Source: Dehalococcoidia bacterium (GTDB lineage Bacteria > Chloroflexota > Dehalococcoidia > Bin125). Taken from it: DNA of 64,000 nt. Under the pieces are notes generated by a model. That model saw only the letters and a program-made list of their open reading frames with translations, was not told the DNA's origin and did no database searches. A program made the translations under genes and the position numbers. How positions within the stretch are numbered: the stretch's first letter is position 1; each line of letters begins with the position of its first letter. The stretch spans positions 1,680,563-1,744,562 of the forward strand of contig OZ241849.1 of NCBI GenBank assembly GCA_965203165.1. Reading direction: 5' to 3'. Positions 1-64,000 of this stretch are shown here, one piece after another.

Positions 1-2
1 CG

Positions 3-860
3 TGGCGTTACGAAGTCGTTGACCGCGAAGGTCACAACGAGCTTGGGCTGGAGGCGCAGCCCGGCACGCACGAGTTTTCCGTCGCAGCTGTGAGGCACCC
101 ACTGGAGTTGGAGACGCCTGCGGCGTTGAATTGGAGCGACGCGCTCGCATATACCGCGACAAAGCCCGCCCCGAACGTGACGCTCACCGCGACGCACGAC
201 ACGGTAACCGTATCGTGGGACCGTCAACCGCTCGCCCGGCATCCGGGCTGGAACGTAGAGCTGCTTGACGTCGAAGGAGGCGGCATGCGGAGCGACATCA
301 TGAGCCACCGGATGATCTCCGATCAAGGCAGCTCATCGGCTCGCCACACGGTGACTTTCACGCACCTGCCGCCCGATACCGCGTTCAACGTGCACGTCTA
401 CCTAAACCTCGCCGAGCACGAGCCCATCCCGTCGTGGATGGCGTCGCTCTCATCTGAACATCCGCGCACGGTTCGCACCAAACCGGCACCACCAGATTGG
501 ACCCCGTGGCCCGTCGGCGCGCAAAACCTACAAACCACTGCGACTGACGACAGCATCACCATCTCGTGGGACGCACCGTCAGATAGCGCTGCTGATCGCT
601 GGTTCGTCGAGCTGTACGACTCTACATCCGGACGTCTGCTATATGCGCGCTGGGCATACCTCAGCGAAAGCCCACTGACAATCAACCGCCTGCTTCCGAC
701 AACGACGTACCGCATCACCGTGGAGCACATCGATCTGCGAACGACTGCAACGACAGCGACCGTTACTACATCCGCTGCGGCTGCGACCGGCGCCGGCACG
801 CCCGGCTTCAGTAGTGCGTGCTACTGCCCCGATCCGACGAAACTGTTTCACGGGCAGTGA
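3..860 (+). CDS. 5'-truncated secreted repeat protein with FN3-like modules (motif TATHDTVTVSWD); paralog of the genes at 51653..53107 and 53318..55885
   Basis: The reading frame is open from the window start with no upstream stop. The TATHDTVTV(S/T)WD module is shared with the two large minus-strand paralogs. GC3-rich codon usage. Confidence 0.6.
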   Translation, partial: WRYEVVDREGHNELGLEAQPGTHEFSVAAVRHPLELETPAALNWSDALAYTATKPAPNVTLTATHDTVTVSWDRQPLARHPGWNVELLDVEGGGMRSDIMSHRMISDQGSSSARHTVTFTHLPPDTAFNVHVYLNLAEHEPIPSWMASLSSEHPRTVRTKPAPPDWTPWPVGAQNLQTTATDDSITISWDAPSDSAADRWFVELYDSTSGRLLYARWAYLSESPLTINRLLPTTTYRITVEHIDLRTTATTATVTTSAAAATGAGTPGFSSACYCPDPTKLFHGQ

Positions 861-935
861 TCGGCCGGTTGGCGAGGTGGCTCCAGCCGCCAATGACTTG
901 GTCGATCGAGGCGTAGAGCTTGAGCGTCGCTGCCG

Positions 936-1499
936 CTACCCAGTAGCCGCAGGATAACCCTCCGACGCTTTGAGGGCTTCGATTTGGGCGGTGTGCATTT
1001 GGTCGTGGACGGACTGGAAGAGCGGCCAGGCGCGGCAGGGCAGCGGGCCGAAGAAGGCGTGCTCAACCGTCACCTCGTCGTTGGGCTGCGCCGGCATTCG
1101 CAGGCCGACGGAGAGCAGCTGCTCCGAGGCCGCAACCAGCCGCTCGCGCAACTCCGCGACGCCCGCCTCGCCGACCGCGATCTGCCCCGGCGGGCCCTTT
1201 GGCTCGGTGCGTCCGTGCGCCGTGGCCTCGATGATCGCGGCGATGTTGGGCGTCGCGGTGATCAGATGGCGCAGCACCTCGGCGATCGACCACATCTCCT
1301 CCTCGTCGCCCGCGTCGGCACGCTGCGGCGGCCGCCAGACGGCCTGCGCGTCGCTCACATCCAGCGTCGCGCCGATCAGCGCGGCGCGGGCAGCGGCGAG
1401 GCGCTGCCAGATTGCGGGCCAAGGCAGCGCGGCCGCGTCTTCGAGCAGCCGCGCGCGCTGCGCGGCGATTTGGTCTTGCTGCGGTGCTTGGTCGGTCAT
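936..1499 (-). CDS. DinB/YfiT-like (DinB_2 superfamily) metal-dependent protein
   Basis: 187-aa product beginning MTDQAPQQDQ with His-rich DinB-like motifs. Its ATG overlaps the TGA of the upstream LLM gene in an ATGA arrangement. The N-terminal 295 aa of the 483-aa track ORF is an out-of-frame overlap and was rejected. Confidence 0.55.
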   Translation of the reverse strand: MTDQAPQQDQIAAQRARLLEDAAALPWPAIWQRLAAARAALIGATLDVSDAQAVWRPPQRADAGDEEEMWSIAEVLRHLITATPNIAAIIEATAHGRTEPKGPPGQIAVGEAGVAELRERLVAASEQLLSVGLRMPAQPNDEVTVEHAFFGPLPCRAWPLFQSVHDQMHTAQIEALKASEGYPAATG

Positions 1500-2401
1500 G
1501 ACTGCCGGAACTCCGTTGCGATCTCGTTGATGAAGCGGTCCATCTGCTCGGTGCGCTCGAAGGCGTTCGCGCCCAGCGTGAAATCGGGGATGATCAGCTC
1601 GTCGACGCCGACATCGATGTACTCCTGCACAGTGCGCAGCAGCTCGTCGCGCGAGCCGCCCAGCACGGGGCGTCCCGACGCGCGGGCGCGGGCGACGCGC
1701 TCCTCGTCGTCGCTGTAGAGCAGCAGCGTGCAGGCGGAGCGCTGAATTTCGGCCGGGTCGCGCGCGAGATCGCGGCAGTGCGCGTCGAGCACCCCGTTCT
1801 TGTGCCGCAGCACCTCGGGGGTTCCCCAGACATTCCACTCGGTCGCGTATTGCGCGGTAATTCGCAGCGTGCGCTTCTCGCCGCCGCCGCCGATCATCAG
1901 CGGCAGCGGCGTCTGGATCGGCTTGGGTTCCAGCGGCGCATCGACGAGCTGGTAGTGCTCGCCCTCGAAATTGCTCTTCTGGTAGCGGAACAGGTCGGTG
2001 ACGATCCGGCAGGCCTCTTCGAGCTTGTCCAGCCGCTCGCGGATCGTGCCCAGCGGGATGCCGTAGGCGGTGTGCTCGCGCTCCTGCCAACCCGCGCCGA
2101 GCCCCAGGATGAAGCGCCCGCCGGAGACGACATCGATCTGCGCCGCCATCTTGGCCACGACGGCCGGGTGGCGGTAGGTGTTGCCGCTGACCATGTGGCC
2201 CATGTGGATGCGCGGGATGCGCACGGCGAGGGCGCTGAGCACGACCCAGCTTTCGTGCTGCGTTTCGTCGTTCTGCTCCGCCACGGGCATGAAGTGGTCG
2301 GCGAACCAGAGCCGGTCCCAGCCGGTCTGCTCGGCGTGGCGGCTGACATGCAGCACCTCCGCCCAGGGATTGGCGGCGGACGGCCAAAATCCGAATCGCA
2401 T
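1496..2401 (-). CDS. LLM-class (luciferase-like monooxygenase) F420-dependent oxidoreductase
   Basis: 301-aa product with typical LLM motifs (WFADHF, GRFILGLGAGW, TIM-barrel flavin/F420 fold family). Confidence 0.85.
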   Translation of the reverse strand: MRFGFWPSAANPWAEVLHVSRHAEQTGWDRLWFADHFMPVAEQNDETQHESWVVLSALAVRIPRIHMGHMVSGNTYRHPAVVAKMAAQIDVVSGGRFILGLGAGWQEREHTAYGIPLGTIRERLDKLEEACRIVTDLFRYQKSNFEGEHYQLVDAPLEPKPIQTPLPLMIGGGGEKRTLRITAQYATEWNVWGTPEVLRHKNGVLDAHCRDLARDPAEIQRSACTLLLYSDDEERVARARASGRPVLGGSRDELLRTVQEYIDVGVDELIIPDFTLGANAFERTEQMDRFINEIATEFRQS

Positions 2402-2512
2402 CAGTCGCTCCTTCCGAGGCGTCGCGCGGCGGCTTACAGGTTAACGATTGATTGTCATCGGATCGCAGCGGGGCGGGCGGCGATACCCTGAAGCCGCAGA
2501 GGGGAGACGCCG

Positions 2513-3208
2513 ATGCGCACCGTGCTGGTGGTGGAGGACGAGCGGCATCTGGCCGAGACGCTGCGCTACAACCTCGAGGGCGAGGGCTATCGCGTGCGCA
2601 CCGCCGGCGACGGCGTCGAGGGACTCTCCCTGGCGCGCACGCTCCAGCCAGATCTGGTGCTGCTCGACCTGATGCTGCCCGCGATGGATGGCGTGGGCGT
2701 GCTGCGCGGCATCCGCGAAGAGTCGCAGGTGCCGGTGCTGCTGCTGACGGCGCGCACCTCCGAGGCCGACCGCGTGCGTGGGCTGGACCTCGGCGCGGAC
2801 GACTACATCACCAAGCCGTTCAGCGTCGCCGAGCTGCTGGCGCGCGTGCGCGCGCAGCTGCGCCGCAAGCGGCCCGAACCGACCACCGCCGCCGACCGCA
2901 CGATCGGGTTCGGCCCGCCCGACAAGCGGTTCACGCTCGACCTCAACCGCCGCCAACTGCGGCGCGGCGACGAGCCGATCGCCCTGCGCCCCAAGGAGTA
3001 CGAGCTGCTCGCCTACCTCGCGCAGCGCGACGGACGCACCTTCACCCGCGACCAACTGCTCGACGACGTCTGGGACATCACCTTCGCCGGCGGCACGCGC
3101 ACCGTGGATGTCCACGTTCGCTGGCTGCGGATGAAGATCGAGTCGCCCGACGGCCCGCCGCGTCATCTGATCACCGTGCGGGGGGCGGGCTATCGGTTCG
3201 AGCGATGA
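2513..3208 (+). CDS. OmpR/PhoB-family response regulator
   Basis: Receiver domain (VLVVEDE...DLVLLDLMLP) plus winged-helix trans_reg_C (RPKEYELL...ITVRGAGYRF). Located upstream of a PhoR-like kinase and pstS. Confidence 0.9.
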   Translation: MRTVLVVEDERHLAETLRYNLEGEGYRVRTAGDGVEGLSLARTLQPDLVLLDLMLPAMDGVGVLRGIREESQVPVLLLTARTSEADRVRGLDLGADDYITKPFSVAELLARVRAQLRRKRPEPTTAADRTIGFGPPDKRFTLDLNRRQLRRGDEPIALRPKEYELLAYLAQRDGRTFTRDQLLDDVWDITFAGGTRTVDVHVRWLRMKIESPDGPPRHLITVRGAGYRFER

Positions 3209-4602
3209 GCAGCGGGCGGGCGGGCGCGCCGTCGCCATGGGCCGCGCTGTTCGCGGCGCTGCTCTGGATCGCGGCGGGGTTGATCGCCGCCCAGGGCGGC
3301 TGGGGCGTCCCCGTGGGCATCGCGCTCGGCGCGGCGGGACTGCTGCTCCTGCTCGCGGCGATCGTCTCGGTACACCGCGCTCGGCGGCGGCTGGCTGAAG
3401 CGATCCGCACCGCCGGCGCGGGCGACGCGCCGCTCAACCCGCCCGCCGACGCCGACCTGGCGCAGGCCGTGCGCGCCGTCTCCGACGGCGTGCGCAGCGC
3501 CCGCGAGCTGCTCGGGCAGAGCCAGGCCGAGCGCGCCCAATTCGAGCATGCGCTCTCCGCCGCGGGCGACGCGGTGCTGGCGCTCGACGCCGGCGGGCGC
3601 ATCGCCTACCTCAATCCCGCCGCGCGGGAGTCGCTGGCTCCGGCCGAGGGCGTCTCTCCGCTCCGCATCGGCGCACCCCTAATCGACGCGGTGGGCGACC
3701 CCGACCTCTACGCCGCCGTCGAGACGGCGCGCGCCCAAGGCGGCTCGCAGTCGCTCGCGATCCAGCACAGCGGACGCCGCTACCGCGCCGTCGTCGCGCC
3801 GCTCGGCGAGGACGGGGTCTGGAGCGTCGTCGTCGCGCTGCACGACATGACCGAGCAGCAGGAGGCGGAGACCGCGCGGCGCGACTTCTTCATCAACGCC
3901 TCGCACGAGTTGCGCACCCCGCTGGCGACGATCTCCGCGGCCGCCGAGACGCTTGAGCGGGCGCGCGACGCCGCCGACGCGGGGCGCTTCCGCGAGATCA
4001 TCCAGATCGAAGCCGAGCGGATGAGCCAGCTGGTCGAAGAAATGCTGGCCCTGGCGCGGCTCGAGTCGGGGCTGGCGCAGCCCGATCTGCGTAACGTCGC
4101 CGCCGCCCCGCTGATCGAGCGCGCCGTCGAGCGGATGCGCCCGCAGGCCGAGCGCAACGGCCTCAGCCTGAGCGCCCGGCTCGACCCCGCGGCCGAGGAC
4201 GCGATCGAGGCCGACCCCGACCTGATCCTGCGCGCGCTGCTCAACCTGCTGCAGAACGCGATCAAGTTCACGCCCCAAGAGGGAACCATCGAGGTCTTCA
4301 CCGCAGCCGACGATCTGTCGCAGCCCGCACAGCTTTGGATCCACGTGCGCGACAGCGGCATCGGCGTCGAACCCGCGGAGCAGAGCCGCATCTTCCAGCG
4401 CTTCTACCGCATCGATCGCGCCCGCGCGATGGGCAGCGGCACCGGCCTGGGCCTGGCCGTCGTGCGCCACATCGCCGAGGTGCACGGCGGCGCGGTCTCG
4501 CTGGAGAGCGAGCCGGGCCGCGGCTCCACGTTCGGCTTCTCCGTGCCCAGATCCGCGGACGTATCCGACGCGACAGAAGCGAACTCGCTAACTACTCCTT
4601 AA
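3205..4602 (+). CDS. PhoR-like sensor histidine kinase (TM, PAS, HisKA, HATPase_c)
   Basis: The start ATG overlaps the regulator TGA (ATGA). HisKA H-box FFINASHELRTPL; G-box GTGLGLAVV. The N-terminal 250 aa of the 716-aa track ORF is an overlap artefact. Confidence 0.85.
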   Translation: MSSGRAGAPSPWAALFAALLWIAAGLIAAQGGWGVPVGIALGAAGLLLLLAAIVSVHRARRRLAEAIRTAGAGDAPLNPPADADLAQAVRAVSDGVRSARELLGQSQAERAQFEHALSAAGDAVLALDAGGRIAYLNPAARESLAPAEGVSPLRIGAPLIDAVGDPDLYAAVETARAQGGSQSLAIQHSGRRYRAVVAPLGEDGVWSVVVALHDMTEQQEAETARRDFFINASHELRTPLATISAAAETLERARDAADAGRFREIIQIEAERMSQLVEEMLALARLESGLAQPDLRNVAAAPLIERAVERMRPQAERNGLSLSARLDPAAEDAIEADPDLILRALLNLLQNAIKFTPQEGTIEVFTAADDLSQPAQLWIHVRDSGIGVEPAEQSRIFQRFYRIDRARAMGSGTGLGLAVVRHIAEVHGGAVSLESEPGRGSTFGFSVPRSADVSDATEANSLTTP

Positions 4603-4606
4603 CGCC

Positions 4607-4627
4607 TTGCCAACCTGCCATTAACCG
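4607..4627 (+). promoter_or_regulatory. Candidate PHO-box-like direct repeats (TTGCCAACC / CATTAACCG, about 11-bp phase) upstream of pstS
   Basis: Direct repeats of a (T/C)(A/C)ACC core about 65-85 nt upstream of the pstS start. A similar TTACCG/TTAACCG pair lies upstream of pstC at about 26127-26143. Confidence 0.3.
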
Positions 4628-4693
4628 CCGCCCGCCCGCTCGCGCCATACGCTGTCCCTGCCGTCAGGCGGCACAGGTCCGCGCAACGGGGCA

Positions 4694-5836
4694 ATGGGCC
4701 ATCGAGAGAGGACGAACGCTTTGACACGCTTCAACAAGCCGGGAATTCGCTGGCTGCTGCCGATGCTGCTGCTGATCGGCCTCGCGGCCGTAGCCATCGG
4801 CTGCGGCGGCGGTGACGACGCACAACAGACCGCCGTTCAGGCGACCGAGGCCGAACAGCAGCAGCCCGCCGCCGATACGGCGCAGCAGCAGGGCTCCGAC
4901 TCCTCGTCCGTCGCCGCTGACCTGTCGGGCGAGATCGCGGTCGACGGCTCCAGCACTGTCTTCCCCATCACCGAAGCGATGGCCGCCGAGTTCGGCATCG
5001 CCAACCCTGATGTCCGCGTCACCGTCGGCGTCTCCGGCACCGGCGGCGGCTTCAAGCGCTTCTGCGCGGGCGAGACGGATATCTCCGACGCCTCCCGCCC
5101 GATCCGGAGCGCCGAAGTCGAACTCTGCGATGAGAACGGGATCAGCTTCATCGAAGTGCCCGTCGCCTACGACGGTCTCACCGTCGTGGTCCACCCCGAC
5201 AACGACTGGGTCGACCAGCTCACCGTCGCCGAGCTGAACACGATCTTCCGTCCCGACGACTACGCGGTGACCTGGGCCGATGTGCGCGACGGCTTCCCCG
5301 ATGTCGAAATCTCGCTCTTCGCTCCGGGCGCCGACTCCGGCACGTTCGACTACTTCACCGAGACAATCAACGACGACGGCGGCGTCCACCGCTCCGACAA
5401 CACCACCTTCTCCGAGGACGACAACGTGCTCGTGCAGGGCGTCTCCGGCGAGCGTGGCGGAATCGGCTACTTCGGCTTCTCCTACTACGCCAACAACTCG
5501 GACCGGCTCAAGGCCGTGCCGATCATCAACGACGCCGGCGCGGCCGTCGTCCCCAGCCTCGAGACGATCAACGACGGCTCCTACAACCCGCTCTCGCGCC
5601 CGCTGTTCATCTACGTCAGCGTCGCTTCGCTGGACCGCTCGGAGGTCGCCGCCTTCGTCGAGTACTACGTCACCGACGGCGTCTTCCTGGTCGACTCGCC
5701 CGAGGTCGGCTACGTGCAGCTGCCCGAGGAGCTCTACGCCGCCGCGCTGACCCGCGCGCAGGAGCGCATCACCGGCTCCGCCATCGCGCTCGCCCAGGAG
5801 GGCCAGACCCTGGCCTCAATCTACGGCGCGGAGTAG
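4694..5836 (+). CDS. pstS: Phosphate ABC transporter substrate-binding lipoprotein PstS
   Basis: Signal peptide with lipobox (AIGC) and PstS-family motifs ([20 protein letters not shown]). Confidence 0.9.
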
Positions 5837-5875
5837 CCCTCCTCCCGGCCCCAGCGCCCCGAAACCCACCCCGCC

Positions 5876-5934
5876 GCCGAACACCACCGAACACAGCCGA
5901 ACACAGCCGAACACAGCCGAACACCACCGAACAG
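5876..5934. repeat. 11-bp tandem repeat (ccgaacacagc/ccgaacaccac), about 5 units
   Basis: Seen directly in the sequence. Confidence 0.8.
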
Positions 5935-6059
5935 CGCCTGCACCCGCCACAGCACCCCAAACCCACCCCCGCCACTTACCAAGACCTACCAAAACCTACC
6001 AAACCTGACCGCGCCCCAACCCCCCCGACCAGATACAAACCCCACCTCCAACCCCGCCA

Positions 6060-6520
6060 ACTCCGTCACACCCGCGCCCACAGCTCCGTCATACCCGCGC
6101 TTGCCGCGGGTATCTCGCCGTGCCGAGCACCAAGCCCCGTTCCCGCCACCGCCACCGTCATACCCGCGCCCACAGCTCTGTCATACCCGCGCTTGCCGCG
6201 GGTACCCCGCCGCGCCGAGCACCAAGCCCCGTTCCCGCCACCGCCACCGTCATACCCGCGCCCAAAGCTCCGTCATACCCGCGCTTGCCGCGGGTATCTC
6301 GCCGCGCCGAGCACCAAGCCCCGTTCCCGCCACCGCCACCGTCATACCCGCGCCCAAAGCTCCGTCATACCCGCGCTTGCCGCGGGTATCTCGCCGCGCC
6401 GAGCACCAAGCCCCGTTCCCGCCACCGCCACCGTCATACCCGCGCCCAAAGCTCCGTCATACCCGCGCTTGCCGCGGGTACCCCGCCGTGCCGAGCACCA
6501 AGCCCCGTTCCCGTCACAGC
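6060..6520. repeat. 92-bp tandem repeat, about 5 units, each carrying a REP1 hairpin (tacccgcg-cttgc-cgcgggta). Flanked by 43-bp direct repeats (agcaccccaaacccacccccgccacttaccaagacctaccaaa) at about 5950-5995 and 6515-6560
   Basis: Period of 92 bp between successive gtcatacccgcgcttgccgcgggta occurrences (6089, 6181, 6273, 6365, 6457). Confidence 0.85.
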
Positions 6521-6625
6521 ACCCCCAACCCACCCCGGCCACTTACCAAGACCTACCAAACCCGACCACGCCCCACCACCCCCCAACCAGCTGAACACCC
6601 CAAGCCAGGCAAGCATGAACACGCC

Positions 6626-7831
6626 CTAAGAGTGTTGGGAGAAAGAGAGACGCAGGTCGGCGAGGAGCAGCCCGGGAATCTCCATGGCCGGAAAGTGGCC
6701 ACCCTCGGGGAACTCGGTCCAGTGCGCGACATTGAAGGCGCGCTCGCACCAGCTGCGCGGAGGCAGCGGGGTGCCGCGCACCAGCCGGGCGAAGCCGGTC
6801 GGCACGGCGACGCGCTCGCCCTCGCGCAGCCGCACCTGCCCGCCCAACTCGGCCTCAACCTCCGCCGCCGGCCGGCCGGCCTCGTGGTAAATGCGCATCG
6901 AGGAGTTGATCGTCTCCGTGAACCAGTAGATCGAGATGGTCGCGAGCAGCTCATCCATCGTGAAGCGGCGCAGGATGTCGCCGCCGCGCGGCGCCTCCTC
7001 GGGGCGCATGCAGTCGCTGAGCATCCACCACTTATCCACAATCCAGGCCGCGAGCCCGACGGGCGAATCGGCCAGCCCGTAGGAGAGCGTTTGAAAGCGG
7101 GTGCCGTGGATGGCGCGGTGAGCGGCGTCTTCGCGCACGTAGGGCGCCTGCTCGTCGCGGAAGAAGCGCTCCTCTTGCTCGGATTGCGCGCGCGCGGCCG
7201 CGCCGGGCGGGGCGAGGGCGGCGGCGGTGAGGTGCAGCGCGCGCAGCCGCTCCGGATGGCGCAGGCCCAGTTGGCCGCCGACCGCCGCGCCCCAGTCGCC
7301 GCCGTGATAGGCGAAGCGCTCGTAGCCGAGCTCGCGCATCAGCCGCGCCCAGAGGTCGGCGATGGCGGCCGGGCCGAGGCCGGCGCGGCGGGGGATGTCC
7401 GACCAGCCGTAGCCGGGCAGCGAGGGCGCGACGACGTGAAAGGCGGGCGCGGTCGGATCGTCGGGCTCGGCGAGCGCGTCGATGATCTTGTGGAATTCGT
7501 AGACGGAGGAGGGCCAGCCGTGCTGGATCAGCAGCGGAACAGCGTCGGCGCGCGGGCTGCGGCGGTGGATGAAGTGGATCCGAAGCGTCTCGCCGTTGGC
7601 GCAATCAAGCGGAGCGCGAAATTGCGGGAAGGCGTTGAGCCGCCGCTCAACGGCGCGCCAGTCGAAGCGCTCAACCCAGTGCTCGCAGAGCTCGCGCAGG
7701 AACGCAAGCTCGACGCCGTAGAGCCAGGCGGAGCCGGGCACTTCAGGCAGCCAGCGGGTGTTGCGCAGGCGCTCGCGCAGCGCCGCGATTTCGGCGTCGG
7801 GAACGGCGATGGTGTAGCGCTCGGGCTGCAT
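6626..7831 (-). CDS. Epoxide hydrolase (microsomal-EH-like N-terminal domain plus alpha/beta hydrolase)
   Basis: EHN domain motifs and the HGWP oxyanion motif. Paralogous to the adjacent gene. Confidence 0.85.
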   Translation of the reverse strand: MQPERYTIAVPDAEIAALRERLRNTRWLPEVPGSAWLYGVELAFLRELCEHWVERFDWRAVERRLNAFPQFRAPLDCANGETLRIHFIHRRSPRADAVPLLIQHGWPSSVYEFHKIIDALAEPDDPTAPAFHVVAPSLPGYGWSDIPRRAGLGPAAIADLWARLMRELGYERFAYHGGDWGAAVGGQLGLRHPERLRALHLTAAALAPPGAAARAQSEQEERFFRDEQAPYVREDAAHRAIHGTRFQTLSYGLADSPVGLAAWIVDKWWMLSDCMRPEEAPRGGDILRRFTMDELLATISIYWFTETINSSMRIYHEAGRPAAEVEAELGGQVRLREGERVAVPTGFARLVRGTPLPPRSWCERAFNVAHWTEFPEGGHFPAMEIPGLLLADLRLSFSQHS

Positions 7832-7840
7832 CCCCCGCGC

Positions 7841-9022
7841 CTAGCGCAGCGGGCGGAAGAAGTCGCGGATGTCCTGCACCAACAGATCAGGCTCTTCGAG
7901 AGCGGCGAAATGGCCGCCGCGGTCGTGCACCGACCACTGCTGGATGTTGTAGCCCGCTTCGCACCAGCTGCGCGGCGCCGTGATGATCTCGCCGGGGAAA
8001 ATCGAGAAGCCGGTCGGCGTTTCGAGCCGCCCGGGCAGAAAGTTCTCCGCCTGGTTCTGGCGCATCTCGTAGTAGTAGCGCGTGCTGCTGTTGATCGTGC
8101 CGCTGAACCAGTAGATCGAGATGTTGGTCAGAATCTCGTCCTTGCTGAAGCGCTTCTCGATCTCCCCGTCGCAGTCGCTCCAGGCTCGCCACTTCTCCGT
8201 GATCCAGCCCGCCAGCCCGGCCGGCGAATCCGTCAGGCCGTAGGCCAGCGTTTGCGGCCGCGTGCCCTGGATCGCCTGATAGCCCGTCTCCTGCGCCTGC
8301 CATTCAGCCATCTTGGCGGCAATCGCCTTCTCCTCGTCGCTCCACTCTTCCTGCGGGCGGTCCGTGGGCGGGCGGCCGATCGGCATGTTGATCTGCGCGC
8401 CGACGCAGTTCTCGGGATGCTGGTAGGCGACCTGCGCGGTGACGATCGCGCCCCAGTCGCCCCCCTGCGCGCCGTAGCGCTCGTAGCCGAGCTGCTTCAT
8501 CAGCGCGCCCCAGAGCAGCGCCGTCCGCTTCTGCCCGAAGCCGCCGGCCGCGGGAATTTCCGAGAAGCCGTAGCCGGGCAGCGAGGGCGCGACGACGCTG
8601 AAGGCGTCGGCCGGGTCGCCGCCGTGCGCGGCCGGATCGGTCAGCGGACCGAGGATCTTGCTGACCTCATAGAAGGTGCCCGGCCAGCCGTGCGTAAAGA
8701 CGAGCGGCAGCGGGTTGGGACCCACGCCCTCCTGATGCACGAAATGCACCGTGTAGTCGTCCACCCCGTCGGCGCTGACCGCTTCGGTGAACTGCGGCAT
8801 GCGGTTGAGGTAGGTCTCCTGCACGCGCCAGTCGAAATCGTTGCGCCAGTATTCGCAGAGCTCCTGCATGTAGGCCAGGTTGGAGCCGTACTGCCAGCCG
8901 CTGTCCGCCACTTCGGAAGGCCAGCGGGTCTGCGCCAGGCGGCGCTTGAGGTCGCGCAGGTCGGTGTCGGTGACTTCGATCGTGAAGGGCTGCGGCATTC
9001 GGTCGGTCCTCTCCCGGCTCAA
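7841..9022 (-). CDS. Epoxide hydrolase, tandem paralog
   Basis: The same architecture as 6626..7831 (THGWPGTF). Confidence 0.85.
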   Translation of the reverse strand: MSRERTDRMPQPFTIEVTDTDLRDLKRRLAQTRWPSEVADSGWQYGSNLAYMQELCEYWRNDFDWRVQETYLNRMPQFTEAVSADGVDDYTVHFVHQEGVGPNPLPLVFTHGWPGTFYEVSKILGPLTDPAAHGGDPADAFSVVAPSLPGYGFSEIPAAGGFGQKRTALLWGALMKQLGYERYGAQGGDWGAIVTAQVAYQHPENCVGAQINMPIGRPPTDRPQEEWSDEEKAIAAKMAEWQAQETGYQAIQGTRPQTLAYGLTDSPAGLAGWITEKWRAWSDCDGEIEKRFSKDEILTNISIYWFSGTINSSTRYYYEMRQNQAENFLPGRLETPTGFSIFPGEIITAPRSWCEAGYNIQQWSVHDRGGHFAALEEPDLLVQDIRDFFRPLR

Positions 9023-9076
9023 GCGTGTGGTGGCTGCGTTGCGCAGTATCGCACCCGCGCAGGCGCGGCGGGCAGA

Positions 9077-9319
9077 TCAGCCCTCCACGACATCGCCGGA
9101 GACCGGGTCGATCCGCACGCCCTTTTCGACGACCCAGGCAAGCCCGCGCTCGATCTCGTCGGCGTCGCCTTCGAGTTCGAGCACGACCCAGCCGAAATCC
9201 TGCTCGACAGCGGCCATGCGGATGTTGGTCACGACCTCGAACTCGCGGCCGAGCAGGTAGATGACCGGCTCGCGGACGGCGTCGCCCTCGAAGGTGAAGC
9301 GGACTCGGCGCGTGGCCAT
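9077..9319 (-). CDS. Stand-alone NIL-domain protein (MetN C-terminal-like small ferredoxin-fold domain)
   Basis: 80-aa product resembling the NIL domain. Located immediately downstream of a threonine-synthase-like gene. Confidence 0.5.
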   Translation of the reverse strand: MATRRVRFTFEGDAVREPVIYLLGREFEVVTNIRMAAVEQDFGWVVLELEGDADEIERGLAWVVEKGVRIDPVSGDVVEG

Positions 9320-9358
9320 GGCGGCTCTCCTGCCCGGCTTGGGGCGCGGCTGGCTTGC

Positions 9359-10594
9359 TCAGCTCTGCCCGGCGGCGGCGAATGCGTCCTCAAACGATTG
9401 CAGCGTGCCCTCGACCGGAATCGGCCGAGTCACGTGCGGCTCGACGGCGTCGGCCGTTTTGAGGCCGCCGCCGGTGATGAAGGCGACGGTCGATTCGTCG
9501 GGGTCGATGATCTCGCGCTGGAGCGCCTGGCGCAGCCCGGCGATCGTCACGCCGCCGGCGGTCTCCGCGAAGACGCCCTCGCTCTCCGCGAGCAGCTGGA
9601 TGCCCTCGACGACTTCGGCGTCGCTGACCGAGGCCGCCCCGCCGTCGGTCGCCGCCATCGTCTTGAGCGCGTAGTAGCCGTCCGCCGGGTTGCCGATCGC
9701 CAGGCTCTTGGCGATCGTGTCCGGCTTGACCGGGCGGATGTTGGTCGTGCCGTTCTGCCAGGCGGTCGCGATCGGCGAGCAGCCCGTCGCCTGCGCGCCG
9801 ACCATCCGCACCTCCGACTCGTCGATCAGCCCGTAGCTCTGCAGCTCCTCGAAGCCCTTGTGGATCTTGGTGAAGAGCGAGCCGGAGGCCATCGGCGCAA
9901 CGCACTGCCGCGGCGCCCGCCAGCCCAACTGCTCCGCCACCTCAAACGCGAGCGTGCGCGAGCCCTCCGAGTAATAGGGCCGCACATTGATGTTGACGAA
10001 CGCCCAGTGCCGGTTGTCGGCCAGCTCCGAGCAGAGCCGGTTGACATCGTCGTAGGAGCCGTTCACCGCGACGATCGTGGGGTGATAGATCGCCGAGCCG
10101 AGCACTTTGCCGGCTTCGAGGTCGTGCGGGATGAAGACGACCGCCCGCATCCCGGCCCGCGCGGCGTGCGCCGAAACCGCGTTGGCCAGGTTGCCGGTCG
10201 AGGCGCACGCCAGCGTCTCGAAGCCCAGCTGACGCGCCCGGCTGCTGGCCACCGCGACCACCCGATCCTTGAACGACCAGGAGGGATTGCAGGTGTCGTT
10301 CTTGATCCAGAGCTCGCGCATCCCAAGCCGGCGGGCCAGATTGTCGGCGCGCAGCAGCGGCGTGCAGCCCACGTTGAGGTCGACGATGTAGTCGGCGTCC
10401 ACGGGCAGCATGTCCTTGTAGCGCCAGATCGAGCGCGGGCCGGCCTCGATCCGTTCGCGCGTCACGCGCGCCTGAATCGCGCCCCGGTCGTATTGCACTT
10501 CGAGCGGGCCGAAGCAGAAATCGCAGACGTTGATCGGGTCGAGCGGAAACTCGCGGCTGCACTCACGGCAGGCGAGGTGTGTGGCGTTGGTCAT
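9359..10594 (-). CDS. Threonine synthase family PLP enzyme with an N-terminal Zn-ribbon (ThrC or ThrC-like sulfhydrylase)
   Basis: CxxC...CxxC ribbon. PLP lysine motif SFKDR. Fold-type II PLP enzyme of about 410 aa. Confidence 0.8.
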   Translation of the reverse strand: MTNATHLACRECSREFPLDPINVCDFCFGPLEVQYDRGAIQARVTRERIEAGPRSIWRYKDMLPVDADYIVDLNVGCTPLLRADNLARRLGMRELWIKNDTCNPSWSFKDRVVAVASSRARQLGFETLACASTGNLANAVSAHAARAGMRAVVFIPHDLEAGKVLGSAIYHPTIVAVNGSYDDVNRLCSELADNRHWAFVNINVRPYYSEGSRTLAFEVAEQLGWRAPRQCVAPMASGSLFTKIHKGFEELQSYGLIDESEVRMVGAQATGCSPIATAWQNGTTNIRPVKPDTIAKSLAIGNPADGYYALKTMAATDGGAASVSDAEVVEGIQLLAESEGVFAETAGGVTIAGLRQALQREIIDPDESTVAFITGGGLKTADAVEPHVTRPIPVEGTLQSFEDAFAAAGQS

Positions 10595-10741
10595 CGTTGG
10601 GGAAGCTTTCGGGTAGGAGGCGAGAGGGCGTGCGCGCGGCCTGTTGGGGCAACCCCCAATCAGGCCTCCGGCATCGCCATGCGGCCCTCAGCCGCGGCAT
10701 CCGTCCCCGTGCAAGCGCGCGTGCTCATCGGGCGCAGCCTA

Positions 10742-11284
10742 TCACGCGACGGCCCAGGTGGGGGTTTCGATTTGGTGGATGTTGTTGGTGTTGACGATGG
10801 TTAGCAGTTCGGCGATTTGGAGCTGGTCGGGGGGGATGGCGCGGGAGGGGGCTAAGTCGGCCAGGGGGCGGAGGACGAATGCGCGCTCGCGGAGGCGGGG
10901 GTGGGGGATGTTGAGGCGGGGGTGGGCGACGGTTTGGGAGCCGTAGAGCAGGATGTCGATGTCGATGGCGCGCGGCCCCCAGCGGCGCTCGCTGCGGACG
11001 CGGCCGAGGCGGGCTTCGATGGCCTGCGTTTGGTCGAGCAGGTCGAGCGGCGCGAGGTTGGTTCGGCCGCGCAGGGCGGCGTTGAGGAAGGGCGGCTGGT
11101 CTGCGTCGCCCCAGGGGGGGGTTTCGTAGAGGGCGGAGACGCGGACGTCGGCGAGGATGGCGCGCAGCGCGGCGGCGGCGGCGCGCAGCGCGGCGCGGCG
11201 GTCGCCGAGATTCGCGCCGAGCCCGAGGAAGACATCGACGGTGGGGGCATCGGGCGCGGCGGGCAGATTGGGCATGTCAGGCAC
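10742..11284 (-). CDS. folK: 2-amino-4-hydroxy-6-hydroxymethyldihydropteridine pyrophosphokinase (HPPK)
   Basis: Motifs VFLGLGANLGD and RWGPRAIDIDIL. Confidence 0.85.
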   Translation of the reverse strand: MPDMPNLPAAPDAPTVDVFLGLGANLGDRRAALRAAAAALRAILADVRVSALYETPPWGDADQPPFLNAALRGRTNLAPLDLLDQTQAIEARLGRVRSERRWGPRAIDIDILLYGSQTVAHPRLNIPHPRLRERAFVLRPLADLAPSRAIPPDQLQIAELLTIVNTNNIHQIETPTWAVA

Positions 11285-12101
11285 GGCGGACCACGGCGTC
11301 GGCGATTTTGGCGACGCGGATCATTTCGGGCACATCGTGGACGCGCAGGAGGTCCGCGCCGTTGGCGACGGCGATGGCGGCGGCGGCGGCGGAGCCCTCG
11401 AAGCGCTCGCGCGGGGACCAGCCGAACTGCCCGCCGGTCAGGCGTTTGCGCGAGAGGCCGGCCAGCAGCGGCCGTCCGGCGGCGCGCAGCTCGCGCAGGC
11501 GGTCGAGGATTTCGTAGTTCTGCCCGGGCGGCCAGCCGAAGCCGAAGCCGGGATCGAGGATCACGCGCTGCTCGGGAATGCCGGCGGCGCGGGCGCAATC
11601 GAGCGAGGCGGCGAAGCCGTTGAGCAGGGCGGCGACGGGATCGGCGGCGGCGGGGCGTCCGCGCCGGTTGTGCATCGCGATCACGGGCGCGCCGTAGCGC
11701 GCGGCGATCTCGGCGAGGCGGGGATCGCCGCGCAGGCCGTTGATGTCGTTGAGCGCGGCTGCGCCGGCGCAGAGCGCGGCTTCGGCGACTTCCGGCTTGG
11801 TCGTGTCGATGCTGATCGGCGCGGCGACTCGGTTGGCGCGGATCGCTTCGAGCACGGGCAGCACGCGGGCCAGCTCGACTTCGAGCGGGACGGGCTGGAA
11901 GCCGGGCCGAGTGGATTCGCCGCCGAGGTCGATCAGGTCGACGCCGTCGCGGCACATTTGCAGCGCGCGCTCAACCGCGGCGTCGACGTCGGACAGCCCG
12001 TCGCCGGCGAAGGAGTCGGGCGAGAGGTTGAGGATGCCGACGATGTAGGTGCGGGAGCCCCAGACGAACTCGCGGCCGGCGATGCTGAGCGGGGCGGGCA
12101 T
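11277..12101 (-). CDS. folP: Dihydropteroate synthase
   Basis: Motifs GILNLSPDSF and DLIDLGGESTRPG of the pterin-binding domain. Overlaps folK by 8 nt. Confidence 0.9.
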   Translation of the reverse strand: MPAPLSIAGREFVWGSRTYIVGILNLSPDSFAGDGLSDVDAAVERALQMCRDGVDLIDLGGESTRPGFQPVPLEVELARVLPVLEAIRANRVAAPISIDTTKPEVAEAALCAGAAALNDINGLRGDPRLAEIAARYGAPVIAMHNRRGRPAAADPVAALLNGFAASLDCARAAGIPEQRVILDPGFGFGWPPGQNYEILDRLRELRAAGRPLLAGLSRKRLTGGQFGWSPRERFEGSAAAAAIAVANGADLLRVHDVPEMIRVAKIADAVVRRA

Positions 12102-12104
12102 GGG

Positions 12105-12641
12105 TCAGAGCTCGCGCTCGCGGACGCGGGGGCGTCCGTCCTGCTGGATGGTTTCGAGCAGCAGGCGCCGCGGGGGCGCGTCTGTCTCGCCGATTTCGAG
12201 GGCGATTTCGCTGGGCACCACCGAGTCGGGCTCCGCGCCTTCGTCAATCCGCCAGGCGCGCACGCCGGGCTCGGCGTCCATCAGCGTGACGAGCACCCAG
12301 AACGGCCAGGGATTGGGCCCGCGGTGCAGGCGGGCGATGTTGAGGTCGGTCGGAGACGGCCGCGCTTCGCTGGCGACATGCGAGTGGTAGATCACGAGCA
12401 TGTCGCCGTCGCTGCGCTCAATCGCGTTGTAGAGGTGAAGCAGTTCCTGCGGGGGGATGTTAAAGCGCCAGGGGGAGGCTTCGGCGTTGGTGGTGCGGTA
12501 GAGGGTGAGCGCGCCGTCGGCGGCGCGCGCGATGATGCCGCAGCACTCGTTGGGCGCGTCCTGCTGCGCGTGCGCGATCATCTCGTCGACCAGCTGCTGC
12601 GGGAGCGTGAGCGTGGGTTGGTCAGTCATTAGGTCGGTCAT
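12105..12641 (-). CDS. JAMM/MPN+ (Mov34) metalloprotease, Mec+/CysO-hydrolase-like
   Basis: JAMM motif ECCGII...HSHVASEARPSPTDL. Start taken at MTDLMTDQ, with ATGA overlap to the upstream gene. The track's N-terminal extension was rejected as Arg/Pro-rich. Confidence 0.8.
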   Translation of the reverse strand: MTDLMTDQPTLTLPQQLVDEMIAHAQQDAPNECCGIIARAADGALTLYRTTNAEASPWRFNIPPQELLHLYNAIERSDGDMLVIYHSHVASEARPSPTDLNIARLHRGPNPWPFWVLVTLMDAEPGVRAWRIDEGAEPDSVVPSEIALEIGETDAPPRRLLLETIQQDGRPRVREREL

Positions 12642-13252
12642 CGGGCTGCCGCTGTCTGCGTCGGCTGGCTGTTGGACCAGAAGGTACGCGCTTCGTGGTG
12701 GGGGACCTCTTCGCCCCAGCTGTCCCAGCCGGGCGCGCGGCTGCGGGCGAAGAGCTCGATCTTGGACTGGTCGGGGAACATTCGCTCGATGCGGTCGCGG
12801 ACCTCGCGCGGTTTCTCGGAGTGCCGCCCGCGCGGCGCGCTGACCAGCTGGCGAACGTCGCGGCGGCCGCGCGGCTGGGGGATGCGCCCGCGTTTGAAGA
12901 CGAGGCAGAGCTCGCACTGCGAGAGCGTGTAGTGGCCGGGGTTGACGCGCTGCTTGTCCCAGATGAAAGCGACGGTGGCCCAGGCGAAGCCCCAGGCTTT
13001 GCCCAGCTCGATCGCCTGATCGAGGTGCGGCGAGGTGGCCCAGAGGAAGAGCACGCAGTCGTCGGCTGCGATCTCCTGCACGGGCAGTTGCGCCAGGTCC
13101 CGGCTGGCGACGGTGGAAAAGTGCCGCGCCGCGCCGCCGCTGTCGCCGCTGCCGGGCCCGGCGTGCTGCAGCTGGCCTTTGTAGTCCCAGGGCGGGTCGG
13201 CGTAGATCACGGCGTAGCGCCGCTGCGGGAGCGGGGGGAACTCGGTCAGCAT
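12638..13252 (-). CDS. MT-A70 family (DPPW) adenine methyltransferase
   Basis: Hallmark YADPPWDY motif and a 204-aa length typical of the bacterial MT-A70 clade. Confidence 0.75.
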   Translation of the reverse strand: MLTEFPPLPQRRYAVIYADPPWDYKGQLQHAGPGSGDSGGAARHFSTVASRDLAQLPVQEIAADDCVLFLWATSPHLDQAIELGKAWGFAWATVAFIWDKQRVNPGHYTLSQCELCLVFKRGRIPQPRGRRDVRQLVSAPRGRHSEKPREVRDRIERMFPDQSKIELFARSRAPGWDSWGEEVPHHEARTFWSNSQPTQTAAAR

Positions 13253-13644
13253 GTCGGCTCCGGGCGCCAGTCGCGCAGCGGGCCGTCGTCGTGGCAGGCG
13301 CCGGGCGTGAGCTGCATCTTGAGCAGCGTGCGGCTGAGCTGCGGCGCGATCAGGTGGTCGAGCCAGTGCTCCCGCTCGTCTTCGGGGACGATCTGCGCGA
13401 GGTCGGCGAAGCGAATGTGGATCTCGTGCTCGTCGGCGACGATGCCGAAGTCGAGCACCGGCTTGCCCGGCCGCAGCAGGCGGCCGATCGTGTCGCTGCG
13501 CAGGATGCGGTTGTCGGGGCGCTCGAGGTAGCGCTCAAGCACGCCGGCGCGGAAGCGCAGGGGCAGCGCGGCCGCGTCGCCGCTGGCGGCGGCGCGCGCG
13601 ACCGTGCGCCGCCAGACGGGGTCCGAGGGCGGGTCCGCGGGCAT
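13246..13644 (-). CDS. Hypothetical protein (132 aa) translationally coupled to the MT-A70 gene
   Basis: GC3-rich ORF with a 7-nt overlap to the downstream gene. No recognisable domain. Confidence 0.4.
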   Translation of the reverse strand: MPADPPSDPVWRRTVARAAASGDAAALPLRFRAGVLERYLERPDNRILRSDTIGRLLRPGKPVLDFGIVADEHEIHIRFADLAQIVPEDEREHWLDHLIAPQLSRTLLKMQLTPGACHDDGPLRDWRPEPTC

Positions 13645-13653
13645 CTCGCGCGC

Positions 13654-14499
13654 TCAGGCGGAGGGGTTGTCGATCGGCACGCCGACCACGCTGCCGTACT
13701 CGGTCCAGGAGCCGTCGTAGTTGGTCGAGTTCTCGATGCCCAGCAGGTAGCGCAGCGCGAACCAGCTGTGCGAGGAGCGCTCGCCGATGCGGCAGTAGGC
13801 GATCACCGGCTGGTCGCCGCTGATGCCCTTGCTCCCGTAAATCTCGCGCAGCTCGTCGGCCGGCTTGAAGGTGCCGTCCTCGGCGACGGCGCTGGCCCAG
13901 GGAATGTTGGACGCGCCGGGCACGTGGCCCTTGCGCTGCGCGGTTTCGGGCAGGCCGGGCGGGGCCATGATCACGCCGTTGAACTCGTCGGGCGAGCGCA
14001 CATCGACCAGCTGGCCGCCCACGCCGATGTGGGCGATCACGTCGGGCAGCTTGGCGCGGATCGACTCGTCGCGCTCGGCGACCGCGATCGAGCCCGCGGC
14101 CGGCGCGGGGGCGTCGGTGCTGGTCGGGCGGCTCTCGGCCAGCCACTTGACCCGCCCGCCGTCCATCAGCGCGGTGTTGGCCACGCCGTACATCTCGAGC
14201 ATCCAGAGCGCGTAGGCCGCGAACCAGTTGTTGTTGTCGCCGTAGAGCACGATCTGCGAGTCGTCGTTCGCGCCCGCGCCGCGCAGCAGCGTTTGCACGG
14301 TCTCGCGGCTGGCCACATCGCGCTGCACCTGATCCTGCAGCTGGCTGGTCCAGTCCCAGGCCACCGCGCCGGGCGGGTGGCCCTCGTCGTACGCGCCGGT
14401 GTCGACGTCGACTTCGATCAGGCAGACGGCGGGGTCGTCGAGGTGCTCGGCGACCCACTGCGTGCTGACCAGCTTTTCGGGGTGTGCGTATTCGGTCAT
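13654..14499 (-). CDS. sseA: Thiosulfate/3-mercaptopyruvate sulfurtransferase (tandem rhodanese domains)
   Basis: Two rhodanese domains and the active-site loop CRIGERSS. Confidence 0.85.
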   Translation of the reverse strand: MTEYAHPEKLVSTQWVAEHLDDPAVCLIEVDVDTGAYDEGHPPGAVAWDWTSQLQDQVQRDVASRETVQTLLRGAGANDDSQIVLYGDNNNWFAAYALWMLEMYGVANTALMDGGRVKWLAESRPTSTDAPAPAAGSIAVAERDESIRAKLPDVIAHIGVGGQLVDVRSPDEFNGVIMAPPGLPETAQRKGHVPGASNIPWASAVAEDGTFKPADELREIYGSKGISGDQPVIAYCRIGERSSHSWFALRYLLGIENSTNYDGSWTEYGSVVGVPIDNPSA

Positions 14500-14563
14500 C
14501 GTTCTCGTCCTTTCGCGGAGCGTGCAGAGTGCTCCGCAGTTGCGCGTGTTGGGGCGGCGGGAA

Positions 14564-15544
14564 TCACCACCAGATTTTGCCCTCGATCGTTTCGTCGCCG
14601 GCGATGTCCTCGTAGTCGCGCGCCCAGAGGCCGGTGGAGAGGTACTTCCAGCCGCCGTCGGCGAGCAGGACGACGATGTGGGCGGTGTCGGCGCGCTCGG
14701 CGATGCGCTGCGCGGCGCGGACCGCCGCGCCGCAGGAGATGCCGGCGAAGACGCCCTCCTCTTCGAGCAGCGATTTGGTCACGGCGAAGGAGGTGCGGCT
14801 GTCGATCACGATGCGTCCGTCGAGCACGGACTCGTCGAGCACCGGCGGGATGTAGCCCTCGTCGAGGCTGCGCAGCCCCTGCACGAGGTCGCCGGGGTGC
14901 GGCGCGGCGGCGACGACTTTGATCTCGGCGCGCTGTTCTTTGAGGTAGCGGCCCACGCCGGTCAGCGTGCCGCCGGTGCCCAGCCCGGCGACGAAGTGGG
15001 TGATCTCCGGGCAGTCGCGCAGGATTTCGGGGCCGGTCGTCTCGTAGTGCGCGTTGGGGTTGGCGGCGTTTTCGTATTGCATGGGCATGAAGACGCTGGG
15101 GTCTTCGGCGTAGAGCTGTTTGGCCATGCGCACCGCGCCGTTGCTGCCCTGCTCGCCGGGCGAGAGGATCACTTCCGCGCCGAAGAAGGTCAGCAGGTCG
15201 CGCCGCTCGACGCTCACGCTCTCGGGCATCACGCAGCGCACCGGATGGCCGCTGAGCCGGCCGATCATCGCGATCGCCAGCCCGGTGTTGCCGCTGGTCG
15301 GCTCAAGGATCGTTTGGCCGGGCTGCAGCGAGCCGTCCGCGTGGGCGGCATCGAGCATGGACCGGGCGATGCGGTCTTTGACCGAGCCGGTCGGGTTCTG
15401 GCCCTCGAGCTTGACCCAGATCGCGGCGTCGGGATTGGGCGAGAGGTTGTTGAGCCGGACCAGCGGCGTGTTGCCGATCGTCTCCAGCAGGGAGCCGAAG
15501 CGGGCGGGCGGCGCAGCCACGGCGGCAGGGGCGGCGGTGGTCAT
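14564..15544 (-). CDS. cysM: Cysteine synthase B-like (CysM, the CysO-thiocarboxylate-dependent type)
   Basis: PLP motif SVKDR, fold-type II. The start overlaps the CysO stop (ATGA). Confidence 0.85.
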   Translation of the reverse strand: MTTAAPAAVAAPPARFGSLLETIGNTPLVRLNNLSPNPDAAIWVKLEGQNPTGSVKDRIARSMLDAAHADGSLQPGQTILEPTSGNTGLAIAMIGRLSGHPVRCVMPESVSVERRDLLTFFGAEVILSPGEQGSNGAVRMAKQLYAEDPSVFMPMQYENAANPNAHYETTGPEILRDCPEITHFVAGLGTGGTLTGVGRYLKEQRAEIKVVAAAPHPGDLVQGLRSLDEGYIPPVLDESVLDGRIVIDSRTSFAVTKSLLEEEGVFAGISCGAAVRAAQRIAERADTAHIVVLLADGGWKYLSTGLWARDYEDIAGDETIEGKIWW

Positions 15545-15819
15545 CGGCGGCCGCCCGCCAGGGCCGGCAGAATCGCCAGCACGTCGCCGTCGCTCAGCGC
15601 GGTTTCGAGACCCTCCAGGAAGCGGATGTCTTCGTCGTTGAGGAAGATGTTGACGAAGCGGCGCAGTTCGCCCTGCTCGAGCAGTTGGTCGCCGATGCCG
15701 GGGTAGGCGCGTTCGAGCGAGGCGAGCAGGTCGCCGACGTTGGCCGATTCGAGTTGGACGGACTTCTGCCCGTCGGTGAACTTTTGCAGCATCGACGGGA
15801 CGCGGACTTCAACCGGCAT
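15541..15819 (-). CDS. cysO: MoaD/ThiS-family sulfur-carrier protein CysO with a C-terminal Gly-Gly-Arg-Arg tail
   Basis: 92-aa beta-grasp protein ending ...ILPALAGGRR. Sits directly upstream of cysM. Confidence 0.8.
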   Translation of the reverse strand: MPVEVRVPSMLQKFTDGQKSVQLESANVGDLLASLERAYPGIGDQLLEQGELRRFVNIFLNDEDIRFLEGLETALSDGDVLAILPALAGGRR

Positions 15820-15856
15820 TGGGGGTGATCCTCTCCAGGGAGTCTCTGCGCCGGCG

Positions 15857-16960
15857 CTAGCCGCCGGCCGCGGCTGCGGGGCCCTCGTGGAAGGGCGAGC
15901 CGCAGAATTCTTCGTAGTCGATCAGCTCGGTGACGCTGGGCGCGTCGCCGCAGAGCGGGCAGGCGGGGTCGCGGCGGATTTTGACGGTGCGGAAGTCCAT
16001 CGCCAGCGCGTCGTAGAGCAGCAGGCGGTTCTTGAGCGGCTCGCCCTGCTCCAGCAGCACCTTGATCGCCTCGGTGGCCTGGATCGCGCCGATCGTGCCC
16101 GGCAGCACCCCGAGCACCCCCGCCTCCGAGCAGGAGGGCACCATCCCCGGCGGCGGCGGGCTGGGGTAGAGGCAGCGGTAGCAGCCCTGCCCGGGGAAGA
16201 ACGTGGTGACCTGCCCCTCGAAGAGGAAGATGCTGCCGTCGACGAGGATCTTCTCGGCCAGGAACGCGGCGTCGTTGACCAGGTAGCGGGTGGCGAAGTT
16301 GTCCGCGCCGTTGATGATCACGTCGTACTGCGGGATGATCTCCATCGCGTTTTCGGAGGTCAGCGGCTGGGTGTGGGTCTGGACGACGATGTTGGGGTTG
16401 AGGTCGGCGATGCGGTCCTGCGCGGATTCGACTTTGGGGCGTCCGATGTCGCTGGTGCCGTGGATGATCTGGCGTTGGAGGTTGGAGCGGTCGACGACGT
16501 CGAAGTCGACGATGCCGAGGGTGCCGATGCCGGCGGCGGCGAGGTAGACGAGCACGGGCGAGCCGAGCCCGCCCGCGCCGACGGCGAGCACTTTGCCGTC
16601 GATCAGCTTGCGCTGCCCGAGGGGGCCGACCTGGTCCATGATCAGGTGGCGGGAGTAGCGCTCGACCATTTCGGGCGTCATGGCCGCGCCGCCGGCGAGC
16701 GCGGGAATCACGGCCACTTCATCGCCGTCGCTGACCAGGGTGTCGGTGCCCTGCAGTGCGCGAATCTCCTGGCTGTTGAGATAGACGTTGACGTGCTCGA
16801 GCAGCTCCTGCTCGCCGTCGAAGACCATTTCGCCGAAACCCGGGTAGCGCTGGTCGAGGTCGCGCAGCACGCCGTGGACATCGCTGCCGCCGGCCTCGAC
16901 GAAGGTGCGGTTGCCGGTGATCTTGCGGAAGGGGGTGGGAATGTAGACCTTGACGGGCAT
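15857..16960 (-). CDS. In-frame fusion of a MoaD/CysO-like ubiquitin-like domain (91 aa, ending ...IPALAGG) and a ThiF/MoeB-type E1 adenylyltransferase (274 aa) joined by Ala-Ala
   Basis: ATG at 16960 with GAAGGAA about 8 nt upstream. No stop codon between GG and the E1 Rossmann motif (LAVGAGGLGSP). E1 CxxC pairs are present and there is no rhodanese domain. The track's 887-aa ORF N-terminal extension was rejected. Confidence 0.75.
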   Translation of the reverse strand: MPVKVYIPTPFRKITGNRTFVEAGGSDVHGVLRDLDQRYPGFGEMVFDGEQELLEHVNVYLNSQEIRALQGTDTLVSDGDEVAVIPALAGGAAMTPEMVERYSRHLIMDQVGPLGQRKLIDGKVLAVGAGGLGSPVLVYLAAAGIGTLGIVDFDVVDRSNLQRQIIHGTSDIGRPKVESAQDRIADLNPNIVVQTHTQPLTSENAMEIIPQYDVIINGADNFATRYLVNDAAFLAEKILVDGSIFLFEGQVTTFFPGQGCYRCLYPSPPPPGMVPSCSEAGVLGVLPGTIGAIQATEAIKVLLEQGEPLKNRLLLYDALAMDFRTVKIRRDPACPLCGDAPSVTELIDYEEFCGSPFHEGPAAAAGG

Positions 16961-16983
16961 GGGGCGTTCCTTCGCTGTTGGGC

Positions 16984-17919
16984 TCAGTCGTTGTCGAGCG
17001 GCATGCTGAGGTAGCGCTCGCCGGTGTCGCAGATCGTGGTGACGACGCGGCGGCCGGGGCCGAGCTGGCGGGCGATTTCGACGGCGGCGTGGACATTCGC
17101 GCCGGAGGAGATGCCGGCGAGCACGCCTTCCTCGCGGGTCAGCCGGCTGGTCATCGCGATCGCGTCCTCGTCGCTCACGCCGATCACCTCGTCGTAGATC
17201 TCGCGGTTCAGGACGCCGGGCACAAACGACGCGCCGATGCCCTGGATTTGGTGGACGGCGAAGCGTCCGCCCTGCAGGACGGGCGAGCGCAGCGGTTCGA
17301 CGGCGACGATTCGCAGGTCGGGCTTGCGCTCGCGGAGCCACTCGCCGACGCCCGTGATCGTACCGCCCGTGCCCACGCCGGTCACGAACGCGTCGAGTTC
17401 GCCGTCCAGCGCGGCCCAGATTTCGGGCGCGGTGCTGCGGCGGTGGATTTCCGGGTTGGAACGGTTGAGGAACTGCTGGGGCATGAAGTAGCCCGGTTCG
17501 GCCGCCAGCTCTTCGGCGGCGAAGACGGCCCCGGTCATGCCCTCGATCGCGGGCGTGAGCAGGACTTCCGCGCCGAAGCGCTCCAGCAGCCGGCGGCGTT
17601 CGCGGCTCATGTCCTCGGGCATCGTCAGGATCAGCCGGTAGCCCTTGACGGCGCAGACCAGCGCCAGGCCGACGCCGGTGTTGCCGGAGGTGGGCTCGAC
17701 GATCGCGTCGCCGGGCTGCAGCGCGCCGCTGCACTCGGCGTCCTCGATCATCGCGCGGGCGATGCGGTCTTTGACCGAGCCGCCGGGGTTGAGCGATTCG
17801 AGCTTGGCGACGAGCTCGGCGGCGGCGGGCGGCGCGACCCGGCTGAGCCGCAGCATCGGCGTCGCGCCGATCAGGTCGAGCACGGTTTCGGCGACTGGAG
17901 GCCGCTGGATGGTCGTCAC
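16984..17919 (-). CDS. cysK: Cysteine synthase A (O-acetylserine sulfhydrylase)
   Basis: PLP motif SVKDR and the TSGNTG loop, 311 aa. Confidence 0.9.
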   Translation of the reverse strand: MTTIQRPPVAETVLDLIGATPMLRLSRVAPPAAAELVAKLESLNPGGSVKDRIARAMIEDAECSGALQPGDAIVEPTSGNTGVGLALVCAVKGYRLILTMPEDMSRERRRLLERFGAEVLLTPAIEGMTGAVFAAEELAAEPGYFMPQQFLNRSNPEIHRRSTAPEIWAALDGELDAFVTGVGTGGTITGVGEWLRERKPDLRIVAVEPLRSPVLQGGRFAVHQIQGIGASFVPGVLNREIYDEVIGVSDEDAIAMTSRLTREEGVLAGISSGANVHAAVEIARQLGPGRRVVTTICDTGERYLSMPLDND

Positions 17920-17964
17920 TGAGGCTCGCGTTTCCGCTCGTGTGTGTGCGTGGGTGTGGGGCGG

Positions 17965-18399
17965 TCAGATGTGGTAGCGGCCGCCGGCAGCGGCCTCCTG
18001 GCGGGCGAGGTCTTCGACGGTGCGCCCGCCGAGCACCTGCAGAATGGCCGCCTGCACATCCGCCCAGAGGCGGACCTGTGCGGCGGCCCCCGTACAGCGC
18101 TCGACGGGCGCTTCGTCGAGGCAGGCGGCGGGCACGATCGGGCCTTCGAGCGCCTGCACGACGGCATCGAGCCGGATCGCGTCGGCGGGCAGCGCCAGCT
18201 GGTGTCCGCCCTGCGCGCCGCGCGTCGAGCGGATGAAGCCGGCCGTGCGCAGGCGTCCCAGCACCTGCCCCACGAGCGAGGCGGGAATCGCCTGGCGCAG
18301 CGCGATCTCGCTGCTGGGGATCGGCCCCGCGCCGGCCTGCTGGGCCAAATCCACGAGCGCGCGAATGCCGTAATCGCTCTTGCTGGACAGCTTCATCAT
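17965..18399 (-). CDS. Rrf2-family transcriptional regulator (CymR/IscR-like)
   Basis: N-terminal wHTH (SSKSDYGIRALVDLA). Diverges from cysH. Confidence 0.85.
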   Translation of the reverse strand: MMKLSSKSDYGIRALVDLAQQAGAGPIPSSEIALRQAIPASLVGQVLGRLRTAGFIRSTRGAQGGHQLALPADAIRLDAVVQALEGPIVPAACLDEAPVERCTGAAAQVRLWADVQAAILQVLGGRTVEDLARQEAAAGGRYHI

Positions 18400-18421
18400 G
18401 GCGGGTGGGCCGGCTCGGTTG

Positions 18422-18440
18422 GATGCCCGATTGGGGCATC
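18422..18440. promoter_or_regulatory. Palindrome GATGCCC-n5-GGGCATC in the Rrf2/cysH divergent intergenic region (candidate operator). A second palindrome CGAAAT-n6-ATTTCG lies at about 18466-18483
   Basis: Seen directly in the sequence. Sits 23 nt upstream of the Rrf2 start. Confidence 0.3.
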
Positions 18441-18513
18441 GGCGCTACGATGCTGACAATCCTAACCGAAATGGTCCGATTTCGCCCGGACGCCCCGGAG
18501 TTGTGAGTGTCGC

Positions 18514-19275
18514 ATGCCACACCAAGCGCCGCCCGATCAACCGCTGCCAGACCAACCGCTGCTTGCCGAGTACGACGCCGCCGAGGCCGCCGCGCGGCTG
18601 GAGCGCGCGCATCCGGCCGACATCGTGGCGGAGGCGCTGGAGCGCTTCCCGGGGCTGAGCATCTCGTTCAGCGGCGCGGAGGACGCGGCGCTGATCGATA
18701 TGGCGCACCGCGCGGCGGGGCCCGACGGCTTCCGCGTCTTTTCGTTGGACACGGGGCGGCTGCACGGCGAAACGCTGGCCTACCTGGAGACGGTGCGGGA
18801 GCGCTACGGGATCACGATTGAGACGTTTCACCCGCAGGCGGCGGCGGTCGGGGCGCTGGTGCGCGAGAAGGGGCTGTTCTCGTTTCGGCGCGACGGCCAC
18901 GCCGAATGCTGCGGGATTCGCAAGGTGGAGCCGCTGGGCCGGGCGCTGGAGGGCGTGATCGCCTACGCCACGGGGCAGCGCAAAGACCAAAGCCCGGGCA
19001 CGCGCGCGGAGTTGCCCGTGGCGCAGCGCGACGGAATGCGGGTGAAATTCAACCCGCTGGCCAACTTCCGCTCAGAGCAGGTCTGGGACTACATCCTGAG
19101 CTACGGCGTGCCCTACAACCCGCTGCACGATCGCGGCTTCAAGTCAATCGGCTGCGAGCCCTGCACCCGCGCGACGAACCCGGGCGAGCACGAGCGGGCG
19201 GGCCGCTGGTGGTGGGAAGAGGCGACGCAGAAGGAGTGCGGCCTGCACGCGATCAATCTGGCTGAGGACCGCTGA
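18514..19275 (+). CDS. cysH: Adenylylsulfate (APS)/PAPS reductase, thioredoxin-dependent, Fe-S type
   Basis: PAPS_reduct domain. Cys pairs CCGIRK and CEPCT are typical of APS reductases. Confidence 0.85.
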   Translation: MPHQAPPDQPLPDQPLLAEYDAAEAAARLERAHPADIVAEALERFPGLSISFSGAEDAALIDMAHRAAGPDGFRVFSLDTGRLHGETLAYLETVRERYGITIETFHPQAAAVGALVREKGLFSFRRDGHAECCGIRKVEPLGRALEGVIAYATGQRKDQSPGTRAELPVAQRDGMRVKFNPLANFRSEQVWDYILSYGVPYNPLHDRGFKSIGCEPCTRATNPGEHERAGRWWWEEATQKECGLHAINLAEDR

Positions 19276-19534
19276 GCGCCGCGCGGAGGCGGCGGGCGAG
19301 CGCGCCCGGATCGATCCGCTCGGCGGCGAGCTCAATCTCGTCGGCGTTGAGACGCAGGGCGACGACCGGCACGCGCGCCGCATGGCGCTGCGCGAGGGCC
19401 GGGTCGGACTCGACGCCGCACTCCGACCAAGGGAGGTCCAGCGCGGCGGCGATCGAGCGCACGGTTTCGCGGGCGCGATCGCAGGCGGCGCACTCGGCGC
19501 GGCGGTAGAGGACAATTCGAGGTTCCGCGTTCAT
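19253..19534 (-). CDS. Glutaredoxin-like small thioredoxin-fold protein (CxxC = CAAC)
   Basis: Start at MNAEPRIVLYRRAECAAC. 93 aa. Converges with, and overlaps, the cysH 3' end. Confidence 0.55.
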   Translation of the reverse strand: MNAEPRIVLYRRAECAACDRARETVRSIAAALDLPWSECGVESDPALAQRHAARVPVVALRLNADEIELAAERIDPGALARRLRAALSGPQPD

Positions 19535-19538
19535 CGCG

Positions 19539-20498
19539 TCAGCCCCGCGCCATCCCGCCGCGGCGCAGGCGGCCGCGCGGCGACCGACCGCCGCCCCCGC
19601 CGCCAAAGCCGCCGCCCGAATCGGAGCCCATGCGCGAGCGGCGCAGCAGCCAGGCGGCCATCACCAGCGCCGCCGCGCCGGTGACCATCGCCGTAATCTG
19701 CGGCACCGAGAGGCCGCCAATCGCCAGCGCTTCGTCGGTGCGCATGATCGAGAGCGTGCCGCGCACCAGGGCGTAGGCCAGCACGTAGACGACGAAGCGC
19801 CAGCCGTCGCCGATCGGGAAGCGGCGCATCCAGAGCAGGATGCCGAGGATCAGGAAGTCGAACAGCGGCTCGTAGCCGCCCGCCACCGGATGGACGGGCA
19901 CGGGCGCTTCGCCGGGGCGCTCGAGCGAGCCGCGAAACCAGGCGCCGACGGCCTCGCCGTTTTCCCAGACGGCCCAGGGGCCGTCGGTCTGCGGGTGGGT
20001 GTAGCGGAAGGCCCAGGGGAGGTCGGTTTGAGAGGCGAAGTGCTCGCCGTTGGCGAAGTCGCCGAAGCGCCCCACGGCCTGGCCGAGAATCATGCCCGGC
20101 GCGGCGACATCAAGCGCGACCCACTTCGGAAATTTGGGCTTGAAGATGGAGACGTAGAGGAAGCCGCCGAGCACGCCGCCGATCATCGCGCCGTAGATCG
20201 AGATGCCGCCGTCGGTCAGCGCGAAGAGGTCGCCCACATCGCGGATCTGGTCGGTGTGCTCGAGGATCCAGAGAACGCGCGCGCCAATGATGCCGGAGAC
20301 GACGGAAACGATGGCGATGCTCATCGACTCGTCTTCGTTGAGCCGCGCCTGTCGGGCCAGTCGGATGGCAAGCCAAACCCCCGCCGCAATCCCAACAGCG
20401 GTGAAAAGCCCATGCCAGGTGACTTCAAACCCGCCCGCGTCGATCAGGACGGGGTTGATCTTGATGTTGATGGCGGCGACAAGAGAGGCAAGCACCAA
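19539..20498 (-). CDS. lgt: Prolipoprotein diacylglyceryl transferase
   Basis: Lgt signature region (GARVLWILEH...) and multiple TM helices. Confidence 0.85.
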   Translation of the reverse strand: MVLASLVAAINIKINPVLIDAGGFEVTWHGLFTAVGIAAGVWLAIRLARQARLNEDESMSIAIVSVVSGIIGARVLWILEHTDQIRDVGDLFALTDGGISIYGAMIGGVLGGFLYVSIFKPKFPKWVALDVAAPGMILGQAVGRFGDFANGEHFASQTDLPWAFRYTHPQTDGPWAVWENGEAVGAWFRGSLERPGEAPVPVHPVAGGYEPLFDFLILGILLWMRRFPIGDGWRFVVYVLAYALVRGTLSIMRTDEALAIGGLSVPQITAMVTGAAALVMAAWLLRRSRMGSDSGGGFGGGGGGRSPRGRLRRGGMARG

Positions 20499-20619
20499 GC
20501 GAGCCTACCGCGCGCGGCAGTGGCGGGCGCCGCGAGCCGCGCACCAAGCCCCGCTCGCAGCGCCGACCCTCCTCCCGCCACCCCTGCGCCCCCTCCCGTC
20601 ACCCCTGCGCCCCCTCCCG

Positions 20620-20643
20620 TCATTCCTGCGTAGGCAGGAACCA
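20620..20643. repeat. REP2 element (gtcattcctgcgtaggcaggaacc)
   Basis: Member of a dispersed family. Other copies at 44828-44880, 45079-45125, 49314-49606 (x4) and 61589-61618. Confidence 0.8.
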
Positions 20644-20715
20644 GGCGATTTCGCGAGCTCTTGGCCGAGTTCTGTCTCGCCCCTCACTTGGTCTCCCGCC
20701 CAATCAGCGAGGAGG

Positions 20716-20762
20716 CGCCCCAATTCATCCCTCCCCCCTCTCTGGGGGGAGGGATGAATTGG
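20716..20762. repeat. Near-perfect 19-bp-stem palindrome ccccaattcatccctccccc...gggggagggatgaattgggg (motif recurs at about 45026-45060)
   Basis: Seen directly in the sequence. Confidence 0.7.
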
Positions 20763-20919
20763 GGTGAGGAGTGGTGCGGTAGCTCTGTGCTGGGCGCGGC
20801 GAAGCGTGGGTACGACGGGCAGAGGGTGGGTGGAGGAGCGGCCCAGGTGGGCCGTCGCAGCATCGTGGCGCGCACAGACGCTGGAAGTCCGCCTGGATTG
20901 CGAGCTCAAGACCGCCCAC

Positions 20920-22500
20920 TCAGAGCAGGCGGCGGCGCTCCCAGGAGGCGGGGATGGGCAGATCAGGGAAGCGGCCCGCGAAGTAGTCGGCCAGCGACCA
21001 GAGTTGGACTGCGGGGTATTCGCGGTCGCCGATTGCGACTCGCCCGGCGCGGCCGGCGGCGGCGCGCACGCCCGCGCTGACCTCGTCCATCGTCAGGAAC
21101 ACGCCGAGGTCGGCGCTGGCGTCGTCGAGCGCGCTGCGGAAGGCCTGCACATCGGCGGGAGCGACGCGGCCGGATTTGACCTGGGCGACAGCGAGTCCGT
21201 CGGGGCGGCGGCGGCCCTCGGTTTTGCGGAAGCGCATTCGCCCGTCGATGCCGCCGTCGCCGCGCTGGCGCTCGTTGGGGCGGAAGCCGCGCAGCCGCTG
21301 GATTGCCCAGGTCTCGAACTGGAAGGGGTCGCGGCCGGCGAGGTCGCGCGCCGAGCCGAGGTCCTGCGGCGCGCCCAGCACGCGCGGCTCGACGCCGATC
21401 TCGTTGAGCCAGTCTTCGACGATGCCGATGGCGAGATGGGTGATGTCGATTCCGGCCCAGCGGCGGCCGAGATTTTCGGCGGCGACGACGGCTGTGCCGC
21501 AGCCGCAGAAGGGATCCAGCACGAGGTCGCCGGGGTTGGAGGCGAGGCTGATGATCCGCTCGAGCAGGCGGAGCGGCTTTTGCGTCGGATAGCCCCGCCG
21601 CGTCAGATCCCGCGAGCCGAGCGGGGGAATGTCCACCCAGACATCGCCCAGCGGCATCCCGCGCTGCTCGTCGAGGTAGCGCACGTAGCGGGGCACCGCG
21701 CCGGGGCGGGCCTGGACAATGCGGCCCTCGTCGTATTCCTGCTGCATCCGCTCGCGCGTCCAGCGCCAGACGCGCGTGACGCCCAGGAACTCATAGGTGA
21801 GGTTGGGCCGCTCTTTGTGGGGATTGACCAGGTTGTCGAGGGCGTACCGCCGACCATCCGCGTCCTCATGCCGGTAGTGCTCGAGCGTCGCCGGATCGAT
21901 GTTTTTCGGGTCGTACGGGACGAATACTTCATCCATGTTCCAAACGGCGTCGGGGCTGCCCGCGTAGGCGAAGATCATGTCGTGGTTGCGGGGCAGGCGG
22001 CGGGTGGCGAGGCCTTTCGCCGCTGTTCTGCGCCAGATGATCTGGTTGCGAAAGTTGTCGCCATGAAAGGCGGCGTCCATCACCAGCTTCAGATAATGGC
22101 CGGCGGTGGTGTCGCAGTGCAGAAAGATGTTGCCGCTGGGCTTGAGCACGCGGCGCAGCTCGACCAGCCGCACGCCCATCATGCAGAGATAGGCCGTGAG
22201 CTGGTTTTCGCCGATCGAATCGGTCAGCGCGTTGAGCAGGTTGCCGGTCGGCGTGCCGTTGAGATCGAGCAGCGCGTCGACGGCGTCCGGCCCCCAGTGC
22301 CAGGTGTCTTCAAAGGCGCGGATTTGCGAGGGCGCGGTGTTGCCGCTCTCGTCGCGGAAGAGCACATTGTAGCTGGCGTTGGAATTGAACGGCGGGTCGA
22401 GATAGACGAGGTCCACCGAGTGGTCGGGAAACTCGTTGCGCAGCACATCGAGGTTGTCGCCGTAGAAGAGCGAGCCTTCAAGGCCGGTGGCGTCGGGCAT
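20920..22500 (-). CDS. N4/N6 DNA methyltransferase (beta-class: DPPF motif before FxGxG) fused to a C-terminal Mrr-like (Mrr_cat, PD-D/ExK) restriction-endonuclease domain
   Basis: Motifs YLDPPFNSN and LDPFCGCGT. The C-terminal part carries D-GGIDG...Q-K, diagnostic of the Mrr catalytic domain. Confidence 0.8.
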   Translation of the reverse strand: MPDATGLEGSLFYGDNLDVLRNEFPDHSVDLVYLDPPFNSNASYNVLFRDESGNTAPSQIRAFEDTWHWGPDAVDALLDLNGTPTGNLLNALTDSIGENQLTAYLCMMGVRLVELRRVLKPSGNIFLHCDTTAGHYLKLVMDAAFHGDNFRNQIIWRRTAAKGLATRRLPRNHDMIFAYAGSPDAVWNMDEVFVPYDPKNIDPATLEHYRHEDADGRRYALDNLVNPHKERPNLTYEFLGVTRVWRWTRERMQQEYDEGRIVQARPGAVPRYVRYLDEQRGMPLGDVWVDIPPLGSRDLTRRGYPTQKPLRLLERIISLASNPGDLVLDPFCGCGTAVVAAENLGRRWAGIDITHLAIGIVEDWLNEIGVEPRVLGAPQDLGSARDLAGRDPFQFETWAIQRLRGFRPNERQRGDGGIDGRMRFRKTEGRRRPDGLAVAQVKSGRVAPADVQAFRSALDDASADLGVFLTMDEVSAGVRAAAGRAGRVAIGDREYPAVQLWSLADYFAGRFPDLPIPASWERRRLL

Positions 22501-22506
22501 GGGGCG

Positions 22507-24759
22507 TCATTTTCGCTTCTGGACGCTGTGCGGACCAGCGTAGTCGTCGCTGAAGCGGTTGCGCAGGCGGCGGGCCGGCGCGGCGGGAGCGGGCGCGGCC
22601 TCGCCGGCGGCTGCGCGCGCGATCTGCTCCAGCTCGCGGGTCAGGCGGACGCCGTGGCCGGCCTGCCCGGCGAGCGCGATGCGGTCGTCGGTGAGGCGCG
22701 CCCAGACCCGCCGGCGGGGCATGAAAAAGGTCGTCGACATCCCCACCACGCCCAGCGCGACGCCGATCCAGAAGGGAATGCCGCCCGGGTCGCGGCGCAC
22801 ATTGAGACCGGTGAACTCGCGCGGGCCGGCGAACTCGTAGCGGTAGCCGTTGGCCACGATCTCCTGCCCCTCGTCAAGCTCGATTCGAGCCGCGCCGCCG
22901 CCCAGACCGAGCACCAGGCGGGCGGGGCGTCCGACCTGCCCGCCGGCGCTGGTGGCGTTGGTGCCCACCGCCAGATCGACATCTTCGCCGCCCATCGCGT
23001 TGATGCCCGTTTCGCTGAACTGCTCGGCGGTGCGGGCCTGCCCGAAGCGTTCGAGCGCGAGCAGCGCCTCGCCCTCCGCCCCGGGCAGGTCGGCCACGGT
23101 CGCCCAGAAAACGGACTCCGCGCCGAGATAGGTGAGCTCGACCGCGCCGACGCGGCTGGACTGGCCGCTTTCGAGGCTGCCGCCGAGCGTGGCGTCGGGC
23201 GCGCCGCCGAGGTACTCGAGCGTCGCTCCGCCGAGACGCGCGCGCGCGCCCGGCTGGAGGATGCCGCGGGCGGCCTCGTCGTTGAACGAGTAGTAGAAGA
23301 AGGTGCGCTCGTCGGCGCTCTCGCGGAAGCCGATCGCCGCGCCCCCGCCGTCGGGCAGCGCGAGCGCGGCGAGCCGCGCCTCCCCCTCGCGCAGACCAAG
23401 GCTGACGAGCCCGTCGATCAGCACCTCGCCGTCGCCGCCGGTCAGCCGCACGCGCGGGGCCCAGGGCGGCTCCCGGCCGACGCCCAGCTGCGCCGGCGTC
23501 AGCTGCCGCGCTTCGGGGGAATTGAGGTCGAGGTCGAGCAGTCGGTACCAGAACTGGAGGCTGACCTCGCCCTCGGGCGACTCGCGGGGGATCAGGGCGA
23601 CGGCGAGGCTGCGCTCGGCGGCGAGCGGAACGAGGGTGTAGCGAGCGCCCTGCGGGGCGTCGCCCGCGACGGGGTGTTGCAGGCCCAGCACATCCTCGCT
23701 GACCAGCGCGCCGCCGCGCGCGATCCGCACGCGCGGACCGACGAGCTGCTCGCCGAGGAAGTGCGCCTCGGAGTAGACCAGCTGGCCGCTGGCGTGGTCG
23801 TAGATGCGCAGCGCCGCGCCGTGCTCCCAGTAGGACGCCTGATGGACGCGGTAGCCGGCGGCATGCAGCGGGCCGTTGACCGTCACATCGCCCTCGCCGG
23901 CCGGCGCGCCGCCTTCGGCGACGCGGACCTTGCTGCGGAAGTCGAGCGCCTGGCCGTCGTCGGCGAAGCGGGCGATCGCGTCGTCGACGATGATCTGGAT
24001 CTGGGCCCGCTCCGCGCCCGGCGCGAAGAGCGGATGGCTCTCGCCCTCGGCGACCCAGAACTGGTACTCCTCGCCGCCGAACTTGGTCACCAGCGTCGCG
24101 CCGAGCAGCAGCAACAGCGCGAGATGCGTCACGAATGTCGCGAGCTGGGTCCAGCCGAAGCGATCGGCGAAGAGATCGATGGCGTCATCAGTCTCCGCAA
24201 TCGGCTCGACCCGATATCGGCGGGACCGCAGCGCCGCGCTCAGCGCGGCGGCGCGCTCACTGGGCGAAACAGGCGAGTCGGGCGCGGCGCTCTGAGGCAA
24301 GTCGAGCGCGAAGCGGTGCCGCGCTCGCTCGAAGTAGGTGGGGTTGACGCGCCGCGGCGGGCGGCGCACCGTGCGCCAGATCGGCGCCGCGCGGCTCACC
24401 GTGCAGACCGCGATCGCCACGGCCACCAGCGCGACCAGCGCGTACCAATAGGGCTGCTTGTAGAGATTGAAGACGCCTCCCTTGGCGTCATAAAACCAGG
24501 GGAATTCAGCGAGGGCGTCGGTCGCCCAGCCAAAAGTGCCGCGCTGGGCGTCGATGTGCTGCCGCACCTGCTCCGGAATGTCGGCCAGTTGCGGCGGAAC
24601 CTGCGGGATGATCACCCCGGCGGCGGAGAACAGCGCGGCGATCAGGATCAGCGCCGCAGCCCAGCGAACAGAGGTGAGCCGCCGCCAAATCCAATACGCG
24701 GGGTGGGGCAAACCAATTCGCCCGGCGGGACGGCGGGGGCTGGAGCTGACTGCCGCCAT
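22507..24759 (-). CDS. Cytochrome c biogenesis protein ResB/Ccs1-like with a long C-terminal extension
   Basis: N-terminal ResB TM region (RRLTSVRWAAALILIAALF...). Start chosen at MAAVSS; the upstream part of the track ORF is uncertain. Confidence 0.65.
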   Translation of the reverse strand: MAAVSSSPRRPAGRIGLPHPAYWIWRRLTSVRWAAALILIAALFSAAGVIIPQVPPQLADIPEQVRQHIDAQRGTFGWATDALAEFPWFYDAKGGVFNLYKQPYWYALVALVAVAIAVCTVSRAAPIWRTVRRPPRRVNPTYFERARHRFALDLPQSAAPDSPVSPSERAAALSAALRSRRYRVEPIAETDDAIDLFADRFGWTQLATFVTHLALLLLLGATLVTKFGGEEYQFWVAEGESHPLFAPGAERAQIQIIVDDAIARFADDGQALDFRSKVRVAEGGAPAGEGDVTVNGPLHAAGYRVHQASYWEHGAALRIYDHASGQLVYSEAHFLGEQLVGPRVRIARGGALVSEDVLGLQHPVAGDAPQGARYTLVPLAAERSLAVALIPRESPEGEVSLQFWYRLLDLDLNSPEARQLTPAQLGVGREPPWAPRVRLTGGDGEVLIDGLVSLGLREGEARLAALALPDGGGAAIGFRESADERTFFYYSFNDEAARGILQPGARARLGGATLEYLGGAPDATLGGSLESGQSSRVGAVELTYLGAESVFWATVADLPGAEGEALLALERFGQARTAEQFSETGINAMGGEDVDLAVGTNATSAGGQVGRPARLVLGLGGGAARIELDEGQEIVANGYRYEFAGPREFTGLNVRRDPGGIPFWIGVALGVVGMSTTFFMPRRRVWARLTDDRIALAGQAGHGVRLTRELEQIARAAAGEAAPAPAAPARRLRNRFSDDYAGPHSVQKRK

Positions 24760-24921
24760 CAACGCCTCGAATCCTCCACAAGGCAGCCTACTAGGGCGCG
24801 CCCACGCATACCGCAAACCTCGTCACCTCTACTCCACCCCCTCCGCACCAGCGCGCACACCCGCCACTGGAGCTAGTGCGCCGGCATCTGGGAAGGGCCG
24901 GAATAGGGCTGCGCCGAGTGC

Positions 24922-26013
24922 TTACTCGCCGCCGCCGCTCGCCCCCTGCTTGAGGCCGTGGCCGGTGAGCGGGACGATCACGTGCTCGTCGGGGCCAATC
25001 ACGCCGTCGCGGCGGAGTTGCTCAAGCGCGGCTACGGGCACGGCGGAGGTGGGCTCGCACCAGTAGCCCGTGCGCCCGAGCTCGCGCTGCGCCTCGAGGA
25101 TGTCTGCTTCGGCGACGCCGACGGCGGAGCCGCCGCTTTCACGTACGGCCTCCACCATCTCGGCCAGACGCGGTGGCTCGGCGACCGCGATGCCGTCGGC
25201 CACGGTGGCCGCGGCGAGCGGCGGCGACTCGCCGTTGAGGGCGGCGACGAGCGGGGCGACGGCCTGGGCCTGCGCGGCGTGCAGGCGAGGGATGCGATCG
25301 GCCTTATCGGTCTGGATCAGCTCCTGAAAGCCGCGCCAGAGGCCGAGCAGCAGCGAGCCGTTGCCGACGGGCATGACGATGTGATCCGGCAGGTGGTCGG
25401 GCGTCACACCGATCAGCTGGGAGGCGAACTCCCAGGCGAGGCTTTTCATGCCTTCGGCGAAGTAGGGGCTGAGGTTGTGCGAGAGGTAGGGCAGTCCGCG
25501 CTGCTCGGCGAAGCGCTGGGCGGCTTCAGCGGCGGCAGCGCGGGGGCCGTCGACACGGTGGGCGATGCCGCCGACGCCTTCAATTTGGGCGCGCTTCATC
25601 GGCGGGGCGGAGGCGGGCAGGAAGATGTGGGCGGTGATGCCTGCTGCGGCAGCGAAAGCGGCCAGGGCTGCGCCGGCGTTGCCGGAGGAGTCTTCGACAA
25701 ATTCGGCGGTCTTGAAGGCGCGGGCGGCACCGATCAGGATCGCGGCCCCGCGATCTTTGAAGGAGCCGGTCGGGGAGAAGAATTCGAGTTTGGCGGAGAA
25801 ACCGCCGGCGAGGGGCAGTTCGGTCAGCGGCGTCCAGCCGCCGCGCAGGGAGACGGGGAGCCAGGGGATGCGGGCTTCGTAGCGGCGCGGCGGATCGTGG
25901 TATCGGATGCAGAAGAGTCCGCCGCATTCGGGGCAGCGCAGGTCCAGACTGGGCGCGCAGGAGCGTCGGCAATCGAGGCAGACGAGGTGGTGATCGTAGT
26001 TGGGGTGGGGCAT
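24922..26013 (-). CDS. thrC: Threonine synthase (second ThrC-family paralog with an N-terminal Zn-ribbon)
   Basis: CLDC...CPEC ribbon and PLP motif SFKDRG. Start at MPHPNYDH. Confidence 0.8.
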   Translation of the reverse strand: MPHPNYDHHLVCLDCRRSCAPSLDLRCPECGGLFCIRYHDPPRRYEARIPWLPVSLRGGWTPLTELPLAGGFSAKLEFFSPTGSFKDRGAAILIGAARAFKTAEFVEDSSGNAGAALAAFAAAAGITAHIFLPASAPPMKRAQIEGVGGIAHRVDGPRAAAAEAAQRFAEQRGLPYLSHNLSPYFAEGMKSLAWEFASQLIGVTPDHLPDHIVMPVGNGSLLLGLWRGFQELIQTDKADRIPRLHAAQAQAVAPLVAALNGESPPLAAATVADGIAVAEPPRLAEMVEAVRESGGSAVGVAEADILEAQRELGRTGYWCEPTSAVPVAALEQLRRDGVIGPDEHVIVPLTGHGLKQGASGGGE

Positions 26014-26230
26014 GGGAGTGCGTCTTCCAGAATCAGGGTAGTGGGCGGCGCAGCCGCCGCTGGGCGCAGCCGCGCTGTCGTGCGTTGGGGACATATTGAG
26101 CGCTGGTTGACATGCGGAGGCGGCGCTTACCGCTTGTTAACCGTTGTCGGACTGGCGCTTCGTAGCGTTTGCCGGGTTGCCGCTATGCGTTCCCCGAGAC
26201 GGTGGGGGCGGCGGGGCAGGAGCGGGCGGG

Positions 26231-27208
26231 ATGGCTGCGCAAGCGCCGCGACAGCGCGATACGGTGGTCGGCCTGCTGGCCGAACTCTGGCGCGACAAAC
26301 TCCAACCCAGCCGCTCCGGCACCGGCCGCGAAACCCTCTCCGGACGCATCATCCACGGCGCACTCTTCATCGTCGCCACACTCTCCGCCTTCGTCACCGT
26401 CGGCATCGTCCTCGTCCTGATCTTCGAAACCGTCGAATTCTTCCGCATCATCCCCTTCGGAGACTTCTTCGGCTCCACCGAATGGTCCGCCCTCTTCGCC
26501 GAAGGACAATTCGGCGTCTGGGCACTCGTCTGGGGCACCCTGCTCGTCGCCGCCCTCGCCCTCGCCGTCGCCGTCCCCCTCGGCCTGCTCGCCGCCATCT
26601 TCCTCAGCGAATACGCCCCCCCGCGCCTCCGCGCCGTCCTCAAACCGCTCCTCGAAGTCCTCGCCGGCGTCCCCACCGTCGTCTACGGATACTTCGCCCT
26701 GCTCACCGTCAGTCCCCTCATCCGCAGCATCTTCGGCCAGGACGTCGGCATCTACAACGCACTCGCCGCCGGCATCGTGCTCGGCATCATGATCATCCCC
26801 ATGGTCTCCTCGCTCAGCGAAGACGCCCTCAACGCCGTCCCCCGCTCCCTCCGCGAAGGCTCCTACGCCCTCGGCGCAACACGCTTCGAAACCGCCGTCC
26901 GCGTCGTCCTCCCCGCCGCCTTCTCCGGCGTCGTCGCCTCCATCATCCTCGCCGCCTCTCGCGCCGTCGGCGAAACCATGATCGTCACCATCGCCGCCGG
27001 CGGCAACCCCCAATTCCTCGTCGACCCCCTCGAAGCCGTCCAGACCATGACCGCCATGATCGTCCAACTCAGCCTCGGCGACACCCCCACCACCAGCGTC
27101 GAATTCAAAGTCCTCTTCGCCGTCGCCATGACCCTCTTCGTCATGACCCTCGCCATGAACATCTTCGCCCAGTGGGTCGTCCGACGCTTCCGCGAGGAAT
27201 ACGAATGA
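26231..27208 (+). CDS. pstC: Phosphate ABC transporter permease PstC
   Basis: Six TM helices and the ABC permease EAA-like region. Start chosen at MAAQAP. Confidence 0.85.
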
Positions 27209-27525
27209 CCCCCCCGCGCCGCTTCCGCGCCGGCCGGCGCGCCGCCGCCTTCGCCGCGCTGTTCGCCCTGGTGCTCGCCCTCGGCGTTTACGCCGCCCAC
27301 ATCGGCCAGGCCACACCCAACTGGCGCGACATCGACGCCCACTACGCCCAGCTGGGCGGCGCAGACCACTCCGACGCACGCTACGACCCGGCGCTCTGCG
27401 ACGCCTTCGCTCACTCCCTGCGACTCAACAAGAACGCCTTCGCCCGCCACCCGACCATCACCAGCGGCGCCCAGAGCCGCATCTACCTGGCCGACGAATA
27501 CGCCCGCCACTGCGAGACGCCATGA
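27205..27525 (+). CDS. Small (106 aa) predicted single-TM protein inserted between pstC and pstA, coupled by ATGA overlaps at both ends
   Basis: ATG 27205 overlaps the pstC TGA and its TGA overlaps the pstA ATG. It has a hydrophobic helix [18 protein letters not shown] and GC3-rich codon usage. Confidence 0.45.
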
Positions 27526-28835
27526 CCGCCGCCGCCTTCGACCCGCCCTCCGCTCCGCGCTTCCAGCCGCGCGTCGCCCTCCGCCGACTCTTCTCCAGAG
27601 CCTTCCTCGGCGGCTGCTTCCTCGCCATCTGCGTCGGCGTCGTGCTGCTCGGCGCGCTCGTGATCGAAGTCGCAATCGACGGCGGCGCAGTGCCCGCCGC
27701 CCCTCCCAGCGGCGCGTCGCTGCCCCAGGGACTCGCCTGGCTCGCCTGGGCCTTCCCCCTGGCCGTGCTCGCCCCCTTCCTCCTGCCCCGCCTGATCCAC
27801 AAGGTCCACGACCGCGCCCGAAACTCCCCGCGCCGCTTCGCCGCGCTCTGCCTGCTCTGCGCCGCCCCCGCCGCCGTCTTCGCCCACATCATCTACGTCA
27901 GCTTCGAGGGCGCTTACTACGTCGGCGTCGAAGGTCACATCTTCGACCTGCTCGGCCAAGCCACCACCTGGCAAACCTTCCGCATCGCCCTGGCCGGCTT
28001 CCTCTTCCCCCTCCTCCTGCTCGCCGCCGCCTGGCGCGCCGCCCCACGCCTCCGCAGCCCCTCACTCATCTGGCCCGCCATCATCCTCGCCGCCTGGGCC
28101 GTCTACCTCTTCATCGAGCCCAACTTCCTCGCCTCTCCCCCCTCCCACGCTCCCGACCGCATCGGCATCTTCCCCGCACTGATCGGCACCCTCTACATGA
28201 TGACCATCACCGCCGCCGTCGCCTTCCCTCTCGGCGTCGGCGCGGCCATCTACCTCGAAGAATACGCCCGCCGCAACTGGTTCTCCCGCTTCATCCAGGT
28301 CAACATCGCCAACCTCGCCGGCGTCCCCTCAATCGTCTACGGACTGCTCGGCCTCCAACTCTTCGTCCGCGTGCTCGAATTCGACCGCAGCGTCCTCGCC
28401 GGCGCGCTCACCATGGCCCTGCTCGTCATGCCCATCATCATCGTCAGCGCCCAGGAATCCCTCCGCGCCGTCCCACCCTCAATGCGCGAAGCCGCCTACG
28501 CCGTCGGCGCAACCCGCTGGCAAGTCATCCGCCATCACGTCCTCCCCTACGCCTTCGGCGGCATGCTCACCGGCAACATCCTCGCCATGTCCCGCGCCAT
28601 CGGCGAAACCGCGCCACTCATCGCCATGGGCGCGCTCACCTTCATCGCCTTCCTGCCCGACGCCCCCACCGACGACTTCACCGTCCTCCCCATCCAAATC
28701 TTCAACTGGGTCACCCGCCCCCAATCCGCCTTCCACGAAATCGCCGCCTCCACCATCATCATCCTCCTGCTCATCCTCCTGCTCATGAACAGCGCCGCCA
28801 TCATCATGCGCCACCGCACCCGCACCGAGTGGTAA
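27522..28835 (+). CDS. pstA: Phosphate ABC transporter permease PstA (with an N-terminal extension)
   Basis: C-terminal 290 aa typical of PstA ([12 protein letters not shown]...). Confidence 0.85.
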
Positions 28836-28889
28836 TCTTCCCTATCGCGCCCCCCCGCGCCGCCGCCCGGCGCTCCGAAAGGAACTCCG

Positions 28890-29828
28890 ATGTCGCAACA
28901 GCCAGCCGCTCCGCCCGCGCCCGACCACGCGGCCGAGCAGCGCGCGCCGGCCGCCCCACAGGACCTTGGCCCCGTGATCGCCGCGCCCGAACCCGGCGGC
29001 AAAATCGACTCCGTCCACCTCGACCCCAACCGCAGCGCCGTCCGCCACACAATCCCCGACGACGTCCAACTCGCCCTCGAACTCCACGAAGTCTCCGTCT
29101 ACTACGGCTCCTTCCAGGCCGTCGACCGCATCAGCATCCAAATCCCCCGCAACCGCGTCACCGCACTGATCGGTCCCTCCGGCTGCGGCAAAAGCACCCT
29201 CCTCCGCTGCCTCAACCGCATGAACGACCTCATCCCCTCCGCACGCGTCGAAGGCGCAATCCGCTTCGGCGAACTCAACCTGCTCAGCCCCAAAGTCGAC
29301 GCCGTCGACGTCCGCCGACGCATCGGCATGGTCTTCCAAAAACCCAACCCCTTCCCCAAATCAATCTTCGAAAACGTCGCCTTCGGCGCACGCATCAACG
29401 GCTACGCCGGCGACATGGACCGCCTCGTCGAAAACTCCCTCCGCCGCGCCGCACTCTGGGACGAAGTCAAAGACGACCTCGGCAAAAGCGGCCTCGCCCT
29501 CTCCGGCGGACAGCAACAGCGCCTCTGCATCGCACGCGCCATCGCCGTCCAGCCCGAAGTCATCCTCATGGACGAACCCGCCAGCGCACTCGACCCCGTC
29601 GCCACACTCAAAATCGAAGACCTCATGCGCGAACTCGCCGAGGACTACACCATCGTCGTCGTCACCCACAACATGCAGCAGGCCGGGCGCGTCTCCGACT
29701 TCACCGCCTTCCTCCTCGCCGGCGAAGAACGCACCGGACGCCTCGTCGAATTCGGCCCCACCACCGACATCTTCACCAACCCCGCAGACCCCCGCACGGA
29801 AGACTACATTACCGGAAGGTACGGCTGA
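28890..29828 (+). CDS. pstB: Phosphate ABC transporter ATP-binding protein PstB
   Basis: Walker [10 protein letters not shown], the LSGGQQQR signature, and Walker B ILMDEP. Confidence 0.9.
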
Positions 29829-29868
29829 TCGGGCCTCGCGCCCGGCTCCCAGCGCCGGGATTCCCCTC

Positions 29869-30543
29869 ATGACACGCACCGCCTACACCAACGATCGACA
29901 GGGAGCGGTCGACCGCCTGCGCCTGCTCCACGCGCGCACCGACCGCAGCATCGTCGACGCCATGCAATCCCTCCTCCGACGCGACCTCGTCCTCGCACGC
30001 AGCGTCTGCGACGGCGACGCCGCCATCAACGAACTCCGCTACGAAATCGAAGAAACCGTCCTCAACCTCATCGCGCTCCAACAACCCGTCGCCGGCGACC
30101 TCCGCGAACTCATCTCCCTCAACGCCATCGCCTCCAACCTCGAACGCATCGCCGACCACGCCGAAGGCATCGCCCGCATCGCCATCTTCCTCGAAGACGA
30201 CCCCATCGCCGCCACCGAACCCGACCTCTGGCGCATGTCCGACCTCGTCCGCGAAATGCTCCGCAACGCCACTCGCTCCTTCCTCGACCGCGACGACGCC
30301 CTCGCGCGCAGCACCTGCGACCAGGACGACCAGGTCGACGACCTCTACACCGACCTCCACCGACGCCTCATCGCCCGCCTCGCCGGCGTCGACAGCGCCG
30401 CCGCCGACTTCGACGCCATCACCCACGTCCTCTGGTGCAGCCACAACCTAGAGCGCATCGGCGACCGCGCCACCAACATCTGCGAGCGCGCCATCTTCCT
30501 AGTCACCGGCCGCTTCCAAGAAATCAACGTCTCCAAGTACTGA
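29869..30543 (+). CDS. phoU: Phosphate-specific transport system accessory protein PhoU
   Basis: Two PhoU repeats. Follows pstB. Confidence 0.85.
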   Translation: MTRTAYTNDRQGAVDRLRLLHARTDRSIVDAMQSLLRRDLVLARSVCDGDAAINELRYEIEETVLNLIALQQPVAGDLRELISLNAIASNLERIADHAEGIARIAIFLEDDPIAATEPDLWRMSDLVREMLRNATRSFLDRDDALARSTCDQDDQVDDLYTDLHRRLIARLAGVDSAAADFDAITHVLWCSHNLERIGDRATNICERAIFLVTGRFQEINVSKY

Positions 30544-30547
30544 GCTC

Positions 30548-31165
30548 TCAGCGCGCTTCCCAGACCTGGTTCATGTCGATTTCGAGGCCGACGCAGACAT
30601 CCTTGCCGAGCAGTCGGTCGGGGCGGTCGAGCTGTTCAACAGAGCCGTCGGCGCGGTAGATCCAGACCTGCTCCTCATAGGGGTCGATCAGCCAGCCAAG
30701 CCGCACGCCGTTGTCCATCCAGCGGCGCATCCGGGAATGCCGCGCTGTAATCCACTGTTCGGGCGAGAAAACCTCCGCCACGAACGCAGGCGCGAAGTCG
30801 CGCTGCCTGCCGTGCGCTTCGAGCTGGCTGGGAGAGATCCACGAGACGGCGGGCGCGAGGACGGAGCTGTCGGGCAGGAGGTAACTCCCTCGGCTGCTCC
30901 GCGTTGCTCCACCCACCCCGGACTCCATTTCCCAGCGGCCGACAAACGCGATCAGCTTTGTGCCGACGCTCACGCTGAGACCGTCCGGCCAGGGGACCTG
31001 CACAAGCTGTCCGTTGGCGGTGCGCTCGAAGAACTGCTCGGGATTGAGCTCGCTGATCTGGAGGAGCCGCTCATTCGTGAGCTCCCAGTCGGACGGCAAA
31101 CGGATCGGAAACGGCGTGTCGCCGATCAGCGGCTCAACCTCAACGGGCTGGCGCTGGGTGACCAT
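30548..31165 (-). CDS. Uma2-family (DUF820) PD-(D/E)xK endonuclease
   Basis: Uma2 motifs (...PAFVAEVFSPEQ...). Confidence 0.7.
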   Translation of the reverse strand: MVTQRQPVEVEPLIGDTPFPIRLPSDWELTNERLLQISELNPEQFFERTANGQLVQVPWPDGLSVSVGTKLIAFVGRWEMESGVGGATRSSRGSYLLPDSSVLAPAVSWISPSQLEAHGRQRDFAPAFVAEVFSPEQWITARHSRMRRWMDNGVRLGWLIDPYEEQVWIYRADGSVEQLDRPDRLLGKDVCVGLEIDMNQVWEAR

Positions 31166-31184
31166 TGACGAACCTTCCTCGGCC

Positions 31185-31970
31185 TCAGCCGTAGCGCTCC
31201 TCGCGCCAGGGGTCGCCGTGCATGTGGTAGCCGTACATCTCCCAGAAGCCGGGCGCGTCGCGGGTGAGAAACTCGATCCCGCCGACCCATTTGGCGCTCT
31301 TCCAGAAATAGAGCGAGGGCACCACGACGCGGGCGGGCCCGCCGTGCTCAGGCCGCAGCGGCGCGCCGTCGTGCGCCACCGCGATCATCGCGTGATCGTC
31401 GGCGCGCAGGTCGGCCAGCGGAATGTTGGCGGTGTAGCCGCCGAAGCAGTGGAACATCACCGCCTCGGCCTGCGGCGAGATCTCCAGCTGGGCGAACAGG
31501 TCGCTGAGCAGCACGCCCTGCCAGGTGTTGTCGTAGCGCGACCAGTGAGTGACGCAGTGAATGTCGTTGAAGCGCTCGGAGAGCCCGAGCGCCGTGAACT
31601 GCTCCCAGTCGAAGACGCGCTCCTGCGCGACCGCGCCCCAGATCTGCAGGGTCCAGTCCTGCGTTTCCACCAGCGGCGTGCCGCCGTAGGTGAGCACCGG
31701 CCACTCGCGCACCAGCCGCTGCCCGGGCGGCAGCCGGTCATGCCCCGTGCGCGCGCGCAGCTCCTGGGCCTCGCTGAAGAGCGGGCCGCGCAGCGGCGCA
31801 GCGGGCTGGCTCGGGGGCTGCACAGAGGGCTGGGCGATGGTCGGATCTTCGGACACGGGCGCACTCCTTCGCCCGCGGACTGGGGCGGAATTCAGATTGA
31901 GCGTATCGCATCGCGGGGCGGCGGCGGGCGCGCAGGCTGTAGGCTGGCAGACAAATGGCCGGCGCGACAT
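31185..31970 (-). CDS. Sulfite-oxidase-like molybdopterin oxidoreductase (YedY/MsrP-like catalytic domain). The start is uncertain
   Basis: Oxidored_molyb domain motifs (HCVTHWSRYDNTWQG). Confidence 0.7.
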   Translation of the reverse strand: MSRRPFVCQPTACAPAAAPRCDTLNLNSAPVRGRRSAPVSEDPTIAQPSVQPPSQPAAPLRGPLFSEAQELRARTGHDRLPPGQRLVREWPVLTYGGTPLVETQDWTLQIWGAVAQERVFDWEQFTALGLSERFNDIHCVTHWSRYDNTWQGVLLSDLFAQLEISPQAEAVMFHCFGGYTANIPLADLRADDHAMIAVAHDGAPLRPEHGGPARVVVPSLYFWKSAKWVGGIEFLTRDAPGFWEMYGYHMHGDPWREERYG

Positions 31971-32518
31971 CCTCGGTTTCGGAGACGGACGCGCCGCCCC
32001 GACGCGGGCAGCTGCGCCGCCACCTGCTCTTCTTGGGCGCAGCCGCGCTGGTCGTCGCCCTGGACCAGATCACCAAGCTGATCGTGCGCGAGTCGCTGGA
32101 ACTGGGCGAACGCGAGTGGCTGGCGCAGTTTTTCGCCTTCTCGCACGTCGCGAACGACGGCGGAGCCTTCGGCATCTTCGGCGGCGCGAACACGATCCTG
32201 GCGGTTTCGGCGGTGGTCGCGATCGCGATCGTGCTCGCCTACTACCTCTGGCCGCCGCTCAATCACTGGCTGATCCGCAGCGGGTTGGCGCTGATTCTGG
32301 GCGGCGCAGTGGGCAACCTGCTCGATCGCATCTACCAGGGCCACGTGACCGACTTCATCGACTTCATCCACTTCCCCGCGTTCAATGTGGCCGACGCGGC
32401 GATCAACGTGGGCGTGGCCGCGGTGATCATCGCGATCCTGTTCCCCGACAGCCGCCGTTGGCTGGCCCGACGCCGAATGCGGCGGCAGTGGCGGCGGCAG
32501 GCGCGGCGGCAACCCTGA
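31955..32518 (+). CDS. lspA: Lipoprotein signal peptidase II
   Basis: LspA motifs (FSHVANDGGAFG and FNVADAAINVG). Confidence 0.75.
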   Translation: MAGATSSVSETDAPPRRGQLRRHLLFLGAAALVVALDQITKLIVRESLELGEREWLAQFFAFSHVANDGGAFGIFGGANTILAVSAVVAIAIVLAYYLWPPLNHWLIRSGLALILGGAVGNLLDRIYQGHVTDFIDFIHFPAFNVADAAINVGVAAVIIAILFPDSRRWLARRRMRRQWRRQARRQP

Positions 32519-32530
32519 TAGCGTGGCCCA

Positions 32531-33544
32531 ATGCCCGATCTGCCGCCCGAACTGTCGCCCGAACCGCCGCTGGAACTACTCGCCGACCGCGATGATGAGC
32601 GCCTTGATGTGTTCGTCAGCCGCCGCCTGCCCGGCGCGTCGCGCTCAGAGGCGCGGCGGCTAATCGACGACGGCCTGGTGCGCGTCGAGAGCGCGCTGGA
32701 GCGCCCCTCGTATCGGGTGCGCAGCGGGGATCTGATCGCAGTGCATCAGCGGGTCGCCCCGCCCGCCCAGCGCGCCGCCCCGACCGAGCTGGATCTGGTC
32801 TACGAGGACGAGCACCTGGCCGTGCTCAACAAACCCGCCGGGCTCACGGTGCATCCCGCGCCGGGCGAGCGGGAAACGACCCTGACCAGCGCGCTGGTGC
32901 ATCGCTGGCCCCAGCTGGCCGAGCTGGGCGGCGGCCTGCGCGCGGGGCTGGTCCACCGCCTCGACCGCGATACCACCGGGCTGCTGATGGTCGCCAAAAC
33001 GCAACCCGCCCTGGACGCGCTGCAGGCGCAGCTGCGCGAGCGCGCGATGCAGAAACGCTATTGGGCGGTGGTGATCGGCGCGCCGGATCCGGAAGTCGGG
33101 CTGATCGACGCCCCGCTCGGGCGCGATCCGGCGGACCCCCGCCGCTTCGCAGTAGTCGAGCGCGGGCGCAGCTCGCAGACCGGCTACCGCCTGCTGGAAC
33201 GCTTCGCCGACGCCGCGCTGGTCGAATGCGAGCTGATCACCGGGCGCACGCACCAGATCCGCGTGCATCTGGCCGCGATCGGGCACGCAGTGGTCGGCGA
33301 CACTGTCTACGGCGCGCCGAGCGATCAGATCGAGCGCCAGGCGCTGCACGCCCGCGCGCTCGCATTCGCGCATCCCGCCGGCGGCGAGCCGGTCAACCTC
33401 GAGCGTGAGCCGCCGGAGGACTTCCAGCAGCTGCTCGAATATCTGCGCGAAGGCGGGCTGCTGCTGGCCGCCGCCCCGCCCCGCGCGCGCCGCGAGCGCA
33501 ACCCGCACCGAACGAAGCGACGCAGGAGCCAGCATGTCCGATAG
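32531..33544 (+). CDS. rluD: RluA-family 23S rRNA pseudouridine synthase (RluD-like)
   Basis: S4 domain plus the catalytic HRLDRDTTG motif. Confidence 0.85.
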   Translation: MPDLPPELSPEPPLELLADRDDERLDVFVSRRLPGASRSEARRLIDDGLVRVESALERPSYRVRSGDLIAVHQRVAPPAQRAAPTELDLVYEDEHLAVLNKPAGLTVHPAPGERETTLTSALVHRWPQLAELGGGLRAGLVHRLDRDTTGLLMVAKTQPALDALQAQLRERAMQKRYWAVVIGAPDPEVGLIDAPLGRDPADPRRFAVVERGRSSQTGYRLLERFADAALVECELITGRTHQIRVHLAAIGHAVVGDTVYGAPSDQIERQALHARALAFAHPAGGEPVNLEREPPEDFQQLLEYLREGGLLLAAAPPRARRERNPHRTKRRRSQHVR

Positions 33545-35024
33545 CTCCCCGCCGTCCGCCGCAGCGGTGCGGGTGCGCTACGGCCCGTCGCCCACCGGCG
33601 AGCCGCACATCGGCAACATCCGCACCGCGCTGTTCGACTGGCTCCTCGCGCGGCGGCACGGCGGACAATTCATCGTGCGCATCGAGGACACCGATCAGTC
33701 GCGCCGCGTCGAGGGCGCCGAAGAGCAAATCCTCGACGCGCTGCGCTGGCTCGGCCTGGACTGGGACGAGGGGCCGGACATCGGCGGCCCGCACGCCCCC
33801 TATCGGCAGTCGGAGCGGCTGCCGCTCTACCAGGAAACGGCGAATTCGCTGATCGCGTCGGGCAACGCCTACCGCTGCTTCTGCTCGCCCGATCGGCTCG
33901 ACGCGGTGCGCAAGGCGCAGCAGCAGCAAAAGCTCGCCCCCGGCTACGACCGCCGCTGCCGCAATCTGAGCCCCGAGCAGATCGCCGAGGCCGCCGCGCA
34001 GGGCCCGTGCGTGGTGCGCTTCGCGATGCCCCTCGAAGGCGTGACGGTCGTCGAAGACGCGCTGCGCGGCCCAGTGGAGTTCCGCAACGAGCTGCTCGAC
34101 GACCACGTGCTGCTCAAGCGCGACGGCTTCCCCACCTACCACCTCGCCTCGGTCGTCGACGACCGCGCAATGCAAATCACCCACGTAATCCGCGGCGAAG
34201 AGTGGCTGCCCAGCGCGCCGCGCCATGTCGCGCAGTACGCCGCGCTGGGCTGGCAGCCGCCGATCTGGGTGCACGTTCCCATAATTCGCGGCGCCGACAA
34301 GGGCAAACTGAGCAAGCGCCACGGCGCGACCAGCGTGCGCGCCTACGCCGAGCAGGGCTTCCTCCCCGAAGCGCTGCTCAACTTCATGGCCCTGCTCGGC
34401 TGGGCCAAGGACGAATCGACCACCATCATGTCGCGCGGCGAAATGGTCGATGCGTTCTCGATCGACGGGCTGGGCCTGGCCAGCGCGATGTTCGACCTCG
34501 ACCGACTCACGGAGATGAACGCGCGCTACATCCGCGATCTCGAGCCGCAGGACTTCCTCGAACGCGGCCGCCCCTGGCTCGAAGCCGCGCTGGACCGCCC
34601 GCTCGACCTCACACCGCTCGCCCCGCTCGCCCCCTCCATCCAGGAGCGAATCAAGCTGCTCCCGGAGCTGGTCGATTACGCCGACTTCTTCTTCACCGAA
34701 GCTCCGCTCGACTACGCCAACGACGAGCTGATGGGCCGCGCCTACCGAGGCAAGCCCTGGGCCGCGCTGGAAGCGCTGGAAGCAGCGCTCAAAACGCTGC
34801 GCGAGCTGAAAGACTGGACCGCGTCAGATCTGGAAACAGCGCTGCGCAGTCTGGCCGAAGCCCGCAACGAAAAACCCGGCGCGCTCTTCACCCCAATCCG
34901 CGTAGCCGTCACCGGCAAACGAATCGCTCCCCCACTCTTCGAGACGCTGGAGGTGCTAGGCCGCGAAACGGTGCTAAATCGCCTCAACGCCGCCGCCGAG
35001 CGCCTGGCGCGGCCCGACGACTAA
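33534..35024 (+). CDS. gltX: Glutamate-tRNA ligase
   Basis: HIGH motif (PTGEPHIGN) and KMSKS (KLSKRHG). Start chosen at MSDSSPP. Confidence 0.9.
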   Translation: MSDSSPPSAAAVRVRYGPSPTGEPHIGNIRTALFDWLLARRHGGQFIVRIEDTDQSRRVEGAEEQILDALRWLGLDWDEGPDIGGPHAPYRQSERLPLYQETANSLIASGNAYRCFCSPDRLDAVRKAQQQQKLAPGYDRRCRNLSPEQIAEAAAQGPCVVRFAMPLEGVTVVEDALRGPVEFRNELLDDHVLLKRDGFPTYHLASVVDDRAMQITHVIRGEEWLPSAPRHVAQYAALGWQPPIWVHVPIIRGADKGKLSKRHGATSVRAYAEQGFLPEALLNFMALLGWAKDESTTIMSRGEMVDAFSIDGLGLASAMFDLDRLTEMNARYIRDLEPQDFLERGRPWLEAALDRPLDLTPLAPLAPSIQERIKLLPELVDYADFFFTEAPLDYANDELMGRAYRGKPWAALEALEAALKTLRELKDWTASDLETALRSLAEARNEKPGALFTPIRVAVTGKRIAPPLFETLEVLGRETVLNRLNAAAERLARPDD

Positions 35025-35134
35025 TCCACACGCGCCCCGCTTACCCTCTCCTCCAGCAGCCTCGCCCCATTTGTAGCGAAAGCCACCCCAAGCGGCTTGC
35101 CGATCCCGCTGCTCCGCTGCTACCTTTAGGGTGA

Positions 35135-35208
35135 TGGGGATTGGTCTAGTGGTAGGACGACTGACTCTGGATCAGTTAGCGGGGGTTCGAATCCTCCATC
35201 CCCAGCCA
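35135..35208 (+). tRNA. tRNA-Gln (anticodon CUG), CCA encoded
   Basis: Manual cloverleaf: acceptor tggggat/atcccca, D-stem gtct/ggac, anticodon stem actga/tcagt with loop ctCTGga, T-arm ggggg-ttcgaat-cctcc. Coordinates are +/-2. Confidence 0.85.
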
Positions 35209-35237
35209 ACCTGCCAAATCGTCCTGATTTGCCGCGT

Positions 35238-35314
35238 GGGGCATTCGTCTAGCGGCCTAGGACACCGCCCTCTCAAGGCGGAGATCGGGGGTTCGAATCC
35301 CCCATGCCCTACCA
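35238..35314 (+). tRNA. tRNA-Glu (anticodon CUC), CCA encoded
   Basis: Manual cloverleaf: acceptor ggggcat/atgccct, D-arm tcgtctagcggcctaggac (E. coli tRNA-Glu-like), anticodon stem ccgcc/ggcgg with loop ctCTCaa, T-arm ggggg-ttcgaat-ccccc. Coordinates are +/-2. Confidence 0.85.
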
Positions 35315-35392
35315 CTCTCTCCACCCAGACCTCTCTCAACCCTCGCCCGCATGCGGCGTTCCCTATGCTGAGGTTCGTCAGACTGCGAGGCG

Positions 35393-35665
35393 ATGGCGAT
35401 GAAGAACATCACAGTGGCCGTCGACGACGAGACCTATCGGTTGTCGTGCGCCAAGGCGGAGAAGCGCGGAACCTCGGTGGCGGAGTTGGTTCGCTCGTAC
35501 TTGGTCAGCCTGGCTGAAGACGAAAACGCCGAAGCAGAGTTTGAGCGCCTGCGGGCGGTCCAAGACGAGACGCTGAGGGAGATTCGCGCGCGGGGAGAGG
35601 AGTTCCGGGCGGCGGACAACCTGCCGCGCGAGGCGCTGTACGAGCGCGACAAGTTGAGCGCATAG
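35393..35665 (+). CDS. Ribbon-helix-helix (CopG/Arc-like, antitoxin-type) small protein. No partner toxin is seen
   Basis: N-terminal MKNITVAVDDETYR...VAELVRSYL is typical of the RHH DNA-binding fold. Lies just downstream of the tRNA pair. Confidence 0.5.
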   Translation: MAMKNITVAVDDETYRLSCAKAEKRGTSVAELVRSYLVSLAEDENAEAEFERLRAVQDETLREIRARGEEFRAADNLPREALYERDKLSA

Positions 35666-35689
35666 GCCGCAAACCGGACAACCTGGCGC

Positions 35690-36457
35690 TCACAGGATCC
35701 GCACGACCTCCGCTTGGTTGTCGTAGGCGATGATCCGCTCGATGTTGGCGGCGTGGCAGGCGGCGGCGATGGATTGGGCGGCGCGCTCGCGGTTGGTGGT
35801 GTTGGCGATCACGACGGCGTATTGCGCGTCGGCGGGGACATTCTTGCGCCCGCCCTGGGGGTGGGCGAGCACGGTTGCGACGATTTCGGGCGTGATTTCG
35901 CAGCAGTCGTCGGGCTCGATGCCGAGCAGCGCGCGGACGCGCTCGGGGCGGTGCGCGCGGCGCTCGTCGAGCGGCTGGCCGAGCACTTGCGCGCCAACCA
36001 CAGCGATGACGAGGTCGACGCCGTCGGGGATGACCGGCTCGTGCTCGGCCGGAGCTTTGAAGGGGCGCCCGGCGGAGCCGTCGGCTTCGACCGCGACGAG
36101 CCCGACGCCGGGCGCGCGCAGGGCGCGGGCGGGCCAGTCGGGTTGGACGCCGAGGATGCGCCCGCGGTCGCCGCGGCCGGCGCCGACGACGGCGGCGCTC
36201 AGCCCGCGGCGCTGCGCATCGTCGAGCGCGGCCGCGCGCGAGGCCTCGTCGGCGCCCACGATCAGCGGCAGCTGCTTGCTCTCGGGCGGCAGCGTCATCT
36301 TGGTCGTCGTGGTGACGATCGTCATGCCGTGTTCGGCGTTCTCGGCGTTCTCGGCGGCAAGCGCGAAGAGCAGCGTGGTTTTGCCGCCCCCGCCGACGGC
36401 GGCGGCGAGGGCCGGGCGCTCGAGGCCGAGGGCCTGGTGCAAGAGCAGCTTGGGCAT
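35690..36457 (-). CDS. yqeC: YqeC-family P-loop protein (putative selenium-dependent molybdenum hydroxylase maturation factor)
   Basis: Walker A GGGGKTT and overall similarity to the YqeC family. Start chosen at MPKLLL. Confidence 0.65.
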   Translation of the reverse strand: MPKLLLHQALGLERPALAAAVGGGGKTTLLFALAAENAENAEHGMTIVTTTTKMTLPPESKQLPLIVGADEASRAAALDDAQRRGLSAAVVGAGRGDRGRILGVQPDWPARALRAPGVGLVAVEADGSAGRPFKAPAEHEPVIPDGVDLVIAVVGAQVLGQPLDERRAHRPERVRALLGIEPDDCCEITPEIVATVLAHPQGGRKNVPADAQYAVVIANTTNRERAAQSIAAACHAANIERIIAYDNQAEVVRIL

Positions 36458-36510
36458 TGGTATCGTTCCTACCCGCACGCCTCGTTCAAGCGTAAACTCC
36501 AAAACGGAAA

Positions 36511-37152
36511 GTGGCATACACAAGCGACGACAAATTCAGCGTGGTGATTCTGGCCGGCGGGTTCGGTCGGCGGCTGGGTCGCGACAAGGCGACCTGCCCG
36601 GCGGCGGGCCGCCCGCTGTTGCACTGGACCGCGCTGGCCGCGGCGCAGGCGACGGACGACATCGTGGTGGTGCGGCGGCCTGATCAACAACTGCCCACGA
36701 CGCCGGGCGCGCCCTGGCGGGAGGCGACCGATCGCCGCCCCGAGCGCGGCCCGCTGGCCGGGCTGGAGGCGGCGCTGGAGCAGACAACGCACGATCTGGC
36801 GGTGCTCGTAGCCTGCGATATGCCGCTGACGCGCGGCGAGGTGCTGGCGGCGGTGGCATCGGCGGCGCGGGGGGTGGAAATTGCGATGCCGGTCGTGGAC
36901 GGCTACGCGCAGCCGCTGCTGGCGGCCTACCGCCGCGGCGTCGCGCCGCACGTCGGCGCGCTGCTCGACGCGGGCGAGGGGCGGCTGCGCGCGCTGCTGC
37001 CGCTCGTTGACCACACCCTGATCGCAGCAGACGATCTGCGCAGGCTCGACCCGCAGCTGGAGTCGCTGACCAATGTGAATCACGCCGAGGATCTGGAGCG
37101 GGTGGAGCGCATTCTGCGCGCCCGCAACGAGCCGATCCGCGAAGCCGAATAG
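36511..37152 (+). CDS. MobA-like NTP transferase (molybdenum cofactor nucleotidyltransferase, MocA/YgfJ-like)
   Basis: N-terminal ILAGGFGRRLG...DK motif of the MobA family. Diverges from yqeC. Confidence 0.75.
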   Translation: MAYTSDDKFSVVILAGGFGRRLGRDKATCPAAGRPLLHWTALAAAQATDDIVVVRRPDQQLPTTPGAPWREATDRRPERGPLAGLEAALEQTTHDLAVLVACDMPLTRGEVLAAVASAARGVEIAMPVVDGYAQPLLAAYRRGVAPHVGALLDAGEGRLRALLPLVDHTLIAADDLRRLDPQLESLTNVNHAEDLERVERILRARNEPIREAE

Positions 37153-37169
37153 CCCGAGGAGGACGAATC

Positions 37170-37484
37170 ATGGCCATGTACCGCCGAGTGCTGACGGGGC
37201 AAGTCGCGCCGGGCAAGCATCAGGACTTCCTGCGCGCGGTCGAGGCGGCGCTGAGCTACCAGGCGGCGCGGGGCATCGAGGCGCGCTTCTCCGTCTGGGA
37301 CGCAATCTCGGGCCCGGCCAGCCGGGTGGAGATCATCGCGGAGTTCGACAATCTGCTCGAGCTGGAGCAGTTCGAGGAGTTGGCCGCCCAGGACCAAAAA
37401 TTCGCCCAGTTGCGCCGCGCAGTGCGCGAGGCGATGGTCTTCGAGTCGACGGAGATCGCAATCTATCGGGTGCTGGTCGAATGA
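37170..37484 (+). CDS. Hypothetical small protein (possible dimeric alpha/beta-barrel, NIPSNAP/ABM-like)
   Basis: ORF with GC3 bias. Weak family resemblance only. Confidence 0.35.
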   Translation: MAMYRRVLTGQVAPGKHQDFLRAVEAALSYQAARGIEARFSVWDAISGPASRVEIIAEFDNLLELEQFEELAAQDQKFAQLRRAVREAMVFESTEIAIYRVLVE

Positions 37485-37799
37485 GAGCTGAGAGGCGCGG
37501 CGATGGTGCATGCTGATCCGCAGCGGAGGCGGGAGTACCGCGAGGCCTGGGAGGCCTGGCAGAAGCAGCTGGCGCGGCTGCACGAGGTGTTTCTGGAGGG
37601 CGAAGCGATCGCGCCGCCGCAACTCAAGGGCCTACTCAACCGCGAGGCGCGCGCGAAGCAGCGCTACGACGCGGCGCGGGAGGCGCTGCTCGGCTTGGGA
37701 CCGGCTGATGGGCGAATCAGCGCCGGGCGGATTGGACGCCCTCGCGCGCCAGACTTACACTCCGAGTGAGCGTTAGGGCGAGAGCAGCGGAGCGCTGAC

Positions 37800-38234
37800 T
37801 TGAGCGACGACTACGGCGTTGATCTGGATGAGATTCTGCGCGTGATTGAGCGCGCGGCGGTGCTGATCGTGCGCTTTGAGGTGCTCGAGCAGCGGCTGCT
37901 GGTGGACTTTCGCGCGGATGGGTCGGACGGGCCGATCATCACGCTGGTGGATCGGGTGAATTCGGCGGAGGAGCGCTTTCGGCATTTGAAGTCGCTGCGT
38001 CCGCGGATGCCGCTGCCGGAGCGGATTTTGTCGTTTCCCTGGCCGCGCGCGGTGGCGGCGTTCGATGAGGCTGGGGTGTGGGATCGGATTGCGGAGCGGC
38101 TGCGGGGTCTGGGCGTGGAGGAGGATGCGCTGGAGCGGACGCACCGCAGTCTGCATGAGGGCGAGGCGGCGGTGACGCTGGCGGCGATTCGGGGGGGCGA
38201 GGGTTTTCGCACGATTTGGGAGCGGGGCTCGTGA
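37800..38234 (+). CDS. Hypothetical protein (144 aa)
   Basis: ORF with GC3 bias, probably with a TTG start. No recognisable domain. Confidence 0.3.
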   Translation: MSDDYGVDLDEILRVIERAAVLIVRFEVLEQRLLVDFRADGSDGPIITLVDRVNSAEERFRHLKSLRPRMPLPERILSFPWPRAVAAFDEAGVWDRIAERLRGLGVEEDALERTHRSLHEGEAAVTLAAIRGGEGFRTIWERGS

Positions 38235-39328
38235 GCGGCTCTGGCGGCGCTGGGCTGCGGGTGATTGACTTTCGCAGCGACACGCTGACGCTGCCTTCGG
38301 CGGGGATGCGGGAGGCGATGGCGGCGGCGGCGCTGGGCGACGATGTGTTCGGCGAGGATCCGACGATCAACGAGTTGGAGCGTCGGGCGGCGGCGGTGGC
38401 GGGCAAGGAGGCGGCGCTGTTCGTGGCTTCGGGCACGATGGCGAATTTGACTTCGCTGCTGGCGCAGACGCAGCCGGGCGACGAGTTGATTGTGGGGCGT
38501 CTGGCGCACATTGTGCGTTCGGAGGCGGGCGGGGTTTCGCGGCTGGGTGGCGTGCTGGCGACGATTGTCGAGCAGGACGCGGACGGGGGGATTGATCCGG
38601 GCGCGGTGGCGGCGGCGGTGCGGACGGACGACATCCATCAGCCGCGCACGTCGCTGCTGGCGCTGGAGAACACGCACAATTTCTGCGGGGGGGCGGCGCT
38701 GCCGCCGGCGCGGATGCGGGAGTTGGCGGATACGGCGCACGCGCACGGTCTGCGGGTGCATGTGGACGGGGCGCGGATTTTCAACGCGGCGATCGCCTGC
38801 GGCTGCTCGGTGGCGGAGTTGGCGCGGGAGGCGGACAGCGTGTGCTTCTGCCTGTCGAAGGGTTTGGGCGCGCCGGTGGGCTCGGTGATTTGCGGCGATG
38901 GGGCGTTCATCGAGGAGTGCCGGCGGGTGCGCAAGCTGCTGGGGGGCGGCTGGCGTGAGGCGGGGATGCTGGCGGCGGCGGGGCTGTACGCGCTGGAGCA
39001 CAATGTGGAGCGGCTGGCGGATGATCACGACAATGCGCGTCGGCTGGCGCGGGGGCTGGCGGAGTTGGGCTATCCGATTCGACCCGAGGCGGTGCAGACG
39101 AACATCGTGATTTTTCCGCTGGAGCCGAGCGAGGCGCAGCCCAATCCGGCGCGGGGGCTGAGCGAGCGGCTGGCGGAGTTGGGGGTGCGGACTTCGCCGA
39201 TCGGGCGGGCGCAGCTGCGCTTTGTGACGCATCTGGATGTGGATCGCGCGGATGTCGACGAGACGCTTGGGCGGATTGCGGCGGCGGGCGTGGCGCCCGA
39301 TGTCGGGCCAGAGGGAGTCGCGCGTTGA
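38216..39328 (+). CDS. ltaE: Low-specificity L-threonine aldolase
   Basis: Beta-eliminating-lyase family motifs (FRSDTLTLP, ASGTMANL, PLP lysine CLSKGLGAPVGS). The true start may be the GTG at 38231. Confidence 0.8.
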   Translation: MGAGLVSGSGGAGLRVIDFRSDTLTLPSAGMREAMAAAALGDDVFGEDPTINELERRAAAVAGKEAALFVASGTMANLTSLLAQTQPGDELIVGRLAHIVRSEAGGVSRLGGVLATIVEQDADGGIDPGAVAAAVRTDDIHQPRTSLLALENTHNFCGGAALPPARMRELADTAHAHGLRVHVDGARIFNAAIACGCSVAELAREADSVCFCLSKGLGAPVGSVICGDGAFIEECRRVRKLLGGGWREAGMLAAAGLYALEHNVERLADDHDNARRLARGLAELGYPIRPEAVQTNIVIFPLEPSEAQPNPARGLSERLAELGVRTSPIGRAQLRFVTHLDVDRADVDETLGRIAAAGVAPDVGPEGVAR

Positions 39329-40077
39329 AGTTCGCGCGCCGCATTCTGGCGCTGGGGGGGGCGATCGTGGCGCTGGCGGCGCTGGCGGGCTGCTCGTCGC
39401 CGTCGCAGTTCGATGATCCGACCAATCCGGTGGCGCAGATTCCCTGGCCGGACTATGAGCGGTTGAGCTACGCGATTCTGGATCAGACGGATACGGAGTT
39501 GGGCACGTTTGTGATCGAGGTGGAGCGCGAGGGGGATGAGTGGGTGTTCACGCAGCGGTTCGATTTGGCGGCGACGGTGGAGGTGCGGCGGCTGCGGGTG
39601 GACGCGGAGACGCTGCGGCCGATTGAGCAGTCGCTGGAGTCGGAGTCGGGGGAGGAGCGGGTGAGCGTGCGCGGGGTCTACGGGGTCGATGCGGAGGGCG
39701 GGCTGTATGTGGATGCGGTGGTGGAGCAGGACGGGGAGCGGAAGTCGGAGCGGGTGGCGGCGGGTGAGTTCGCGTTCGACAACGACAGTTCGCCGTGGCT
39801 GTGGCGGAGCGTGGCGTTCGGGCCGGATTTGGAGTTGACCTATCGGTCGGTGAATGTGTTTCAGCGCCGGTCGCAGTTGGTGCAGTTGGCGGTGCGGGGT
39901 CAGGACACGCTGCGGGGTCCGGAGGGGGATGTGGTGGTGTGGCAGGTGGTGGTGACGCCGGGTGTGGAGATCAGTCGGGCGTGGTACGAGGTGGATGCGC
40001 CGCATCGTCTGATTCGGTGGGATCAGCAGCCGCGGCGGTATTTGCTGCGGGAGGTGTCGACGGTGCGGGGGGAGTGA
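39325..40077 (+). CDS. Hypothetical lipoprotein (signal peptide plus LAGCSS lipobox)
   Basis: TTG start overlapping the ltaE stop. Lipobox present. Confidence 0.5.
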   Translation: MKFARRILALGGAIVALAALAGCSSPSQFDDPTNPVAQIPWPDYERLSYAILDQTDTELGTFVIEVEREGDEWVFTQRFDLAATVEVRRLRVDAETLRPIEQSLESESGEERVSVRGVYGVDAEGGLYVDAVVEQDGERKSERVAAGEFAFDNDSSPWLWRSVAFGPDLELTYRSVNVFQRRSQLVQLAVRGQDTLRGPEGDVVVWQVVVTPGVEISRAWYEVDAPHRLIRWDQQPRRYLLREVSTVRGE

Positions 40078-40293
40078 TCGGGGGTGGGGCGGCGATGCGC
40101 GGCGGCCTGCCTCTGGCAGGATGCTCACTTTTCCACGTTATCTACAACGCCTCTCCAGCTCGCCTTGGCTGCCTAGTTCCCAGCTCGCTCAGGCTCACAT
40201 CACGCTGCTCACCGTCGCGCGCCCGTATCCCCTCTCGCTTCGGCTCTATGGGCGCTCTCGCCGCCGCCATCGCCTTCGCGCCCATCTGGTCAG

Positions 40294-42771
40294 ATGAAAA
40301 AGCTCGCTGTCGTGCCGGGGACGCCCGTCGCACATGCGCGGGCTGCGCTGCCGGGATCGCGGCCAGATTCGGACGGCGGCCGAGTGTGGAGCCTGGCTGC
40401 CTCGCATGCGAGAATACATGATTGCGCGATACCTGATCTCGGGGGGAGGGGGGGGATACGATCCCTCGTCCGTAGCCCCTGGCGGCTGACCCTTGCGCTG
40501 GCGGCGCTCATCGCCGTCGCCGCGCTAGCCGTCTTCTCTCTCAACACGCCGGTGAACGCCGACGCCTACCAGCCCGAGGTCCTGTTCGGTTCATGCACTG
40601 AGGTGACGGAACCGGTGTGCGTGGACGAAGAGGAACCCGGCGACGACATTGAGGTGATGGGCCTCAAGGCCATCCAAATTTCGTCGGGCACCAGCTTCGT
40701 CCTGACGCTCGGCCACGACGGCACCATCTCCTGCTGGGGCGAAACCGACGCGGTTGAGGCGATTCTCTGTGGCGTGCCGGACATCAAAGTCCAGCGGGGC
40801 AACAATGTGCGCCTGACCGCCGGCGAGAAGGCGGTTGTCGTTCTCAACGCTCACGGCCGCCCGGCGATCGATGAGACCGGCCAGGAGCCGACCCAGGGCA
40901 ACCGCTACCTGGTCGATCAGGAGGAAGTCCGCTGGTCCCAGGTCGCGGCCGGCAATGTGCATTCTTGCGGCATCACCACCGAGGGCGAGGTCTACTGCTA
41001 GGGCTCGTCCCGCGTTCTCCCCGCCATCCTGATCCCGATGGGACTTCTCGGGCTGGAAACAGACCGCGAGATCCCCAACCCGCGCTTCTATAAAGTCGCC
41101 GTGGGCGACGCGCACATCTGCGTGCTGGAGCACGAGGCGAACGTGAACAGCGACGGTGATGTGCTCATGGGGGACACCCAAGTCCGCGCCGGTCAGATTG
41201 CCGCCGGCAGCATCGTCTGCTGGGGCGACAACTCCTCCGGCTAGACCGATGTGCCGGGCGATCCGCATCCCGCCCACCGACCGCCACTTGCGCCCGAGGC
41301 TGCGTCGCCCAGCGGCGATGCCGGTGGCCCCGACAGCGATGGCACTCCCGAGTCGAAGCACATGTACGTCGACGTCACCGCCGGCGCCAACCACACCTGC
41401 GCAGTGCGCACCAGCGGCATTGTCGACTGCTGGGGCAGTGACTCACACGGCCAGAGCAGCGTGCCGATGCAACTGCGGGTGGAATTCGATCCGCCGTCCC
41501 AACCGGCGGTGATCGGCCCCGATGGTCAGTTGACGACTCTGGAGGAGGCCCGCCAGGGCCGGTTCCACAGCATTGAAGCCGGCGAGAACTACACCTGCGC
41601 GATCAACGCTGAGGGCGGCACGCTGTGCTGGGGCGCCAACATCGGCGCGAACCCGAGCGCGGTTGAGACCGTCAGCGACGCGGGCGTGGGCGGCACCGGC
41701 GAAACCGCCGTCACGAGCATGAGCATTGAGGCCGGCTACGCGGCAGGCCAGGAGTACCCGCCGGCCGGCGAGTACACCCAGATCAGCGCGGGCCGCTGGC
41801 ACGCCTGCGCGCTGCACACCTGGGACGAATTCCCGATGCGCGCCGTGAACCCTGAGGCTCCCGAGCCGGCGGCGCTGCAGGCGGTGGACGCTTCCGGGCG
41901 GCCGATCGAGCCGACGCTGCAGATCTCGCTCTCGGACGGAGCCCCTGCCAATCTGGACTGCTGGGGCAACGACGCCGGCCTCGACGGATCGGGCGGCCGG
42001 ATCAACACTGGTCGCGCAGTTCCGCCCAGCGATCTGATTCGCCGTACCAATGACAACCGGCAGGCGAGGATCACTCCTCTCAGCTGGAATCAGATCTCGG
42101 CCGGCGGCACCTTCAGCTGCGGCATCGTCAACATCGCCGGCGGCGTCGGTTCGCCGCCGCCCACTAGCGCAGGAGCGGCTGACGGCGGCCTCTTCAGCGC
42201 GACGGCGGCTGTGGAGGAAGGCGCAGTCGCTTGCTGGGGCCTCATCAACGACAACGATGTCCCGTCTCCTCACGTGATCCACACCAGGGGCACGACAAAG
42301 ATCGTCACAGTGTGCAGCGACGAAACGGTCGGCGGCAAGGCAACCATCTCCGATGGCTGGGGCAAGATCCGCGGCCGCGTTTCCGACGAGGGCGGCTTGC
42401 AGCTGGCCTTCAGTGTGATCCAGACCGGCCCGGACTTCTGGATCGAGCCGGAGTTCGGCTTCGTGCCGAGCGAGGGCAACATGGCGGTCGGCCGCTGGTA
42501 CTACAGCGAGATGATGAGCGTGCCGCGCTACGCCGACAGCGGAACGGGCAAGCCGCTGGACGCCTCAGCGTGCGACTGCGGCGACATGCAGGTCGGCCGG
42601 ATCGCGGTGCGGCTGCTGCCCAGCGGGCACTGGGAGCTCGCGCTGGCGACGCCCACCGGCGACGATCTGGTGATGGCCAACCTCCCGGACAACCACAACC
42701 GCGTTCCCACCCCGGCCGAGACCGGCAAGTGGTGGACCACCGACTGGATCAAGTGGCACGACGCCCCCTAG
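40294..42771 (+). pseudogene. RCC1-repeat (beta-propeller) membrane-anchored or secreted protein interrupted by two in-frame TAG codons (at 40999-41001 and about 41245-41247). Either a pseudogene or a candidate for amber read-through
   Basis: The three track ORFs (40294..41001, 41038..41244, 41251..42771) share one frame. The TAGs sit where the repeat consensus has W (GEVYC-TAG-G vs TISCWGE) and Q (CWGDNSSG-TAG-TDVP vs CWGSDSHGQSSVP). Confidence 0.5.
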
Positions 42772-43086
42772 CGCCGCGCCAGTAGCCCGCGCGCCCAACT
42801 CATCGGGCGCGCGGAGAACACCACGAGGCGGGCGGCTCCTCACGGAGCCGCCCGCCTCTGCGTTCAGCGCCTGCGCGCAAGACGTTCAGCGGCCTGCGCG
42901 CGGCAGGGCCATGATCGCAGCGGTGTCGGTCTGTCGTTCCGCTCAACAAGTCCCGATGGAGATCCCTGTGCGCTTTGCGGTTGTGGCATTTCCTGGGATG
43001 TGGAGCGAATTGGGACTGCATCTATGCGCTGCGGGGGTTTGGCCTGTTCACACATACCGCACGCTTCGTGATTCTCCCGCGCCCCG

Positions 43087-43330
43087 CCTCCGTCATACCC
43101 GCGCTTGCCGCGCGCGGATATCTCGCCGCGGTGAGGGCCAAGCAACCGTCCACGCCTCCCACAGCCTCGCGCGTCACCCCCATTGGGTGCCGCCGGACAT
43201 CTGGATTGGGGTGTTGCGCTGCGCGAGAGGGTCTGCGCAGGAACGACCGGAGAGGGTGGCGGAGGCAGGCGCGGGGCTCCGTGCAGAGCTCGGCGAGATA
43301 CCCGCGGCGAGCGCGGGTATGACGGAGTTG
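43087..43330. repeat. MITE-like unit: inverted REP1 copies (43089-43130 and 43293-43328) bracketing about 160 bp
   Basis: ccgtcatacccgcgcttgccgcg ... cgcggcgagcgcgggtatgacgg in inverted orientation. A GTTCACAC flank motif lies at about 43044. Confidence 0.5.
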
Positions 43331-43391
43331 ATTTAGCGCAGGTAGGGCGGAGTTGGAGGGCGGGGGTGGCGGGGTGGTGGTGGTGTGGGCG

Positions 43392-44774
43392 CTAGTAGCG
43401 CTTGTTCCAGGCGGTGGCGCGCTCGGTGAAGATGTTGGGGTTGGCTACCCAGTCGGCGTAGCCGATTTGACGGTTGTTGGTGAGCCAGTTGATGCGGGCG
43501 TCTAGGCAGTTGAGCAGCTGGGCGTCTTCGACGCGGAGCGAGAAGCCGCCGTATTCGACGGCGGGGTCGTAGGCGGTGACGGCGAGCGCGCCGGCGGAGG
43601 CCTGGACGGCGTCGGCGTTGCCCAGTTCGCCGCGGGCGAGGCCGTCGATTTGGCCGTCGAGCACTGCGGCGATGTAGGCCGACTCGTCGTCGCCCATGTA
43701 GATCACCTGCGGCAGGTCGGCATTGGGCGGGACCAAGCGGGTGCGGCCGGCGACGTTTTCGGTTTGCTCGGAGGAGGTGATCGTGAACGCGGCGCTGCCG
43801 TCGGCGACGACTACGCCGTTGGGCGTCTCGATCCGCGTTCCCGCCGCCAGCGCGCCGTCTTCGTCGGCCAGCCCGGCCAGCTGGAGCAGGCGCGCTTCGC
43901 CGGTGGTGCCGGGGACTGCGCCGATGCGGTCGTCGGAGGTGAGGTCGGCGTGGGTGCGGATGCGGTCGGCGTCGGCGGCGCGGACGAGCAGCGTCTGGCG
44001 GAAGGCGATGTGGCCGGAGGTGAAGGCGACGGCGACGCGCCCGTTGTGGTCCATCGTGCGGCTTTCGAGGATCGTGATGCCGCCGCCGACCATGTCGAAT
44101 TCGGGCTTGGTGGGCGAGAGCCAGATGTCGGACCAGACGCCGATCGGGATGCGCTCGAACGAGAGGCCGGTCTGATCCATCGTCTCGATCGCGTTGATCA
44201 GCGCCGCCTCGTAGCCGCGGTGGTCGCGGTAGCCGGACGATTCCGGGTCGCCGTCGGCGCTGTAGCTGACGGGCTCGAAGAAGGCGAAGAAGCCGAGCTT
44301 GAGGCGCTGTTCACCGCCGCAACAGAGCAGCGGCAGCGCAATTCCGCGGCTGTGGAGCCAGGAGGTGAAGCTGCGCAGGGGCGGGATGTAGCGGTCGTCG
44401 GGCAGCAGGCGGGCGTCGCTCCCGTCGACGCGGATGCCCCACTCGAAGCGTCCGTCGGCGATGCGGCGGGCGACGACGCGGGCGGCGCGTCCGTCGGGCA
44501 GCGCGATTTCGGAGCTGCGCAGCCAACCGGTCGCGCCGCGATCCAGCGAGACGAAGCGGCGCTCGGGCAGGATTGTCCGGCCGCCGATCTGGAGGCCGAA
44601 CTCGACGCGGCGGTTCTCCGCGAGGCGGGCGACCACCTGCGCGTAGTCGCCCGTGCAGCCGGCAGGTGGGGCTGGCAAAAAGCCGTTGGCTGCGACTTGC
44701 CCAAAGCCGGCGAGCGCGGCGGCGATGAGCGCGAGCAGGAAGGCGGGGCGGAGCAGGCGGGCGGTGAGCGTCAT
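43392..44774 (-). CDS. Secreted family-3 solute-binding-protein-like protein (SBP_bac_3 domain) with an N-terminal extension
   Basis: Signal peptide and the C-terminal periplasmic binding fold (GFFAFFEPVSY..., IPIGVWSDIWLSPT). Confidence 0.6.
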   Translation of the reverse strand: MTLTARLLRPAFLLALIAAALAGFGQVAANGFLPAPPAGCTGDYAQVVARLAENRRVEFGLQIGGRTILPERRFVSLDRGATGWLRSSEIALPDGRAARVVARRIADGRFEWGIRVDGSDARLLPDDRYIPPLRSFTSWLHSRGIALPLLCCGGEQRLKLGFFAFFEPVSYSADGDPESSGYRDHRGYEAALINAIETMDQTGLSFERIPIGVWSDIWLSPTKPEFDMVGGGITILESRTMDHNGRVAVAFTSGHIAFRQTLLVRAADADRIRTHADLTSDDRIGAVPGTTGEARLLQLAGLADEDGALAAGTRIETPNGVVVADGSAAFTITSSEQTENVAGRTRLVPPNADLPQVIYMGDDESAYIAAVLDGQIDGLARGELGNADAVQASAGALAVTAYDPAVEYGGFSLRVEDAQLLNCLDARINWLTNNRQIGYADWVANPNIFTERATAWNKRY

Positions 44775-44827
44775 TTTGGGAGGGCCAATCTGTGGGGGGT
44801 GTGGTGTTGGGCTAGGGCGTGTTCACG

Positions 44828-45125
44828 AATCCGTCGTTCCTGCCTGCGCGTGGGTTCCTGCCTGCGCAGGAATGACGGAAGGGGGCGCGATGTGGATGAG
44901 CGGGGCGCGGCGCGATTGGTGGGCTGGTTCGCGGTGCGATTGGTGGGCTGGCGCGCGGCGCGATTGGCGGGCTGGCACGCGGTGCGATTGGTGGGCTGGT
45001 TCGCGGCGTTCCACCCCCCACCTAACCTCCCCCCTGGAAGGGGGGAGGGATGAATTGGGGAAGGGGCGAGTATTGGGGTGGGTTCCTGCCTGCGCGTGGG
45101 TTCCTGCCTGCGCAGGAATGACGGA
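44828..45125. repeat. Composite repeat: REP2 doublet direct repeats (44828-44880 and 45079-45125) flanking a 24-bp x4 tandem (gcgattggtgggctggttcgcggt, about 44911-45005) and the GGGGAGGGATGAATTGGGG palindrome motif
   Basis: Seen directly in the sequence. Confidence 0.8.
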
Positions 45126-45157
45126 TTTGCGGGGGCGGCGGGAAGTGTGGACATGTT

Positions 45158-46420
45158 CTAGCCGATCCGGCGGAAGATGAGGCAGGCGTTTTGGCCGCCG
45201 AAGCCGAATGAGTTTTTGAGTGTGACCCGCACATCGGCCTCGCGGGCGGTGTTGGGCACGTAGTCGAGGTCGCAGTCGGGGTCGGCGTGCGCGTAGTTGA
45301 TCGTGGGGTGGATGCGGCCGTCGAGCATGCCTTTGATCGCGGCGATTGATTCGAGTCCGCCCGCGCCGCCGAAGGCGTGGCCGATCATCGACTTGGTTGA
45401 GGAGATGGCGACGCCGGCGGCGGCTTCGCCCAGCGCCTGCTTGATCGCGCGGGTTTCCGAAGCGTCGTTGAGCGGCGTCGAGGTGCCGTGCGCGTTGATG
45501 TGGTCGATCTCCTCCGGCTCGACGCCGGCGTCGTCCATCGCCCAGCGGATGGCGCGGACGGGGCCGGCTCCGTCGGCGTCGGGCATGACGAGGTGGTGGG
45601 CGTCGGCGCTGGAGCCGAAGCCGGCGATCTCGATCTGGAACTCGGCACCGCGGGCGCGGGCGGATTCCTCGCTCTCGAGGATCAACACGCCTGCGCCTTC
45701 GGCGGGGACGAAGCCGTCGCGCTGCGCGTCAAAGGGGCGGCTGGCCTCTTGGGGGTGTTCGTTGTTGGCGGTGAGCGCGCGCATCACGGCGAAGCCGCCC
45801 AGACCGAGCTGGCAGAAGCCGGCCTCGCATCCGCCGGTGATCACGATGTCGGCCTGGCCGCGGCGGATCACGTCGGCGGCTTCGCCGATCGCCTGGGTGC
45901 CGGCGGCGCAGGCGGTGACGACGGTGGTGTTGTAGCCGAGCAGGCCGAACTGCATCGCAATGTTGGCGGCGGCCATGTTGGGCAGCACGCGGGGGATGAA
46001 GAGCGGGTCGAGGCGCATGCCGCCGCGGTCGATCAGCTTGCGGGCGCCGTCCTCCAGCTCGGGGTAGCCGCCGCTGCCGTTGCCCAGCACGACGCCGATT
46101 CGCGCGCGGTCGAGCGCGTCGAGATCCAGCCCGGCGTCGTCCACCGCCTCGCGGGCGGCGGCCACGGCGAGTTGGGAGAAGCGCGCCATGCGCCGGGCCG
46201 ACTTGCGGTCCATGAAGTCCTGCGGATGAAAGTCGCGGATTTCGCCGCCGATGGTGCAGGAGAAGCCCTCGACGTCGAAGAGCGCGATCGGCTCGATGCC
46301 GCTCTCGCCGGCCAGGGCGCGCCGCCAGAATGTCTCGACGCCGTTACCCAGCGGCGAAAGCGCGCCCATGCCGGTGACGACGACGCGGGTGCGATCGGGG
46401 CGCGTGCGATCGTCCCCCAT
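45158..46420 (-). CDS. fabF: 3-oxoacyl-ACP synthase II
   Basis: KAS-II active-site regions (VTACAAG, HGTSTPLND, GHAFGGAGG). Start chosen at MGDDRT. Confidence 0.9.
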   Translation of the reverse strand: MGDDRTRPDRTRVVVTGMGALSPLGNGVETFWRRALAGESGIEPIALFDVEGFSCTIGGEIRDFHPQDFMDRKSARRMARFSQLAVAAAREAVDDAGLDLDALDRARIGVVLGNGSGGYPELEDGARKLIDRGGMRLDPLFIPRVLPNMAAANIAMQFGLLGYNTTVVTACAAGTQAIGEAADVIRRGQADIVITGGCEAGFCQLGLGGFAVMRALTANNEHPQEASRPFDAQRDGFVPAEGAGVLILESEESARARGAEFQIEIAGFGSSADAHHLVMPDADGAGPVRAIRWAMDDAGVEPEEIDHINAHGTSTPLNDASETRAIKQALGEAAAGVAISSTKSMIGHAFGGAGGLESIAAIKGMLDGRIHPTINYAHADPDCDLDYVPNTAREADVRVTLKNSFGFGGQNACLIFRRIG

Positions 46421-46422
46421 GG

Positions 46423-47892
46423 CTAGCGCTCGCGCTCGGCGGCCGGCGAGGCGTCCGGCTCGTCGGTCGCCAGGGCGTCGGCGTTGCGGAGGCAAGCGCG
46501 GGCGTTGGCGGCGAGCGAGAGCGAGCCGAGCACGGCGACCAGGTCCTCATCGCCGCCGGCCAGCTCGCGGGCGGCGGCGAGGGCCGACTCGACCGAGGGC
46601 GCGATCGCGACGGAGCCGTTCCAGTCGGCGAAGGCGGCGGTGAGGTCGGCGGCGGGGCGTGAGCGGGGGTGGTCGGAGGCGGTCAGGACGACCGCGGCGG
46701 CGCGCTCGCTGATTGCGGCGGCGATCGCGTCGAGCGCCTTGTCGCCGAGCACGCCGAGCACGACGATCAGCCGCTCGTGGGGAAAGTATTCACGCAGCGC
46801 ATCGAGCGCGCGCTGCACGGACTCGCCGTTGTGCGCGCCGTCGACGACGAGCCGCGGGGTGGCGCGCCCGCCGCGCAGCGCCTCGGGCCATTGCAGCTCT
46901 TCGAGCCGCCCGGGCCACTGCACGGTCGCCAGCCCGCTGTGGACGGCGGACTGGGGGATTTCGAGTCCCTGGGCGCGGAGCAGGTCCAGCGCGGCGACGG
47001 CGGTTGCGGCGTTCTCGATCTGGAAGTCGCCCAGCAGCGGGATCAGCAGCAGTTGCTCTTCCGGCTCGCCGGGGCGCGGCTCGCGCCGCCGCAGTCGGAA
47101 CCACTGCCCCCACGGCTCGACGCCGGCGGGCGTCCATTCGTAGGCGGCGGCGACTTCGACCAACGGCGTGGGCAGATCGTCGGCGGCGTTGCGAATTACC
47201 GCGGCGGCGGCTTCGGAGCGCTGCGGCCCCAGCACCGCGACATGCGTGCCGGCGGTCATGATGCCGGCTTTTTCGGCGGCGATCTGCTCGATGCGGTTGC
47301 CCAGGATGTCGGTGTGCTCGTAGGACAGCGCGGTGATCACCGCGGCGTCTTTCTCGCCGAAGACATTGGTGCAGTCGAGCCGCCCGCCGAGGCCGACTTC
47401 GACGACCTGGATGTCGACCTCATCGTCCCAGAAGGCGTGGAAGGCGAGCGCGGTGAGCAGCTCGAAGGTGCTGATGTGGCCCGGCTGGGCGGCGAGCTCG
47501 GCCTCGACGTGGACGCGCAGCTCGTTCGTCAGCGCGGTGAAGTATTCCTCGGGCAGCGGCTGGCCGTCGATGCGGATCCGCTCGCTGAAGGAGTGGAGGT
47601 GCGGGCTGGTGAAGAGGCCGGTGTGGAGGCCGGCGGCGCGCAGGCAGGACTCGATCATCGCGGCGGTGGAGCCTTTGCCCTTGGAGCCGGCGATGTGGAC
47701 GGTGCGGCGGCCGAGTTGGGGGGAGTCCATGCGGCGCAGCAGGGAGCCGATGCGGTCGAGCGCGAACATCGGTCGCGAGCGGCGCGGGAGCGAGCCGCGC
47801 TCGAAGTCGGCGAAGCTCATCAGCCAGTCGGTCGCGGCCTTGTAGGAGGTGATCGCGGTTGGCTCGGTGGGCGCGGGCCGGGTCTCGCTCAT
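46423..47892 (-). CDS. folC: Bifunctional folylpolyglutamate synthase / dihydrofolate synthase
   Basis: Mur-ligase family P-loop (IAGSKGKGST) and FolC domains. Start chosen at MSETRPAP. The track's 612-aa version runs through a repeated leader segment. Confidence 0.8.
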   Translation of the reverse strand: MSETRPAPTEPTAITSYKAATDWLMSFADFERGSLPRRSRPMFALDRIGSLLRRMDSPQLGRRTVHIAGSKGKGSTAAMIESCLRAAGLHTGLFTSPHLHSFSERIRIDGQPLPEEYFTALTNELRVHVEAELAAQPGHISTFELLTALAFHAFWDDEVDIQVVEVGLGGRLDCTNVFGEKDAAVITALSYEHTDILGNRIEQIAAEKAGIMTAGTHVAVLGPQRSEAAAAVIRNAADDLPTPLVEVAAAYEWTPAGVEPWGQWFRLRRREPRPGEPEEQLLLIPLLGDFQIENAATAVAALDLLRAQGLEIPQSAVHSGLATVQWPGRLEELQWPEALRGGRATPRLVVDGAHNGESVQRALDALREYFPHERLIVVLGVLGDKALDAIAAAISERAAAVVLTASDHPRSRPAADLTAAFADWNGSVAIAPSVESALAAARELAGGDEDLVAVLGSLSLAANARACLRNADALATDEPDASPAAERER

Positions 47893-47916
47893 TGCGCTTC
47901 GCTTCCTCTGCCTGCG

Positions 47917-48080
47917 CGTCGTCGACTCATCGTACGCGCTGAGTCGGCCCTGCGCAGCCGCGCCGCCACTGAGCACCTCCTCGCTCCACTCGCGGGCTGG
48001 CGCGATGTCCCTCGTGCGAGCATCGGCGCGGCGCGTTTTCCAGCCCCCGATCGGCGAAAACCTGGGCGGATTTGGCGCAC
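47917..48080. repeat. Copy 1 of a roughly 130-bp duplicated leader element (copy 2 at about 49163-49290); here immediately 5' of folC
   Basis: gcgtcgactcatcgtacgcgctgagtcggccctgcgcagccgcg...catcggcgcgg...cccgatcggcgaaaac(c)tgggcgga(t/c)ttgcgcac is shared. Copy 1 carries a 45-nt insertion. Confidence 0.7.
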
Positions 48081-48412
48081 GGAAGCGTGCGCGATGTGCG
48101 CCGGCATCTGAGTTTGGCGACGGGCGGGGCAAGCTCGCTGAGGCACACGTGACGGTGACGAGGGGCAACGCTCGATCGTCGGCTGCGCCGGCGTGGGGCG
48201 CGCTCTCGGCGCGGGAACGTAGAGCGCTAGGCTGCTCGCGGGCGGAACGCTCGGCGCTCAATGGAGTGGCGTGGGTGCTGCTTGGTACGCTGGCGCGGGC
48301 GGCTTATGCGCATAGGGGTGGTGCCGATCGCGACGATTGAAGCGTCAGGGCATCCGCGGAGACCTGCGGATCGCAGAGTGTGCGGCGGCAGCAGCTTGCT
48401 TCCCGCAGAAGC

Positions 48413-49018
48413 TCAGTACGCGCACCCGGCCTCTTTCAACGCGACGCGGGTGGTGGGGCGCAGGTCTTCTACGGCGGCTTCAAATTCGAGAATGGGAGAA
48501 CGGGTGTCTGGTGCTCTGCCGGGATCGTAGTCCCCTTCTAGGAACGTCGCCATCGTCACCATTATGTCCGCCCGGGCGAGGTGAAACTGCATGAGCTCGC
48601 TGGGGACTCTGCGAAGGACCTGGAGGTGCTGGAAATATGTATCGGTGTAGTCGTAGGCGGTTTCGGTGGCGGCGACGCGACCAAACATGTAACACCAAGC
48701 GGCGTACTCGTCGATCGTCATCTCGCGGGTGGGCTGAGGCGCTGGGGTGGTACGCGACGACTGCTGTTGCGCCTGTTCCTGCGTCTGCTCTTGCTGCAGC
48801 GACAGCTGCTGTGCCTGTTCCTGCGCTTGCAGCTCCTGATGCGTCTGCTCCTGCTGCTCGGTGGCGCTCGATGTGCTGGCAGTTGCGGGCACTGGTGTCG
48901 AGTCGTCCTCGTCTCCCCCAGCGATGGCGGCGATGATCACGACGACGATGAAGAATCCGGCGGCGGCAAGCGCGACGCGACGCAAGGTGGTGCGGTTCAT
49001 CTGCTCTCTCCAGCTCAC
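48413..49018 (-). CDS. Hypothetical membrane-anchored protein with a Gln/Glu-rich linker
   Basis: N-terminal TM helix. The low-complexity QEQ region might be spurious, but codon bias is consistent. Confidence 0.45.
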   Translation of the reverse strand: MSWREQMNRTTLRRVALAAAGFFIVVVIIAAIAGGDEDDSTPVPATASTSSATEQQEQTHQELQAQEQAQQLSLQQEQTQEQAQQQSSRTTPAPQPTREMTIDEYAAWCYMFGRVAATETAYDYTDTYFQHLQVLRRVPSELMQFHLARADIMVTMATFLEGDYDPGRAPDTRSPILEFEAAVEDLRPTTRVALKEAGCAY

Positions 49019-49313
49019 TCGGCGGGGTAGATTTGTGACTGGGGGATGTTACGGCGCTGCGTTGATGTTCCTCTGCCGGCGGCCGATGGTCGTTTGTCGT
49101 AGGGCGTAGGCCGCGACGCAACGGGCCGATCGGCCCGTTCAGCGTCGGCTTCCTGCTCGTTCTGCATGGCGTCGACTCATCGTACGCGCTGAGTCGGCCC
49201 TGCGCAGCCGCGCGGCCACCGAGCATCGGCGCGGTGCGTCTCCCATCTCCCGATCGGCGAAAACTGGGCGGACTTGCGCACCAAGCCCCGTCCACGCCTC
49301 CCCCACGCCCCCT

Positions 49314-49628
49314 TCCGTCATTCCTGCGTAGGCAGGAACCCAGGTGATCTCCAGCGCCCGTATGCGCCACGATGCCGCGACGGTCCACCTGAGCCGCTCT
49401 GCGCTGCCGCTGGACATTCAACGCCACGCTGAGCCGCTCCTACTGCGTGGGTTCCTGCCTACGCAGGAATGACGGAAGGGGCGCAGGGGCGCAGGGCGGG
49501 GTTGGGCGCCGGGTGCGGCGAGATGCTCGCGGCGAGCGCGGGTTCCTGCCTGCGCAGGAATGACGAAAGTGGCAGCGGGTTCCTGCCTGCGCAGGAATGA
49601 CGGAAAGGGCGTAGGAGTGACGGAATGT
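49314..49628. repeat. Cluster of four REP2 hairpins (one joined to a REP1-like fragment at about 49517-49567)
   Basis: ttcctgc(g/c)...gcaggaatgacgga repeated at 49314, 49449, 49540 and 49578. Confidence 0.85.
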
Positions 49629-49680
49629 GGGGCGTGTGCCCATCGGCGCTGGCGGGTTACCCTGTGGGCGGGAGTTGGCG

Positions 49681-50643
49681 ATGGCTGGCACGCTGCGCGA
49701 GACGCTTGAGGGCAATCTGGCGGGACGCGACGACGTCGAGGGCCTGATCGAGGTGGTCGAAGCGATCGCCGAGGGGGCCTCGCGGGTGGACGCGCTGACG
49801 CGCCGGGCGGCGCTCGCGGATCTGCTCGGCGAGACCGGCGAAACCAACGTGCAGGGCGAGATCGTGCAGCGGCTCGACGCGGCCGGCACCGACACGTTCG
49901 TCGAGGTGCTGAGCGAGTGCGGGCGGGTCGCCGCGCTGGCTTGCGAAGAGCTGGAGCAGGCCGTCTTCGTCAGCGACGACGCGGACCACCCCTACCTGGC
50001 GCTGTTTGACCCGGTGGACGGCTCAAGCAACATTGATGTGGCGGTGACGATCGGCTCGATCTTCGCGATTTACCGCCGTGCCGACGATGCGCCGGTCACG
50101 GAGCGCTCGCTGCTCCGCCCGGGGCGCGAGCAGATTGCGGCGGTCTACGTGGTCTACGGCTCGAGCACCGTGCTGGTCGCCGCGACGGCGGGGCGGGTGG
50201 ACGGTTTCACGCTGGATCCGGACAGCGGGGCGTTTCTGCACAGCCACCCGAACATTGCCATTCCGCAGAAGTGCGCCGCGTACAGCGTGAACGAGGGCAA
50301 CGCGGGCAACTGGGAGCCGCCGATGCAGGTGGCGGTGGCCGAGCTGCGCGAGGCCTACGGGCTGCGCTACGTCGGCTCGCTGGTGGCGGATTTTCACCGC
50401 GATCTGCTGAAGGGCGGAATCTTCCTCTACCCCGGCGACCGCAAGAGTCCCGCGGGCAAGCTGCGGCTGGGCTACGAGGCCAACCCGCTCTGCTACGTGG
50501 CCGAGCAGGCGGGCGGCGCGGGCAGCGACGGCGCGAGCCGCATTCTCGACCTCCAGCCCGAACAACTGCACCAGCGCACGCCGCTGATCGTCGGCAACGC
50601 CGACGTCGTCCAATCCGTCGTCCAACGCCTCAGCGCCGGCTGA
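49681..50643 (+). CDS. fbp: Fructose-1,6-bisphosphatase class I
   Basis: FBPase motifs (DPVDGSSNID, GDRKSPAGKLRLGYEANP). Start chosen at MAGTLRE. Confidence 0.85.
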   Translation: MAGTLRETLEGNLAGRDDVEGLIEVVEAIAEGASRVDALTRRAALADLLGETGETNVQGEIVQRLDAAGTDTFVEVLSECGRVAALACEELEQAVFVSDDADHPYLALFDPVDGSSNIDVAVTIGSIFAIYRRADDAPVTERSLLRPGREQIAAVYVVYGSSTVLVAATAGRVDGFTLDPDSGAFLHSHPNIAIPQKCAAYSVNEGNAGNWEPPMQVAVAELREAYGLRYVGSLVADFHRDLLKGGIFLYPGDRKSPAGKLRLGYEANPLCYVAEQAGGAGSDGASRILDLQPEQLHQRTPLIVGNADVVQSVVQRLSAG

Positions 50644-50679
50644 CACACCGCCGCGCGACACCTCCAAGGGAGCCCAAAC

Positions 50680-51708
50680 ATGACCACCGCCGACCTTCAC
50701 GACACCGCGCGGGCGCTCGTCGCGCCCGGCAAGGGCATCCTTGCCGCCGATGAATCGGCGCCCACGATCAAGCGGCGCTTCGACGGAATCGGGGTCGATT
50801 CGACCGAGACCAACCGCCGCGACTGGCGGCAGTTGCTGTTCACCGCCGACGGCATCGGCGACTACATCTCCGGCGTGATTCTGTTCGACGAGACGCTGCG
50901 GCAGCAGGCGTCGGACGGGCGGACGCTGGTCGAGGTGCTCAGTTCGGCGGGCGTGATTCCGGGCATCAAGATCGACAGCGGCGCGAAGGATCTGGCGGGC
51001 GCGCCCGGCGAGAAGGTGACGGAGGGCCTGGACGGCCTGCGCGAGCGGCTCGATGAGTACCGCGGGCTGGGCGCGCGGTTCACCAAGTGGCGCGCGGTGA
51101 TCGCGATCGACGAGGGGCTGCCGAGCGACTACTGCCTCGAGGTCAACGCGCACGCGCTGGCGCGGATGGCGGCGCTCTCGCAGGAGGCGGGGCTGGTGCC
51201 GATCATCGAGCCGGAGGTGCTGATGGACGGGGCGCACGACATCGCGGCCTGCGCCGACGCGACGGAGCGCGCGCTGCGCGCCACGTTCGCGGCCTGCGCG
51301 GCGCAGCGCGTGGACCTGCCGGGCGCGCTGCTCAAGCCCAACATGGTGCTTTCGGGCAAGGACGCCGCCGAGCGCGCGCCGGCCGAGACGGTCGCGGCAG
51401 AGACGCTGCGCGTCTTCCGCAACGCGGTGCCGGCCGCGGTGCCGGGCTGCGTCTTCCTTTCGGGCGGCCAGAGCGACGCGGAGGCGACGGTGAATCTCGA
51501 CGCGATCAACCGGCTCGCGGCGTCGGAGGGCGCGCCGTGGGAGTTGAGTTTCTCCTACGGGCGCGGCCTGCAGGCGACGCCGCTGGGCGTCTGGAGCGGG
51601 CAGCGGGAGAATGTCGCCGCCGCCCAGGCCGCATTCCAGCTCCGCGCCAGGCTCACCGCCGCCGCCCGCCGCGGGGAGTACAGCCCGTCGCTGGAGCAAG
51701 AGGGGTAG
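50680..51708 (+). CDS. fba: Fructose-bisphosphate aldolase class I
   Basis: Class I FBA motifs (GKGILAADES, IKIDSGAKDL, Schiff-base lysine region). Confidence 0.85.
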   Translation: MTTADLHDTARALVAPGKGILAADESAPTIKRRFDGIGVDSTETNRRDWRQLLFTADGIGDYISGVILFDETLRQQASDGRTLVEVLSSAGVIPGIKIDSGAKDLAGAPGEKVTEGLDGLRERLDEYRGLGARFTKWRAVIAIDEGLPSDYCLEVNAHALARMAALSQEAGLVPIIEPEVLMDGAHDIAACADATERALRATFAACAAQRVDLPGALLKPNMVLSGKDAAERAPAETVAAETLRVFRNAVPAAVPGCVFLSGGQSDAEATVNLDAINRLAASEGAPWELSFSYGRGLQATPLGVWSGQRENVAAAQAAFQLRARLTAAARRGEYSPSLEQEG

Positions 51709-53107
51709 GGGGCGTGGTTAAGCGACCTCTGGGGATGGGGAATACCGGGGTAACCGACAGCGCGGTTGAGCGGCTTTGGGTGGTCGCTTCCAGCTCAACA
51801 TCAGACTCGACAATCGCGACATGATCGACCACGACACGATAGGTCAAGCCCGGCTCCAGATTGTCGAACGTGTACGCTGTGGTGCCGTTGTAGACCCTCT
51901 CGTGCCTGATGCCCGAGCGCGTGGGGTGAAACAGCATCAAGCGGTAGTCGTCGTTTGCCGCGTCGGGGTACGGCGCATCCCAACTCACCGTAATGCTGTT
52001 GCTGGTTGTCGTCGTCCGTACATTTTGCGCGCCGCGCGGCGGCGCGGTCCAGCCGGGCGGCGCAGGCAGCGTGCGGACCATGGTTGAGGCCAGCAAAGGT
52101 TCCGGGGACTCGCCGAGTTGTACTCGGACCGTGTACTCGCGGTCTGGCGGAACATTGCGGAAAATGATCGTGGGAGTCCCGTCGCTGTGGTCGTCCGGAT
52201 CATAGATCTCGCCGTCGCTCACTCGTGGGCGAGCGCCAGACAGATCGTCAAGGAGGACGTAGAAGAAGCTCACCGACGGCTGCTCATCCCAGGTCACGGT
52301 CACAGTGTCATGCGTGGCGGTCGCTGATACGCCGGTGGGTGAGGTAAGCGTAGTCGCCGTACGGTCGATCCAGATCAGGGCGTTGGGCGTTTCAGATTCG
52401 ATCCGATCGCGCAGCGATGCGAACTCGAACCGGTACTCAACGCCTTTGCGCAGCCCGACGATGTTGACGTGCATCGCGTGATCGAGGTAGTGGGTATGTT
52501 CGAGCAGCTCATAAGTCCAGGCGGTCGTGCCGGTAGGGCGCCAACGGGCCAGGAAGTGAGAGGTTGCGCCGTTCGGCTTGCTGGTATCAACGGTCCAGCC
52601 GCTAACGATGTCGTTGCGATAGGCGATCAGAGGTATCGCCGGCGGAGCCGGCAGCGCCCGCGCCCTTGCCACATCGAGCGCCGCCTCGCGCCGCACGCCC
52701 CTCGAGTCCGTCACCGTCGCCGTGACCCGCTTGGCGGCCAGCGCCGCATCCTCGTCTGCGGCCTCCGCCTCGCTCAGCGCGCCGCAGTTGATGCGGACGT
52801 TGTCGGCGTCCGCGTTGACGGGGGTTCCTTCAACTTGCAGCTTGTAGGGCGGCTTGCCGACCGCGATCTGCCAGGAGATTTCAGTCAGCGTGCCCGCGGT
52901 GCAGAGCTCGCGCGAGCTTGCCAGCTCGAGCCTGAGGCGCTGGCGCCACTCGATCAGGGCCAGCCAGAGGCGTGGATCGGCTGACCAGCGCTCCACGAGC
53001 GGCGCGTCCGCATCGGGCGGCGCGTCGGCCCGCGCGGGTCCCGCCGCGCCGAGCAACGCCGCGAACAGCCCGATCAGTCCAATCAGCGCCATTGCCGTCA
53101 AGCGCAT
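51653..53107 (-). CDS. Secreted repeat protein: conserved 140-aa N-terminal domain (DPRLWLALIEWRQRLRLEL...CTAGTLTEISWQIA...INCGAL) plus FN3-like modules
   Basis: Signal peptide MRLTAMALIGLIGLFAALLGAAGPARA. Paralog of 53318..55885 and of the 5' partial gene. Confidence 0.65.
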   Translation of the reverse strand: MRLTAMALIGLIGLFAALLGAAGPARADAPPDADAPLVERWSADPRLWLALIEWRQRLRLELASSRELCTAGTLTEISWQIAVGKPPYKLQVEGTPVNADADNVRINCGALSEAEAADEDAALAAKRVTATVTDSRGVRREAALDVARARALPAPPAIPLIAYRNDIVSGWTVDTSKPNGATSHFLARWRPTGTTAWTYELLEHTHYLDHAMHVNIVGLRKGVEYRFEFASLRDRIESETPNALIWIDRTATTLTSPTGVSATATHDTVTVTWDEQPSVSFFYVLLDDLSGARPRVSDGEIYDPDDHSDGTPTIIFRNVPPDREYTVRVQLGESPEPLLASTMVRTLPAPPGWTAPPRGAQNVRTTTTSNSITVSWDAPYPDAANDDYRLMLFHPTRSGIRHERVYNGTTAYTFDNLEPGLTYRVVVDHVAIVESDVELEATTQSRSTALSVTPVFPIPRGRLTTPPTPLAPATGCTPRGGRRR

Positions 53108-53317
53108 TCAGAGACCCCTTCATTCACTGCGATGTTAGCCAGACGCGCGGGCGCGCCGTTTGGTTCCCGCGCGGCGGTCAGCGCGAACAGTGCTGCGATC
53201 CGGATGCGCATCCGAGACCTCCTGCGCTGGTCGTAATGATGAACGGGCGGAGATGAGTGTGCCCGCGCCGCGCGGGTTCGCGGCTTTCGGAGCGCATGGG
53301 CGTACCTGACGGCGCGG

Positions 53318-55885
53318 CTAGCGGCTTTGGGTGGTCGCTTCCAGCTCAACGGCGGACTCGACAATCGCGAGGTGATCGACCACAACTCGGTAGGTCAAGC
53401 CCGGCTCCAGATTGTCGAACGTGTACGATGTGGTGCCGTTGTCGACCCACTCATGCCTGATTCCGGAGCGCGTGGGGTGAAACAGCATCAAGTGGTAGCT
53501 GTCGTCCTCTGCGTCGGGGTACGGCGCTTCCCAACTCACCGTGATGCTGTTGCTGGTCGTCGTCGTCCGCACATTTTGCGCGCCGCGCGGCGGCGCGGTC
53601 CAACCTTGGGGCGGCGATGTGGTGCGTACCGTCGTGGTTGCTTCCAGCGGATCATCTGACTCGCTGAGAGACCACGTGCCCACCCGCACTCGCACCGTGT
53701 ATTCGCGGTCGGAGGGGACGTTGCGAAAGACGACCGAATACGCTTCGCCGTCATGCTCGCGCGGTATGTAGATCTCGGCATCGTCCACGCGCGGGAGCCG
53801 ATCCGACGAGCCCTCGAGGTATACGCGGAAGAAGCTTGCCGACGGCTGTTCGTCCCACGTTACAGTCACTGTGCTGTGTGTGGCCGTTGCCGACAAACCC
53901 GTTGGCTCTGCCAGCGTCCTGGTCGAGCTGCGCACCCAGCGCAAAGCCTCCGGCGTCCTGGCTTCAATGCGATGTCGCATCGTTGCAAATTCGAACTGGT
54001 AGTCGGTACCTTGACGCAGGTCCCAGAGGAGGACAGGCGCTACGCCTAGCGGCGCATGTTTGTGTTCCCACGCTCTGGTGGACCACTCGGTCGACGTCGT
54101 AGGTCGCCAGCGCATGATGAAAAGCGAAGTGGCGCCGTCCGGCTTGGTTTCGTCGCCCAGCAGTCCAGTTGTGATCGCCTCGCCGTAAGCGACTATGCCT
54201 GTGGTTCTCGGCGCAGGCAGCGCATGCGCCCTTGCCACATCGATCGCCGCCTCGCGCCGCACGCCCCTCGAGTCGGTCGCCACCGCCGTGACCCGCTTGG
54301 CGGCCAGCGCCGCATCCTCGTCCGCGGCCTCCGCTTCCGTCAGCGCGCCGCAGTTGATGCGGATGTTGTCGGCGTCTGCGTTGACGGGGGAGCTTGCGAC
54401 TTGCAGATTGTAGGGCGGCTTGCCGCCCGCGATCTGCCAGGAGATTTCCGTCAGCGTGCCTGCGGTGCAGAGTTCGCGGGAGCTTGCCAGCTCGAGTCTC
54501 AGGCGCTGGCGCCACTCGATCAGGGCGAGCCAGAGACGCGGGTCGGCTGGGTAGCCCGGCGAGCTTTGGCCCTGCACGGGCGCTGGTGTAGTGGTGACGG
54601 TTGTCGAAACCTCGACACCGTACAGGTCGAGATGAGCCACGGTGACTGTGTATGTGGTCGCGGGTGTCAGGCCTTCCAGGGTGAACGTCAGTGGTGCGCT
54701 CACCCAGCGGCTGTACGGGCGACGCCAACTCGAATGCTCGACGTAGACGATCCAGCGATCGCGCGTGTTCGGAGTGGGCGCGTCCCAAGTAGCTGTGATC
54801 GTGTCGTGCGTCGCGGTGACGCTGAGGCTCTGCGCGCCGCGCGCTGGCGCCTGCCAAGCGGTTGGCGCCGCAACCGTGGTTGCCCGGATCGTTGTACGGA
54901 GTTGCGCTTCGTCGTCGCCGTGAACTGAAACGTGAATTTTGTACTCCGTCTCCGGCTCGAGATCGATGTGCGTCACCTGGTTCGTCACAACCGCATCACG
55001 GCGCCGCATGATCACTCTCCTGCTGCGTCCAGCCCCATCAGCGCGAATGAGGTCCACGTAGACGTAACTGACCGATGGTTGATCATCCCAGCTCACGGTG
55101 ATCGTGTCGTGCGTACTGGTCGTACGGACGCCCGTTGGCGTGGTCGCGGTCGTCGCTTCAAGGTTCCCGCTCCAGATGAGCGCATCAAGCGTTGACTGCT
55201 CGATCGGATCGCGCAGCGATGCGACTGCGAATACGTAGGAGGATCTTTCGGCGAGACCGCTGAAGGCCGCTATCACGATCTCGAGCTGACCTGTCGAGCC
55301 GATGAGTTTGTATGTCCAGTTCGAATCAGTTGCAGCACGCCAGCGCATCAGCCACCAGCCGCTCCCCGCGACCCAGCTTGTGCTAACCAGGGTCCGCTGA
55401 ACCACTGGAGTGCGCAGATGCGGCGCCGGCAGCGCCCGCGCTCTTGCCACATCGATTGCCGCCTCGCGCCGCACGCCCCTCGAGTCCGTCACCACGGCGC
55501 TGATCCGCTTGGCGGCCAGCGACGCATCCTCGTCCGCCGCCTCCGCCTCGCTCAGCGCGCCGCAGTTGATGCGGATGTTGTCGGCGTCGGCGTTGACGGG
55601 GGTTCCTTCGACTTGCAGCTCGTAGGGCGGCTTGCCGCCCGCGATCTGCCAGGAGATTTCTGTCAGCGTGCCTGCAGTGCAGAGTTCGCGCGAGCTTTCC
55701 AGCTCGAGCCTCAGGCGTTGGCGCCACTCAATCAGGGCGAGCCAGAGGCGCGGATCGGCCGACCAGCGCTCCGCCGCCGGCTCGCCCGCATCCGGCGGCG
55801 CGTCGGCCTGCGCGGGTCCCGCCGCGCCGAGCAGCGCTGCCAGCAGTGCGAGCAGCCCAATCAGCGCCATTGCCGCCACGCGCAT
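53318..55885 (-). CDS. Secreted repeat protein, large paralog. The 140-aa conserved domain occurs twice; FN3-like modules follow
   Basis: Start chosen at MRVAAMALIGLLALLAALLGAAGPAQA (signal peptide). Long stretches are near-identical to 51653..53107 at the DNA level. Confidence 0.65.
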   Translation of the reverse strand: MRVAAMALIGLLALLAALLGAAGPAQADAPPDAGEPAAERWSADPRLWLALIEWRQRLRLELESSRELCTAGTLTEISWQIAGGKPPYELQVEGTPVNADADNIRINCGALSEAEAADEDASLAAKRISAVVTDSRGVRREAAIDVARARALPAPHLRTPVVQRTLVSTSWVAGSGWWLMRWRAATDSNWTYKLIGSTGQLEIVIAAFSGLAERSSYVFAVASLRDPIEQSTLDALIWSGNLEATTATTPTGVRTTSTHDTITVSWDDQPSVSYVYVDLIRADGAGRSRRVIMRRRDAVVTNQVTHIDLEPETEYKIHVSVHGDDEAQLRTTIRATTVAAPTAWQAPARGAQSLSVTATHDTITATWDAPTPNTRDRWIVYVEHSSWRRPYSRWVSAPLTFTLEGLTPATTYTVTVAHLDLYGVEVSTTVTTTPAPVQGQSSPGYPADPRLWLALIEWRQRLRLELASSRELCTAGTLTEISWQIAGGKPPYNLQVASSPVNADADNIRINCGALTEAEAADEDAALAAKRVTAVATDSRGVRREAAIDVARAHALPAPRTTGIVAYGEAITTGLLGDETKPDGATSLFIMRWRPTTSTEWSTRAWEHKHAPLGVAPVLLWDLRQGTDYQFEFATMRHRIEARTPEALRWVRSSTRTLAEPTGLSATATHSTVTVTWDEQPSASFFRVYLEGSSDRLPRVDDAEIYIPREHDGEAYSVVFRNVPSDREYTVRVRVGTWSLSESDDPLEATTTVRTTSPPQGWTAPPRGAQNVRTTTTSNSITVSWEAPYPDAEDDSYHLMLFHPTRSGIRHEWVDNGTTSYTFDNLEPGLTYRVVVDHLAIVESAVELEATTQSR

Positions 55886-55961
55886 TTGCGGCCTCCCATT
55901 CACTGCGATGCTAGCCAGACGATGGGGTGCGCTGCTTGGTTCCCGCGGTGGGGCCAGGGGG

Positions 55962-56230
55962 TGTTCACACTTCTCTAGATCCGTCATCCCGCGGCGAGCG
56001 CGGGTATGCGGGTCAATTTCGCGCGCGGGGTGGGGGAGATGGGAGCGGGGGCTTGGTACGCAGCGCGGCGAGATACCCGCGGCGGAGCGCGGGTATGACG
56101 GTTTTGCTTCGCGCGGGTGTGGCGGAGGTGTTTGCGCGGGTGTGGCGGAGGTGTTTGCGCGGGGGTGGCGGAGGTGTTTGCGCGGGTATGGCGGAGGTGT
56201 TTGCGCGGGGGTTGCGGGGTTGTTGCGTGG
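55962..56230. repeat. Two REP1 hairpins plus a 23-bp x4 tandem (ggtgtggcggaggtgtttgcgcg), preceded by a GTGTTCACAC flank
   Basis: Seen directly in the sequence. Confidence 0.85.
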
Positions 56231-56242
56231 GGCGCGCGCCCG

Positions 56243-57133
56243 CTAGCGGTTGCGGGGGGCTTGGGAGTAGTCGCCGAAGGGGCCGTCGCGCCAGGCCAGG
56301 GCGCCTTTTAGGCCTTCTTCGCGCATGCGGCGGGACCATTCGTAGTGCTGGGAGGTGAAGGTGCCGACGGCGTCGAGGTCGGTGGAGGAGCGGAGCGAGG
56401 CGTAGATGCCCATGTTTTCGTAGAAGCGGTTGATGTGGACTTTGAGTTGGGCGAGGTGGTCGGCGGGGAGGTTGGCGATGCGCTCGGCGAGGGCGAGGGT
56501 GCGCTCTTCGAGCTCGTCTTTGGGGACGGCGTAGTTGATCAGGTTGAGCTCGGCGGCCTGGGTGGCGCGGATTGGGTCGCCGGTATAGAAGAGCTCTTTG
56601 GCTTTGCGCATGTTGGTGAGCAGGGGCAGGATGGCGGAGGTGCGGCTGCCGGCGAAGCGCAGGCCGGGGTGGCCGATTTGGGTGTCTTCGGCGGCGACGA
56701 CGAGGTCGGCCATCATGGAGAGTTCGAAGCCGCCGGCGATGGCGTAGCCGTGCAGTTGGGCGATGGTGACCTTCTGCATGTTCCAGAAGTAGAGCCAGAT
56801 GTCGGTGACGCGGGCCATGCCGCCGCGGATGCCCATGATCAGGCGGTTGCCGTCGTCGTCGCTGGTGCGGAAGGCGCGGTGGACGGCGTCGGCGCCGTAG
56901 CCGCCGGCGGGGGTGAGGTCGTAACCGGCGGAGAAGGTGCGCCCGGCGCCTTTGACGATCAGGACGCGGACGTCGTCGTCGGTTTCGAAGTATTCGAGGG
57001 CGTCGCGGAAGTCGTAGATGAGTTCCTGGGAGAGGGCGTTCATTTTTTCGGGGCGGTTGAGGGTGACGACGCCGATGCGGTCGTCGGTTCCGGTGCGTTC
57101 GAGCAGGATGTTCTCGAAGGTGGGGAGGGTCAT
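56243..57133 (-). CDS. Enoyl-CoA hydratase/isomerase (crotonase family)
   Basis: Crotonase fold motifs (RPEKMNAL, GAGRTFSAGYDL). Confidence 0.85.
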   Translation of the reverse strand: MTLPTFENILLERTGTDDRIGVVTLNRPEKMNALSQELIYDFRDALEYFETDDDVRVLIVKGAGRTFSAGYDLTPAGGYGADAVHRAFRTSDDDGNRLIMGIRGGMARVTDIWLYFWNMQKVTIAQLHGYAIAGGFELSMMADLVVAAEDTQIGHPGLRFAGSRTSAILPLLTNMRKAKELFYTGDPIRATQAAELNLINYAVPKDELEERTLALAERIANLPADHLAQLKVHINRFYENMGIYASLRSSTDLDAVGTFTSQHYEWSRRMREEGLKGALAWRDGPFGDYSQAPRNR

Positions 57134-57174
57134 GGGGCGTGTCTCCGTCGGTTGCGGCTTGCGTGCCGCACAGT

Positions 57175-57855
57175 CTACTCGTCCTGCTCGGCTTCGCGGG
57201 TTCCCTGGAAGAAGTCGCGGTTGGCGCGGCGGCGGTGGACGCGTGACATGGCGCGGCGCTCCGTAATGCCGCGGCTGACGGAGCGGTTGGCGCGGGCGAC
57301 GCCGCCCGCGGAGGCGTCGAAGTTGGAGGCGCTGCGGCGGTCGATGCCGAGCTTGCGGCTTTCGGCGTAGGCGTCCTGGTTTGCGCCGAGGTAGCCGATC
57401 GTCCAGCCCTGGTTCTGGCGCTCGTCAAGCAGCTCGATGATGGTGTCGCGCTGGTAGTCGGTGCTGGCGTTTTCGAGGCCGTCGGTGAAGATCACGAGCA
57501 GTTGGTCTTCTTCGGGCAGGCGTGCGGTTTGGCGCTCGCTGATGCGGCGGTCGGCGCGGCTGATCAGCGCGCCGATCGCGTCGTAGAGCGGGGTCGTGGC
57601 GCGCGGCTCGTAGTCGTCGGCGGTGAGAGGCTTGACGTCGCCGATCGCTTCGTCGTCGACGATCAGCTCGAAGGGCTCTTGGGAGTCGAACTGGGCGATG
57701 GTGATGCGGCAGTCGTCGTCGCCGCGGCGCTGCTCGGCGAGCAGCTTGTTGGTCTCGCGGACGACGGCCTTGCGGAGTGGGCGCATGGAGCCGGAGCGGT
57801 CGATCAGGTACCAGATTTTGAGCGGCTCGGGGGCGGTTTTGGAGGTCTGGGGCAT
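57175..57855 (-). CDS. von Willebrand factor type A (vWA) domain protein
   Basis: MIDAS DxSxS motif (DRSGSM) and vWA fold. Confidence 0.7.
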   Translation of the reverse strand: MPQTSKTAPEPLKIWYLIDRSGSMRPLRKAVVRETNKLLAEQRRGDDDCRITIAQFDSQEPFELIVDDEAIGDVKPLTADDYEPRATTPLYDAIGALISRADRRISERQTARLPEEDQLLVIFTDGLENASTDYQRDTIIELLDERQNQGWTIGYLGANQDAYAESRKLGIDRRSASNFDASAGGVARANRSVSRGITERRAMSRVHRRRANRDFFQGTREAEQDE

Positions 57856-58016
57856 TGCGTTTTCCTGCTCTCTCGGCGTCCGTCTGGGGCGGCGGCGGGC
57901 CGGCCGCCCTACTTCGTGTCAGATCAACACTAACTCGCTCGGCGCAGATGTCAAGCGGCGCACTATCCTGTGGGCGTCGTGGTTGGTTGAGCAGTTGACG
58001 GAGAGGAGCGCGCGCG

Positions 58017-58775
58017 ATGTGCCACCGATACGAGGCTCTGCCGGCGGTGCCGCCGATTGCCGGGGCGGCGGTCGATCTGGAGGATCTGACGCTGCGCGCG
58101 TCGGACGGGGTGGAGTTCGCCGCGTTTCACGCGCGACCGGAGCAGTCGGGCGGGCCGGCGATCGTGGTGCTGCCGGATGTGCGCGGGTTGTTCCGCTTCT
58201 ACGAGGAGCTGGCGATTCGCTTCGCGGAGGCGGGCGTGGAGGCGGTCGCGATCGACTACTTCGGGCGCACGGCCGGCGTGGGCAAGCGCGACGCGGAGTT
58301 TGACTTCTGGCCGCATGTGCGAGGCACGACGCCGGAGGGGATCGCGGCGGATGTGGCGGCGGCGGCGGCGGTGCTGCGGGCCGACGACGCGGAGCGGGCG
58401 CTGTTCACGGTGGGTTTCTGCTTCGGCGGGAGCAACTCGTGGCTGCAAGGGGCGGCGGGGCACGGACTGAGCGGGGCGATCGGCTTCTACGGGCACCCGA
58501 CGCGGGAGGGGCTGAATGGGGGTTCCTCGCCGCTGGGGCAAGTCGAGCAGGTCGCCTGCCCGCTGCTCGGTCTGATGGGCGGCGCGGACGAGGGCATCCC
58601 GCGGGCGGAGGTGGACAAGTTCGCGGCGGCGCTGGACGCGCGAGGCGTGGCGAACGAGTTCATCACCTACGAGGGCGCGCCGCATTCGTTCTTCGACCGC
58701 ACGTATGACGAGCATCAGGACGCCTGCGCGGACGCCTGGCGGCGGGTGCAGGAGTTCATCAGCGCGAACAGCTAG
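58017..58775 (+). CDS. Dienelactone hydrolase family protein
   Basis: DLH family alpha/beta hydrolase (nucleophile elbow GFCFGG). Confidence 0.8.
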   Translation: MCHRYEALPAVPPIAGAAVDLEDLTLRASDGVEFAAFHARPEQSGGPAIVVLPDVRGLFRFYEELAIRFAEAGVEAVAIDYFGRTAGVGKRDAEFDFWPHVRGTTPEGIAADVAAAAAVLRADDAERALFTVGFCFGGSNSWLQGAAGHGLSGAIGFYGHPTREGLNGGSSPLGQVEQVACPLLGLMGGADEGIPRAEVDKFAAALDARGVANEFITYEGAPHSFFDRTYDEHQDACADAWRRVQEFISANS

Positions 58776-58811
58776 ACAGCTGGCGAGCACACACAGTAAG
58801 GAGCGGCGGGA

Positions 58812-59198
58812 ATGCGAGTGACGCAGGCAGCGGAGGGGAACACGAACCAGGCGAACGCGCCGATTTTCACGGGCGGCGATGTCTGGGTGCGCGCGCTGGC
58901 GGGGGCGATCGGCGGTCAGCAGGGCGGCGACGACGCGGATTTCAACCTGGCGGTCGTGCAGTTCGGCGCGGGCGCGCGGACCAAGCGCCACACGCACTCG
59001 TCGGAGCAGATGCTGTACGTGGTCGCGGGGATCGGCAAGGTGGGCAACGCGGAGGGGGAGCGCACGATCAGCGTGGGCGATTTCGTGATCATCCCGGCGG
59101 GCGAGGATCACTGGCACGGGGCAGGCGACACGGGCTCGCCAATGTCGCATCTGGCGATCACGCGGCGGGACAGCGTGACGGAGGTGACGGAGGACTGA
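58812..59198 (+). CDS. Cupin domain protein
   Basis: Cupin metal-binding His/Glu motifs (HTHSSEQ...HWHG). Confidence 0.7.
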   Translation: MRVTQAAEGNTNQANAPIFTGGDVWVRALAGAIGGQQGGDDADFNLAVVQFGAGARTKRHTHSSEQMLYVVAGIGKVGNAEGERTISVGDFVIIPAGEDHWHGAGDTGSPMSHLAITRRDSVTEVTED

Positions 59199-59212
59199 GG
59201 CGGGAGGGCGTT

Positions 59213-59727
59213 CAGTCGTCTTCGCGCTCGCGTTTGCGGCGTAGTTCTTCTTCCGCGCGGCACCTCGCCCCGCCCCAGATGTCCGGCGGCGCTTGGATGC
59301 CGCCTTCGCGGGGGTGGGGAGCGCGGGAGACGGGGACGGGGTTTGGTGCTCAGCGCGGCGAGATACCCGCGGCAAGCGCGGGTATGACGGAGTGGGGGGT
59401 GCGGGGGTATGACGGAGTGGCGAGCGCGGAGGTGTCGGAGTGGGGAGCGCGGGAGACGGGGACGGGGTTTGGTGCTCAGCGCGGCGAGATACCCGCGGCA
59501 AGCGCGGGTATGACGGAGTGGGGGTGCGGGGGTATGACGGAGTGGCGAGCGCGGAGGTGTCGGAGTGGGGAGCGCGGGCATGACGGAGTGGGAGCGCGGG
59601 GGTGTCGGAGTGGGGAGCGCGGGTATGACGGAGTGGGGGTGCGGGGGGTGTCGGGAGAGGGAAGCGTGAACAGGCTTTAGTCGTCTTCGCGCTCGCGTTC
59701 GCGGCGCAGCTCTTCTTCCACGCGGCG
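59213..59727. repeat. REP1-rich insert (two roughly 120-bp higher-order units) bracketed by 48-bp direct repeats. The left repeat is a duplicated 3' end (last 14 codons plus stop) of the minus-strand gene 59677..60117
   Basis: Left tcagtcgtcttcgcgctcgcgtttgcggcgtagttcttcttccgcgcgg vs right ttagtcgtcttcgcgctcgcgttcgcggcgcagctcttcttccacgcgg. Confidence 0.8.
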
Positions 59728-60117
59728 GCGTTCTTCAGCGCGGATTTGTTCGCGCAGTCGTCGCTCGTTCTCGGCGTCGTCGCTTTGCAGGCCCTCGTCC
59801 CGCCAGTCGCGCCCTCTCGCCAGCCGTTCTTTCTCGATTCGACGTTCGGTGCTCTCCGGGGCGATCAACGCGAACGCCAGACCGATCGGGCCGAGTACGA
59901 AACCGAGAAAGAAGCCTCCACAGCTGGAGCGACCTTTACTGCTCATCATCATGCCCCCGGCCACGCCGCAGGCGAGCCAGATGATCAGGGCGATGACGAC
60001 TATTTCCACTGCTGCATTCCTTCGCTTGGCGACTGTGAATTGCCGTAACCGCGGCTTGGGGTTCTCAGCCTCAGTAGCTGCTCCGCCGCGCCACCCGAAC
60101 GACATCCCAGGCCGCAA
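59677..60117 (-). CDS. Hypothetical small membrane protein with a charged C-terminal tail (...RREREREDD)
   Basis: Two predicted TM helices and a duplicated 3' end nearby. The start is uncertain. Confidence 0.4.
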   Translation of the reverse strand: MRPGMSFGWRGGAATEAENPKPRLRQFTVAKRRNAAVEIVVIALIIWLACGVAGGMMMSSKGRSSCGGFFLGFVLGPIGLAFALIAPESTERRIEKERLARGRDWRDEGLQSDDAENERRLREQIRAEERRRVEEELRREREREDD

Positions 60118-60562
60118 TGGCCACGATCGCCGCCACGCTGGCGATGCTCAGCGCGAGCAGCACGGCTGAGCCGGTATCGCCCACATCGCCGAGTTGGCGC
60201 AGGGCGAGCAGCACGCCCGCGGTGCTCGCGGCGAGAGCGATCGCCAGCCAGTGATGCACCCACTCGGCGGCGAAATTCACCGCAATCGCCACGACTACCG
60301 CGGCGTTGACCACGATCAGCAGGTGGACATCTTCAAGTCGGTTCCAGCCGCCGCGCTGGGTGCCGGTCAGCTCGTCGGCGGCCTCGATTAGCGCGTCGCC
60401 GCGCAGGCTGAGGAAGAGCACCACAATCGCCGCGCCAACCGCCCCGCCGACCAGCGGGCGAAAGAGGCGCGGGCCGATGCTCTCGAACGAGCGCGCCGGC
60501 GCGGCGCCCAGCTTGCGGCGCGCGTGCTCGCGTCCTGCCGGTTCGGCTGCTGAGTCGGCCAT
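60071..60562 (-). CDS. Hypothetical polytopic membrane protein
   Basis: Hydrophobic ORF with GC3 bias. Overlaps the downstream ORF by 47 nt. Confidence 0.35.
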   Translation of the reverse strand: MADSAAEPAGREHARRKLGAAPARSFESIGPRLFRPLVGGAVGAAIVVLFLSLRGDALIEAADELTGTQRGGWNRLEDVHLLIVVNAAVVVAIAVNFAAEWVHHWLAIALAASTAGVLLALRQLGDVGDTGSAVLLALSIASVAAIVAIAAWDVVRVARRSSY

Positions 60563-60596
60563 CGGACTCCTCCACTGCGCGGCTCCCGCGCGCAGT

Positions 60597-61376
60597 TCAA
60601 ATGTTAGACCGCGTTTGGCCGCCGTCGACGTTGAGGCACGCCCCTGTCACCCACGCCGCGCGCGGCGAGGCAAGGAACGCGACGACGTCGGCCACCTCTT
60701 CGGGACGCCCGAAGCGGCCAAACGCGATGCCGTCGAGCACGCTGCTGCGGATGCCTTCGGGGTCGGCGTCGTAGCGCTCCTGCCAGCGGCTGCCCGGCCA
60801 GGCGATCGAGCCCGGCGCGACGGCGTTGGCGCGGATGTTGCGCGGCGCGAGTTCGAGCGCGAGCGACTTGGCGTGACTGTGCACCGCCGCCTTCATCGCG
60901 TTGTACTGCGCCGAACCGCCAGCCTCGCGCCCGAAGATCGAGCCGATGTGGACGATCGCGCTGCTCTCCGCTCCCTCGCCCGAGGCGGCCGCTTCCAGAT
61001 GCGGCAGCGCCGCGCGGGTGGTGCGCACCGCCGCCATCAGATTCAGCTCGAACATCTCCTGCCAAACCTCATCGCTCTCGCCGCGAATCGACACGCCCAT
61101 GTTGTTGACCAGGATGTCGAGGCGTCCGAACACCTCAACGGCGCTCGCGACGACCCGATCCGGCGCGCCCGCCTCGCCCAGGTCGGCAGCGACGGTGTGG
61201 ACATTGCCGGGTCCTTCGGCGGCGATGCGTTGAGCGGCGGCGGCGAGCGCGTCGGGGCGGCGGGCGCAGATCGCGACATCCGCCCCCTCAGCCGCCAGCG
61301 CCCGCGCGCACCAGAGGCCAATCCCCTCCGATGCGCCCGTAATCAGCGCCGCTTTGCCGGTCAGCCCCAAGTCCAT
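60597..61376 (-). CDS. SDR-family oxidoreductase
   Basis: TGASEGIG Rossmann motif and a YxxxK catalytic region. Start chosen at MDLGLTGK. Confidence 0.8.
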   Translation of the reverse strand: MDLGLTGKAALITGASEGIGLWCARALAAEGADVAICARRPDALAAAAQRIAAEGPGNVHTVAADLGEAGAPDRVVASAVEVFGRLDILVNNMGVSIRGESDEVWQEMFELNLMAAVRTTRAALPHLEAAASGEGAESSAIVHIGSIFGREAGGSAQYNAMKAAVHSHAKSLALELAPRNIRANAVAPGSIAWPGSRWQERYDADPEGIRSSVLDGIAFGRFGRPEEVADVVAFLASPRAAWVTGACLNVDGGQTRSNI

Positions 61377-61584
61377 CAGCATCTCCAGTGCGTCGCAGTG
61401 TACGACGCGGCGGGCGCGGAGCGGGTTTGACATCGGCTGCCGACTGCACACCTCTGGGCGCACGCGGATCGACCGCCGGAGGCAACCGTGCCCGACGCAA
61501 CCGGCGTCACCACGCCCATCCCCGCTCTGACCGACGCGAAGTGCGATCTGATCGCGATGCTCGCCACCGACTAGAGCCCGTTCA

Positions 61585-62545
61585 CACTTCCGTCATTCCT
61601 GCCTGTGCGGGAATGACGGAAGTGCGGTGCAGGTGTGGCGGGGGCAGTCGCGGGGCTCCGTGCTGTGCGCGGCGAGATACCCGCGGCGAGCGCGGGTATG
61701 ACGGTCTTCTCTCGCGCGGGTGTGGCGGAGCTGTCTTGCGTGGGTACGACGGTCTTCTCTCGCGCGGGTGTGGCGGTCTTCTCTTGCGCGGGTGTGGCGG
61801 AGCTGTCTTGCGTGGGGTGGCGGTGGTGGGGCGCAGGTGTGGCGGGGGCAGTCGCGGGGCTCCGTGCTGTGCGCGGCGAGATACCCGCGGCGAGCGCGGG
61901 TATGACGATTTTCTCTCGCGCGGGTATGACGGTCTTCTCTCGCGCGGGTACGACGGTCTTCTCTCGCGCGGGTGTGGCGGAGCTGTCTTGCGTGGGGTGG
62001 CGGTGGTAGCGCGCAGGTGTGGCGGTGGCAGTCGCGGGGCTCCGTGCTGTGCGCGGCGAGATACCCGCGGCGAGCGCGGGTATGACGGTCTTCTCTCGCG
62101 CGGGTGTGACGATTTTCTCTCGCGCGGGTGTGGCGGTCTTCTCGCGCGCGGGTATGACGGTCTTCTCTCGCGCGGGTGTGGCGGAGCTGTCTTGCGTGGG
62201 GTGGTGGAGCTGTCTCGCGCGGGTGTGGCGGTGGCAGTCGCGGGGCTCTCCGTGCTGTGCGCGGCGAGATACCCGCGGCGAGCGCGGGTATGACGGTCTT
62301 CTCTCGCGCGGGTGTGACGGTCTTCTCTTGCGCGGGTGTGGCGGAGCTGTCTTGCGTGGGGTGGCGGTGGTGGGGCGCAGGTGTGGCGGAGCTGTCTTGC
62401 GTGGGTGTGGCGGAGCTGTCTTGCGTGGGTGTGGCAGAGCTGTCTTGCGTGGGTGTGGCAGAGCTGTCTCGCGCGGGTGTGGCGGTGGTGTTTTGCGCGG
62501 GTGTGGCGGTGGTGTTTTGCGTGGGGTGGCTGGCGCATGCGGGAT
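61585..62545. repeat. Higher-order tandem array of about 960 bp: one REP2 hairpin, then four roughly 200-bp units, each holding a REP1 hairpin (61674, 61877, 62057, 62266) followed by 24-bp tandem repeats (tcttctctcgcgcgggtgtggcgg / agctgtcttgcgtgggtgtggcgg)
   Basis: Seen directly in the sequence. Fills the divergent intergenic region between the SDR gene and the penicillin acylase gene. Confidence 0.85.
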
Positions 62546-62556
62546 AATCGAGCCTA

Positions 62557-64000
62557 ATGGGCTCCATGAGCAGTCTGCGGCGCGGGTCTGCGCTTGCTTT
62601 GCGGCAGGGGGTTGGGCTGCTGCGGGCGCTGGGCGGGGAGGCTTGGCCGCTGCGGGGGCGCGTTCGGCGGCGCGGGCGCGAGACTGTTTCGGGCATTGGG
62701 GCGGAGATTGAGATCATCCGCGACCACTGGGGGGTGCCGCACTGCTTTGCGGAGTCCGTGGCCGACGCGCTTTTTGCGCTGGGCTACGTGCATGCGCAGG
62801 ATCGGCTCTGGCAGATGCACTGGAGTCGGCGGGCGGCGCTGGGCCGGATTGCGGAGCTGGTCGGTCCGCTCGGGCTGCCGGCGGATCGCCTGACGCGCAC
62901 GCTGGGCATCGGGCGCGTCTCGCTGGCGGCGTGGGAGGCGACGTCGCAGCGGCAGCGCGACGAGCTCGCGCCCTATATCGCGGGGGTGAACGCCGGGGCG
63001 GCGCGCGCGCCCGCGCCGTTTGAGGCGCGGATGCTCGATGGGCGAATTGAGCCGTGGGAGCCGCCGCACTCGATCGCCTGGGGCAAGCTGCTCTCGTTTC
63101 TGCTTGCGCCGGCCTGGGAGCAGCAGTTGCTGCGGGCGGGCGTCTACGAGCGGGCGGGCGGCGAGGCGTTGCGGGCGATCGACCCGCCGATCTCGTCTGA
63201 GGCGGCGGTGGTGACGCCGCCCGAAGCGGCGTATGGGCGGCTCGCGGGGCCGGCGCAGGACGGCGCGCGGGCGCTGGCGGAGCTGCTGGGGCTGCGGGGC
63301 GGGGCGAGCAATAATTGGGCGGTCGCGGGCGCGAGGACGAAGAGCGGGCGGCCGATTCTGGCCTGCGATCCGCACCTCACCCCGGTGACGCCGCCGCATG
63401 CCTACTTCGCCCACCTGCACTGCCCGGAGTTCGACGCGGCGGGCGCGACGGTGCCGGGCCTGCCGGGGATCGTCTGGGGCTGCAACGACCAAATTGCCTG
63501 GGGTCCGACGGCGGCGATGCAGGCGATGCACATCGCGGTGGTGGAGGAGCTGAACGACGCGGGCGACGCGACGCGCACGCCGGAGGGCTGGGCGCCGATC
63601 GAGCGCAGCCGTGAGGAGATTGCGGTGCGGGGGTATCCGTCGGAGTGGATCGAGCTGCGGCGCAGCGTTCACGGGCCGATCGTCTCGGAGGCGCTCGCGC
63701 CGCAGCGCGCGCCGCAATTCCGCAGCGAGCATGCGGCGAAGCGGGCGATCAGCCTGCAGTCGGCGGTGCTGAGCCCCAACCAGAGCGGCTCGGCGATTGT
63801 GGCGCTGATGCAGGCGACGGACTGGGAAAGCTTCTCCGCGGCGGCGGGCGGGATCGACGATTTCAATCTCGCGTTCGCCTACGCGGACACGGCGGGGTCG
63901 ATCGGGATGCGGGTTTCGGGCGCGGTACCGGCGGGCGATCCGCAGGCGCTGCGGCTGCCGGTCGCGGGCTGGCTTGCGGCGGAGCAGGGCGGCGCGCCAA
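62557..64000 (+). CDS. Penicillin acylase (Ntn-hydrolase peptidase S45) family protein, 3'-truncated by the window end
   Basis: Frame-1 translation MGSMSSLRRG...IRDHWGVPH...GASNNWAV (beta-subunit nucleophile Ser) continues to the window end. Not in the ORF track because no stop codon lies in the window. Confidence 0.8.
   Translation, partial: MGSMSSLRRGSALALRQGVGLLRALGGEAWPLRGRVRRRGRETVSGIGAEIEIIRDHWGVPHCFAESVADALFALGYVHAQDRLWQMHWSRRAALGRIAELVGPLGLPADRLTRTLGIGRVSLAAWEATSQRQRDELAPYIAGVNAGAARAPAPFEARMLDGRIEPWEPPHSIAWGKLLSFLLAPAWEQQLLRAGVYERAGGEALRAIDPPISSEAAVVTPPEAAYGRLAGPAQDGARALAELLGLRGGASNNWAVAGARTKSGRPILACDPHLTPVTPPHAYFAHLHCPEFDAAGATVPGLPGIVWGCNDQIAWGPTAAMQAMHIAVVEELNDAGDATRTPEGWAPIERSREEIAVRGYPSEWIELRRSVHGPIVSEALAPQRAPQFRSEHAAKRAISLQSAVLSPNQSGSAIVALMQATDWESFSAAAGGIDDFNLAFAYADTAGSIGMRVSGAVPAGDPQALRLPVAGWLAAEQGGAP

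What the first reader, a model, noticed from the sequence alone, without database searches (positions are those of the whole stretch)
12638..13644. MT-A70 (DPPW) methyltransferase and a 132-aa hypothetical embedded in a sulfur-metabolism operon
Both genes are translationally coupled to their neighbours: a 7-nt overlap and an ATGA overlap with the JAMM gene. MT-A70 enzymes are m6A DNA/RNA methyltransferases. None is known as part of the CysO/CysM pathway. It could be a hitch-hiking orphan DNA methylase, or a functional link between sulfur-carrier chemistry and nucleic-acid modification.
Basis: inference. Interest (0 to 1): 0.6.

Follow-up and report, generated by a model that had tools for sequence, protein, structure and literature searches.

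The report
Orphan MunI-type methylase lodged in sulfur operon
The MT-A70 gene is an ordinary leftover DNA methylase from a MunI-type restriction system. It was inserted into, and then retained in, a cysteine/sulfur-carrier operon of a Dehalococcoidia lineage. The neighbouring 132-aa "hypothetical" is the real operon member: an unannotated Chloroflexota protein family that almost always sits beside the rhodanese and JAMM genes.

Summary
On the minus strand lie a 132-aa ORF (13246-13644), a 204-aa MT-A70/DPPW methyltransferase (12638-13252) and a JAB/JAMM gene. They are joined by ATGCTGA and ATGA overlaps, inside Rrf2-CysK-ThiS/ThiF-CysO-CysM-rhodanese-[hyp132-MT-A70]-JAB-FolP-FolK.

The two genes have different histories.

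- **MT-A70.** It is an M.MunI-like N6-adenine DNA methylase without a restriction enzyme. A MAG with 98% identical flanking DNA has the segment between hyp132 and JAB replaced by an intact MunI-family endonuclease plus a 76%-identical MT-A70. Another relative has the same pair, and a third has a frameshifted endonuclease.
- **Distribution.** Of 80 species-representative genomes with close homologues (67-90% identity), 30 Dehalococcoidia carry the gene directly upstream of JAB. The other 50, in five phyla, carry it in unrelated, mostly co-oriented gene arrays.
- **hyp132.** Distant family members in 48 metagenomic loci sit next to rhodanese and/or JAB in 44 cases. None of the 48 has an MT-A70.

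So Rhod-hyp132-JAB is ancestral and the methylase is a clade-specific, long-retained insertion. It is not a link between sulfur-carrier chemistry and nucleic-acid modification. hyp132 has no Pfam hit and no significant fold match. It has an invariant Cys and is probably a partner of the rhodanese.

The parts
12638..13252 (-). MT-A70 (M.MunI-like, beta-class) N6-adenine DNA methyltransferase, 204 aa, with no cognate endonuclease in the window (orphan)
   Evidence: Pfam PF05063 full length, E 5.8e-24. PHROG_359 'DNA methyltransferase' 1.7e-66. PADLOC MTase_II 4.2e-61. PDB relatives are Tetrahymena MTA1 and METTL3. DPPW is read in the sequence.
13246..13644 (-). hyp132: member of an unannotated small-protein family (about 120-135 aa) of Chloroflexota that is syntenic with rhodanese and JAB. 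Invariant residues are R49, G67, C117 and G121, and the C-terminal motif is PGxCxDDGxxRxW.
12105..12641 (-). JAB/JAMM (Mec/desampylase-like) metalloprotease. An alternative start lies at 12629.
   Evidence: Pfam PF14464 2.4e-21. NCBIfam desampylase 5e-15, below cutoff. Start ambiguity.
12618..12641 (-). 12-nt tandem duplication ATGACCGACCTA|ATGACTGACCAA at the MT-A70/JAB junction. It is probably a recombination scar that carries a second JAB start codon.
   Evidence: Sequence. L041 has only ATGACTGACCAA. Identity to L041 returns to 98-100% from about 12625.
12630..13255 (-). Exchangeable cassette slot. This segment is only about 70% identical at nucleotide level to the otherwise 98%-identical relative L041, where it is replaced by a MunI-family REase plus a different MT-A70 allele.
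13654..14499 (-). Two-domain rhodanese sulfurtransferase (281 aa), the conserved neighbour of hyp132
   Evidence: Pfam PF00581 4.9e-28, two stretches. Adjacent to hyp132-family genes in 35 of 48 distant loci.
14564..15544 (-). CysM-like PLP cysteine synthase
   Evidence: TIGR01136 357.6 bits, above cutoff.
15541..15819 (-). CysO/ThiS/MoaD-type sulfur carrier protein (ends ...ALAGGRR)
   Evidence: Pfam PF02597 7e-16. TIGR01687 above cutoff.
15857..16960 (-). ThiS-ThiF fusion (a sulfur-carrier domain fused to an E1-like adenylyltransferase)
   Evidence: Pfam ThiS plus ThiF. Translation.
16984..17919 (-). CysK cysteine synthase A
   Evidence: TIGR01139 421.8 bits, above cutoff.
17965..18399 (-). 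Rrf2-family regulator, first gene of the array
   Evidence: Pfam PF02082 4.8e-31.
10742..12101 (-). FolP (11277-12101) and FolK (10742-11284), downstream of JAB in the same array
   Evidence: Syntenic Pterin_bind and HPPK genes in L001 and L002. tblastn synteny in 30 loci.

Best explanation
The 204-aa gene encodes a solitary (orphan) Type II, M.MunI-like MT-A70 N6-adenine DNA methyltransferase. A MunI-type restriction-modification cassette (REase then MTase) was inserted between hyp132 and JAB in an ancestor of one Dehalococcoidia lineage. In most descendants, including this window, the endonuclease has been lost. The methylase has been kept under purifying selection and is read as part of the host's long co-oriented gene array; co-transcription is inferred from the overlaps. 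The slot between the hyp132 stop and the JAB start still exchanges cassettes by homologous recombination through the flanking genes.

The enzyme most likely methylates the adenine of a short palindromic site with an AATT core, such as CAATTG. That specificity is inferred from the partner endonuclease of the sister alleles and is not shown. It has no mechanistic role in CysO/CysM sulfur-carrier chemistry.

The 132-aa protein is a separate matter. It is a conserved, vertically inherited component of the rhodanese-JAB neighbourhood. It is probably a partner of the rhodanese, for example a sulfur-relay or regulatory subunit that uses its invariant C-terminal cysteine. The genomic association is shown. 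The mechanism is inference.
For: **Family.**
- Full-length MT-A70 match with DPPW, and strong matches to phage DNA-MTase and Type II MTase profiles.

**Restriction-modification origin.**
- L041 is a Dehalococcoidia MAG, OZ241913.1. Its DNA is 98% identical to the window from 19500 to 13256 and again from about 12625 onward. Between those points it has a 178-aa ORF plus an MT-A70 allele that is only 76% identical.
- The 178-aa ORF matches Pfam RestrictionMunI (54 bits against a cutoff of 25) and PDB 1D02 MunI (5.8e-12). The PD...ExK and GNAHER residues align.
- The same REase is intact in L012, frameshifted in L001/L017, and present downstream of the MTase in L052. There is none in the window.

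**Profiling.**
- 30 of 80 species-representative genomes with close homologues have the gene directly upstream of JAB in the full operon. The other 50 (other Dehalococcoidia/SAR202, Acidobacteriota, Alphaproteobacteria, Acidimicrobiia, Gemmatimonadota) have none of the operon genes nearby.
- In those genomes it sits between unrelated co-oriented genes, for example AddB-like/AddA-like nuclease-helicase genes, Cys_Met_Meta_PP/NfeD and EutA/MFS, or next to an IS element.

**Vertical retention in the clade.**
- MT-A70 pairwise identity tracks core-operon identity (Spearman 0.78). The identity is higher than for JAB, FolP or hyp132 at the same core divergence. The outliers are the REase-bearing alleles L041 and L012.

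**Ancestral state.**
- In 48 metagenomic loci found with distant hyp132-family members, 35 have rhodanese adjacent, 16 have JAB downstream (7 within 150 nt), and 44 have at least one of the two. None has an MT-A70, even at E<=10.
- In L010 an inversion separates ...Rhod-hyp132 from MT-A70-JAB-FolP-FolK.
Against: - No methylation data exist. DNA rather than RNA as substrate, and the AATT-core specificity, are inferred from family membership and from the sister alleles' endonuclease.
- In that endonuclease the residue aligned with the Arg just before MunI's GNAHER motif is Ala. From memory, that Arg (R115) reads the outer C:G pair, so the outer bases of the site may differ from CAATTG.
- Only 64 kb of this genome is available, so an unlinked cognate endonuclease elsewhere cannot be excluded.
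- The methylase is fixed directly upstream of JAB, mostly with an ATGA or GTGA overlap, across 30 species. This long retention shows it is useful to the host, and a clade-specific co-option tied to this operon's expression is not excluded.
- CAATTG occurs 0 times in the window against 2.8 expected, which is too weak to count either way.
- For hyp132 there is no structural or biochemical evidence of function.
Confidence: 0.82

Rival explanations
1. There is a functional link between sulfur-carrier chemistry and nucleic-acid modification. In this reading the MT-A70 is a dedicated component of the CysO/JAMM pathway, and translational coupling to JAB reflects a shared function.
For: The gene is fixed directly upstream of JAB, usually with an ATGA/GTGA overlap, in all 30 Dehalococcoidia operon loci. 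This holds even after the inversion in L010 and after cassette replacement in L041.
Against: - The Rhod-hyp132-JAB neighbourhoods of more distant relatives never contain it (0 of 48).
- The same methylase, at 67-80% identity, lives in unrelated operons in 50 other genomes of five phyla.
- Sister alleles in the same slot come with a MunI-family endonuclease, which marks them as restriction-modification modules.
- The downstream genes FolP and FolK show that the array mixes unrelated housekeeping functions.
Confidence: 0.04
2. hyp132 and MT-A70 form a two-gene module. hyp132 would be a small restriction endonuclease, a controller protein or a target-recognition partner of the methylase.
For: There is a 7-nt overlap in the window and in its closest relatives L003-L006 and L009. 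hyp132 has no recognisable domain.
Against: - The hyp132 family occurs without any MT-A70 in 48 of 48 distant loci, and is tied to rhodanese and JAB instead.
- In many clade members, 365-1116 bp of unrelated cargo separate it from the methylase.
- In L041 and L012 the true endonuclease is inserted between the two genes.
- The inversion in L010 leaves hyp132 with the rhodanese and MT-A70 with JAB.
- Close MT-A70 homologues in other phyla have no hyp132 nearby.
Confidence: 0.04
3. The methylase is half of a still-active restriction-modification system whose endonuclease is encoded elsewhere in this genome. It would then be a defence gene rather than an orphan.
For: Intact MunI-family endonucleases circulate in the same lineage at this locus (L041, L012). 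Only 64 kb of the genome can be inspected.
Against: - No MunI-like ORF is found anywhere in the window (best tblastn E 0.96).
- From general knowledge, Type II R and M genes are almost always adjacent.
- Most clade members have hyp132 and MT-A70 abutting, with no room for an endonuclease, and L001/L017 shows the endonuclease decaying.
Confidence: 0.08

Closest known systems
M.MunI / MunI Type II restriction-modification system (CAATTG), the bacterial circularly permuted (beta-class) relatives of MT-A70
   Same: The methylase has an MT-A70 fold with an N-terminal DPPW motif and is about 200 aa. Sister alleles at the same locus are preceded by a MunI-family PD-(D/E)XK endonuclease in which the catalytic PD...ExK and GNAHER motifs are conserved. 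Iyer et al. place M.MunI in the permuted N6A-MTase group (PMC4738411).
   Different: In the window the endonuclease is absent. The gene is embedded in a housekeeping operon and is inherited vertically across a clade. Specificity is untested, and the residue aligned with the Arg preceding GNAHER in MunI is Ala in the sister endonuclease.
Conserved solitary DNA adenine methyltransferases (Dam, CcrM)
   Same: It has no cognate endonuclease, occupies a fixed chromosomal position, and is conserved across a whole lineage under purifying selection.
   Different: It belongs to a different MTase family (MT-A70, not the Dam or CcrM families). No evidence of a regulatory role exists. The locus still swaps with complete R-M cassettes.
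Eukaryotic MT-A70 enzymes (METTL3/METTL14, ciliate MTA1/AMT1)
   Same: The same Pfam family and DPPW catalytic motif. These are the best PDB sequence matches (E about 1e-11 to 1e-12).
   Different: Those enzymes act as heterodimers or multi-subunit complexes on RNA or on ApT in DNA. This is a minimal bacterial single-domain enzyme of restriction-modification ancestry.
Mycobacterial mec-cysO-cysM sulfur-carrier cysteine pathway (with MoeZR supplying the E1 and rhodanese activities)
   Same: The window operon has the CysO-type carrier, a CysM-type synthase, a JAB/JAMM protease, a ThiF-type E1 and a rhodanese. The pathway background is in PMC3227635 (listed, not read in detail).
   Different: Here the rhodanese is a separate two-domain protein, a second ThiS is fused to the N-terminus of ThiF, and the array also carries hyp132. 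hyp132 is a family not described for that pathway, as far as Pfam, NCBIfam and the literature searches here show.
Small conserved proteins encoded next to actinobacterial rhodaneses (SseC/DUF1416 beside CysA2/CysA3). This is recalled from memory and not tested.
   Same: A short uncharacterised protein is consistently encoded beside a two-domain rhodanese.
   Different: hyp132 gives no Pfam hit at all, including DUF1416, so it is not a member. The resemblance is only one of gene arrangement.

Membership tests
MT-A70 / M.MunI-like beta-class N6-adenine methyltransferase | Full-length match to the MT-A70 profile above the curated threshold | tested here: met
   PF05063, residues 13-182 against profile positions 1-172 of 172, 85.4 bits against a cutoff of 23.9.
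MT-A70 / M.MunI-like beta-class N6-adenine methyltransferase | Catalytic (D/N)PP(W/Y) motif IV located near the N-terminus (permuted order) | tested here: met
   YADPPWDY at residues 17-24. It aligns with the DPPW of Tetrahymena MTA1 and is present in every homologue N-terminus printed for the genomic loci, although one (L009) reads DPPWHY after the motif.
MT-A70 / M.MunI-like beta-class N6-adenine methyltransferase | m6A methylation of DNA at a defined site | not testable with these tools
   This needs methylome data or an enzyme assay. It is inferred only from the MunI-family endonuclease partner of sister alleles.
Complete Type II restriction-modification system | Cognate restriction endonuclease encoded next to the methylase | tested here: not met
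   hyp132 and MT-A70 overlap, which leaves no room for an endonuclease. No MunI-like ORF is found in the 64-kb window (best E 0.96). The feature is met in L041 and L012.
Solitary (orphan) lineage-conserved methyltransferase | Same locus, no endonuclease, conserved across a clade with sequence divergence tracking the host's | tested here: met
   30 Dehalococcoidia species-representative loci. Spearman 0.78 against core genes, and identity higher than for the flanking JAB, FolP and hyp132.
CysO/CysM/Mec sulfur-carrier pathway (MT-A70 as a component) | Co-occurrence with the pathway genes across relatives | tested here: not met
   0 of 48 distant Rhod-hyp132-JAB loci contain it. 50 of 80 genomes with close MT-A70 homologues lack any operon gene nearby.
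CysO/CysM/Mec sulfur-carrier neighbourhood (hyp132 as a component) | Co-occurrence with rhodanese and/or JAB across distant relatives | tested here: met
   44 of 48 loci. Three of the four exceptions are contigs too short to tell, and the fourth has a rhodanese 580 nt away with an intervening gene.
CysO/CysM/Mec sulfur-carrier neighbourhood (hyp132 as a component) | Biochemical role in sulfur transfer | not testable with these tools
   The only indications are an invariant Cys117 in a conserved C-terminal motif and the synteny.

The most novel reading that the evidence does not exclude
One M.MunI-like MT-A70 is 67-80% identical across Dehalococcoidia, Acidobacteriota, Alphaproteobacteria, Acidimicrobiia and Gemmatimonadota MAGs, several series of which come from sponges. 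In each lineage it is kept as an endonuclease-free gene wired into housekeeping operons. It may therefore act as a shared, community-wide methylation mark. Such a mark would protect co-resident symbionts against MunI-type endonucleases circulating among them and would ease DNA exchange between phyla. A second, independent novelty would be that hyp132 is a new sulfur-relay subunit of the rhodanese/CysO system.
Probability: 0.2. Interest if true: 0.6.

Novelty: new member of a known kind. Interest (0 to 1): 0.35.

Why it matters
The result removes a tempting but false lead, that an m6A enzyme is part of sulfur-carrier metabolism. It gives a clean example of how a restriction-modification cassette decays into a conserved orphan methylase fixed inside an essential operon, with the intact, frameshifted and endonuclease-free states all seen in related genomes.

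It also redirects attention to the 132-aa gene. This family has at least 1279 sequence clusters and no annotation, and it is almost invariably encoded next to the rhodanese and often next to the JAMM protease. That makes it a concrete, testable candidate for a missing component of protein-thiocarboxylate sulfur mobilisation in Chloroflexota.

Tried and rejected
- **hyp132 annotation.** Pfam, NCBIfam, PHROG, PADLOC and a PDB sequence search found nothing.
- **Metagenome scan.** The narrower alignment A3 worked.
- **Site avoidance.** CAATTG gives 0 observed against 2.8 expected in the window, and 6 against 3.1 in pooled relatives, so the test is uninformative.
- **Promoter and terminator scan.** Nothing exceeded the shuffled controls.
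- **Phage origin.** IMG/VR contigs carry relatives at 56-68% identity and isolated phages at 45% or less. These are more distant than the cross-phylum cellular copies, so no direct phage donor was identified.
- **Literature.** No paper links MT-A70 with sponge symbionts.
- **Pairwise-alignment script.** A first version timed out and was redone from multiple alignments.
Full report
**1. Observation**

The region lies in a DNA stretch of about 70% GC. Its minus strand carries a tight, co-oriented array:

| Gene | Coordinates |
|---|---|
| Rrf2 regulator | 17965-18399 |
| CysK | 16984-17919 |
| ThiS-ThiF fusion | 15857-16960 |
| CysO/ThiS carrier | 15541-15819 |
| CysM | 14564-15544 |
| Two-domain rhodanese | 13654-14499 |
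| 132-aa ORF (hyp132) | 13246-13644 |
| 204-aa MT-A70 | 12638-13252 |
| JAB/JAMM | 12105-12641 |
| FolP | 11277-12101 |
| FolK | 10742-11284 |

- The MT-A70 assignment is solid. It is a full-length PF05063 match with DPPW at residues 19-22.
- The ATGA overlap with JAB lies within a 12-nt tandem duplication, ATGACCGACCTA|ATGACTGACCAA. The closest relative lacks the first copy, so JAB may start at 12629.
- No terminator-like site lies on the coding strand inside the array.

**2. What the methyltransferase is**

- It matches a phage "DNA methyltransferase" PHROG (1.7e-66) and a PADLOC Type II MTase profile end to end (4.2e-61).
- Its solved-structure relatives are ciliate MTA1 and METTL3.

The decisive evidence comes from L041, a Dehalococcoidia MAG chromosome (OZ241913.1).

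- Its DNA is 98% identical to the window from 19500 down to 13256, which is the end of hyp132. It is 98-100% identical again from about 12625, the start of JAB.
- Between those points it differs. It carries an extra 178-aa ORF followed by an MT-A70 allele that is only 76% identical in protein and about 70% in DNA.
- The 178-aa ORF is a MunI-family Type II endonuclease. It scores 54 bits on Pfam RestrictionMunI (cutoff 25) and 5.8e-12 against PDB 1D02.
- Its VPD, VEIK and GNAHER residues align with MunI's P-A, VEGK and GNAHER. The alanine in 1D02 is, from memory, the D83A crystallisation mutant.
- The same endonuclease is intact in L012, split by a frameshift in L001/L017, and found downstream of the methylase in an Acidimicrobiales contig (L052). 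It is absent from the window.

The window gene is therefore the methylase half of a MunI-type restriction-modification module whose endonuclease is gone. Iyer et al. place M.MunI among the circularly permuted N6A-MTases related to MT-A70 (PMC4738411).

**3.

A scan of one genome per species returned 80 loci encoding 67-90% identical homologues.

- **In the operon.** Thirty loci, all Dehalococcoidia or Chloroflexota, have the complete operon with the methylase directly upstream of JAB.
- **Elsewhere.** Fifty loci have none of the operon genes within 7 kb. They come from other Dehalococcoidia/SAR202, Acidobacteriota, Alphaproteobacteria, Acidimicrobiia and Gemmatimonadota.
- **Contexts elsewhere.** In those genomes the gene is usually wedged between co-oriented, unrelated genes. 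Examples are a PDDEXK_1 nuclease and a UvrD-helicase/nuclease gene (AddB/AddA-like), Cys_Met_Meta_PP and NfeD, EutA and an MFS transporter, and an alpha/beta-hydrolase-like and a glyoxalase-like ORF (these two judged by eye). One copy lies next to an IS element.
- **Tree.** A neighbour-joining tree groups alleles largely by lineage and context.
- **Within the operon clade.** MT-A70 identity tracks core-gene identity (Spearman 0.78). It is higher than the identity of JAB, FolP or hyp132 at equal core divergence, which argues for vertical inheritance under purifying selection.
- **Exceptions.** The exceptions involve the two loci that still carry the endonuclease, L041 and L012. Each has an MT-A70 only 75-76% identical to that of its nearest relatives (the window for L041; L044 and L049 for L012), while their core genes are 98-100% identical.
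- **Other mosaicism.** JAB alleles are occasionally mosaic too. L001/L017 carries two tandem MT-A70 copies, each followed by the same JAB 5' sequence. This points to cassette exchange by recombination through the flanks.

Several MAG series in the list come from sponges: SB06xx from Ircinia ramosa and APA from Aplysina aerophoba (PMC11706023), and PNGco, which is listed among sponge-associated Entoporibacteria (PMC7883664). Viral contigs carry only more distant relatives, at 56-68% identity.

**4. What the 132-aa gene is**

- It has 30 close homologues, all without annotation, that share contigs with the MT-A70 clade.
- A profile search finds 64 representative clusters of proteins of about 120-135 aa. 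A second profile search finds at least 1279 clusters. The few named ones are Chloroflexota "hypothetical protein".
- The family has invariant R49, G67, C117 and G121. Its conserved C-terminal motif is PGxCxDDGxxRxW, which often ends the protein.
- The AF2 model is confident for residues 30-100 and shows a small alpha/beta unit. It matches no solved fold significantly.

Genomic context gives the clearest signal.

- In 48 metagenomic loci recovered with distant members (33-52% identical to the window protein), 35 have a rhodanese adjacent on the same strand, in either order.
- Sixteen have JAB downstream, seven of them within 150 nt. Forty-four have at least one of the two.
- Of the four without either, three are contigs too short to judge. 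The fourth has the rhodanese 580 nt away.
- None contains an MT-A70, even at E<=10.
- In L010 an inversion leaves hyp132 with the rhodanese and MT-A70 with JAB.

Rhod-hyp132-JAB is therefore the ancestral arrangement. hyp132 is a genuine member of the sulfur-mobilisation neighbourhood. The methylase, originally as an R-M cassette, was inserted between hyp132 and JAB in one lineage. In other clade members the same spacer holds other cargo, namely a coiled-coil/TM protein and PaREP1.

**5. Mechanism and confidence**

*Shown*
- Family membership of the methylase.
- Absence of an endonuclease in the window.
- Presence of a MunI-family endonuclease in sister alleles at the identical slot.
- Clade-specific presence of the methylase.
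- Independent synteny of hyp132 with rhodanese and JAB.

*Inferred*
- DNA m6A activity at an AATT-core palindrome.
- Co-transcription with the operon.
- Retention because methylation protects against MunI-type enzymes circulating in the community, or because it has acquired a regulatory use.
- hyp132 acting with the rhodanese, possibly as a persulfide acceptor through Cys117.

I put 0.82 on the orphan-methylase explanation, and about 0.75 on hyp132 being functionally tied to the rhodanese/JAB system. The specific sulfur-relay mechanism gets about 0.3.

**6. Comparison, novelty and verdict**

- The methylase is a new member of a known kind: an M.MunI-like solitary methylase derived from restriction-modification decay. 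It is not a new link between sulfur and nucleic-acid chemistry.
- Two aspects are moderately interesting. One is the cross-phylum spread of a 67-80% identical, endonuclease-free methylase lodged in housekeeping operons of lineages that include sponge-derived MAGs. The other is the unannotated hyp132 family as a candidate new component of protein-thiocarboxylate sulfur mobilisation.
- Overall interest is 0.35.

Noticed in passing
window 6063-6517 (also 5876-5933): A 92-bp tandem repeat, 4.9 copies at 96% identity, whose unit contains a short palindrome (ATACCCGCG...CGCGGGTAT). Just upstream is a 10/20-bp repeat.
   Followed up: no
window 15857-16960 (-): A ThiS-type carrier domain ending ...ALAGG is fused in frame to a ThiF E1 (continuing ...AAMTPEM...), and the whole protein also ends ...AAAAGG. 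The fusion is conserved at 86-94% identity across the clade. The JAB protease could release the carrier, but that is inference only.
   Followed up: partly
window 9077-10594 (-): A threonine-synthase-like PLP enzyme (411 aa) is followed by an 80-aa NIL-domain protein ending ...VVEG, downstream of FolK. The same pair lies near the operon in L010. From memory it resembles a MetM/MetO-type sulfur-carrier homocysteine pair.
   Followed up: no
L092 808-1449; L094 5353-5958; L120 5540-6178: In some distant loci a conserved Cys-rich ORF of about 200-213 aa (CDxCG...CxxC motifs) lies between hyp132 and JAB. It is another unannotated member of this neighbourhood.
   Followed up: no
L011, L012, L023, L049, L058 (hyp132|MT-A70 spacer); L021, L023, L001: The spacer between hyp132 and MT-A70 holds variable cargo. 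One type is a 142-156-aa protein with an RDERE-repeat coiled coil and a C-terminal TM segment. Another is a PaREP1-family protein. Insertions of about 1.1 kb also occur between the rhodanese and hyp132 in L007 and L030.
   Followed up: partly
L030, L004-L006, L007/L008 (JAB gene): JAB alleles are mosaic. For example, L030 JAB is 59-62% identical to relatives whose core genes are 94-99% identical. Recombination at this hotspot therefore sometimes extends into JAB.
   Followed up: no
L001/L017 8396-8927 and 8935-10913: Two tandem MT-A70 copies (75% and 70% identical to the window's) sit with a frameshifted MunI-like endonuclease and a PaREP1 gene. Both copies are followed by the same 25 nt of the JAB 5' end.
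   Followed up: partly
L085 4036-11052: In a Longimicrobiales MAG the homologous MT-A70 sits between a PDDEXK_1 nuclease gene and a UvrD-helicase/nuclease gene (AddB/AddA-like), overlapping the downstream gene by 4 nt. A BsuBI/PstI-type endonuclease gene lies 6.5 kb away.
   Followed up: no

Follow-up and report, generated by a model that had tools for sequence, protein, structure and literature searches.

The locus analysed in this study raises the question of whether a sulfur carrier protein that is encoded in one frame with its own activating enzyme, so that its Gly-Gly (GG) lies inside a longer polypeptide, is a genuine gene product, and how such a carrier could reach its working form. Our analysis of the window (the whole stretch of 64,000 nucleotides) favours a polyprotein, in which a CysO/MoaD-type carrier is made as the N-terminal part of one chain with its own MoeB-type E1 and is then cut free after the GG, a reading to which we assign a probability of about 0.72. 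The most likely agent of this cleavage would be the JAMM peptidase encoded in the same gene cluster.

The minus-strand open reading frame 16960..15857 codes for 367 amino acids (aa), and joins a ThiS/MoaD/CysO-type domain (aa 1-91), which ends in IPALAGG, through two alanines to a MoeB/ThiF-type E1 (aa 94-367) in a single frame. The translation across the junction (window:15857-16960, minus strand) reads ...DGDEVAVIPALAGG-AA-MTPEMVERYSRHL..., with no stop between the domains; the codons concerned are G90 at 16693-16691, G91 at 16690-16688, A92-A93 at 16687-16682 and M94 at 16681-16679. The ATG at 16960 follows the upstream CysK-type gene, whose stop is at 16984, by 23 nt, and a Shine-Dalgarno-like motif, GAAGGAA, is located 5' of it. 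In the carrier portion, the Pfam ThiS profile matched aa 5-91 over its positions 1-76 of 76, the last one falling at the GG, with 52.8 bits against a cut-off of 22.5 (E = 5.9e-14). The best solved relative was M. tuberculosis CysO (3DWG_C; residues 2-91 against 2-93, E = 1.1e-13), confirming that the N-terminal domain is a true CysO/MoaD-type carrier, and an AlphaFold2 model displayed a confident alpha/beta domain over aa 1-87. The full-length beta-grasp profile match and the terminal GG that characterise the carrier family are thus both present. As encoded, the last glycine does not carry a free C-terminal carboxylate, and since 276 in-frame residues follow the GG, such a carboxylate would need proteolysis.

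The E1 portion is equally well defined, as the ThiF profile (PF00899) matched aa 102-335 with 266 bits (E = 2.3e-79), E. coli MoeB (1JW9) aligned over 242 residues (E = 1.2e-54), and the E1 model reached Foldseek TM-scores of 0.91-0.94 against ThiF and MoeB. Its motifs comprise RYSRH (R101 and R104), the G-loop GAGGLGS at 128-134, CYRC at 260-263, the crossover-loop Cys277 and CPLC at 334-337, and the residues of all of these are invariant in the alignment of 120 sequences. GAGGLGS, RYSRH and NGADNFATRY, the region of the catalytic Asp, are conserved as expected of an E1 of this family, and the invariant pairs C260/C263 and C334/C337 form the two CxxC of a predicted structural zinc site. No Pfam match to a rhodanese domain was detected in the fusion protein, and the NCBIfam MoeZ profile was covered only from position 7 to 285 of 392, indicating that the window E1 lacks the C-terminal rhodanese of the MoeZR/MOCS3/Uba4 type.

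The initial annotation had claimed an in-frame MoaD/CysO-E1 fusion with no stop after the GG, and had proposed that related genomes be searched for it, with a sequencing error as the alternative. The claim is borne out by the translation, by the Pfam matches and by the homologues: among the 120 database proteins nearest to it (63-92% identity), 119 have both a ThiS and a ThiF domain, and fusions of the form GG-linker-RYSRH were noticed in at least 76 of the 150 top-ranking cluster representatives (clustered at 50% identity). G90-G91 is invariant in the 120 aligned sequences as well as in at least 76 of the more distant fusions, and the fusion occurs widely, in Chloroflexota and in other microbes as well. 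That it reflects an assembly or sequencing artefact (a lost stop or an indel), or is meaningless because the E1 is made separately from Met94, is therefore a practically negligible possibility. In favour of an internal start, the ATG of Met94 stands where a stand-alone E1 would begin, the sequence GCC-ATG-ACG holds ATGA, the usual stop/start overlap of split genes, and one relative (L020) has exactly such a split, its carrier ending in GG-AGGRS* and overlapping the ATG. However, of 119 homologues, 69 have Leu at the corresponding position, 47 Met and 3 Phe, no Shine-Dalgarno-like motif was found 5' of Met94, and a carrier encoded in this way would still have no free GG. A lost stop is likewise rejected by the presence of the same in-frame architecture in 119 of 120 independent homologues, as well as in dozens of clusters (at 50% identity) drawn from many assemblies, so that both versions of this explanation are effectively refuted.

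In contrast to the strict conservation of the GG, the linker that follows varies in both length and sequence. Close relatives have 2-9 extra residues and distant ones up to about 25, an overall span of about 2 to 25 residues, and the homologues share no linker sequence. An invariant GG followed by a variable linker is the pattern expected of a cleavage site and of a carboxylate that has to be exposed, and not of a fixed interdomain joint. In the AlphaFold2 model, pLDDT drops under 50 at aa 88-92 while the domains on either side are confident, which predicts a flexible junction; Foldseek against the PDB matched the E1 domain alone, a result that does not address the packing of the two domains. 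The predicted site of JAMM cleavage is the G91-A92 bond. The linker in the window amounts to two residues only, so access of the peptidase to this site has to be assumed.

Around the fusion, the genes make up a cluster for cysteine synthesis (Table 1), and on the operon strand no terminator-like site was detected from 18474 to 10742, a result of little weight, since the sites found overall were as many as shuffling would produce. The cluster opens with an Rrf2-family regulator, which scored 93.8 bits to the NCBIfam CymR-like profile, under its cut-off, and keeps the same position in related loci. The gene directly upstream of the fusion is of CysK type by TIGR01139 (421.8 bits against a cut-off of 350.95) and by PDB matches too. 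The separate CysO paralogue is closer to M. tuberculosis CysO (3DWG_C) than the fused domain is, with 82 bits against 54, and overlaps the start of the CysM-type gene by 4 nt; after the GG, its orthologues carry no tail or A, AH, MA, S, R, C or Q. Among solved structures, the product of the CysM-type gene is nearest to M. tuberculosis CysM (3DKI/3DWG; E = 2.8e-95, 322 bits), about 70 bits above other cysteine synthases, which reached at most 249 bits. The tandem rhodanese, resembling 3-mercaptopyruvate sulfurtransferase in NCBIfam, is kept after CysM in related loci, and is likely the persulfide donor for the rhodanese-less E1. The annotation's further statement that a JAMM peptidase is encoded alongside the fusion also stood, given the PF14464 match, the same strand, the tight cluster and an intact E...HSHx7SxxD motif, whose residues NECCG...HSHVASEARPSPTD aligned to 2KKS and to P. 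furiosus JAMM1 (5LDA); the start of this gene overlaps the stop of the preceding one (ATGA). A CysM-type gene adjoining CysO, together with a JAMM protein with an intact metal-binding motif, is the constellation of the CysO/CysM/Mec+ pathway.

Table 1. Features of the cysteine-synthesis cluster, with positions in the window
Feature	Position	Strand	Basis or remark
Rrf2-family regulator (CymR-like), first gene of the cluster	17965..18399	-	Pfam Rrf2
CysK-type cysteine synthase, directly upstream of the fusion	16984..17919	-	TIGR01139
CysO/MoaD-type ubiquitin-like (beta-grasp) carrier domain, aa 1-91	16688..16960	-	Pfam ThiS PF02597
Ala-Ala linker, from GG to the native E1 N-terminus position	16682..16687	-	variable among homologues
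MoeB/ThiF-type E1 adenylyltransferase, aa 94-367 and TAG stop	15857..16681	-	Pfam ThiF
Free CysO paralogue, 92 aa, ending ALAGG-RR	15541..15819	-	Pfam ThiS
Predicted CysM-type O-phosphoserine sulfhydrylase (thiocarboxylate-dependent cysteine synthase)	14564..15544	-	PDB match
Tandem-rhodanese sulfurtransferase	13654..14499	-	Pfam Rhodanese, two stretches
JAMM/MPN+ (Prok-JAB, Mec+-like) zinc peptidase	12105..12641	-	PF14464, E = 2.4e-21

Under the polyprotein reading, which supports the initial annotation's view that the polypeptide needs proteolytic processing, the JAMM peptidase would hydrolyse Gly91-Ala92 and so split the protein into a carrier of 91 residues, its Gly-Gly carboxylate now free, and an E1 of 276 residues. 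Acting as a dimer, the E1 would then adenylate the carrier, and persulfide sulfur, probably from the tandem rhodanese of the cluster, would convert the adenylate to the thiocarboxylate. A PLP-dependent cysteine synthase would use this thiocarboxylate to form a carrier-cysteine adduct, from which the same JAMM peptidase would release cysteine by hydrolysis. Precedents exist for the two proteolytic steps, as Mec+ hydrolyses the CysO-cysteine adduct (PMC3227635), JAMM enzymes cut linear MoaD-MoaE and SAMP fusions at the C-terminal Gly (PMC8832034), and the activity of MoaX requires cleavage at Gly82 (PMC4326299). Since the last step of the pathway is already the hydrolysis of a peptide bond after the GG, any encoded extension could be tolerated, be it a tail of 1-5 residues, RR or a whole E1, and this would explain the variable tails and the fusions seen in the carrier family. 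As regards the synthases, we infer two carrier-synthase pairs in the window, the CysK-type enzyme with the fused carrier and the CysM-type enzyme with free CysO; both pairs share one E1 and one JAMM peptidase.

The neighbourhoods of related loci bear on this scheme in several ways. Wherever a fused bacterial locus came with enough flank, a CysK-type synthase lay next to the fusion or close by. At L017, at L018 (Thermaerobacter marianensis) and at L019 (Moorellaceae), the fused domain stands beside a CysK-type synthase and a JAMM gene, the former being the sole cysteine-synthase gene found there, and no other carrier was detected in a flank of about 1.5 kb upstream (L017 and L018) or 10 kb on both sides (L019). 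The L019 order is sulfite reductase, TusA, Ubl-E1, CysK-type and JAMM, the last three genes being separated by 2 nt or overlapping. As the fused domain is the sole carrier found at these three loci, they argue for a working carrier released by cleavage after the GG. In split forms, the carrier gene lies directly upstream of the E1 gene and the carrier ends in GG plus 0-5 residues. Of the 33 loci with a carrier, whether fused or separate, 21 had a JAMM gene within 10 kb, whereas none of the 47 E1 loci that lack a carrier did (Fisher p = 3.5e-11, a value that ignores kinship among the loci). The JAMM is needed for the CysO/CysM pathway anyway, so neither its presence nor its co-occurrence with carriers is specific to the processing of fusions. 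Among the fused loci, no JAMM gene was found in the full 10 kb on both sides of L005, L010 and L011, or in the approximately 5.5-7 kb of flank at L007.

Two other readings accept the fusion as real and differ in what becomes of it. It is rather improbable, in our estimation, that the fused domain is never cleaved and serves the E1 as an accessory or regulatory module (for example, in docking or as a pseudo-substrate), with free CysO as the only real carrier. Such a role would suit the two-residue linker, the closer resemblance of free CysO to its M. tuberculosis counterpart and the fused loci without a JAMM gene within 10 kb, and it recalls another N-terminal Ubl-ThiF fusion that co-occurs with solo ThiS and for which a different role was suggested (Iyer et al. 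2006, PMC1779556). Nevertheless, strict conservation of the GG ahead of a hypervariable linker is not called for in a module that stays uncleaved; the domain matches the ThiS profile from end to end, the same domain is a separate gene in split orthologous arrangements, and L017-L019 combine the fusion with a cysteine synthase and a JAMM gene, with no other carrier in the available flank. We give still less weight to the possibility that the released carrier or free CysO is mainly or additionally a protein modifier, conjugated in the manner of SAMP or TtuB, with the JAMM acting as a deconjugating enzyme rather than in cysteine synthesis. NCBIfam placed the E1 near the threshold for UbaA, the SAMP-activating E1 (368 bits against 450), gave SAMP1 57.5 bits against 60, and offered 'desampylase' as the sole match of the JAMM protein, and the E1 retains the crossover-loop Cys277; yet the UbaA, SAMP1 and desampylase matches all fall under their curated cut-offs, and the context is consistently that of cysteine and sulfur metabolism (Rrf2/CymR-like, CysK, CysM and rhodanese in the window; sulfite reductase, TusA and DsrE in relatives). 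Conjugation is, moreover, compatible with cleavage after the GG and would need it too. The fused copy could be dispensable in the window organism, given that free CysO is the one closer to M. tuberculosis CysO.

Comparison with known systems places the cluster nearest to the CysO-CysM-Mec+-MoeZR pathway of M. tuberculosis (PMC3227635; 3DWG, 3DKI), as the best solved match of both window carriers is its CysO. The likeness extends to a CysM orthologue with 322 bits to 3DKI, a CysO-CysM pair with overlapping stop and start, and a JAMM with an intact motif. In the window, however, one copy of the carrier is fused to the E1, the cluster includes a regulator of the Rrf2 family as well as a CysK-type synthase, free CysO ends in RR after its GG, and the E1 lacks the C-terminal rhodanese of MoeZR, a separate tandem rhodanese being encoded instead. 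The window E1 also lies inside the operon, whereas moeZ is unlinked in M. tuberculosis. Like M. tuberculosis MoaX (PMC4326299) and D. radiodurans DR2607 (PMC8832034), the fusion is a linear one, with an N-terminal MoaD-type carrier joined through GG to a partner of its pathway. The activity of both proteins requires cleavage after the last Gly, and DR2607 is cut by the JAMM peptidase DRJAMM (PMC4326299, PMC8832034). Here, in contrast, the partner is the activating E1 and not the large subunit of molybdopterin synthase, the pathway is cysteine synthesis and not that of the molybdenum cofactor, and the cleavage is a predicted one.

In the QbsE/QbsD (thioquinolobactin) and HcyS/HcyD (Wolinella methionine) systems, carriers with short C-terminal extensions are trimmed by JAMM. 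These systems belong to operon classes 4a and 4e (PMC1779556), and the sulfite reductase/TusA context of L019 is that of class 4e. As with QbsE and HcyS, the window encodes extra residues after the GG and a JAMM gene in the operon; unlike their extensions of 1-2 residues, that of the fused copy is a 276-residue enzyme and that of the free copy is RR. The Ubl-ThiF fusions of Iyer et al. 2006 (PMC1779556) likewise carry the Ubl N-terminal to a ThiF/MoeB domain, often with a solo carrier gene in the operon. That family belongs to thiamine operons, a class where no JAB genes were found, and its Ubl is described as distinct from ThiS, with a proposed role different from that of solo ThiS (PMC1779556). 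Compared by description, the window fusion differs in its full PF02597 match, its invariant GG and its cysteine/sulfur-assimilation operon with a JAMM gene, so that neither the thiamine context nor the lack of a JAB gene applies at this locus.

Ubl-E1 fusions, and the proposal that fused ThiS/MoaD domains are freed by JAB peptidases, have already been published (Iyer et al. 2006, PMC1779556; Makarova and Koonin 2010, PMC2948915), and both the architecture and the idea of processing were predicted in 2006 (PMC1779556). The fusion is real, but it amounts to a fairly ordinary version of a scheme that was already known, and it opens no long-standing question. In the literature, we found no experimental work on Ubl-E1, ThiS-ThiF or MoaD-MoeB fusions, experimental or proteomic evidence of cleavage included. 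If the cleavage is confirmed, this would be the first documented case of a sulfur carrier and its own activating enzyme being translated as one polyprotein, and the logic of polyubiquitin and MoaX would be extended to the E1 step. It would also explain the free drift of CysO-type tails, as the pathway's own JAMM would remove anything after the GG. Annotators should, for their part, not call such genes frameshifted or merely 'bifunctional'. The CysK-type synthase may use a protein thiocarboxylate.

A further and speculative idea, which we hold to be unlikely though worth setting out, is a zymogen-like control of the E1. In MoeB-type dimers, as seen in the MoeB-MoaD structure, the N-terminal Arg motif reaches the ATP site of the partner subunit, and in the window protein about 10-13 residues separate the tethered GG of the carrier from RYSRH, the N-terminal motif concerned. 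The uncleaved carrier, pre-docked on the partner subunit, might block the E1 until JAMM cleavage frees the carboxylate in place and switches the E1 on. Such control would entail a 1:1 stoichiometry and a sulfur flux gated through the protease. Related to this is the notion that the thiocarboxylate-dependent cysteine synthases would include a second lineage, as yet uncharacterised, since the fusion is consistently paired with CysK-type and not CysM-type enzymes.

Some minor observations complete the picture of the locus and its relatives. L015 and L016 were considered as cases of a fusion with CysM and JAMM and without free CysO, and were rejected; the PLP enzyme that follows their fusion reaches no more than 32-34 bits to CysM and resembles a different fold-type II enzyme. 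A third carrier, which in relatives lies beside a ThrC-like gene, was not found in the window; the open reading frame at that place, 9077-9319, encodes a NIL-type domain. Finally, the E1 had been remarked to end in GG itself, and this holds for the window protein, whose C-terminus reads ...GPAAAAGG*, but not as a conserved trait. Of 120 homologues, only 6 share this ending, and the tails are of low complexity and rich in Ala, Pro and Gly; a functional GG at this end is accordingly rejected, and the C-terminal GG of the E1 is incidental.

Translation of the window gave a minus-strand ORF of 367 residues (16960..15857). A GAAGGAA motif precedes its ATG, which lies 23 nt past the stop codon of the gene upstream. 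The initial annotation had claimed an in-frame Gly-Gly-Ala-Ala junction without a stop codon between a ubiquitin-like (Ubl) sulfur carrier and its E1, and our translation was identical, reading ...VAVIPALAGG-AA-MTPEMVERYSRHL... and staying open until the first stop codon of the frame, the TAG at 15859-15857. With reference to Pfam, residues 5-91 were assigned to ThiS (PF02597), its last profile position coinciding with the Gly-Gly (GG), and residues 102-335 to ThiF (PF00899, E = 2.3e-79). Among solved structures, the N-terminal part was best matched by M. tuberculosis CysO (chain C of 3DWG; residues 2-91 align with its 2-93), and the C-terminal part matched E. coli MoeB (1JW9, E = 1.2e-54) and also ThiF. 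No rhodanese domain was found in this E1, as the NCBIfam MoeZ model was covered only at positions 7-285 of 392. Structure prediction by AlphaFold2 from the 120-sequence alignment (mean pLDDT 84, pTM 0.72) gave two confident domains, with pLDDT below 50 at residues 88-92 and about 58 up to residue 110, and this low-confidence junction is compatible with an accessible site.

A search of 5.8 billion proteins listed 120 homologues of 63-92% identity, and both Pfam domains were present in 119 of the 120. All 119 harbor the junction ...IPA[LI]AGG, a short variable stretch and (M/L)TPEMVERYSRH, and G90 and G91 are invariant columns of the 120-sequence alignment. Moreover, an exhaustive HMMER search with residues 1-140 against 1.84 billion 50%-identity cluster representatives showed that at least 76 of the 150 top matches are GG-linker-RYSRH fusions, with identity down to about 35% and a GG-to-RYSRH spacing of 4 to 33 residues. 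The fusion that the initial annotation had proposed to look for in related genomes is thus present there, and the architecture of these homologues essentially excludes an assembly or sequencing artefact. Some relatives are already annotated by JGI as adenylyltransferase/converting-factor small subunit. Separate initiation of the E1 at Met94 was rejected as a conserved feature, because this position is mostly Leu in the 119 homologues (Leu 69, Met 47, Phe 3) and no Shine-Dalgarno-like motif was seen before the codon in the window. The terminal GG of the E1, which the initial annotation mentioned in passing, is treated as incidental here, since only 6 of the 120 homologues end so, inside low-complexity tails.

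Features of the fusion, its gene cluster and the neighboring ThrC-like locus
Feature	Position	Strand	Basis or remark
Rrf2 regulator	18399-17965	-	CymR-like, below cut-off
CysK-type cysteine synthase	17919-16984	-	above TIGR01139 cut-off
Fusion (Ubl-E1)	16960-15857	-	Pfam ThiS + ThiF
G90-G91	16693-16688	-	fusion translation
A92-A93	16687-16682	-	fusion translation
M94	16681-16679	-	fusion translation
Free CysO, 92 aa	15819-15541	-	82 bits to M. tuberculosis CysO; ends ALAGG-RR
CysM-type enzyme	15544-14564	-	M. tuberculosis O-phosphoserine sulfhydrylase CysM, 322 bits
Tandem rhodanese	14499-13654	-	
Conserved 132-aa protein	13644-13246	-	no Pfam or NCBIfam match
MT-A70-like (adenine methyltransferase family) protein	13252-12638	-	stop overlaps JAMM start
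Prok-JAB (JAMM) peptidase	12641-12105	-	E...HSHx7SxxD intact
folP, folK	after JAMM gene	-	last genes of cluster order
ThrC-like PLP enzyme	9359-10594	-	N-terminal Cys-rich stretch
NIL-type domain ORF, 80 aa	9077-9319	-	after ThrC-like gene; weak match to MetN C-terminus

Every gene from 18399 down to 10742 is encoded on the minus strand, and neighbors overlap or are at most 64 nt apart, so the earlier placement of the JAMM gene in the operon of the fusion is reasonable, although five genes intervene. No terminator-like site was found on the minus strand within the cluster, which is weak evidence because the overall number of sites equals the shuffle expectation. The CysM-type enzyme scored about 70 bits higher with M. 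tuberculosis CysM than with any other synthase of solved structure. At least seven of the related loci (L001-L003, L008, L012, L020, L024) keep the gene of the 132-aa protein between rhodanese and JAMM, and the MT-A70-like gene was observed within the cysteine cluster only in the closest ones, L001-L003.

One genome per species was scanned, which yielded 80 loci, and the operon proteins were mapped onto them by phmmer. The closest loci belong to Dehalococcoidia MAGs (89-91% identity), which places the window in Chloroflexota. Arrangement A, the window type (L001-L012, L024), consists of Rrf2, CysK-type, Ubl-E1, free CysO and CysM genes, often continuing with rhodanese, the 132-aa protein, JAMM, folP and folK. 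Arrangement B (L013-L019) combines a CysK-type synthase, Ubl-E1 and JAMM, with no CysO-CysM pair adjoining the fusion. In L019 (Moorellaceae), the order is sulfite reductase, TusA, Ubl-E1, CysK-type, JAMM, the last three genes being separated by one 2-nt gap and one overlap; in L018 (Thermaerobacter marianensis), it is Ubl-E1, a DsrE-like gene, CysK-type, JAMM. No second carrier was found in L017 and L018 (flank about 1.5 kb upstream) or L019 (10 kb on each side), and in L014 a ThrC-associated carrier lies about 4 kb off. L015 and L016 harbor at 11194-12204, between fusion and JAMM, a fold-type II PLP enzyme of another kind, which has an SFKLRG motif and scores only 32-34 bits to CysM. Judged by the synteny of arrangement B, the fused carrier would usually be partnered by the CysK-type enzyme, and from synteny we infer that free CysO pairs with CysM.

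In arrangement C, a separate carrier gene lies directly upstream of the E1 gene, and these split carriers end in GG plus 0-5 residues (GG-AGGRS, GG-EERRR, GG-K, GG-QE, GG-QGR, GG-SR, GG-R or a bare GG). The E1 of Caldilineales and Anaerolineae (L021, L037, L051-L056) bears an N-terminal rhodanese domain, and the separate carrier before it has a tail of 1-5 residues. Two cluster representatives, P0162 and P0207, look like carrier-GG-rhodanese fusions that apparently run on into an E1. Arrangement D comprises many Dehalococcoidia with Rrf2, E1 and CysM and neither carrier nor JAMM nearby. Additionally, in two Thermoplasmata archaea a JAMM gene adjoins a carrier-long-linker-E1 fusion. In an E1-domain tree built by neighbour joining, without bootstrap, the unfused Dehalococcoidia clade falls inside the fused group and the archaeal fusions lie far away, which suggests repeated fusion, fission or loss.

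A JAMM gene was detected within 10 kb in 21 of the 33 loci with a carrier vs none of the 47 without (Fisher p = 3.5e-11, uncorrected for phylogeny), and none was found in the flanks examined of the fused loci L005, L010, L011 or, with shorter flanks, L007. Its presence is no proof of fusion processing, because the pathway needs this gene anyway: in M. tuberculosis, CysO is thiocarboxylated by MoeZR, a CysO-cysteine adduct forms when CysM adds O-phosphoserine, and the Mec+ protease hydrolyses this adduct (PMC3227635). The Mec+ step is hydrolysis of a peptide bond right after GG, and the same activity would strip anything encoded past it. Free CysO orthologues in related loci end in GG, GG-A, GG-AH, GG-MA, GG-S, GG-R, GG-C or GG-Q, and the free CysO of the window, with its two extra arginines, therefore needs trimming too; tail stripping fits these varied ends, the RR tail and the fusion as an extreme 'tail'. 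In two free carriers, L009 (4263-4637; ...PALAGG-SQPALAGGSQPALA) and P0206 (PALAGG-GPALAGGGPALANGG...), the C-terminal motif is repeated past GG, which looks like a tandem duplication of the putative cleavage-site motif.

Linear MoaD-MoaE and SAMP fusions are cut at the C-terminal Gly by JAMM enzymes (PMC8832034), and M. tuberculosis MoaX requires cleavage at Gly82 for activity (PMC4326299); no report of experimental cleavage of a Ubl-E1 fusion was found in the literature searched. We consider it probable (about 0.7) that the JAMM peptidase of the cluster cuts the polyprotein after Gly91. In this model, the freed E1 would adenylate the freed carrier, thiocarboxylation would follow, probably via rhodanese, and a cysteine synthase would use the carrier. 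The main rival, a carrier domain that is never cleaved and serves as an accessory domain, was proposed by Iyer et al. for a different Ubl-ThiF family in thiamine operons; the invariance of GG beside a hypervariable linker, together with the loci where no carrier other than the fusion was found, makes such a role distinctly unlikely here. A SAMP-like conjugation role, to which only NCBIfam matches below threshold point, would itself require cleavage and is likewise unlikely. As the GG sits about 10-13 residues from the RYSRH motif at the E1 N-terminus, the uncleaved fusion might also be an autoinhibited pro-enzyme activated by JAMM. In the same reading, which we regard as speculative and rather unlikely, the CysK-type partner might stand for a second lineage of cysteine synthases that depend on a thiocarboxylate.

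Operons with ThiS/MoaD, E1, JAB and cysteine synthase, one of them in Chloroflexus, and an N-terminal Ubl-ThiF fusion were described by Iyer, Burroughs and Aravind (2006, PMC1779556), and a Ubl-E1-TBP architecture in Thaumarchaeota was listed by Makarova and Koonin (2010, PMC2948915) as one that bacteria share. It is well supported that the window fusion, a cysteine-operon protein in which a CysO-type carrier is joined to a MoeB-type E1 that lacks rhodanese, is of a kind already known, and such fusions are widespread.

The window also contains a 92-nt tandem repeat (6063-6517; 4.9 copies, 96% matches), each unit holding the inverted repeat ATACCCGCG...CGCGGGTAT, and a 10/20-nt repeat at 5876-5933. 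The tandem repeat accounts for the repetitive peptide with which a spurious 1567-aa plus-strand ORF (6101-10804) begins. In place of the NIL-type ORF, relatives harbor a third CysO-type carrier after the ThrC-like gene, ending exactly in GG in L008, L012, L014 and L024 and in GG plus one residue in L020 and L032, and carrier-GG-NIL fusions occur among the cluster representatives (P0212, P0232). This pattern hints at a further thiocarboxylate-dependent step.

Follow-up and report, generated by a model that had tools for sequence, protein, structure and literature searches.

A candidate single-chain restriction-modification enzyme pairing a beta-class DNA methylase with a C-terminal Mrr-type nuclease module in a Dehalococcoidia bacterium

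A complete open reading frame of 526 aa at 20920..22500 (minus strand) of the window, the 64,000-nucleotide stretch of DNA analysed here from an uncultured Dehalococcoidia bacterium of the Chloroflexota, encodes a beta-class DNA methylase and a C-terminal Mrr-type nuclease domain in one polypeptide. From comparison with its relatives, we propose that the gene may encode a self-contained single-chain restriction-modification enzyme, one that would follow the logic of the type IIC/IIG enzymes with a beta-class, Mod-like methylase and a C-terminal Mrr cleavage module as its parts, and we put the probability of this reading at roughly 50%. We favour it because the catalytic residues are invariant across the family, the nuclease domain is under purifying selection, the recognition cassette is exchanged, no conserved partner gene accompanies the family, and copies are found on plasmids and phages.

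The frame, taken from the ORF list, has an ATG start and no internal stop, its codon-position GC of 0.70/0.46/0.88 resembles that of the neighbouring genes, and its AF2 model has a mean pLDDT of 81.5 and a pTM of 0.76. It lies between a ResB gene upstream (22507-24816) and an Lgt gene downstream (19539-20498). At the resB/methylase junction (22501..22509, minus strand), read directly from the sequence, the resB stop codon at 22507-22509 is followed by a spacer of 6 nt and then the methylase ATG, a spacing that suggests co-transcription of the two genes; no sigma-70-like promoter was seen within 20300-25200. The ResB-MTase-Lgt order is also found at three related loci: in L001, where insertions have brought in a Panacea-domain gene and another paralogue, in L002, where there is an overlap of 4 nt, and in L003. 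The synteny persists down to 60% identity, and the methylase gene has been retained between ResB and Lgt while both diverged to 65-75% identity. With ResB and Lgt as its flanks, the frame is adjoined by no restriction gene, as the sequence-only reading of this DNA had held, and by no helicase gene, and a res gene for the helicase-nuclease subunit of type III systems is absent from the window and not recurrent in 85 family loci. Sub-threshold matches of Rfam microRNA models to a hairpin at 20715-20767 were set aside as hairpin artefacts. The Uma2 gene 8 kb away at 30548-31165, to which the same reading had drawn attention as a nearby endonuclease, is real (E 4.5e-21) but of no relevance to the methylase-nuclease gene: it is found in the corresponding conserved surroundings at L002 and L003, has several copies elsewhere and is not recurrent beside the family. 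It is part of the relatives' conserved housekeeping neighbourhood and is unlinked to the methylase-nuclease family.

Residues 29-355 match Pfam N6_N4_Mtase (PF01555) with an E-value of 5.2e-39 and a score of 134.9 bits (cutoff 26.7). By translation and by an alignment of 207 near-full-length family members, each longer than 450 aa, the methylase divides into two conserved parts. The N-terminal part (residues 1-128; 22117..22500, minus strand) carries catalytic motif IV, DPPF, at residues 35-38 (22387-22398), which is kept in 206 of the 207 sequences, the remaining one being N-terminally truncated. The C-terminal part (residues 304-372; 21385..21591, minus strand) carries PTQKP (21574-21588) and the AdoMet-binding motif I, FCGCG, at residues 331-335 (21496-21510); F-x-G-C-G is present in every family sequence, and this part can be aligned with M.BceJIV, MboIIA and CcrM. 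Since DPPF precedes FCGCG and a variable cassette lies between them, the motif order is that of the beta class. An Asp in DPPF points to N6-adenine, which is thus probably the base methylated. Some relatives have an N-terminal HTH_3 domain, typical of autoregulated methylases in restriction-modification systems, and we counted this for the restriction-modification reading. A fold search with the whole chain returned methylases only, the best match being EcoP15I Mod (E 6e-19). The PADLOC models for type II methylases score 184.6 bits and those for type III 121.7 bits; the resulting label is MTase_II/III only and no PADLOC model covers the nuclease half, a point against the restriction-modification reading.

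The nuclease domain spans residues 373-500 (21001..21384, minus strand) and matches Pfam Mrr_cat (PF04471) at residues 391-493 (E 1.6e-8, 35.1 bits, cutoff 21). Translation places its motif I, FE, at 21313-21318, motif II, GDGGIDG, at 21241-21261 and motif III, QVK, at 21175-21183. With both Pfam matches above their cutoffs and the motifs verified by translation, the fusion of a beta-class methylase to Mrr_cat in one polypeptide, the core of the sequence-only reading, is confirmed. That reading had named loss of the Mrr_cat catalytic residues on careful alignment as grounds for giving it up; the alignment was run and the residues are retained. The domain aligns by hhalign to E. coli Mrr with a probability of 95.6% (E 1.3e-8), and in the profile alignment D415, D419 and K442 correspond to D199, D203 and K221 of E. 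coli Mrr. In LlaGI, none of the equivalent residues D74, D78 and K94 can be lost without abolishing cleavage, and the Glu of motif I and the Gln of motif III are needed only in part (PMC2790908). The family alignment, drawn from many phyla, has D415, D419 and K442 invariant in 206-207 of 207 relatives, while motif I varies between Glu and Gln (Gln in most members) and motif III between Gln and Ser (Ser in many). Judged from these sequences, conservation in the family follows the same residue hierarchy as the mutational hierarchy of LlaGI. The same variation leaves only two carboxylates universal, and this counts against the restriction-modification reading.

The methylase and nuclease motif sets are retained jointly: none of the 207 sequences has lost either set, the exceptions being one D419N substitution and the one truncated N terminus. 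Against three orthologues, the dN/dS of the nuclease domain is 0.04, 0.06 and 0.09, equal to that of the methylase core, so by this measure purifying selection on the nuclease domain is as strong as on the methylase core, and the domain seems to be without signs of decay. Behind it comes a short conserved tail at the C terminus (residues 501-526 plus stop codon; 20920..21000, minus strand), with a dN/dS of 0.03 against both L001 and L002 and with P515 invariant in alignment A1. The model of the C-terminal region has a pLDDT of 88.8, and its best fold matches are AspBHI, AF1548, MspJI, LlaBIII and FokI; as modelled, it is most like detachable cleavage modules. A sequence search with the C-terminal profile against solved structures gave no match even at E ≤ 10. 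A 28.7-bit match to NA-iREase1 (PF22722) could be taken as a sign of an inactive nuclease. We reject this interpretation: E. coli Mrr, an active enzyme, itself reaches 40.9 bits on this profile, so the match is cross-matching between related families; the loss of catalytic residues that would mark such a protein is not seen, all of them being kept.

Between the two methylase parts lies a variable central cassette with the predicted target-recognition domain (residues ~129-303; 21592..22116, minus strand), delimited by identity, dN/dS and paralogue pairs. Compared with the syntenic orthologue P0008 at L003, the cassette is 17-20% identical and its flanks 64-85%, with 76-78% in the N-terminal part and 83-85% in the nuclease; the central segment extracted from it (query residues ~172-302) is 130 aa long here and 156 aa in P0008. 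The dN/dS of the cassette is 0.24 against L002 and ~1.0 against L003. Some distant family members have a cassette that is 58% identical and a nuclease that is just 30% identical, and at three loci with two linked paralogues each the cassette is the most divergent region in all three pairs. These comparisons indicate exchange of the cassette, both among syntenic orthologues and among linked paralogues. Type I S subunits and type III Mod alleles show such turnover of specificity; regulatory methylases such as Dam and CcrM do not, and their like would have kept the recognition domain conserved among orthologues. We found no characterised homologue spanning the cassette. A search with residues 300-526, meant to find relatives of the backbone with other cassettes, returned mostly fragments of 220-396 aa, and the three short ones inspected were IS-disrupted or broken genes; the search is therefore unfit for counting cassette types, and it gave no demonstration of stand-alone nuclease genes.

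The family comprises at least ~700 clusters at 50% identity, with most members ~530-550 aa long, and its homologues number roughly 8000. Its spread is patchy and covers multiple phyla, and it includes plasmids and temperate actinophages; plasmid copies adjoin zeta, Fic and VbhA toxin-antitoxin genes, the actinophage copies lie next to an integrase and have intact motifs, and some carriers have several paralogues per genome. There is no conserved partner gene: besides the methylase, no gene occurs in more than 10 of the 85 loci, and the neighbour clusters that do recur were dismissed as partners, being generic families (among them response regulators, ABC ATPases and SDRs) whose distance from the gene varies. 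Three other candidates were excluded from the family, namely Haloferax HVO_A0006, an N-terminal fragment of a gamma-type IIG enzyme, Panchino gp28, a type I-like fusion, and the Shedu-methylase fusions, which have a different nuclease.

As in the type IIC/IIG enzymes MmeI, BpuSI, Eco57I and DrdV, a PD-(D/E)xK nuclease, an amino-methyltransferase and a recognition element are combined in one polypeptide, a separate restriction gene is unnecessary and specificity shifts through the recognition module. The characterised enzymes of that type, however, have an N-terminal nuclease, a gamma-class (topology A) methylase and a C-terminal recognition domain, whereas here the methylase is of the beta class, the cassette internal, the nuclease C-terminal and the protein, at 526 aa, about half the size. 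By its sequence the protein is outside the characterised type IIG families, and of the "type IIG-like" label proposed by the sequence-only reading it is the single-chain logic that stands. The type ISP enzymes LlaGI and LlaBIII are ~1500 aa long and have an N-terminal nuclease, an ATP-dependent translocase and a gamma methylase; a helicase domain or gene is absent here. Type III Mod proteins such as EcoP15I Mod share the beta-class methylase and the conserved N- and C-terminal parts on both sides of a central, variable recognition region, and the PADLOC MTase_III models match, but type III systems depend on a Res subunit of its own, with helicase and nuclease, and here none is linked and the nuclease is fused directly. 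With the type IV enzymes E. coli Mrr and MspJI/AspBHI the protein shares a homologous catalytic domain and the same active-site configuration. Those enzymes have a modification reader (Mrr_N or SRA) and no methylase, whereas the N-terminal 370 residues here are an apparently active methylase. Methylases of the CcrM type, finally, are also of the beta class, carry a further domain at the C terminus, lack a restriction partner and are chromosomally stable, but the C-terminal domain of CcrM is not a nuclease fold and its specificity is conserved; here the catalytic residues are kept and the cassette is exchanged.

Under the restriction-modification reading, the beta-class methylase would use its internal cassette (residues ~129-303) to read a short DNA sequence, which it would methylate on the host chromosome. 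When the cassette sits on an unmethylated site of incoming DNA, the tethered C-terminal module would cut nearby, acting as a non-specific cleavage domain like those of MspJI, LlaGI/LlaBIII and FokI. A double-strand cut would probably take two nuclease domains, brought together either when two sites are bound or by dimerisation, which is usual among beta-class methylases, and a swap of the central cassette would alter specificity. The cleavage, the block that methylation would place on it, the modified base, the dimerisation and the cut position are all steps that we infer.

The sequence-only reading had left three alternatives unranked, and our results favour the type IIG-like one. Its orphan alternative, which is the main rival, a solitary methylase whose Mrr fold no longer cuts and is used for non-specific DNA binding or dimerisation, with a mark that serves the host in, for example, gene regulation or replication, keeps a minor share of our expectation, and we consider it possible but rather unlikely. 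The absence of a restriction gene from the adjoining positions would agree with it, as would the annotation of the protein as a plain methyltransferase in the sources, the Gln of motif I in most members and Ser of motif III in many, and the precedent of CcrM, also of the beta class, with its extra (unrelated) C-terminal DNA-binding domain. The stable syntenic place in the resB-MTase-lgt housekeeping row and the native composition and codon usage, as expected of a Dam/CcrM-like gene, are more typical of domesticated solitary methylases than of restriction-modification genes, and conservation of the active site could mean metal-dependent DNA binding without hydrolysis. Nor does the restriction-modification reading have a direct precedent, since the structurally characterised methylase-nuclease fusions are all gamma-like with an N-terminal nuclease. 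Against an orphan methylase, the residues that vary are the dispensable ones and those that are essential stay invariant (206-207 of 207), which is expected for catalysis and not for mere binding; swapped cassettes, in syntenic orthologues as in linked paralogues, would rewire any regulatory methylome; and the family is patchy, present on plasmids and phages and often broken or IS-disrupted.

Two further explanations appear very improbable. The domain's place in the Mrr family and the presence of AspBHI and MspJI among its best structural matches would suit a modification-dependent, type IV-like nuclease that attacks a foreign methylation pattern, with a separate role for the methylase fused to it. 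Mrr and MspJI/AspBHI, however, sense modification through separate N-terminal readers (Mrr_N, SRA), and Mrr_N, which Pfam finds in E. coli Mrr, is absent from the 526-aa protein; the same catalytic module in LlaGI, of the Mrr family, cuts unmodified DNA, and the product of the tethered methylase would itself be attacked. This alternative, also among those of the sequence-only reading, is accordingly disfavoured. By analogy with Dam and MutH, the protein might instead be a methylase-nickase for a host DNA transaction such as strand marking with nicking of the unmethylated strand in repair or replication. Any recognition sequence would serve such a function, so the exchange of cassettes would be tolerated, a chain with one nuclease domain would nick and not cut, and the gene's vertical inheritance among housekeeping genes in this lineage would fit. 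Yet the proposal is pure analogy; no MutS/MutL or repair gene is linked to the family in the 85 loci, several paralogues occur per genome, and plasmid copies by toxin-antitoxin genes and phage copies by integrases fit defence or addiction better.

In a search of the literature alone, we found no published cleavage, methylation or restriction measurements for any family member and no experimental paper on a beta-class methylase with a C-terminal Mrr domain, a single-chain layout that seems to be experimentally untried by anyone. Were the nuclease inactive, the family would clearly exemplify a nuclease fold retained for a different use while its active-site residues stayed fixed, and this too would need explaining. 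Beyond this gene, we suggest, at slightly less than even odds, that the family could form a so far unrecognised class of restriction-modification enzymes, minimal and stand-alone, in which a Mod-like methylase with a swappable cassette directs an Mrr module without helicase or partner. If so, defence catalogues score such proteins as plain methylases, part of the 'orphan' methylation that is counted would really be restriction, and the modular cassette could allow reprogrammable cutters. If the nuclease is active, a compact architecture of ~530-550 aa with an internal exchangeable cassette and a C-terminal cleavage module would join the restriction enzymes, and proteins annotated as solitary DNA methyltransferases would be one-gene restriction systems. 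Estimates of 'orphan' methylases would then change, especially in Chloroflexota, Acidobacteriota and Actinomycetota and their phages, and the phage copies beside integrases, gp48 and gp42 of phages Werner and Dori among them, would be candidate lysogen-protection genes.

The open reading frame at 20920..22500 (minus strand) starts with ATG and runs uninterrupted for 526 aa, with codon-position GC (0.70/0.46/0.88) like that of the neighbouring genes. Pfam places N6_N4_Mtase at residues 29-355 (E 5.2e-39) and Mrr_cat at residues 391-493 (E 1.6e-8; score 35.1 bits, cutoff 21). Translation at exact coordinates, all on the minus strand, gives the methylase motifs DPPF (motif IV, nt 22387-22398) and FCGCG (motif I, nt 21496-21510) and the nuclease motifs FE (motif I, nt 21313-21318), GDGGIDG (motif II, nt 21241-21261) and QVK (motif III, nt 21175-21183); methylase motif IV ahead of motif I is the beta-class order. 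The ORF, Pfam matches and translated motifs thus bear out the single-polypeptide fusion of methylase and Mrr-type nuclease proposed in the sequence-only reading. Its statement that there is no separate restriction gene also holds: the flanking genes are ResB (22507-24816, minus strand) and, on the other side, Lgt (19539-20498), and neither a restriction nor a helicase gene lies beside the fusion gene. ResB stops 6 nt short of the methylase ATG; this junction and the lack of a recognisable promoter in 20300-25200 suggest low, coupled expression.

A profile of the C-terminal domain matches E. coli Mrr with 95.6% probability (E 1.3e-8), aligning E396 with E172, D415 with D199, D419 with D203, Q440 with Q219 and K442 with K221, the complete E. 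coli Mrr active-site configuration. The sequence-only reading had staked the nuclease on these catalytic residues, and alignment finds them retained. In the Mrr-family module of LlaGI, mutagenesis showed each of three residues, the two aspartates of motif II and the lysine of motif III, to be indispensable for cleavage, whereas mutants of the motif I glutamate and motif III glutamine had only partial defects (PMC2790908). Among 207 near-full-length family members (each >450 aa) from many phyla, D415 and K442 are invariant and D419 is present in 206, while motif I carries Glu or Gln and motif III Gln or Ser; as read from the alignment, this hierarchy of residue conservation reproduces that of LlaGI. 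Moreover, the methylase and nuclease motif sets are retained jointly, neither being lost in any of the 207, the exceptions being one D419N and one N-terminally truncated sequence. Against the syntenic orthologues at L001, L002 and L003, three relatives' loci with the ResB-MTase-Lgt order, dN/dS of the nuclease segment is 0.04, 0.06 and 0.09, respectively, indistinguishable from that of the methylase core (0.03-0.21). A Pfam match to 'NACHT-associated inactive REase 1' is ruled out as a sign of inactivity, as active E. coli Mrr scores higher (40.9 bits).

The central segment has behaved differently from the rest of the protein. P0008, the orthologue at L003, likewise lies between ResB and Lgt, on a 3.1-Mb contig, and shares with the window protein 76-78% identity in the N-terminal part, 64% in the C-terminal methylase part and 83-85% in the nuclease domain, but only 17-20% in the central cassette (about residues 129-303), which contains the target-recognition domain. 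Extraction of the central segment (about residues 172-302 of the query) gave 130 aa for the window protein and 156 aa for P0008. The flanking ResB and Lgt are 65% and 75% identical, and GltX of the same contig 74%; the backbone has therefore kept pace with the genome, whereas the cassette has been exchanged. The reverse case is found in the hundred-odd best database matches, with 58% identity in the cassette but only 30% in the nuclease. Linked paralogue pairs at three loci have cassettes 25-42% identical between methylase flanks 70-93% identical, and even inside one cassette type the cassette evolves faster (dN/dS 0.24 against L002). Such modular turnover of specificity is the behaviour of type I S subunits and type III Mod alleles and is not known from conserved regulatory methylases.

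ORF clustering across 85 loci found no conserved partner gene, non-methylase clusters occurring in at most 10 of the 85. The recurring neighbours belong to generic families, such as response regulators, ABC ATPases and SDRs, at varying distance and orientation, so the fusion protein is a stand-alone unit. The window itself belongs to an uncultured Chloroflexota lineage; the best named GltX matches are metagenome-assembled genomes of Chloroflexi/Chloroflexota (72-73% identity). The family is large, a nuclease-domain-only profile retrieving 700 clusters at E <= 1e-30 from 1.84 billion representatives, and it is spread patchily over Chloroflexota, Acidobacteriota, Alphaproteobacteria, Actinomycetota, Desulfobacterota-type lineages, Verrucomicrobiota and one Thermoplasmatales archaeon; some relatives have an N-terminal HTH_3 domain. 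Copies also turn up in surroundings that are mobile or defence-like. Full-length ones are plasmid-borne, as on Mesorhizobium japonicum pMLa, and the Microbacterium amylolyticum copy sits between zeta-toxin and Fic/VbhA modules. In 28 phage records a copy spans 80% or more of the query. Those of two temperate actinophages, Streptomyces phage Werner (gp48, L092 4965-6608, two genes from a serine integrase) and Mycobacterium phage Dori (gp42, L093 4983-6620, between lysis genes and integrase), are full-length with all methylase and nuclease motifs intact and are annotated as DNA methyltransferase only. Short homologues at L089 5001-5753, L090 5001-5732 and L091 4378-5750 are remnants, one flanked by IS transposases and two being broken genes (in low-coverage long-read assemblies); the broken L091 copy is convergent with an intact 527-aa N6_N4_Mtase gene at 5810-7393. 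At L001, in the relative with 97% identity, two genes are inserted between methylase and lgt (4419-6752) and form a small defence-like islet: an antitoxin-type SocA_Panacea gene and another MTase-Mrr_cat paralogue of 551 aa, whose cassette is only 25% identical to that of the neighbouring copy.

Several other features of the locus were observed. The methylase stop and lgt lie 420 bp apart, against only 24-30 bp in L002 and L003, and this interval contains a perfect hairpin at 20715-20767 (stem about 21 bp, CCCCAATTCATCCCTCCCCCC...GGGGGGAGGGATGAATTGGGG), for which Rfam returned only sub-threshold microRNA models, which are artefacts. The 18-mer of its arm is found again at 45042-45059, and 3 matches where chance would give 0.06 suggest a small dispersed repeat. 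Directly upstream of the lgt start, at about 20575-20625 (minus strand), lies a tandem 21-nt G-rich repeat, ACGGGAGGGGGCGCAGGGGTG, in two full copies and one partial. Downstream, the 13654-18520 region holds a sulfur-carrier type cysteine or thiocarboxylate gene set (a ThiS-ThiF fusion, ThiS, PALP enzymes, rhodanese, an Rrf2 regulator, PAPS reductase and a glutaredoxin-like protein), syntenic in L001-L003. An MT-A70-family methyltransferase (12638-13252, minus strand, E 5.8e-24) shares 7 nt with a 132-aa ORF (13246-13644, minus strand) that has no Pfam match. L002 likewise has MT-A70 at this relative position, where L001 has a MunI-family restriction endonuclease gene. Lying about 8 kb from the fusion gene, this is a second place at which methylation or restriction genes vary. 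The Uma2 gene to which the sequence-only reading had drawn attention (30548-31165, minus strand) is real, but it belongs to the conserved neighbourhood of relatives, occurs in tandem in other genomes and has no specific link to the methylase.

We give a probability of about one half to the fusion protein being a one-chain restriction-modification enzyme. The internal cassette would read a short DNA sequence, the beta-class methylase would mark that sequence on host DNA, and the tethered Mrr module would, we infer, cut near unmarked sites of incoming DNA. The mark is probably m6A, to which the Asp of DPPF points. A double-strand cut would need two nuclease domains, for which dimerisation, usual in beta-class methylases such as EcoP15I Mod, M.BceJIV and CcrM, could be one source; EcoP15I Mod is the best whole-chain structural match. 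Single-chain enzymes can stay methylation-only at low concentration and turn into cutters on assembly (reviewed in PMC12707154). Our literature search, with REBASE outside its scope, found no paper in which any family member was assayed.

Of the three readings left open earlier, type IIG-like logic, which the protein shares with type IIC/IIG enzymes, is favoured by the frozen essential residues and cassette exchange. The architectural definition fails, because in all characterised and solved fusions the nuclease is N-terminal and the methylase gamma-like. The frozen residues and the cassette exchange speak against a solitary methylase whose nuclease fold serves solely for DNA binding or dimerisation, an explanation that housekeeping synteny, native composition and the many members with Gln/Ser at secondary active-site positions keep in view and that we regard as doubtful. 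A modification-dependent nuclease joined to a methylase is very improbable, since a reader domain is absent, LlaGI uses the same module to cut unmodified DNA, and such an enzyme would turn on the DNA that it had itself methylated. Just as improbable is a methylase-nickase acting in repair or replication, an idea drawn purely from analogy: repair genes are not linked to the family in the 85 loci, and the plasmid and phage copies fit it poorly.

Compared with other known systems, the protein has a nuclease of the same family as the type ISP enzymes LlaGI/LlaBIII but lacks their translocase, has a methylase laid out like that of type III Mod but lacks a Res subunit, and has only the catalytic module in common with Mrr and MspJI. 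The combination of methylase and Mrr_cat occurs commonly in databases and Pfam recognises it, which makes the surprise moderate. PADLOC labels the window protein MTase_II/III, and neither PADLOC nor PHROGs has a model for the nuclease half. Together, the cassette-swap and selection evidence makes a concrete, testable case that many such 'orphan' methylases are restriction enzymes.

Follow-up and report, generated by a model that had tools for sequence, protein, structure and literature searches.

The PstSCAB-PhoU phosphate importer is usually treated as a fixed four-plus-one system, which raises the question of what an additional small gene is doing in the middle of a pst operon. In the window (the whole 64,000-nucleotide stretch of a Dehalococcoidia bacterium contig that was analyzed), a 106-codon open reading frame, here called X, occupies positions 27205..27525 of the + strand between the permease genes pstC and pstA and encodes a product ending in RHCETP. 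A preliminary description had singled out this frame as an extra 106-residue ORF joined to both neighbors by ATGA overlaps, and its coordinates and both junctions are confirmed. The ATG of X (27205-27207) lies over the pstC stop TGA (27206-27208) to form ATGA at 27205-27208, and the X stop TGA (27523-27525) lies over the pstA ATG (27522-27524) to form ATGA at 27522-27525. The features described below point to a Pst importer with an extra conserved membrane component from a new small protein family and suggest how that component might act.

The surroundings of X constitute a bona fide pst locus, as judged by NCBIfam models for PstC, PstA, PstB, and PhoU that all score above curated cut-offs. 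On the + strand, the permease gene pstC (26231..27208; TIGR02138, 274.3 bits vs a cut-off of 196.45) precedes X, which is followed by pstA (27522..28835; TIGR00974, 259.5 bits vs 193.45), the ATPase gene pstB (28890..29828; TIGR00972, 373 bits), and phoU (29869..30543; TIGR02135, 178.6 bits). The start of pstC was set by homology with orthologues that begin M[AT]AQAPQQRD; the longest ORF starts with a TTG at 26144. The gene for the phosphate-binding lipoprotein PstS (4721..5836, + strand; PF12849, 137 bits; 81% by tblastn to pstS of the related locus L005) is located ~20 kb upstream of pstC, and its product has a lipobox (AIGC) and a ~45-residue linker. Neither PstC nor PstA of the window carries a PBP domain.

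PstA is a long form of 437 residues, and its TIGR00974 match begins only at residue 197 (model position 33). A hydropathy scan places approximately four extra hydrophobic helices (residues ~70-204) between the canonical TM1 and TM2, and this insertion has a conserved outward loop, FEGAYYV...WQ, that is a candidate partner of X. PstA measures 433-441 residues in every X-bearing locus with an intact pstA visible, a regularity for which there is no negative comparison set. A homologue search with the insertion (residues 51-213) returned only two truncated proteins and missed even close relatives.

Given the 69% GC content of the window, all three + frames are open across the X region, so an open frame alone is uninformative. 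The GC contents of X at the three codon positions are 0.70/0.55/0.92 (GC3 of 0.92) and resemble those of pstC, pstA, pstB, and phoU, in line with the earlier remark that its codon usage is like that of its neighbors. In 120-nt windows, the frame with high GC3 passes from that of pstC to that of X at 27205 and on to that of pstA at 27522. A codon alignment of 12 orthologues contains 61, 57, and 92 variable sites at positions 1, 2, and 3, respectively, of 94 gap-free codons; all indels are multiples of three; and the median pairwise dN/dS is 0.43 in frame vs 1.14 and 1.56 in the two shifted frames of the same alignment. The GC3 switches, the third-position variation, the indels in threes, and the frame-specific dN/dS were the grounds for rejecting a chance ORF. 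These patterns identify X as a genuine protein-coding gene with a frame that is under purifying selection in relatives, which settles favorably a check that the preliminary description had proposed, namely conservation in the pst operons of relatives. Pairwise dN/dS values for X (0.4-0.8) are above those for pstC (0.04-0.21) and pstA (0.10-0.37), and the constraint on X is therefore moderate. NCBI and ENA records already annotate the exact window protein as a gene, on a 3.46-Mb contig.

A Shine-Dalgarno sequence, GAGGA (27194..27198, + strand), lies 6 nt 5′ of the X ATG within the final pstC codons (R-E-E-Y-E). The GAGG(A), the X frame, and both four-base overlaps are kept in 10 of 10 related loci, where, for the Type A arrangement described below, the first junction reads ATGA or GTGA and the second ATGA. 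With its own ribosome binding site in the 3′ end of pstC and stop/start overlaps on both sides, X is probably produced in step with the permeases; its placement in the translational flow of the operon, as first described, is upheld by the conservation of these overlaps in relatives. A scan for promoter- and terminator-like sites within pstC-X-pstA-pstB-phoU found none, and an Rfam scan of the window returned two tRNAs only, both away from the pst operon.

A start of PstA upstream in another frame, a possibility raised at the outset, is excluded. The pstA frame has its last stop at 27156 and contains no ATG, GTG, or TTG from there to 27522, and orthologous PstA proteins start at the same Met as that of the window; PstA therefore cannot start upstream. 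The sister lineage in which pstA overlaps pstC directly and X follows pstA further backs this start. A sequencing frameshift in pstA was also considered and rejected: independent assemblies from long and short reads show the same junction, and the sister lineage has X at another position.

By sequence comparison, X represents a small undescribed protein family that comprises ~28 protein clusters, none of which has a name. Among 5.8 billion proteins searched, 18 clusters showed 58-95% identity, all of them without a name or a Pfam domain, and a profile search raised the family to 25 clusters that are 34-95% identical to the window protein. An exhaustive HMMER search of 1.84 billion representatives returned seven proteins at E ≤ 0.001, five of which are clearly X relatives. 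The family that emerges from these searches is real but rare. Its members are ~95-120 residues long, are encoded in the pst locus, and share a signature, which the window protein fits, consisting of an N-terminal helix F..LF......G..A followed by W-x-[DE]-[IV]-D-x-H-Y ... C ... L-x-L-N-x-N-A ... R ... E-[YF]-x-R-H-C.

Known families provide no counterpart to X. No Pfam or NCBIfam family is matched (X and 12 family members were scanned for Pfam), no NCBIfam model is reached at E ≤ 0.1, and the PstS, PstC, PstA, PstB, and PhoU profiles are all unmatched, which agrees with the first assessment that X is no part of canonical pstSCAB-phoU. A hit to Phage_holin_2 (PF23778) was rejected, with 16 bits vs a cut-off of 32, over the hydrophobic segment only, and in one of 12 members. 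The X profile finds nothing below E = 0.5 among PDB sequences, and the X model resembles no solved fold in the PDB. A lipobox is absent from X, as the first Cys is residue 65 and none is near the hydrophobic segment. An hmmsearch of the six-frame window translation with the X profile detected no paralogue, and X as a duplicated piece of PstC or PstA was rejected on this ground. Nothing relevant came from literature searches that covered genes lying between pstC and pstA, small membrane proteins of pst operons, and the pst systems of Dehalococcoidia.

A scan of GTDB species representatives located eight X loci, all in metagenome-assembled genomes of Dehalococcoidia bacteria, mostly complete chromosomes of 3.0-3.4 Mb; one of these, OZ241913.1, encodes an X that is 98% identical to that of the window. 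Further members occur in ENA and Logan metagenome contigs, one from a Tara sample, and two scans of JGI metagenome contigs with X alignments returned no relatives. As sampled by these scans, X is confined to a narrow lineage of uncultured Dehalococcoidia, high-GC plus at least one low-GC.

Every X context recovered is a pst locus, and these contexts fall into three arrangements. Type A, (phoB-phoR-)pstS-pstC-X-pstA-pstB-phoU, is found in L001, L003-L011, and L022, and the order from pstS to phoU is represented by eight GTDB species representatives as well as metagenome contigs. pstS adjoins pstC in L001, L003, L005, L007, and L009-L011, and phoB-phoR adjoin pstS in the X-bearing lineage. X is overlapped on both sides in L013 and L018. 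Type B, pstC-pstA-X-pstB-phoU, is found in L014, L015, L017, and L021, with X proteins that are 34-42% identical to that of the window. L015 and L023 belong to the sister lineage, with a direct four-base overlap of pstC and pstA and with X elsewhere, after pstA. Type C is a single contig of 38% GC (L012), on which pstB is followed by a 452-residue protein, P0020, that fuses an X module to PstS; the PstS and PstB encoded there are visibly close to those of the window. The linkage of X to pst persists through the change of gene order and a GC shift from 69% to 38%, and among the contexts recovered, it is exclusive. These comparisons add to the first description that the position of X in pst loci varies, that X is fused to PstS in one case, that an unusually long PstA is present wherever pstA is seen intact, and that X belongs to a narrow Dehalococcoidia group.

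The X protein comprises three parts. Residues 1-12 (27205..27240, + strand) form an Arg-rich tail, RRFRAGRR, that is variable (mean column conservation of 0.42) and, according to the positive-inside rule, would be cytoplasmic. Residues 13-33 (27241..27303, + strand) form a hydrophobic helix in both the AF2 model and the Kyte-Doolittle profile, and residues 34-106 (27304..27522, + strand) form a small α/β domain in the AF2 model. Kyte-Doolittle analysis gives one hydrophobic segment (residues ~10-36), and the AF2 helix spans residues 5-33; the single transmembrane segment first reported is thus recovered by both methods. Column conservation is 0.71 in the helix vs 0.68 in the ectodomain, for which dN/dS is 0.36. 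In the helix, F16, L19, F20, G27, and A30 remain invariant or almost so in members with no more than 36% overall identity, and a G27xxxA31 motif is present. The domain is modeled with pLDDT of 91-94 over residues 41-100 (10-residue blocks) and has the order H-H-E-E-H (H40-50, H62-74, E79-81, E92-94, H95-102). C65 (27397-27399) and C103 (27511-27513) are invariant, and W40, D44, H46, Y47, D54, Y60, N75, N77, R92, E98, Y99, R101, and H102 are invariant or nearly so.

The natural fusion provides the main clue to topology. Residues 19-115 of P0020 constitute the X module (helix and domain), which matches the X profile with an E value of 2.7e-17 and is 58% identical to the free-standing P0025, and residues 149-399 constitute a PstS-type PBP_like_2 domain (137 bits). 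The two are joined by a Ser/Thr/Gln-rich linker, with no second signal sequence and no hydrophobic segment between them. An AF2 model of P0020 shows the X domain confidently and with the same elements as in free X, and the PstS half with pLDDT below 50 and a shallow alignment. P0020 is a singleton cluster from one Logan contig, and the fusion needs confirmation. Because PstS must be outside and the PstS of P0020 follows X directly and has no signal of its own, the X domain is placed extracytoplasmically and its Arg-rich tail in the cytoplasm. C65 and C103 would then reside in an oxidizing compartment, where they probably form a disulfide. A lipobox is found on the free-standing PstS proteins of relatives; P0020 has the N-terminus of X in place of this lipid anchor, which argues that this N-terminus serves as an uncleaved anchor. 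X is most likely a single-pass membrane protein with its N-terminus in and its C-terminus out.

The account proposed here, which is given about an even chance of being correct, is that X is functionally part of the Pst importer, an accessory (fifth) subunit with a helix that packs on PstC/PstA and an ectodomain that acts near the site of PstS docking. X would be made from the pstC-X-pstA-pstB-phoU message, and its conserved helix would pack against PstC or the lineage-specific 10-helix PstA. The ectodomain would lie on the outer side of the membrane, at the docking face for the lipoprotein PstS, and could recruit or position PstS or stabilize the extra loops of PstA. Both the association with PstCA and the contact with PstS are predictions; the association is backed indirectly, by the exclusive linkage to pst, the translational coupling, the conserved face of the transmembrane helix, and the fusion to PstS. 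The purpose of such a subunit may be likened to that of translocator-tethered binding domains in other cells that lack an outer membrane, in which binding proteins are either lipid-anchored or tethered to the translocator (PMC8025302). A more tentative extension, rated below an even chance, is that X and the four-helix PstA insertion together create a hitherto unrecognized five-component Pst architecture. In it, X would be a dedicated single-pass subunit with a new small fold that, on the outer face of the membrane, either contributes to the docking site for PstS or itself captures phosphate. No small accessory subunit of a type I ABC importer was described in the literature searched.

An unlikely alternative is that X is a secreted or cleaved extracytoplasmic helper and not a structural subunit, with a disulfide-containing domain of ~75 residues that would bind phosphate, or a source of it, for delivery to PstS. 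The conserved G-[VL]-x-A just after a hydrophobic core of 14-19 residues also fits a signal-peptidase I site, so X could be cleaved and released instead of anchored, and the small domain is rich in invariant Arg, His, Tyr, Asp, and Asn residues. A fusion to PstS such as P0020 would suit a hand-over partner. However, cleavage of P0020 would leave its PstS untethered in a lineage where PstS is otherwise lipid-anchored, and specific residues of the hydrophobic segment are conserved family-wide, which is unusual for a cleaved signal peptide. X is also similar to no known phosphate-binding fold.

X as an assembly or stability factor for the 10-helix PstA, assisting insertion or folding of the extra four helices with only incidental contact to PstS, is equally improbable. 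A long PstA of 433-441 residues at every X locus with pstA visible, the conserved extracytoplasmic loop in its insertion, and the location of X immediately before or after pstA are in keeping with this role. Loci with a long PstA but no X, or with X but a short PstA, are the comparison set that this co-occurrence lacks, and the role leaves the fusion to PstS unexplained.

Still less probable is a role in Pho signaling, in which X would report or modulate the state of the transporter to the histidine kinase PhoR, or gate the transporter, and would not be needed for transport. X shares one transcription unit with phoU, phoB-phoR adjoin pstS in the lineage, and there are general precedents for small membrane proteins as modulators of sensor kinases and transporters. 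Small DUF1127 proteins are reported to act on PhoR (PMC12501420). Against such a role, the conserved bulk of X lies outside the cell and is fused to PstS rather than to PhoR or PhoU, its cytoplasmic tail is short and variable, and X tracks the permease genes and not phoR. The scarcely credible reading that X is non-functional, either a chance open frame in a GC-rich spacer or a mis-annotated 5′ part of pstA, could draw on the openness of all three + frames, itself uninformative, and on the lack of a database family or name, but it conflicts with the GC3 frame switches, protein conservation down to 34% identity, indels in threes, third-position variation, frame-specific purifying selection, relocation in a sister lineage with a direct pstC/pstA overlap, and the lack of an upstream start in the pstA frame.

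With X regarded as an accessory subunit, the window system can be set beside known ones. With the E. coli-type PstSCAB-PhoU, it shares pstC, pstA, pstB, phoU, and pstS, all above NCBIfam or Pfam cut-offs, as well as translational coupling and a candidate Pho-box-like operator upstream. It differs in (i) the fifth gene between pstC and pstA, (ii) approximately four extra membrane helices in PstA, and (iii) a pstC that has its own conserved candidate operator, with pstS 20 kb away. OpuA/GlnPQ and lipid-anchored binding proteins follow the same logic of keeping the binding protein at the translocator (PMC8025302). In P0020, PstS is covalently joined to a membrane-anchored module from pst loci. 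In OpuA/GlnPQ, however, the permease itself carries the fused binding domain, whereas the PstS of P0020 is fused to X, and the X anchor is a separate small protein with a folded ectodomain that is unfused in the window. No sequence or fold relationship was found.

In functional class, X is akin to KdpF of KdpFABC, CbiN of the cobalt importer CbiMNQO, and CydX of cytochrome bd, which are small membrane proteins encoded beside or between large subunits and co-translated with them; natural fusions of CbiN to a partner subunit are known. The likeness does not extend to homology, since no Pfam family matches X. X has a structured, Cys-containing ectodomain of ~70 residues, whereas KdpF and CydX consist of hardly more than one helix and CbiN has two. 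The transporter class also differs, Pst being a type I ABC importer. Another parallel is with ZinT and AztD, the respective helpers of the zinc-binding proteins ZnuA and AztC. These, too, are extra extracytoplasmic proteins genetically tied to an ABC importer; X is tied in addition, via the fusion, to the binding protein of the importer. ZinT and AztD, however, are larger soluble metal-binding proteins of known folds, whereas X has no fold match and has a conserved hydrophobic helix; their ligand is a metal and that of X would be an anion.

If X is indeed a conserved extra subunit that accompanies a remodeled PstA, lineage-specific parts can be added to the core Pst importer. Such a subunit would be an uncommon case among type I ABC importers, and one that was welded at least once in evolution onto the binding protein. 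The X-bearing organisms lack an outer membrane, and phosphate is scarce in the habitats of many of them; as they are uncultured Dehalococcoidia, X would be relevant to how they acquire phosphorus. The proposed role would also give a name and a testable function to a family of "hypothetical proteins," and the natural fusion of X to PstS offers a handle for structural work. The scope is narrow: genomes are few, and a cultured host and a known phenotype are lacking.

One relative departs from the intact arrangement. In L024, a 2-kb insertion interrupts the 5′ end of X, which is re-started via fusion to a degenerate pstC fragment and contains an internal duplication. This disruption suggests that X is possibly dispensable and not strictly essential.

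Upstream of the operon, a Pho-box-like direct-repeat pair, CTTACC-N5-TTAACC, with an 11-nt phase (26127..26143, + strand) lies ~90 nt before pstC and is a candidate PhoB operator of the pstC-X-pstA-pstB-phoU unit. The sequence GCTTACC-N5-TTAACCG is present upstream of pstC in 11 of 11 loci compared, and related 11-nt phased repeats are also found upstream of pstS. The window additionally contains lspA (31955-32518).

The pst/pho genes of the window are arranged in two blocks, at 2513-5836 and 26231-30543. The first contains phoB, phoR, and pstS and lies ~20 kb upstream of the second, pstC-X-pstA-pstB-phoU, where X encodes a 106-aa single-pass membrane protein. The stretch separating them is occupied by minus-strand genes; by names read from their sequences, these are two epoxide-hydrolase-like genes, ThrC-like and folK/folP-like genes, two DNA-methyltransferase-like genes, and cysteine-synthase-like and ResB-like genes. 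In the related locus L005, by contrast, pstS adjoins pstC.

Direct repeats resembling [CT]T[AT]ACC, with an 11-nt phase, are conserved at two places, upstream of pstC and upstream of pstS. On the pstC side, GCTTACC-N5-TTAACCG is situated ~90 nt upstream of the gene (26127-26143) and recurs upstream of pstC in 11/11 loci compared (L001, L003-L011, and L022). Three or four repeats precede pstS (4590-4626 in the window), and the repeats take up corresponding positions in those loci. Each repeat set is followed after ~20 nt by a conserved CATACGCT or CGTAGCGT. The two sets look like separate PhoB-type operators, one for pstS and the other for pstC-X-pstA-pstB-phoU.

The permease encoded directly after X, PstA (27522-28835), is 437 aa long and carries approximately four additional hydrophobic helices between the canonical TM1 and TM2. 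This insertion spans residues ~51-213, includes a conserved outward loop, and matched no Pfam family. The same long PstA is found in all X-bearing loci in which pstA is visible. In L022, a long-read contig, pstA (6001-7322) is called as two ORFs of 228 and 212 aa with a 4-base overlap. The break in the gene is probably not genuine and would stem from a frameshift or assembly error.

In L012, from a relative with a GC content of 38%, the X module and PstS are naturally fused into one 452-aa protein, P0020 (8001-9359), known from a single contig on which the gene is 53 nt from the contig end. The fusion gene lies directly downstream of pstB, whose 375-aa product has a long N-terminal extension. 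In L024 (4928-7528), X is disrupted immediately past its start by a ~2-kb insertion, which carries degenerate pstS- and pstC-like fragments along with a 246-aa ORF of unknown identity. The interrupted X begins anew as a 175-aa protein (P0010) with a degenerate PstC N-terminus and an internal duplication of ~22 residues.

Elsewhere in the window, an Rfam search of all 64 kb returned nothing beyond two adjacent tRNA genes (35135-35205 and 35238-35311). Between 51769 and 55719, where the GC content is slightly lower (0.65-0.66) and a GC3-based gene filter gave no gene calls, repeat families with 89-92% identity are spaced ~1.2-1.6 kb from start to start: a 300-nt repeat in three copies (starting at 52642, 54208, and 55420) and a second family in two (51769 and 53320). 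These repeats may represent a tandemly duplicated gene family. Intergenic repeat elements are also numerous (43246-43369, 44836-45125, 49433-49604, 56048-56232, 59311-59670, and 61614-62557). One is a REP-like unit with GGCGAGATACCCGCGGCGAGCGCGGGTATGACGG, flanked by tandem arrays of G-rich 23-24-nt units, and related short matches are present in relative L004.
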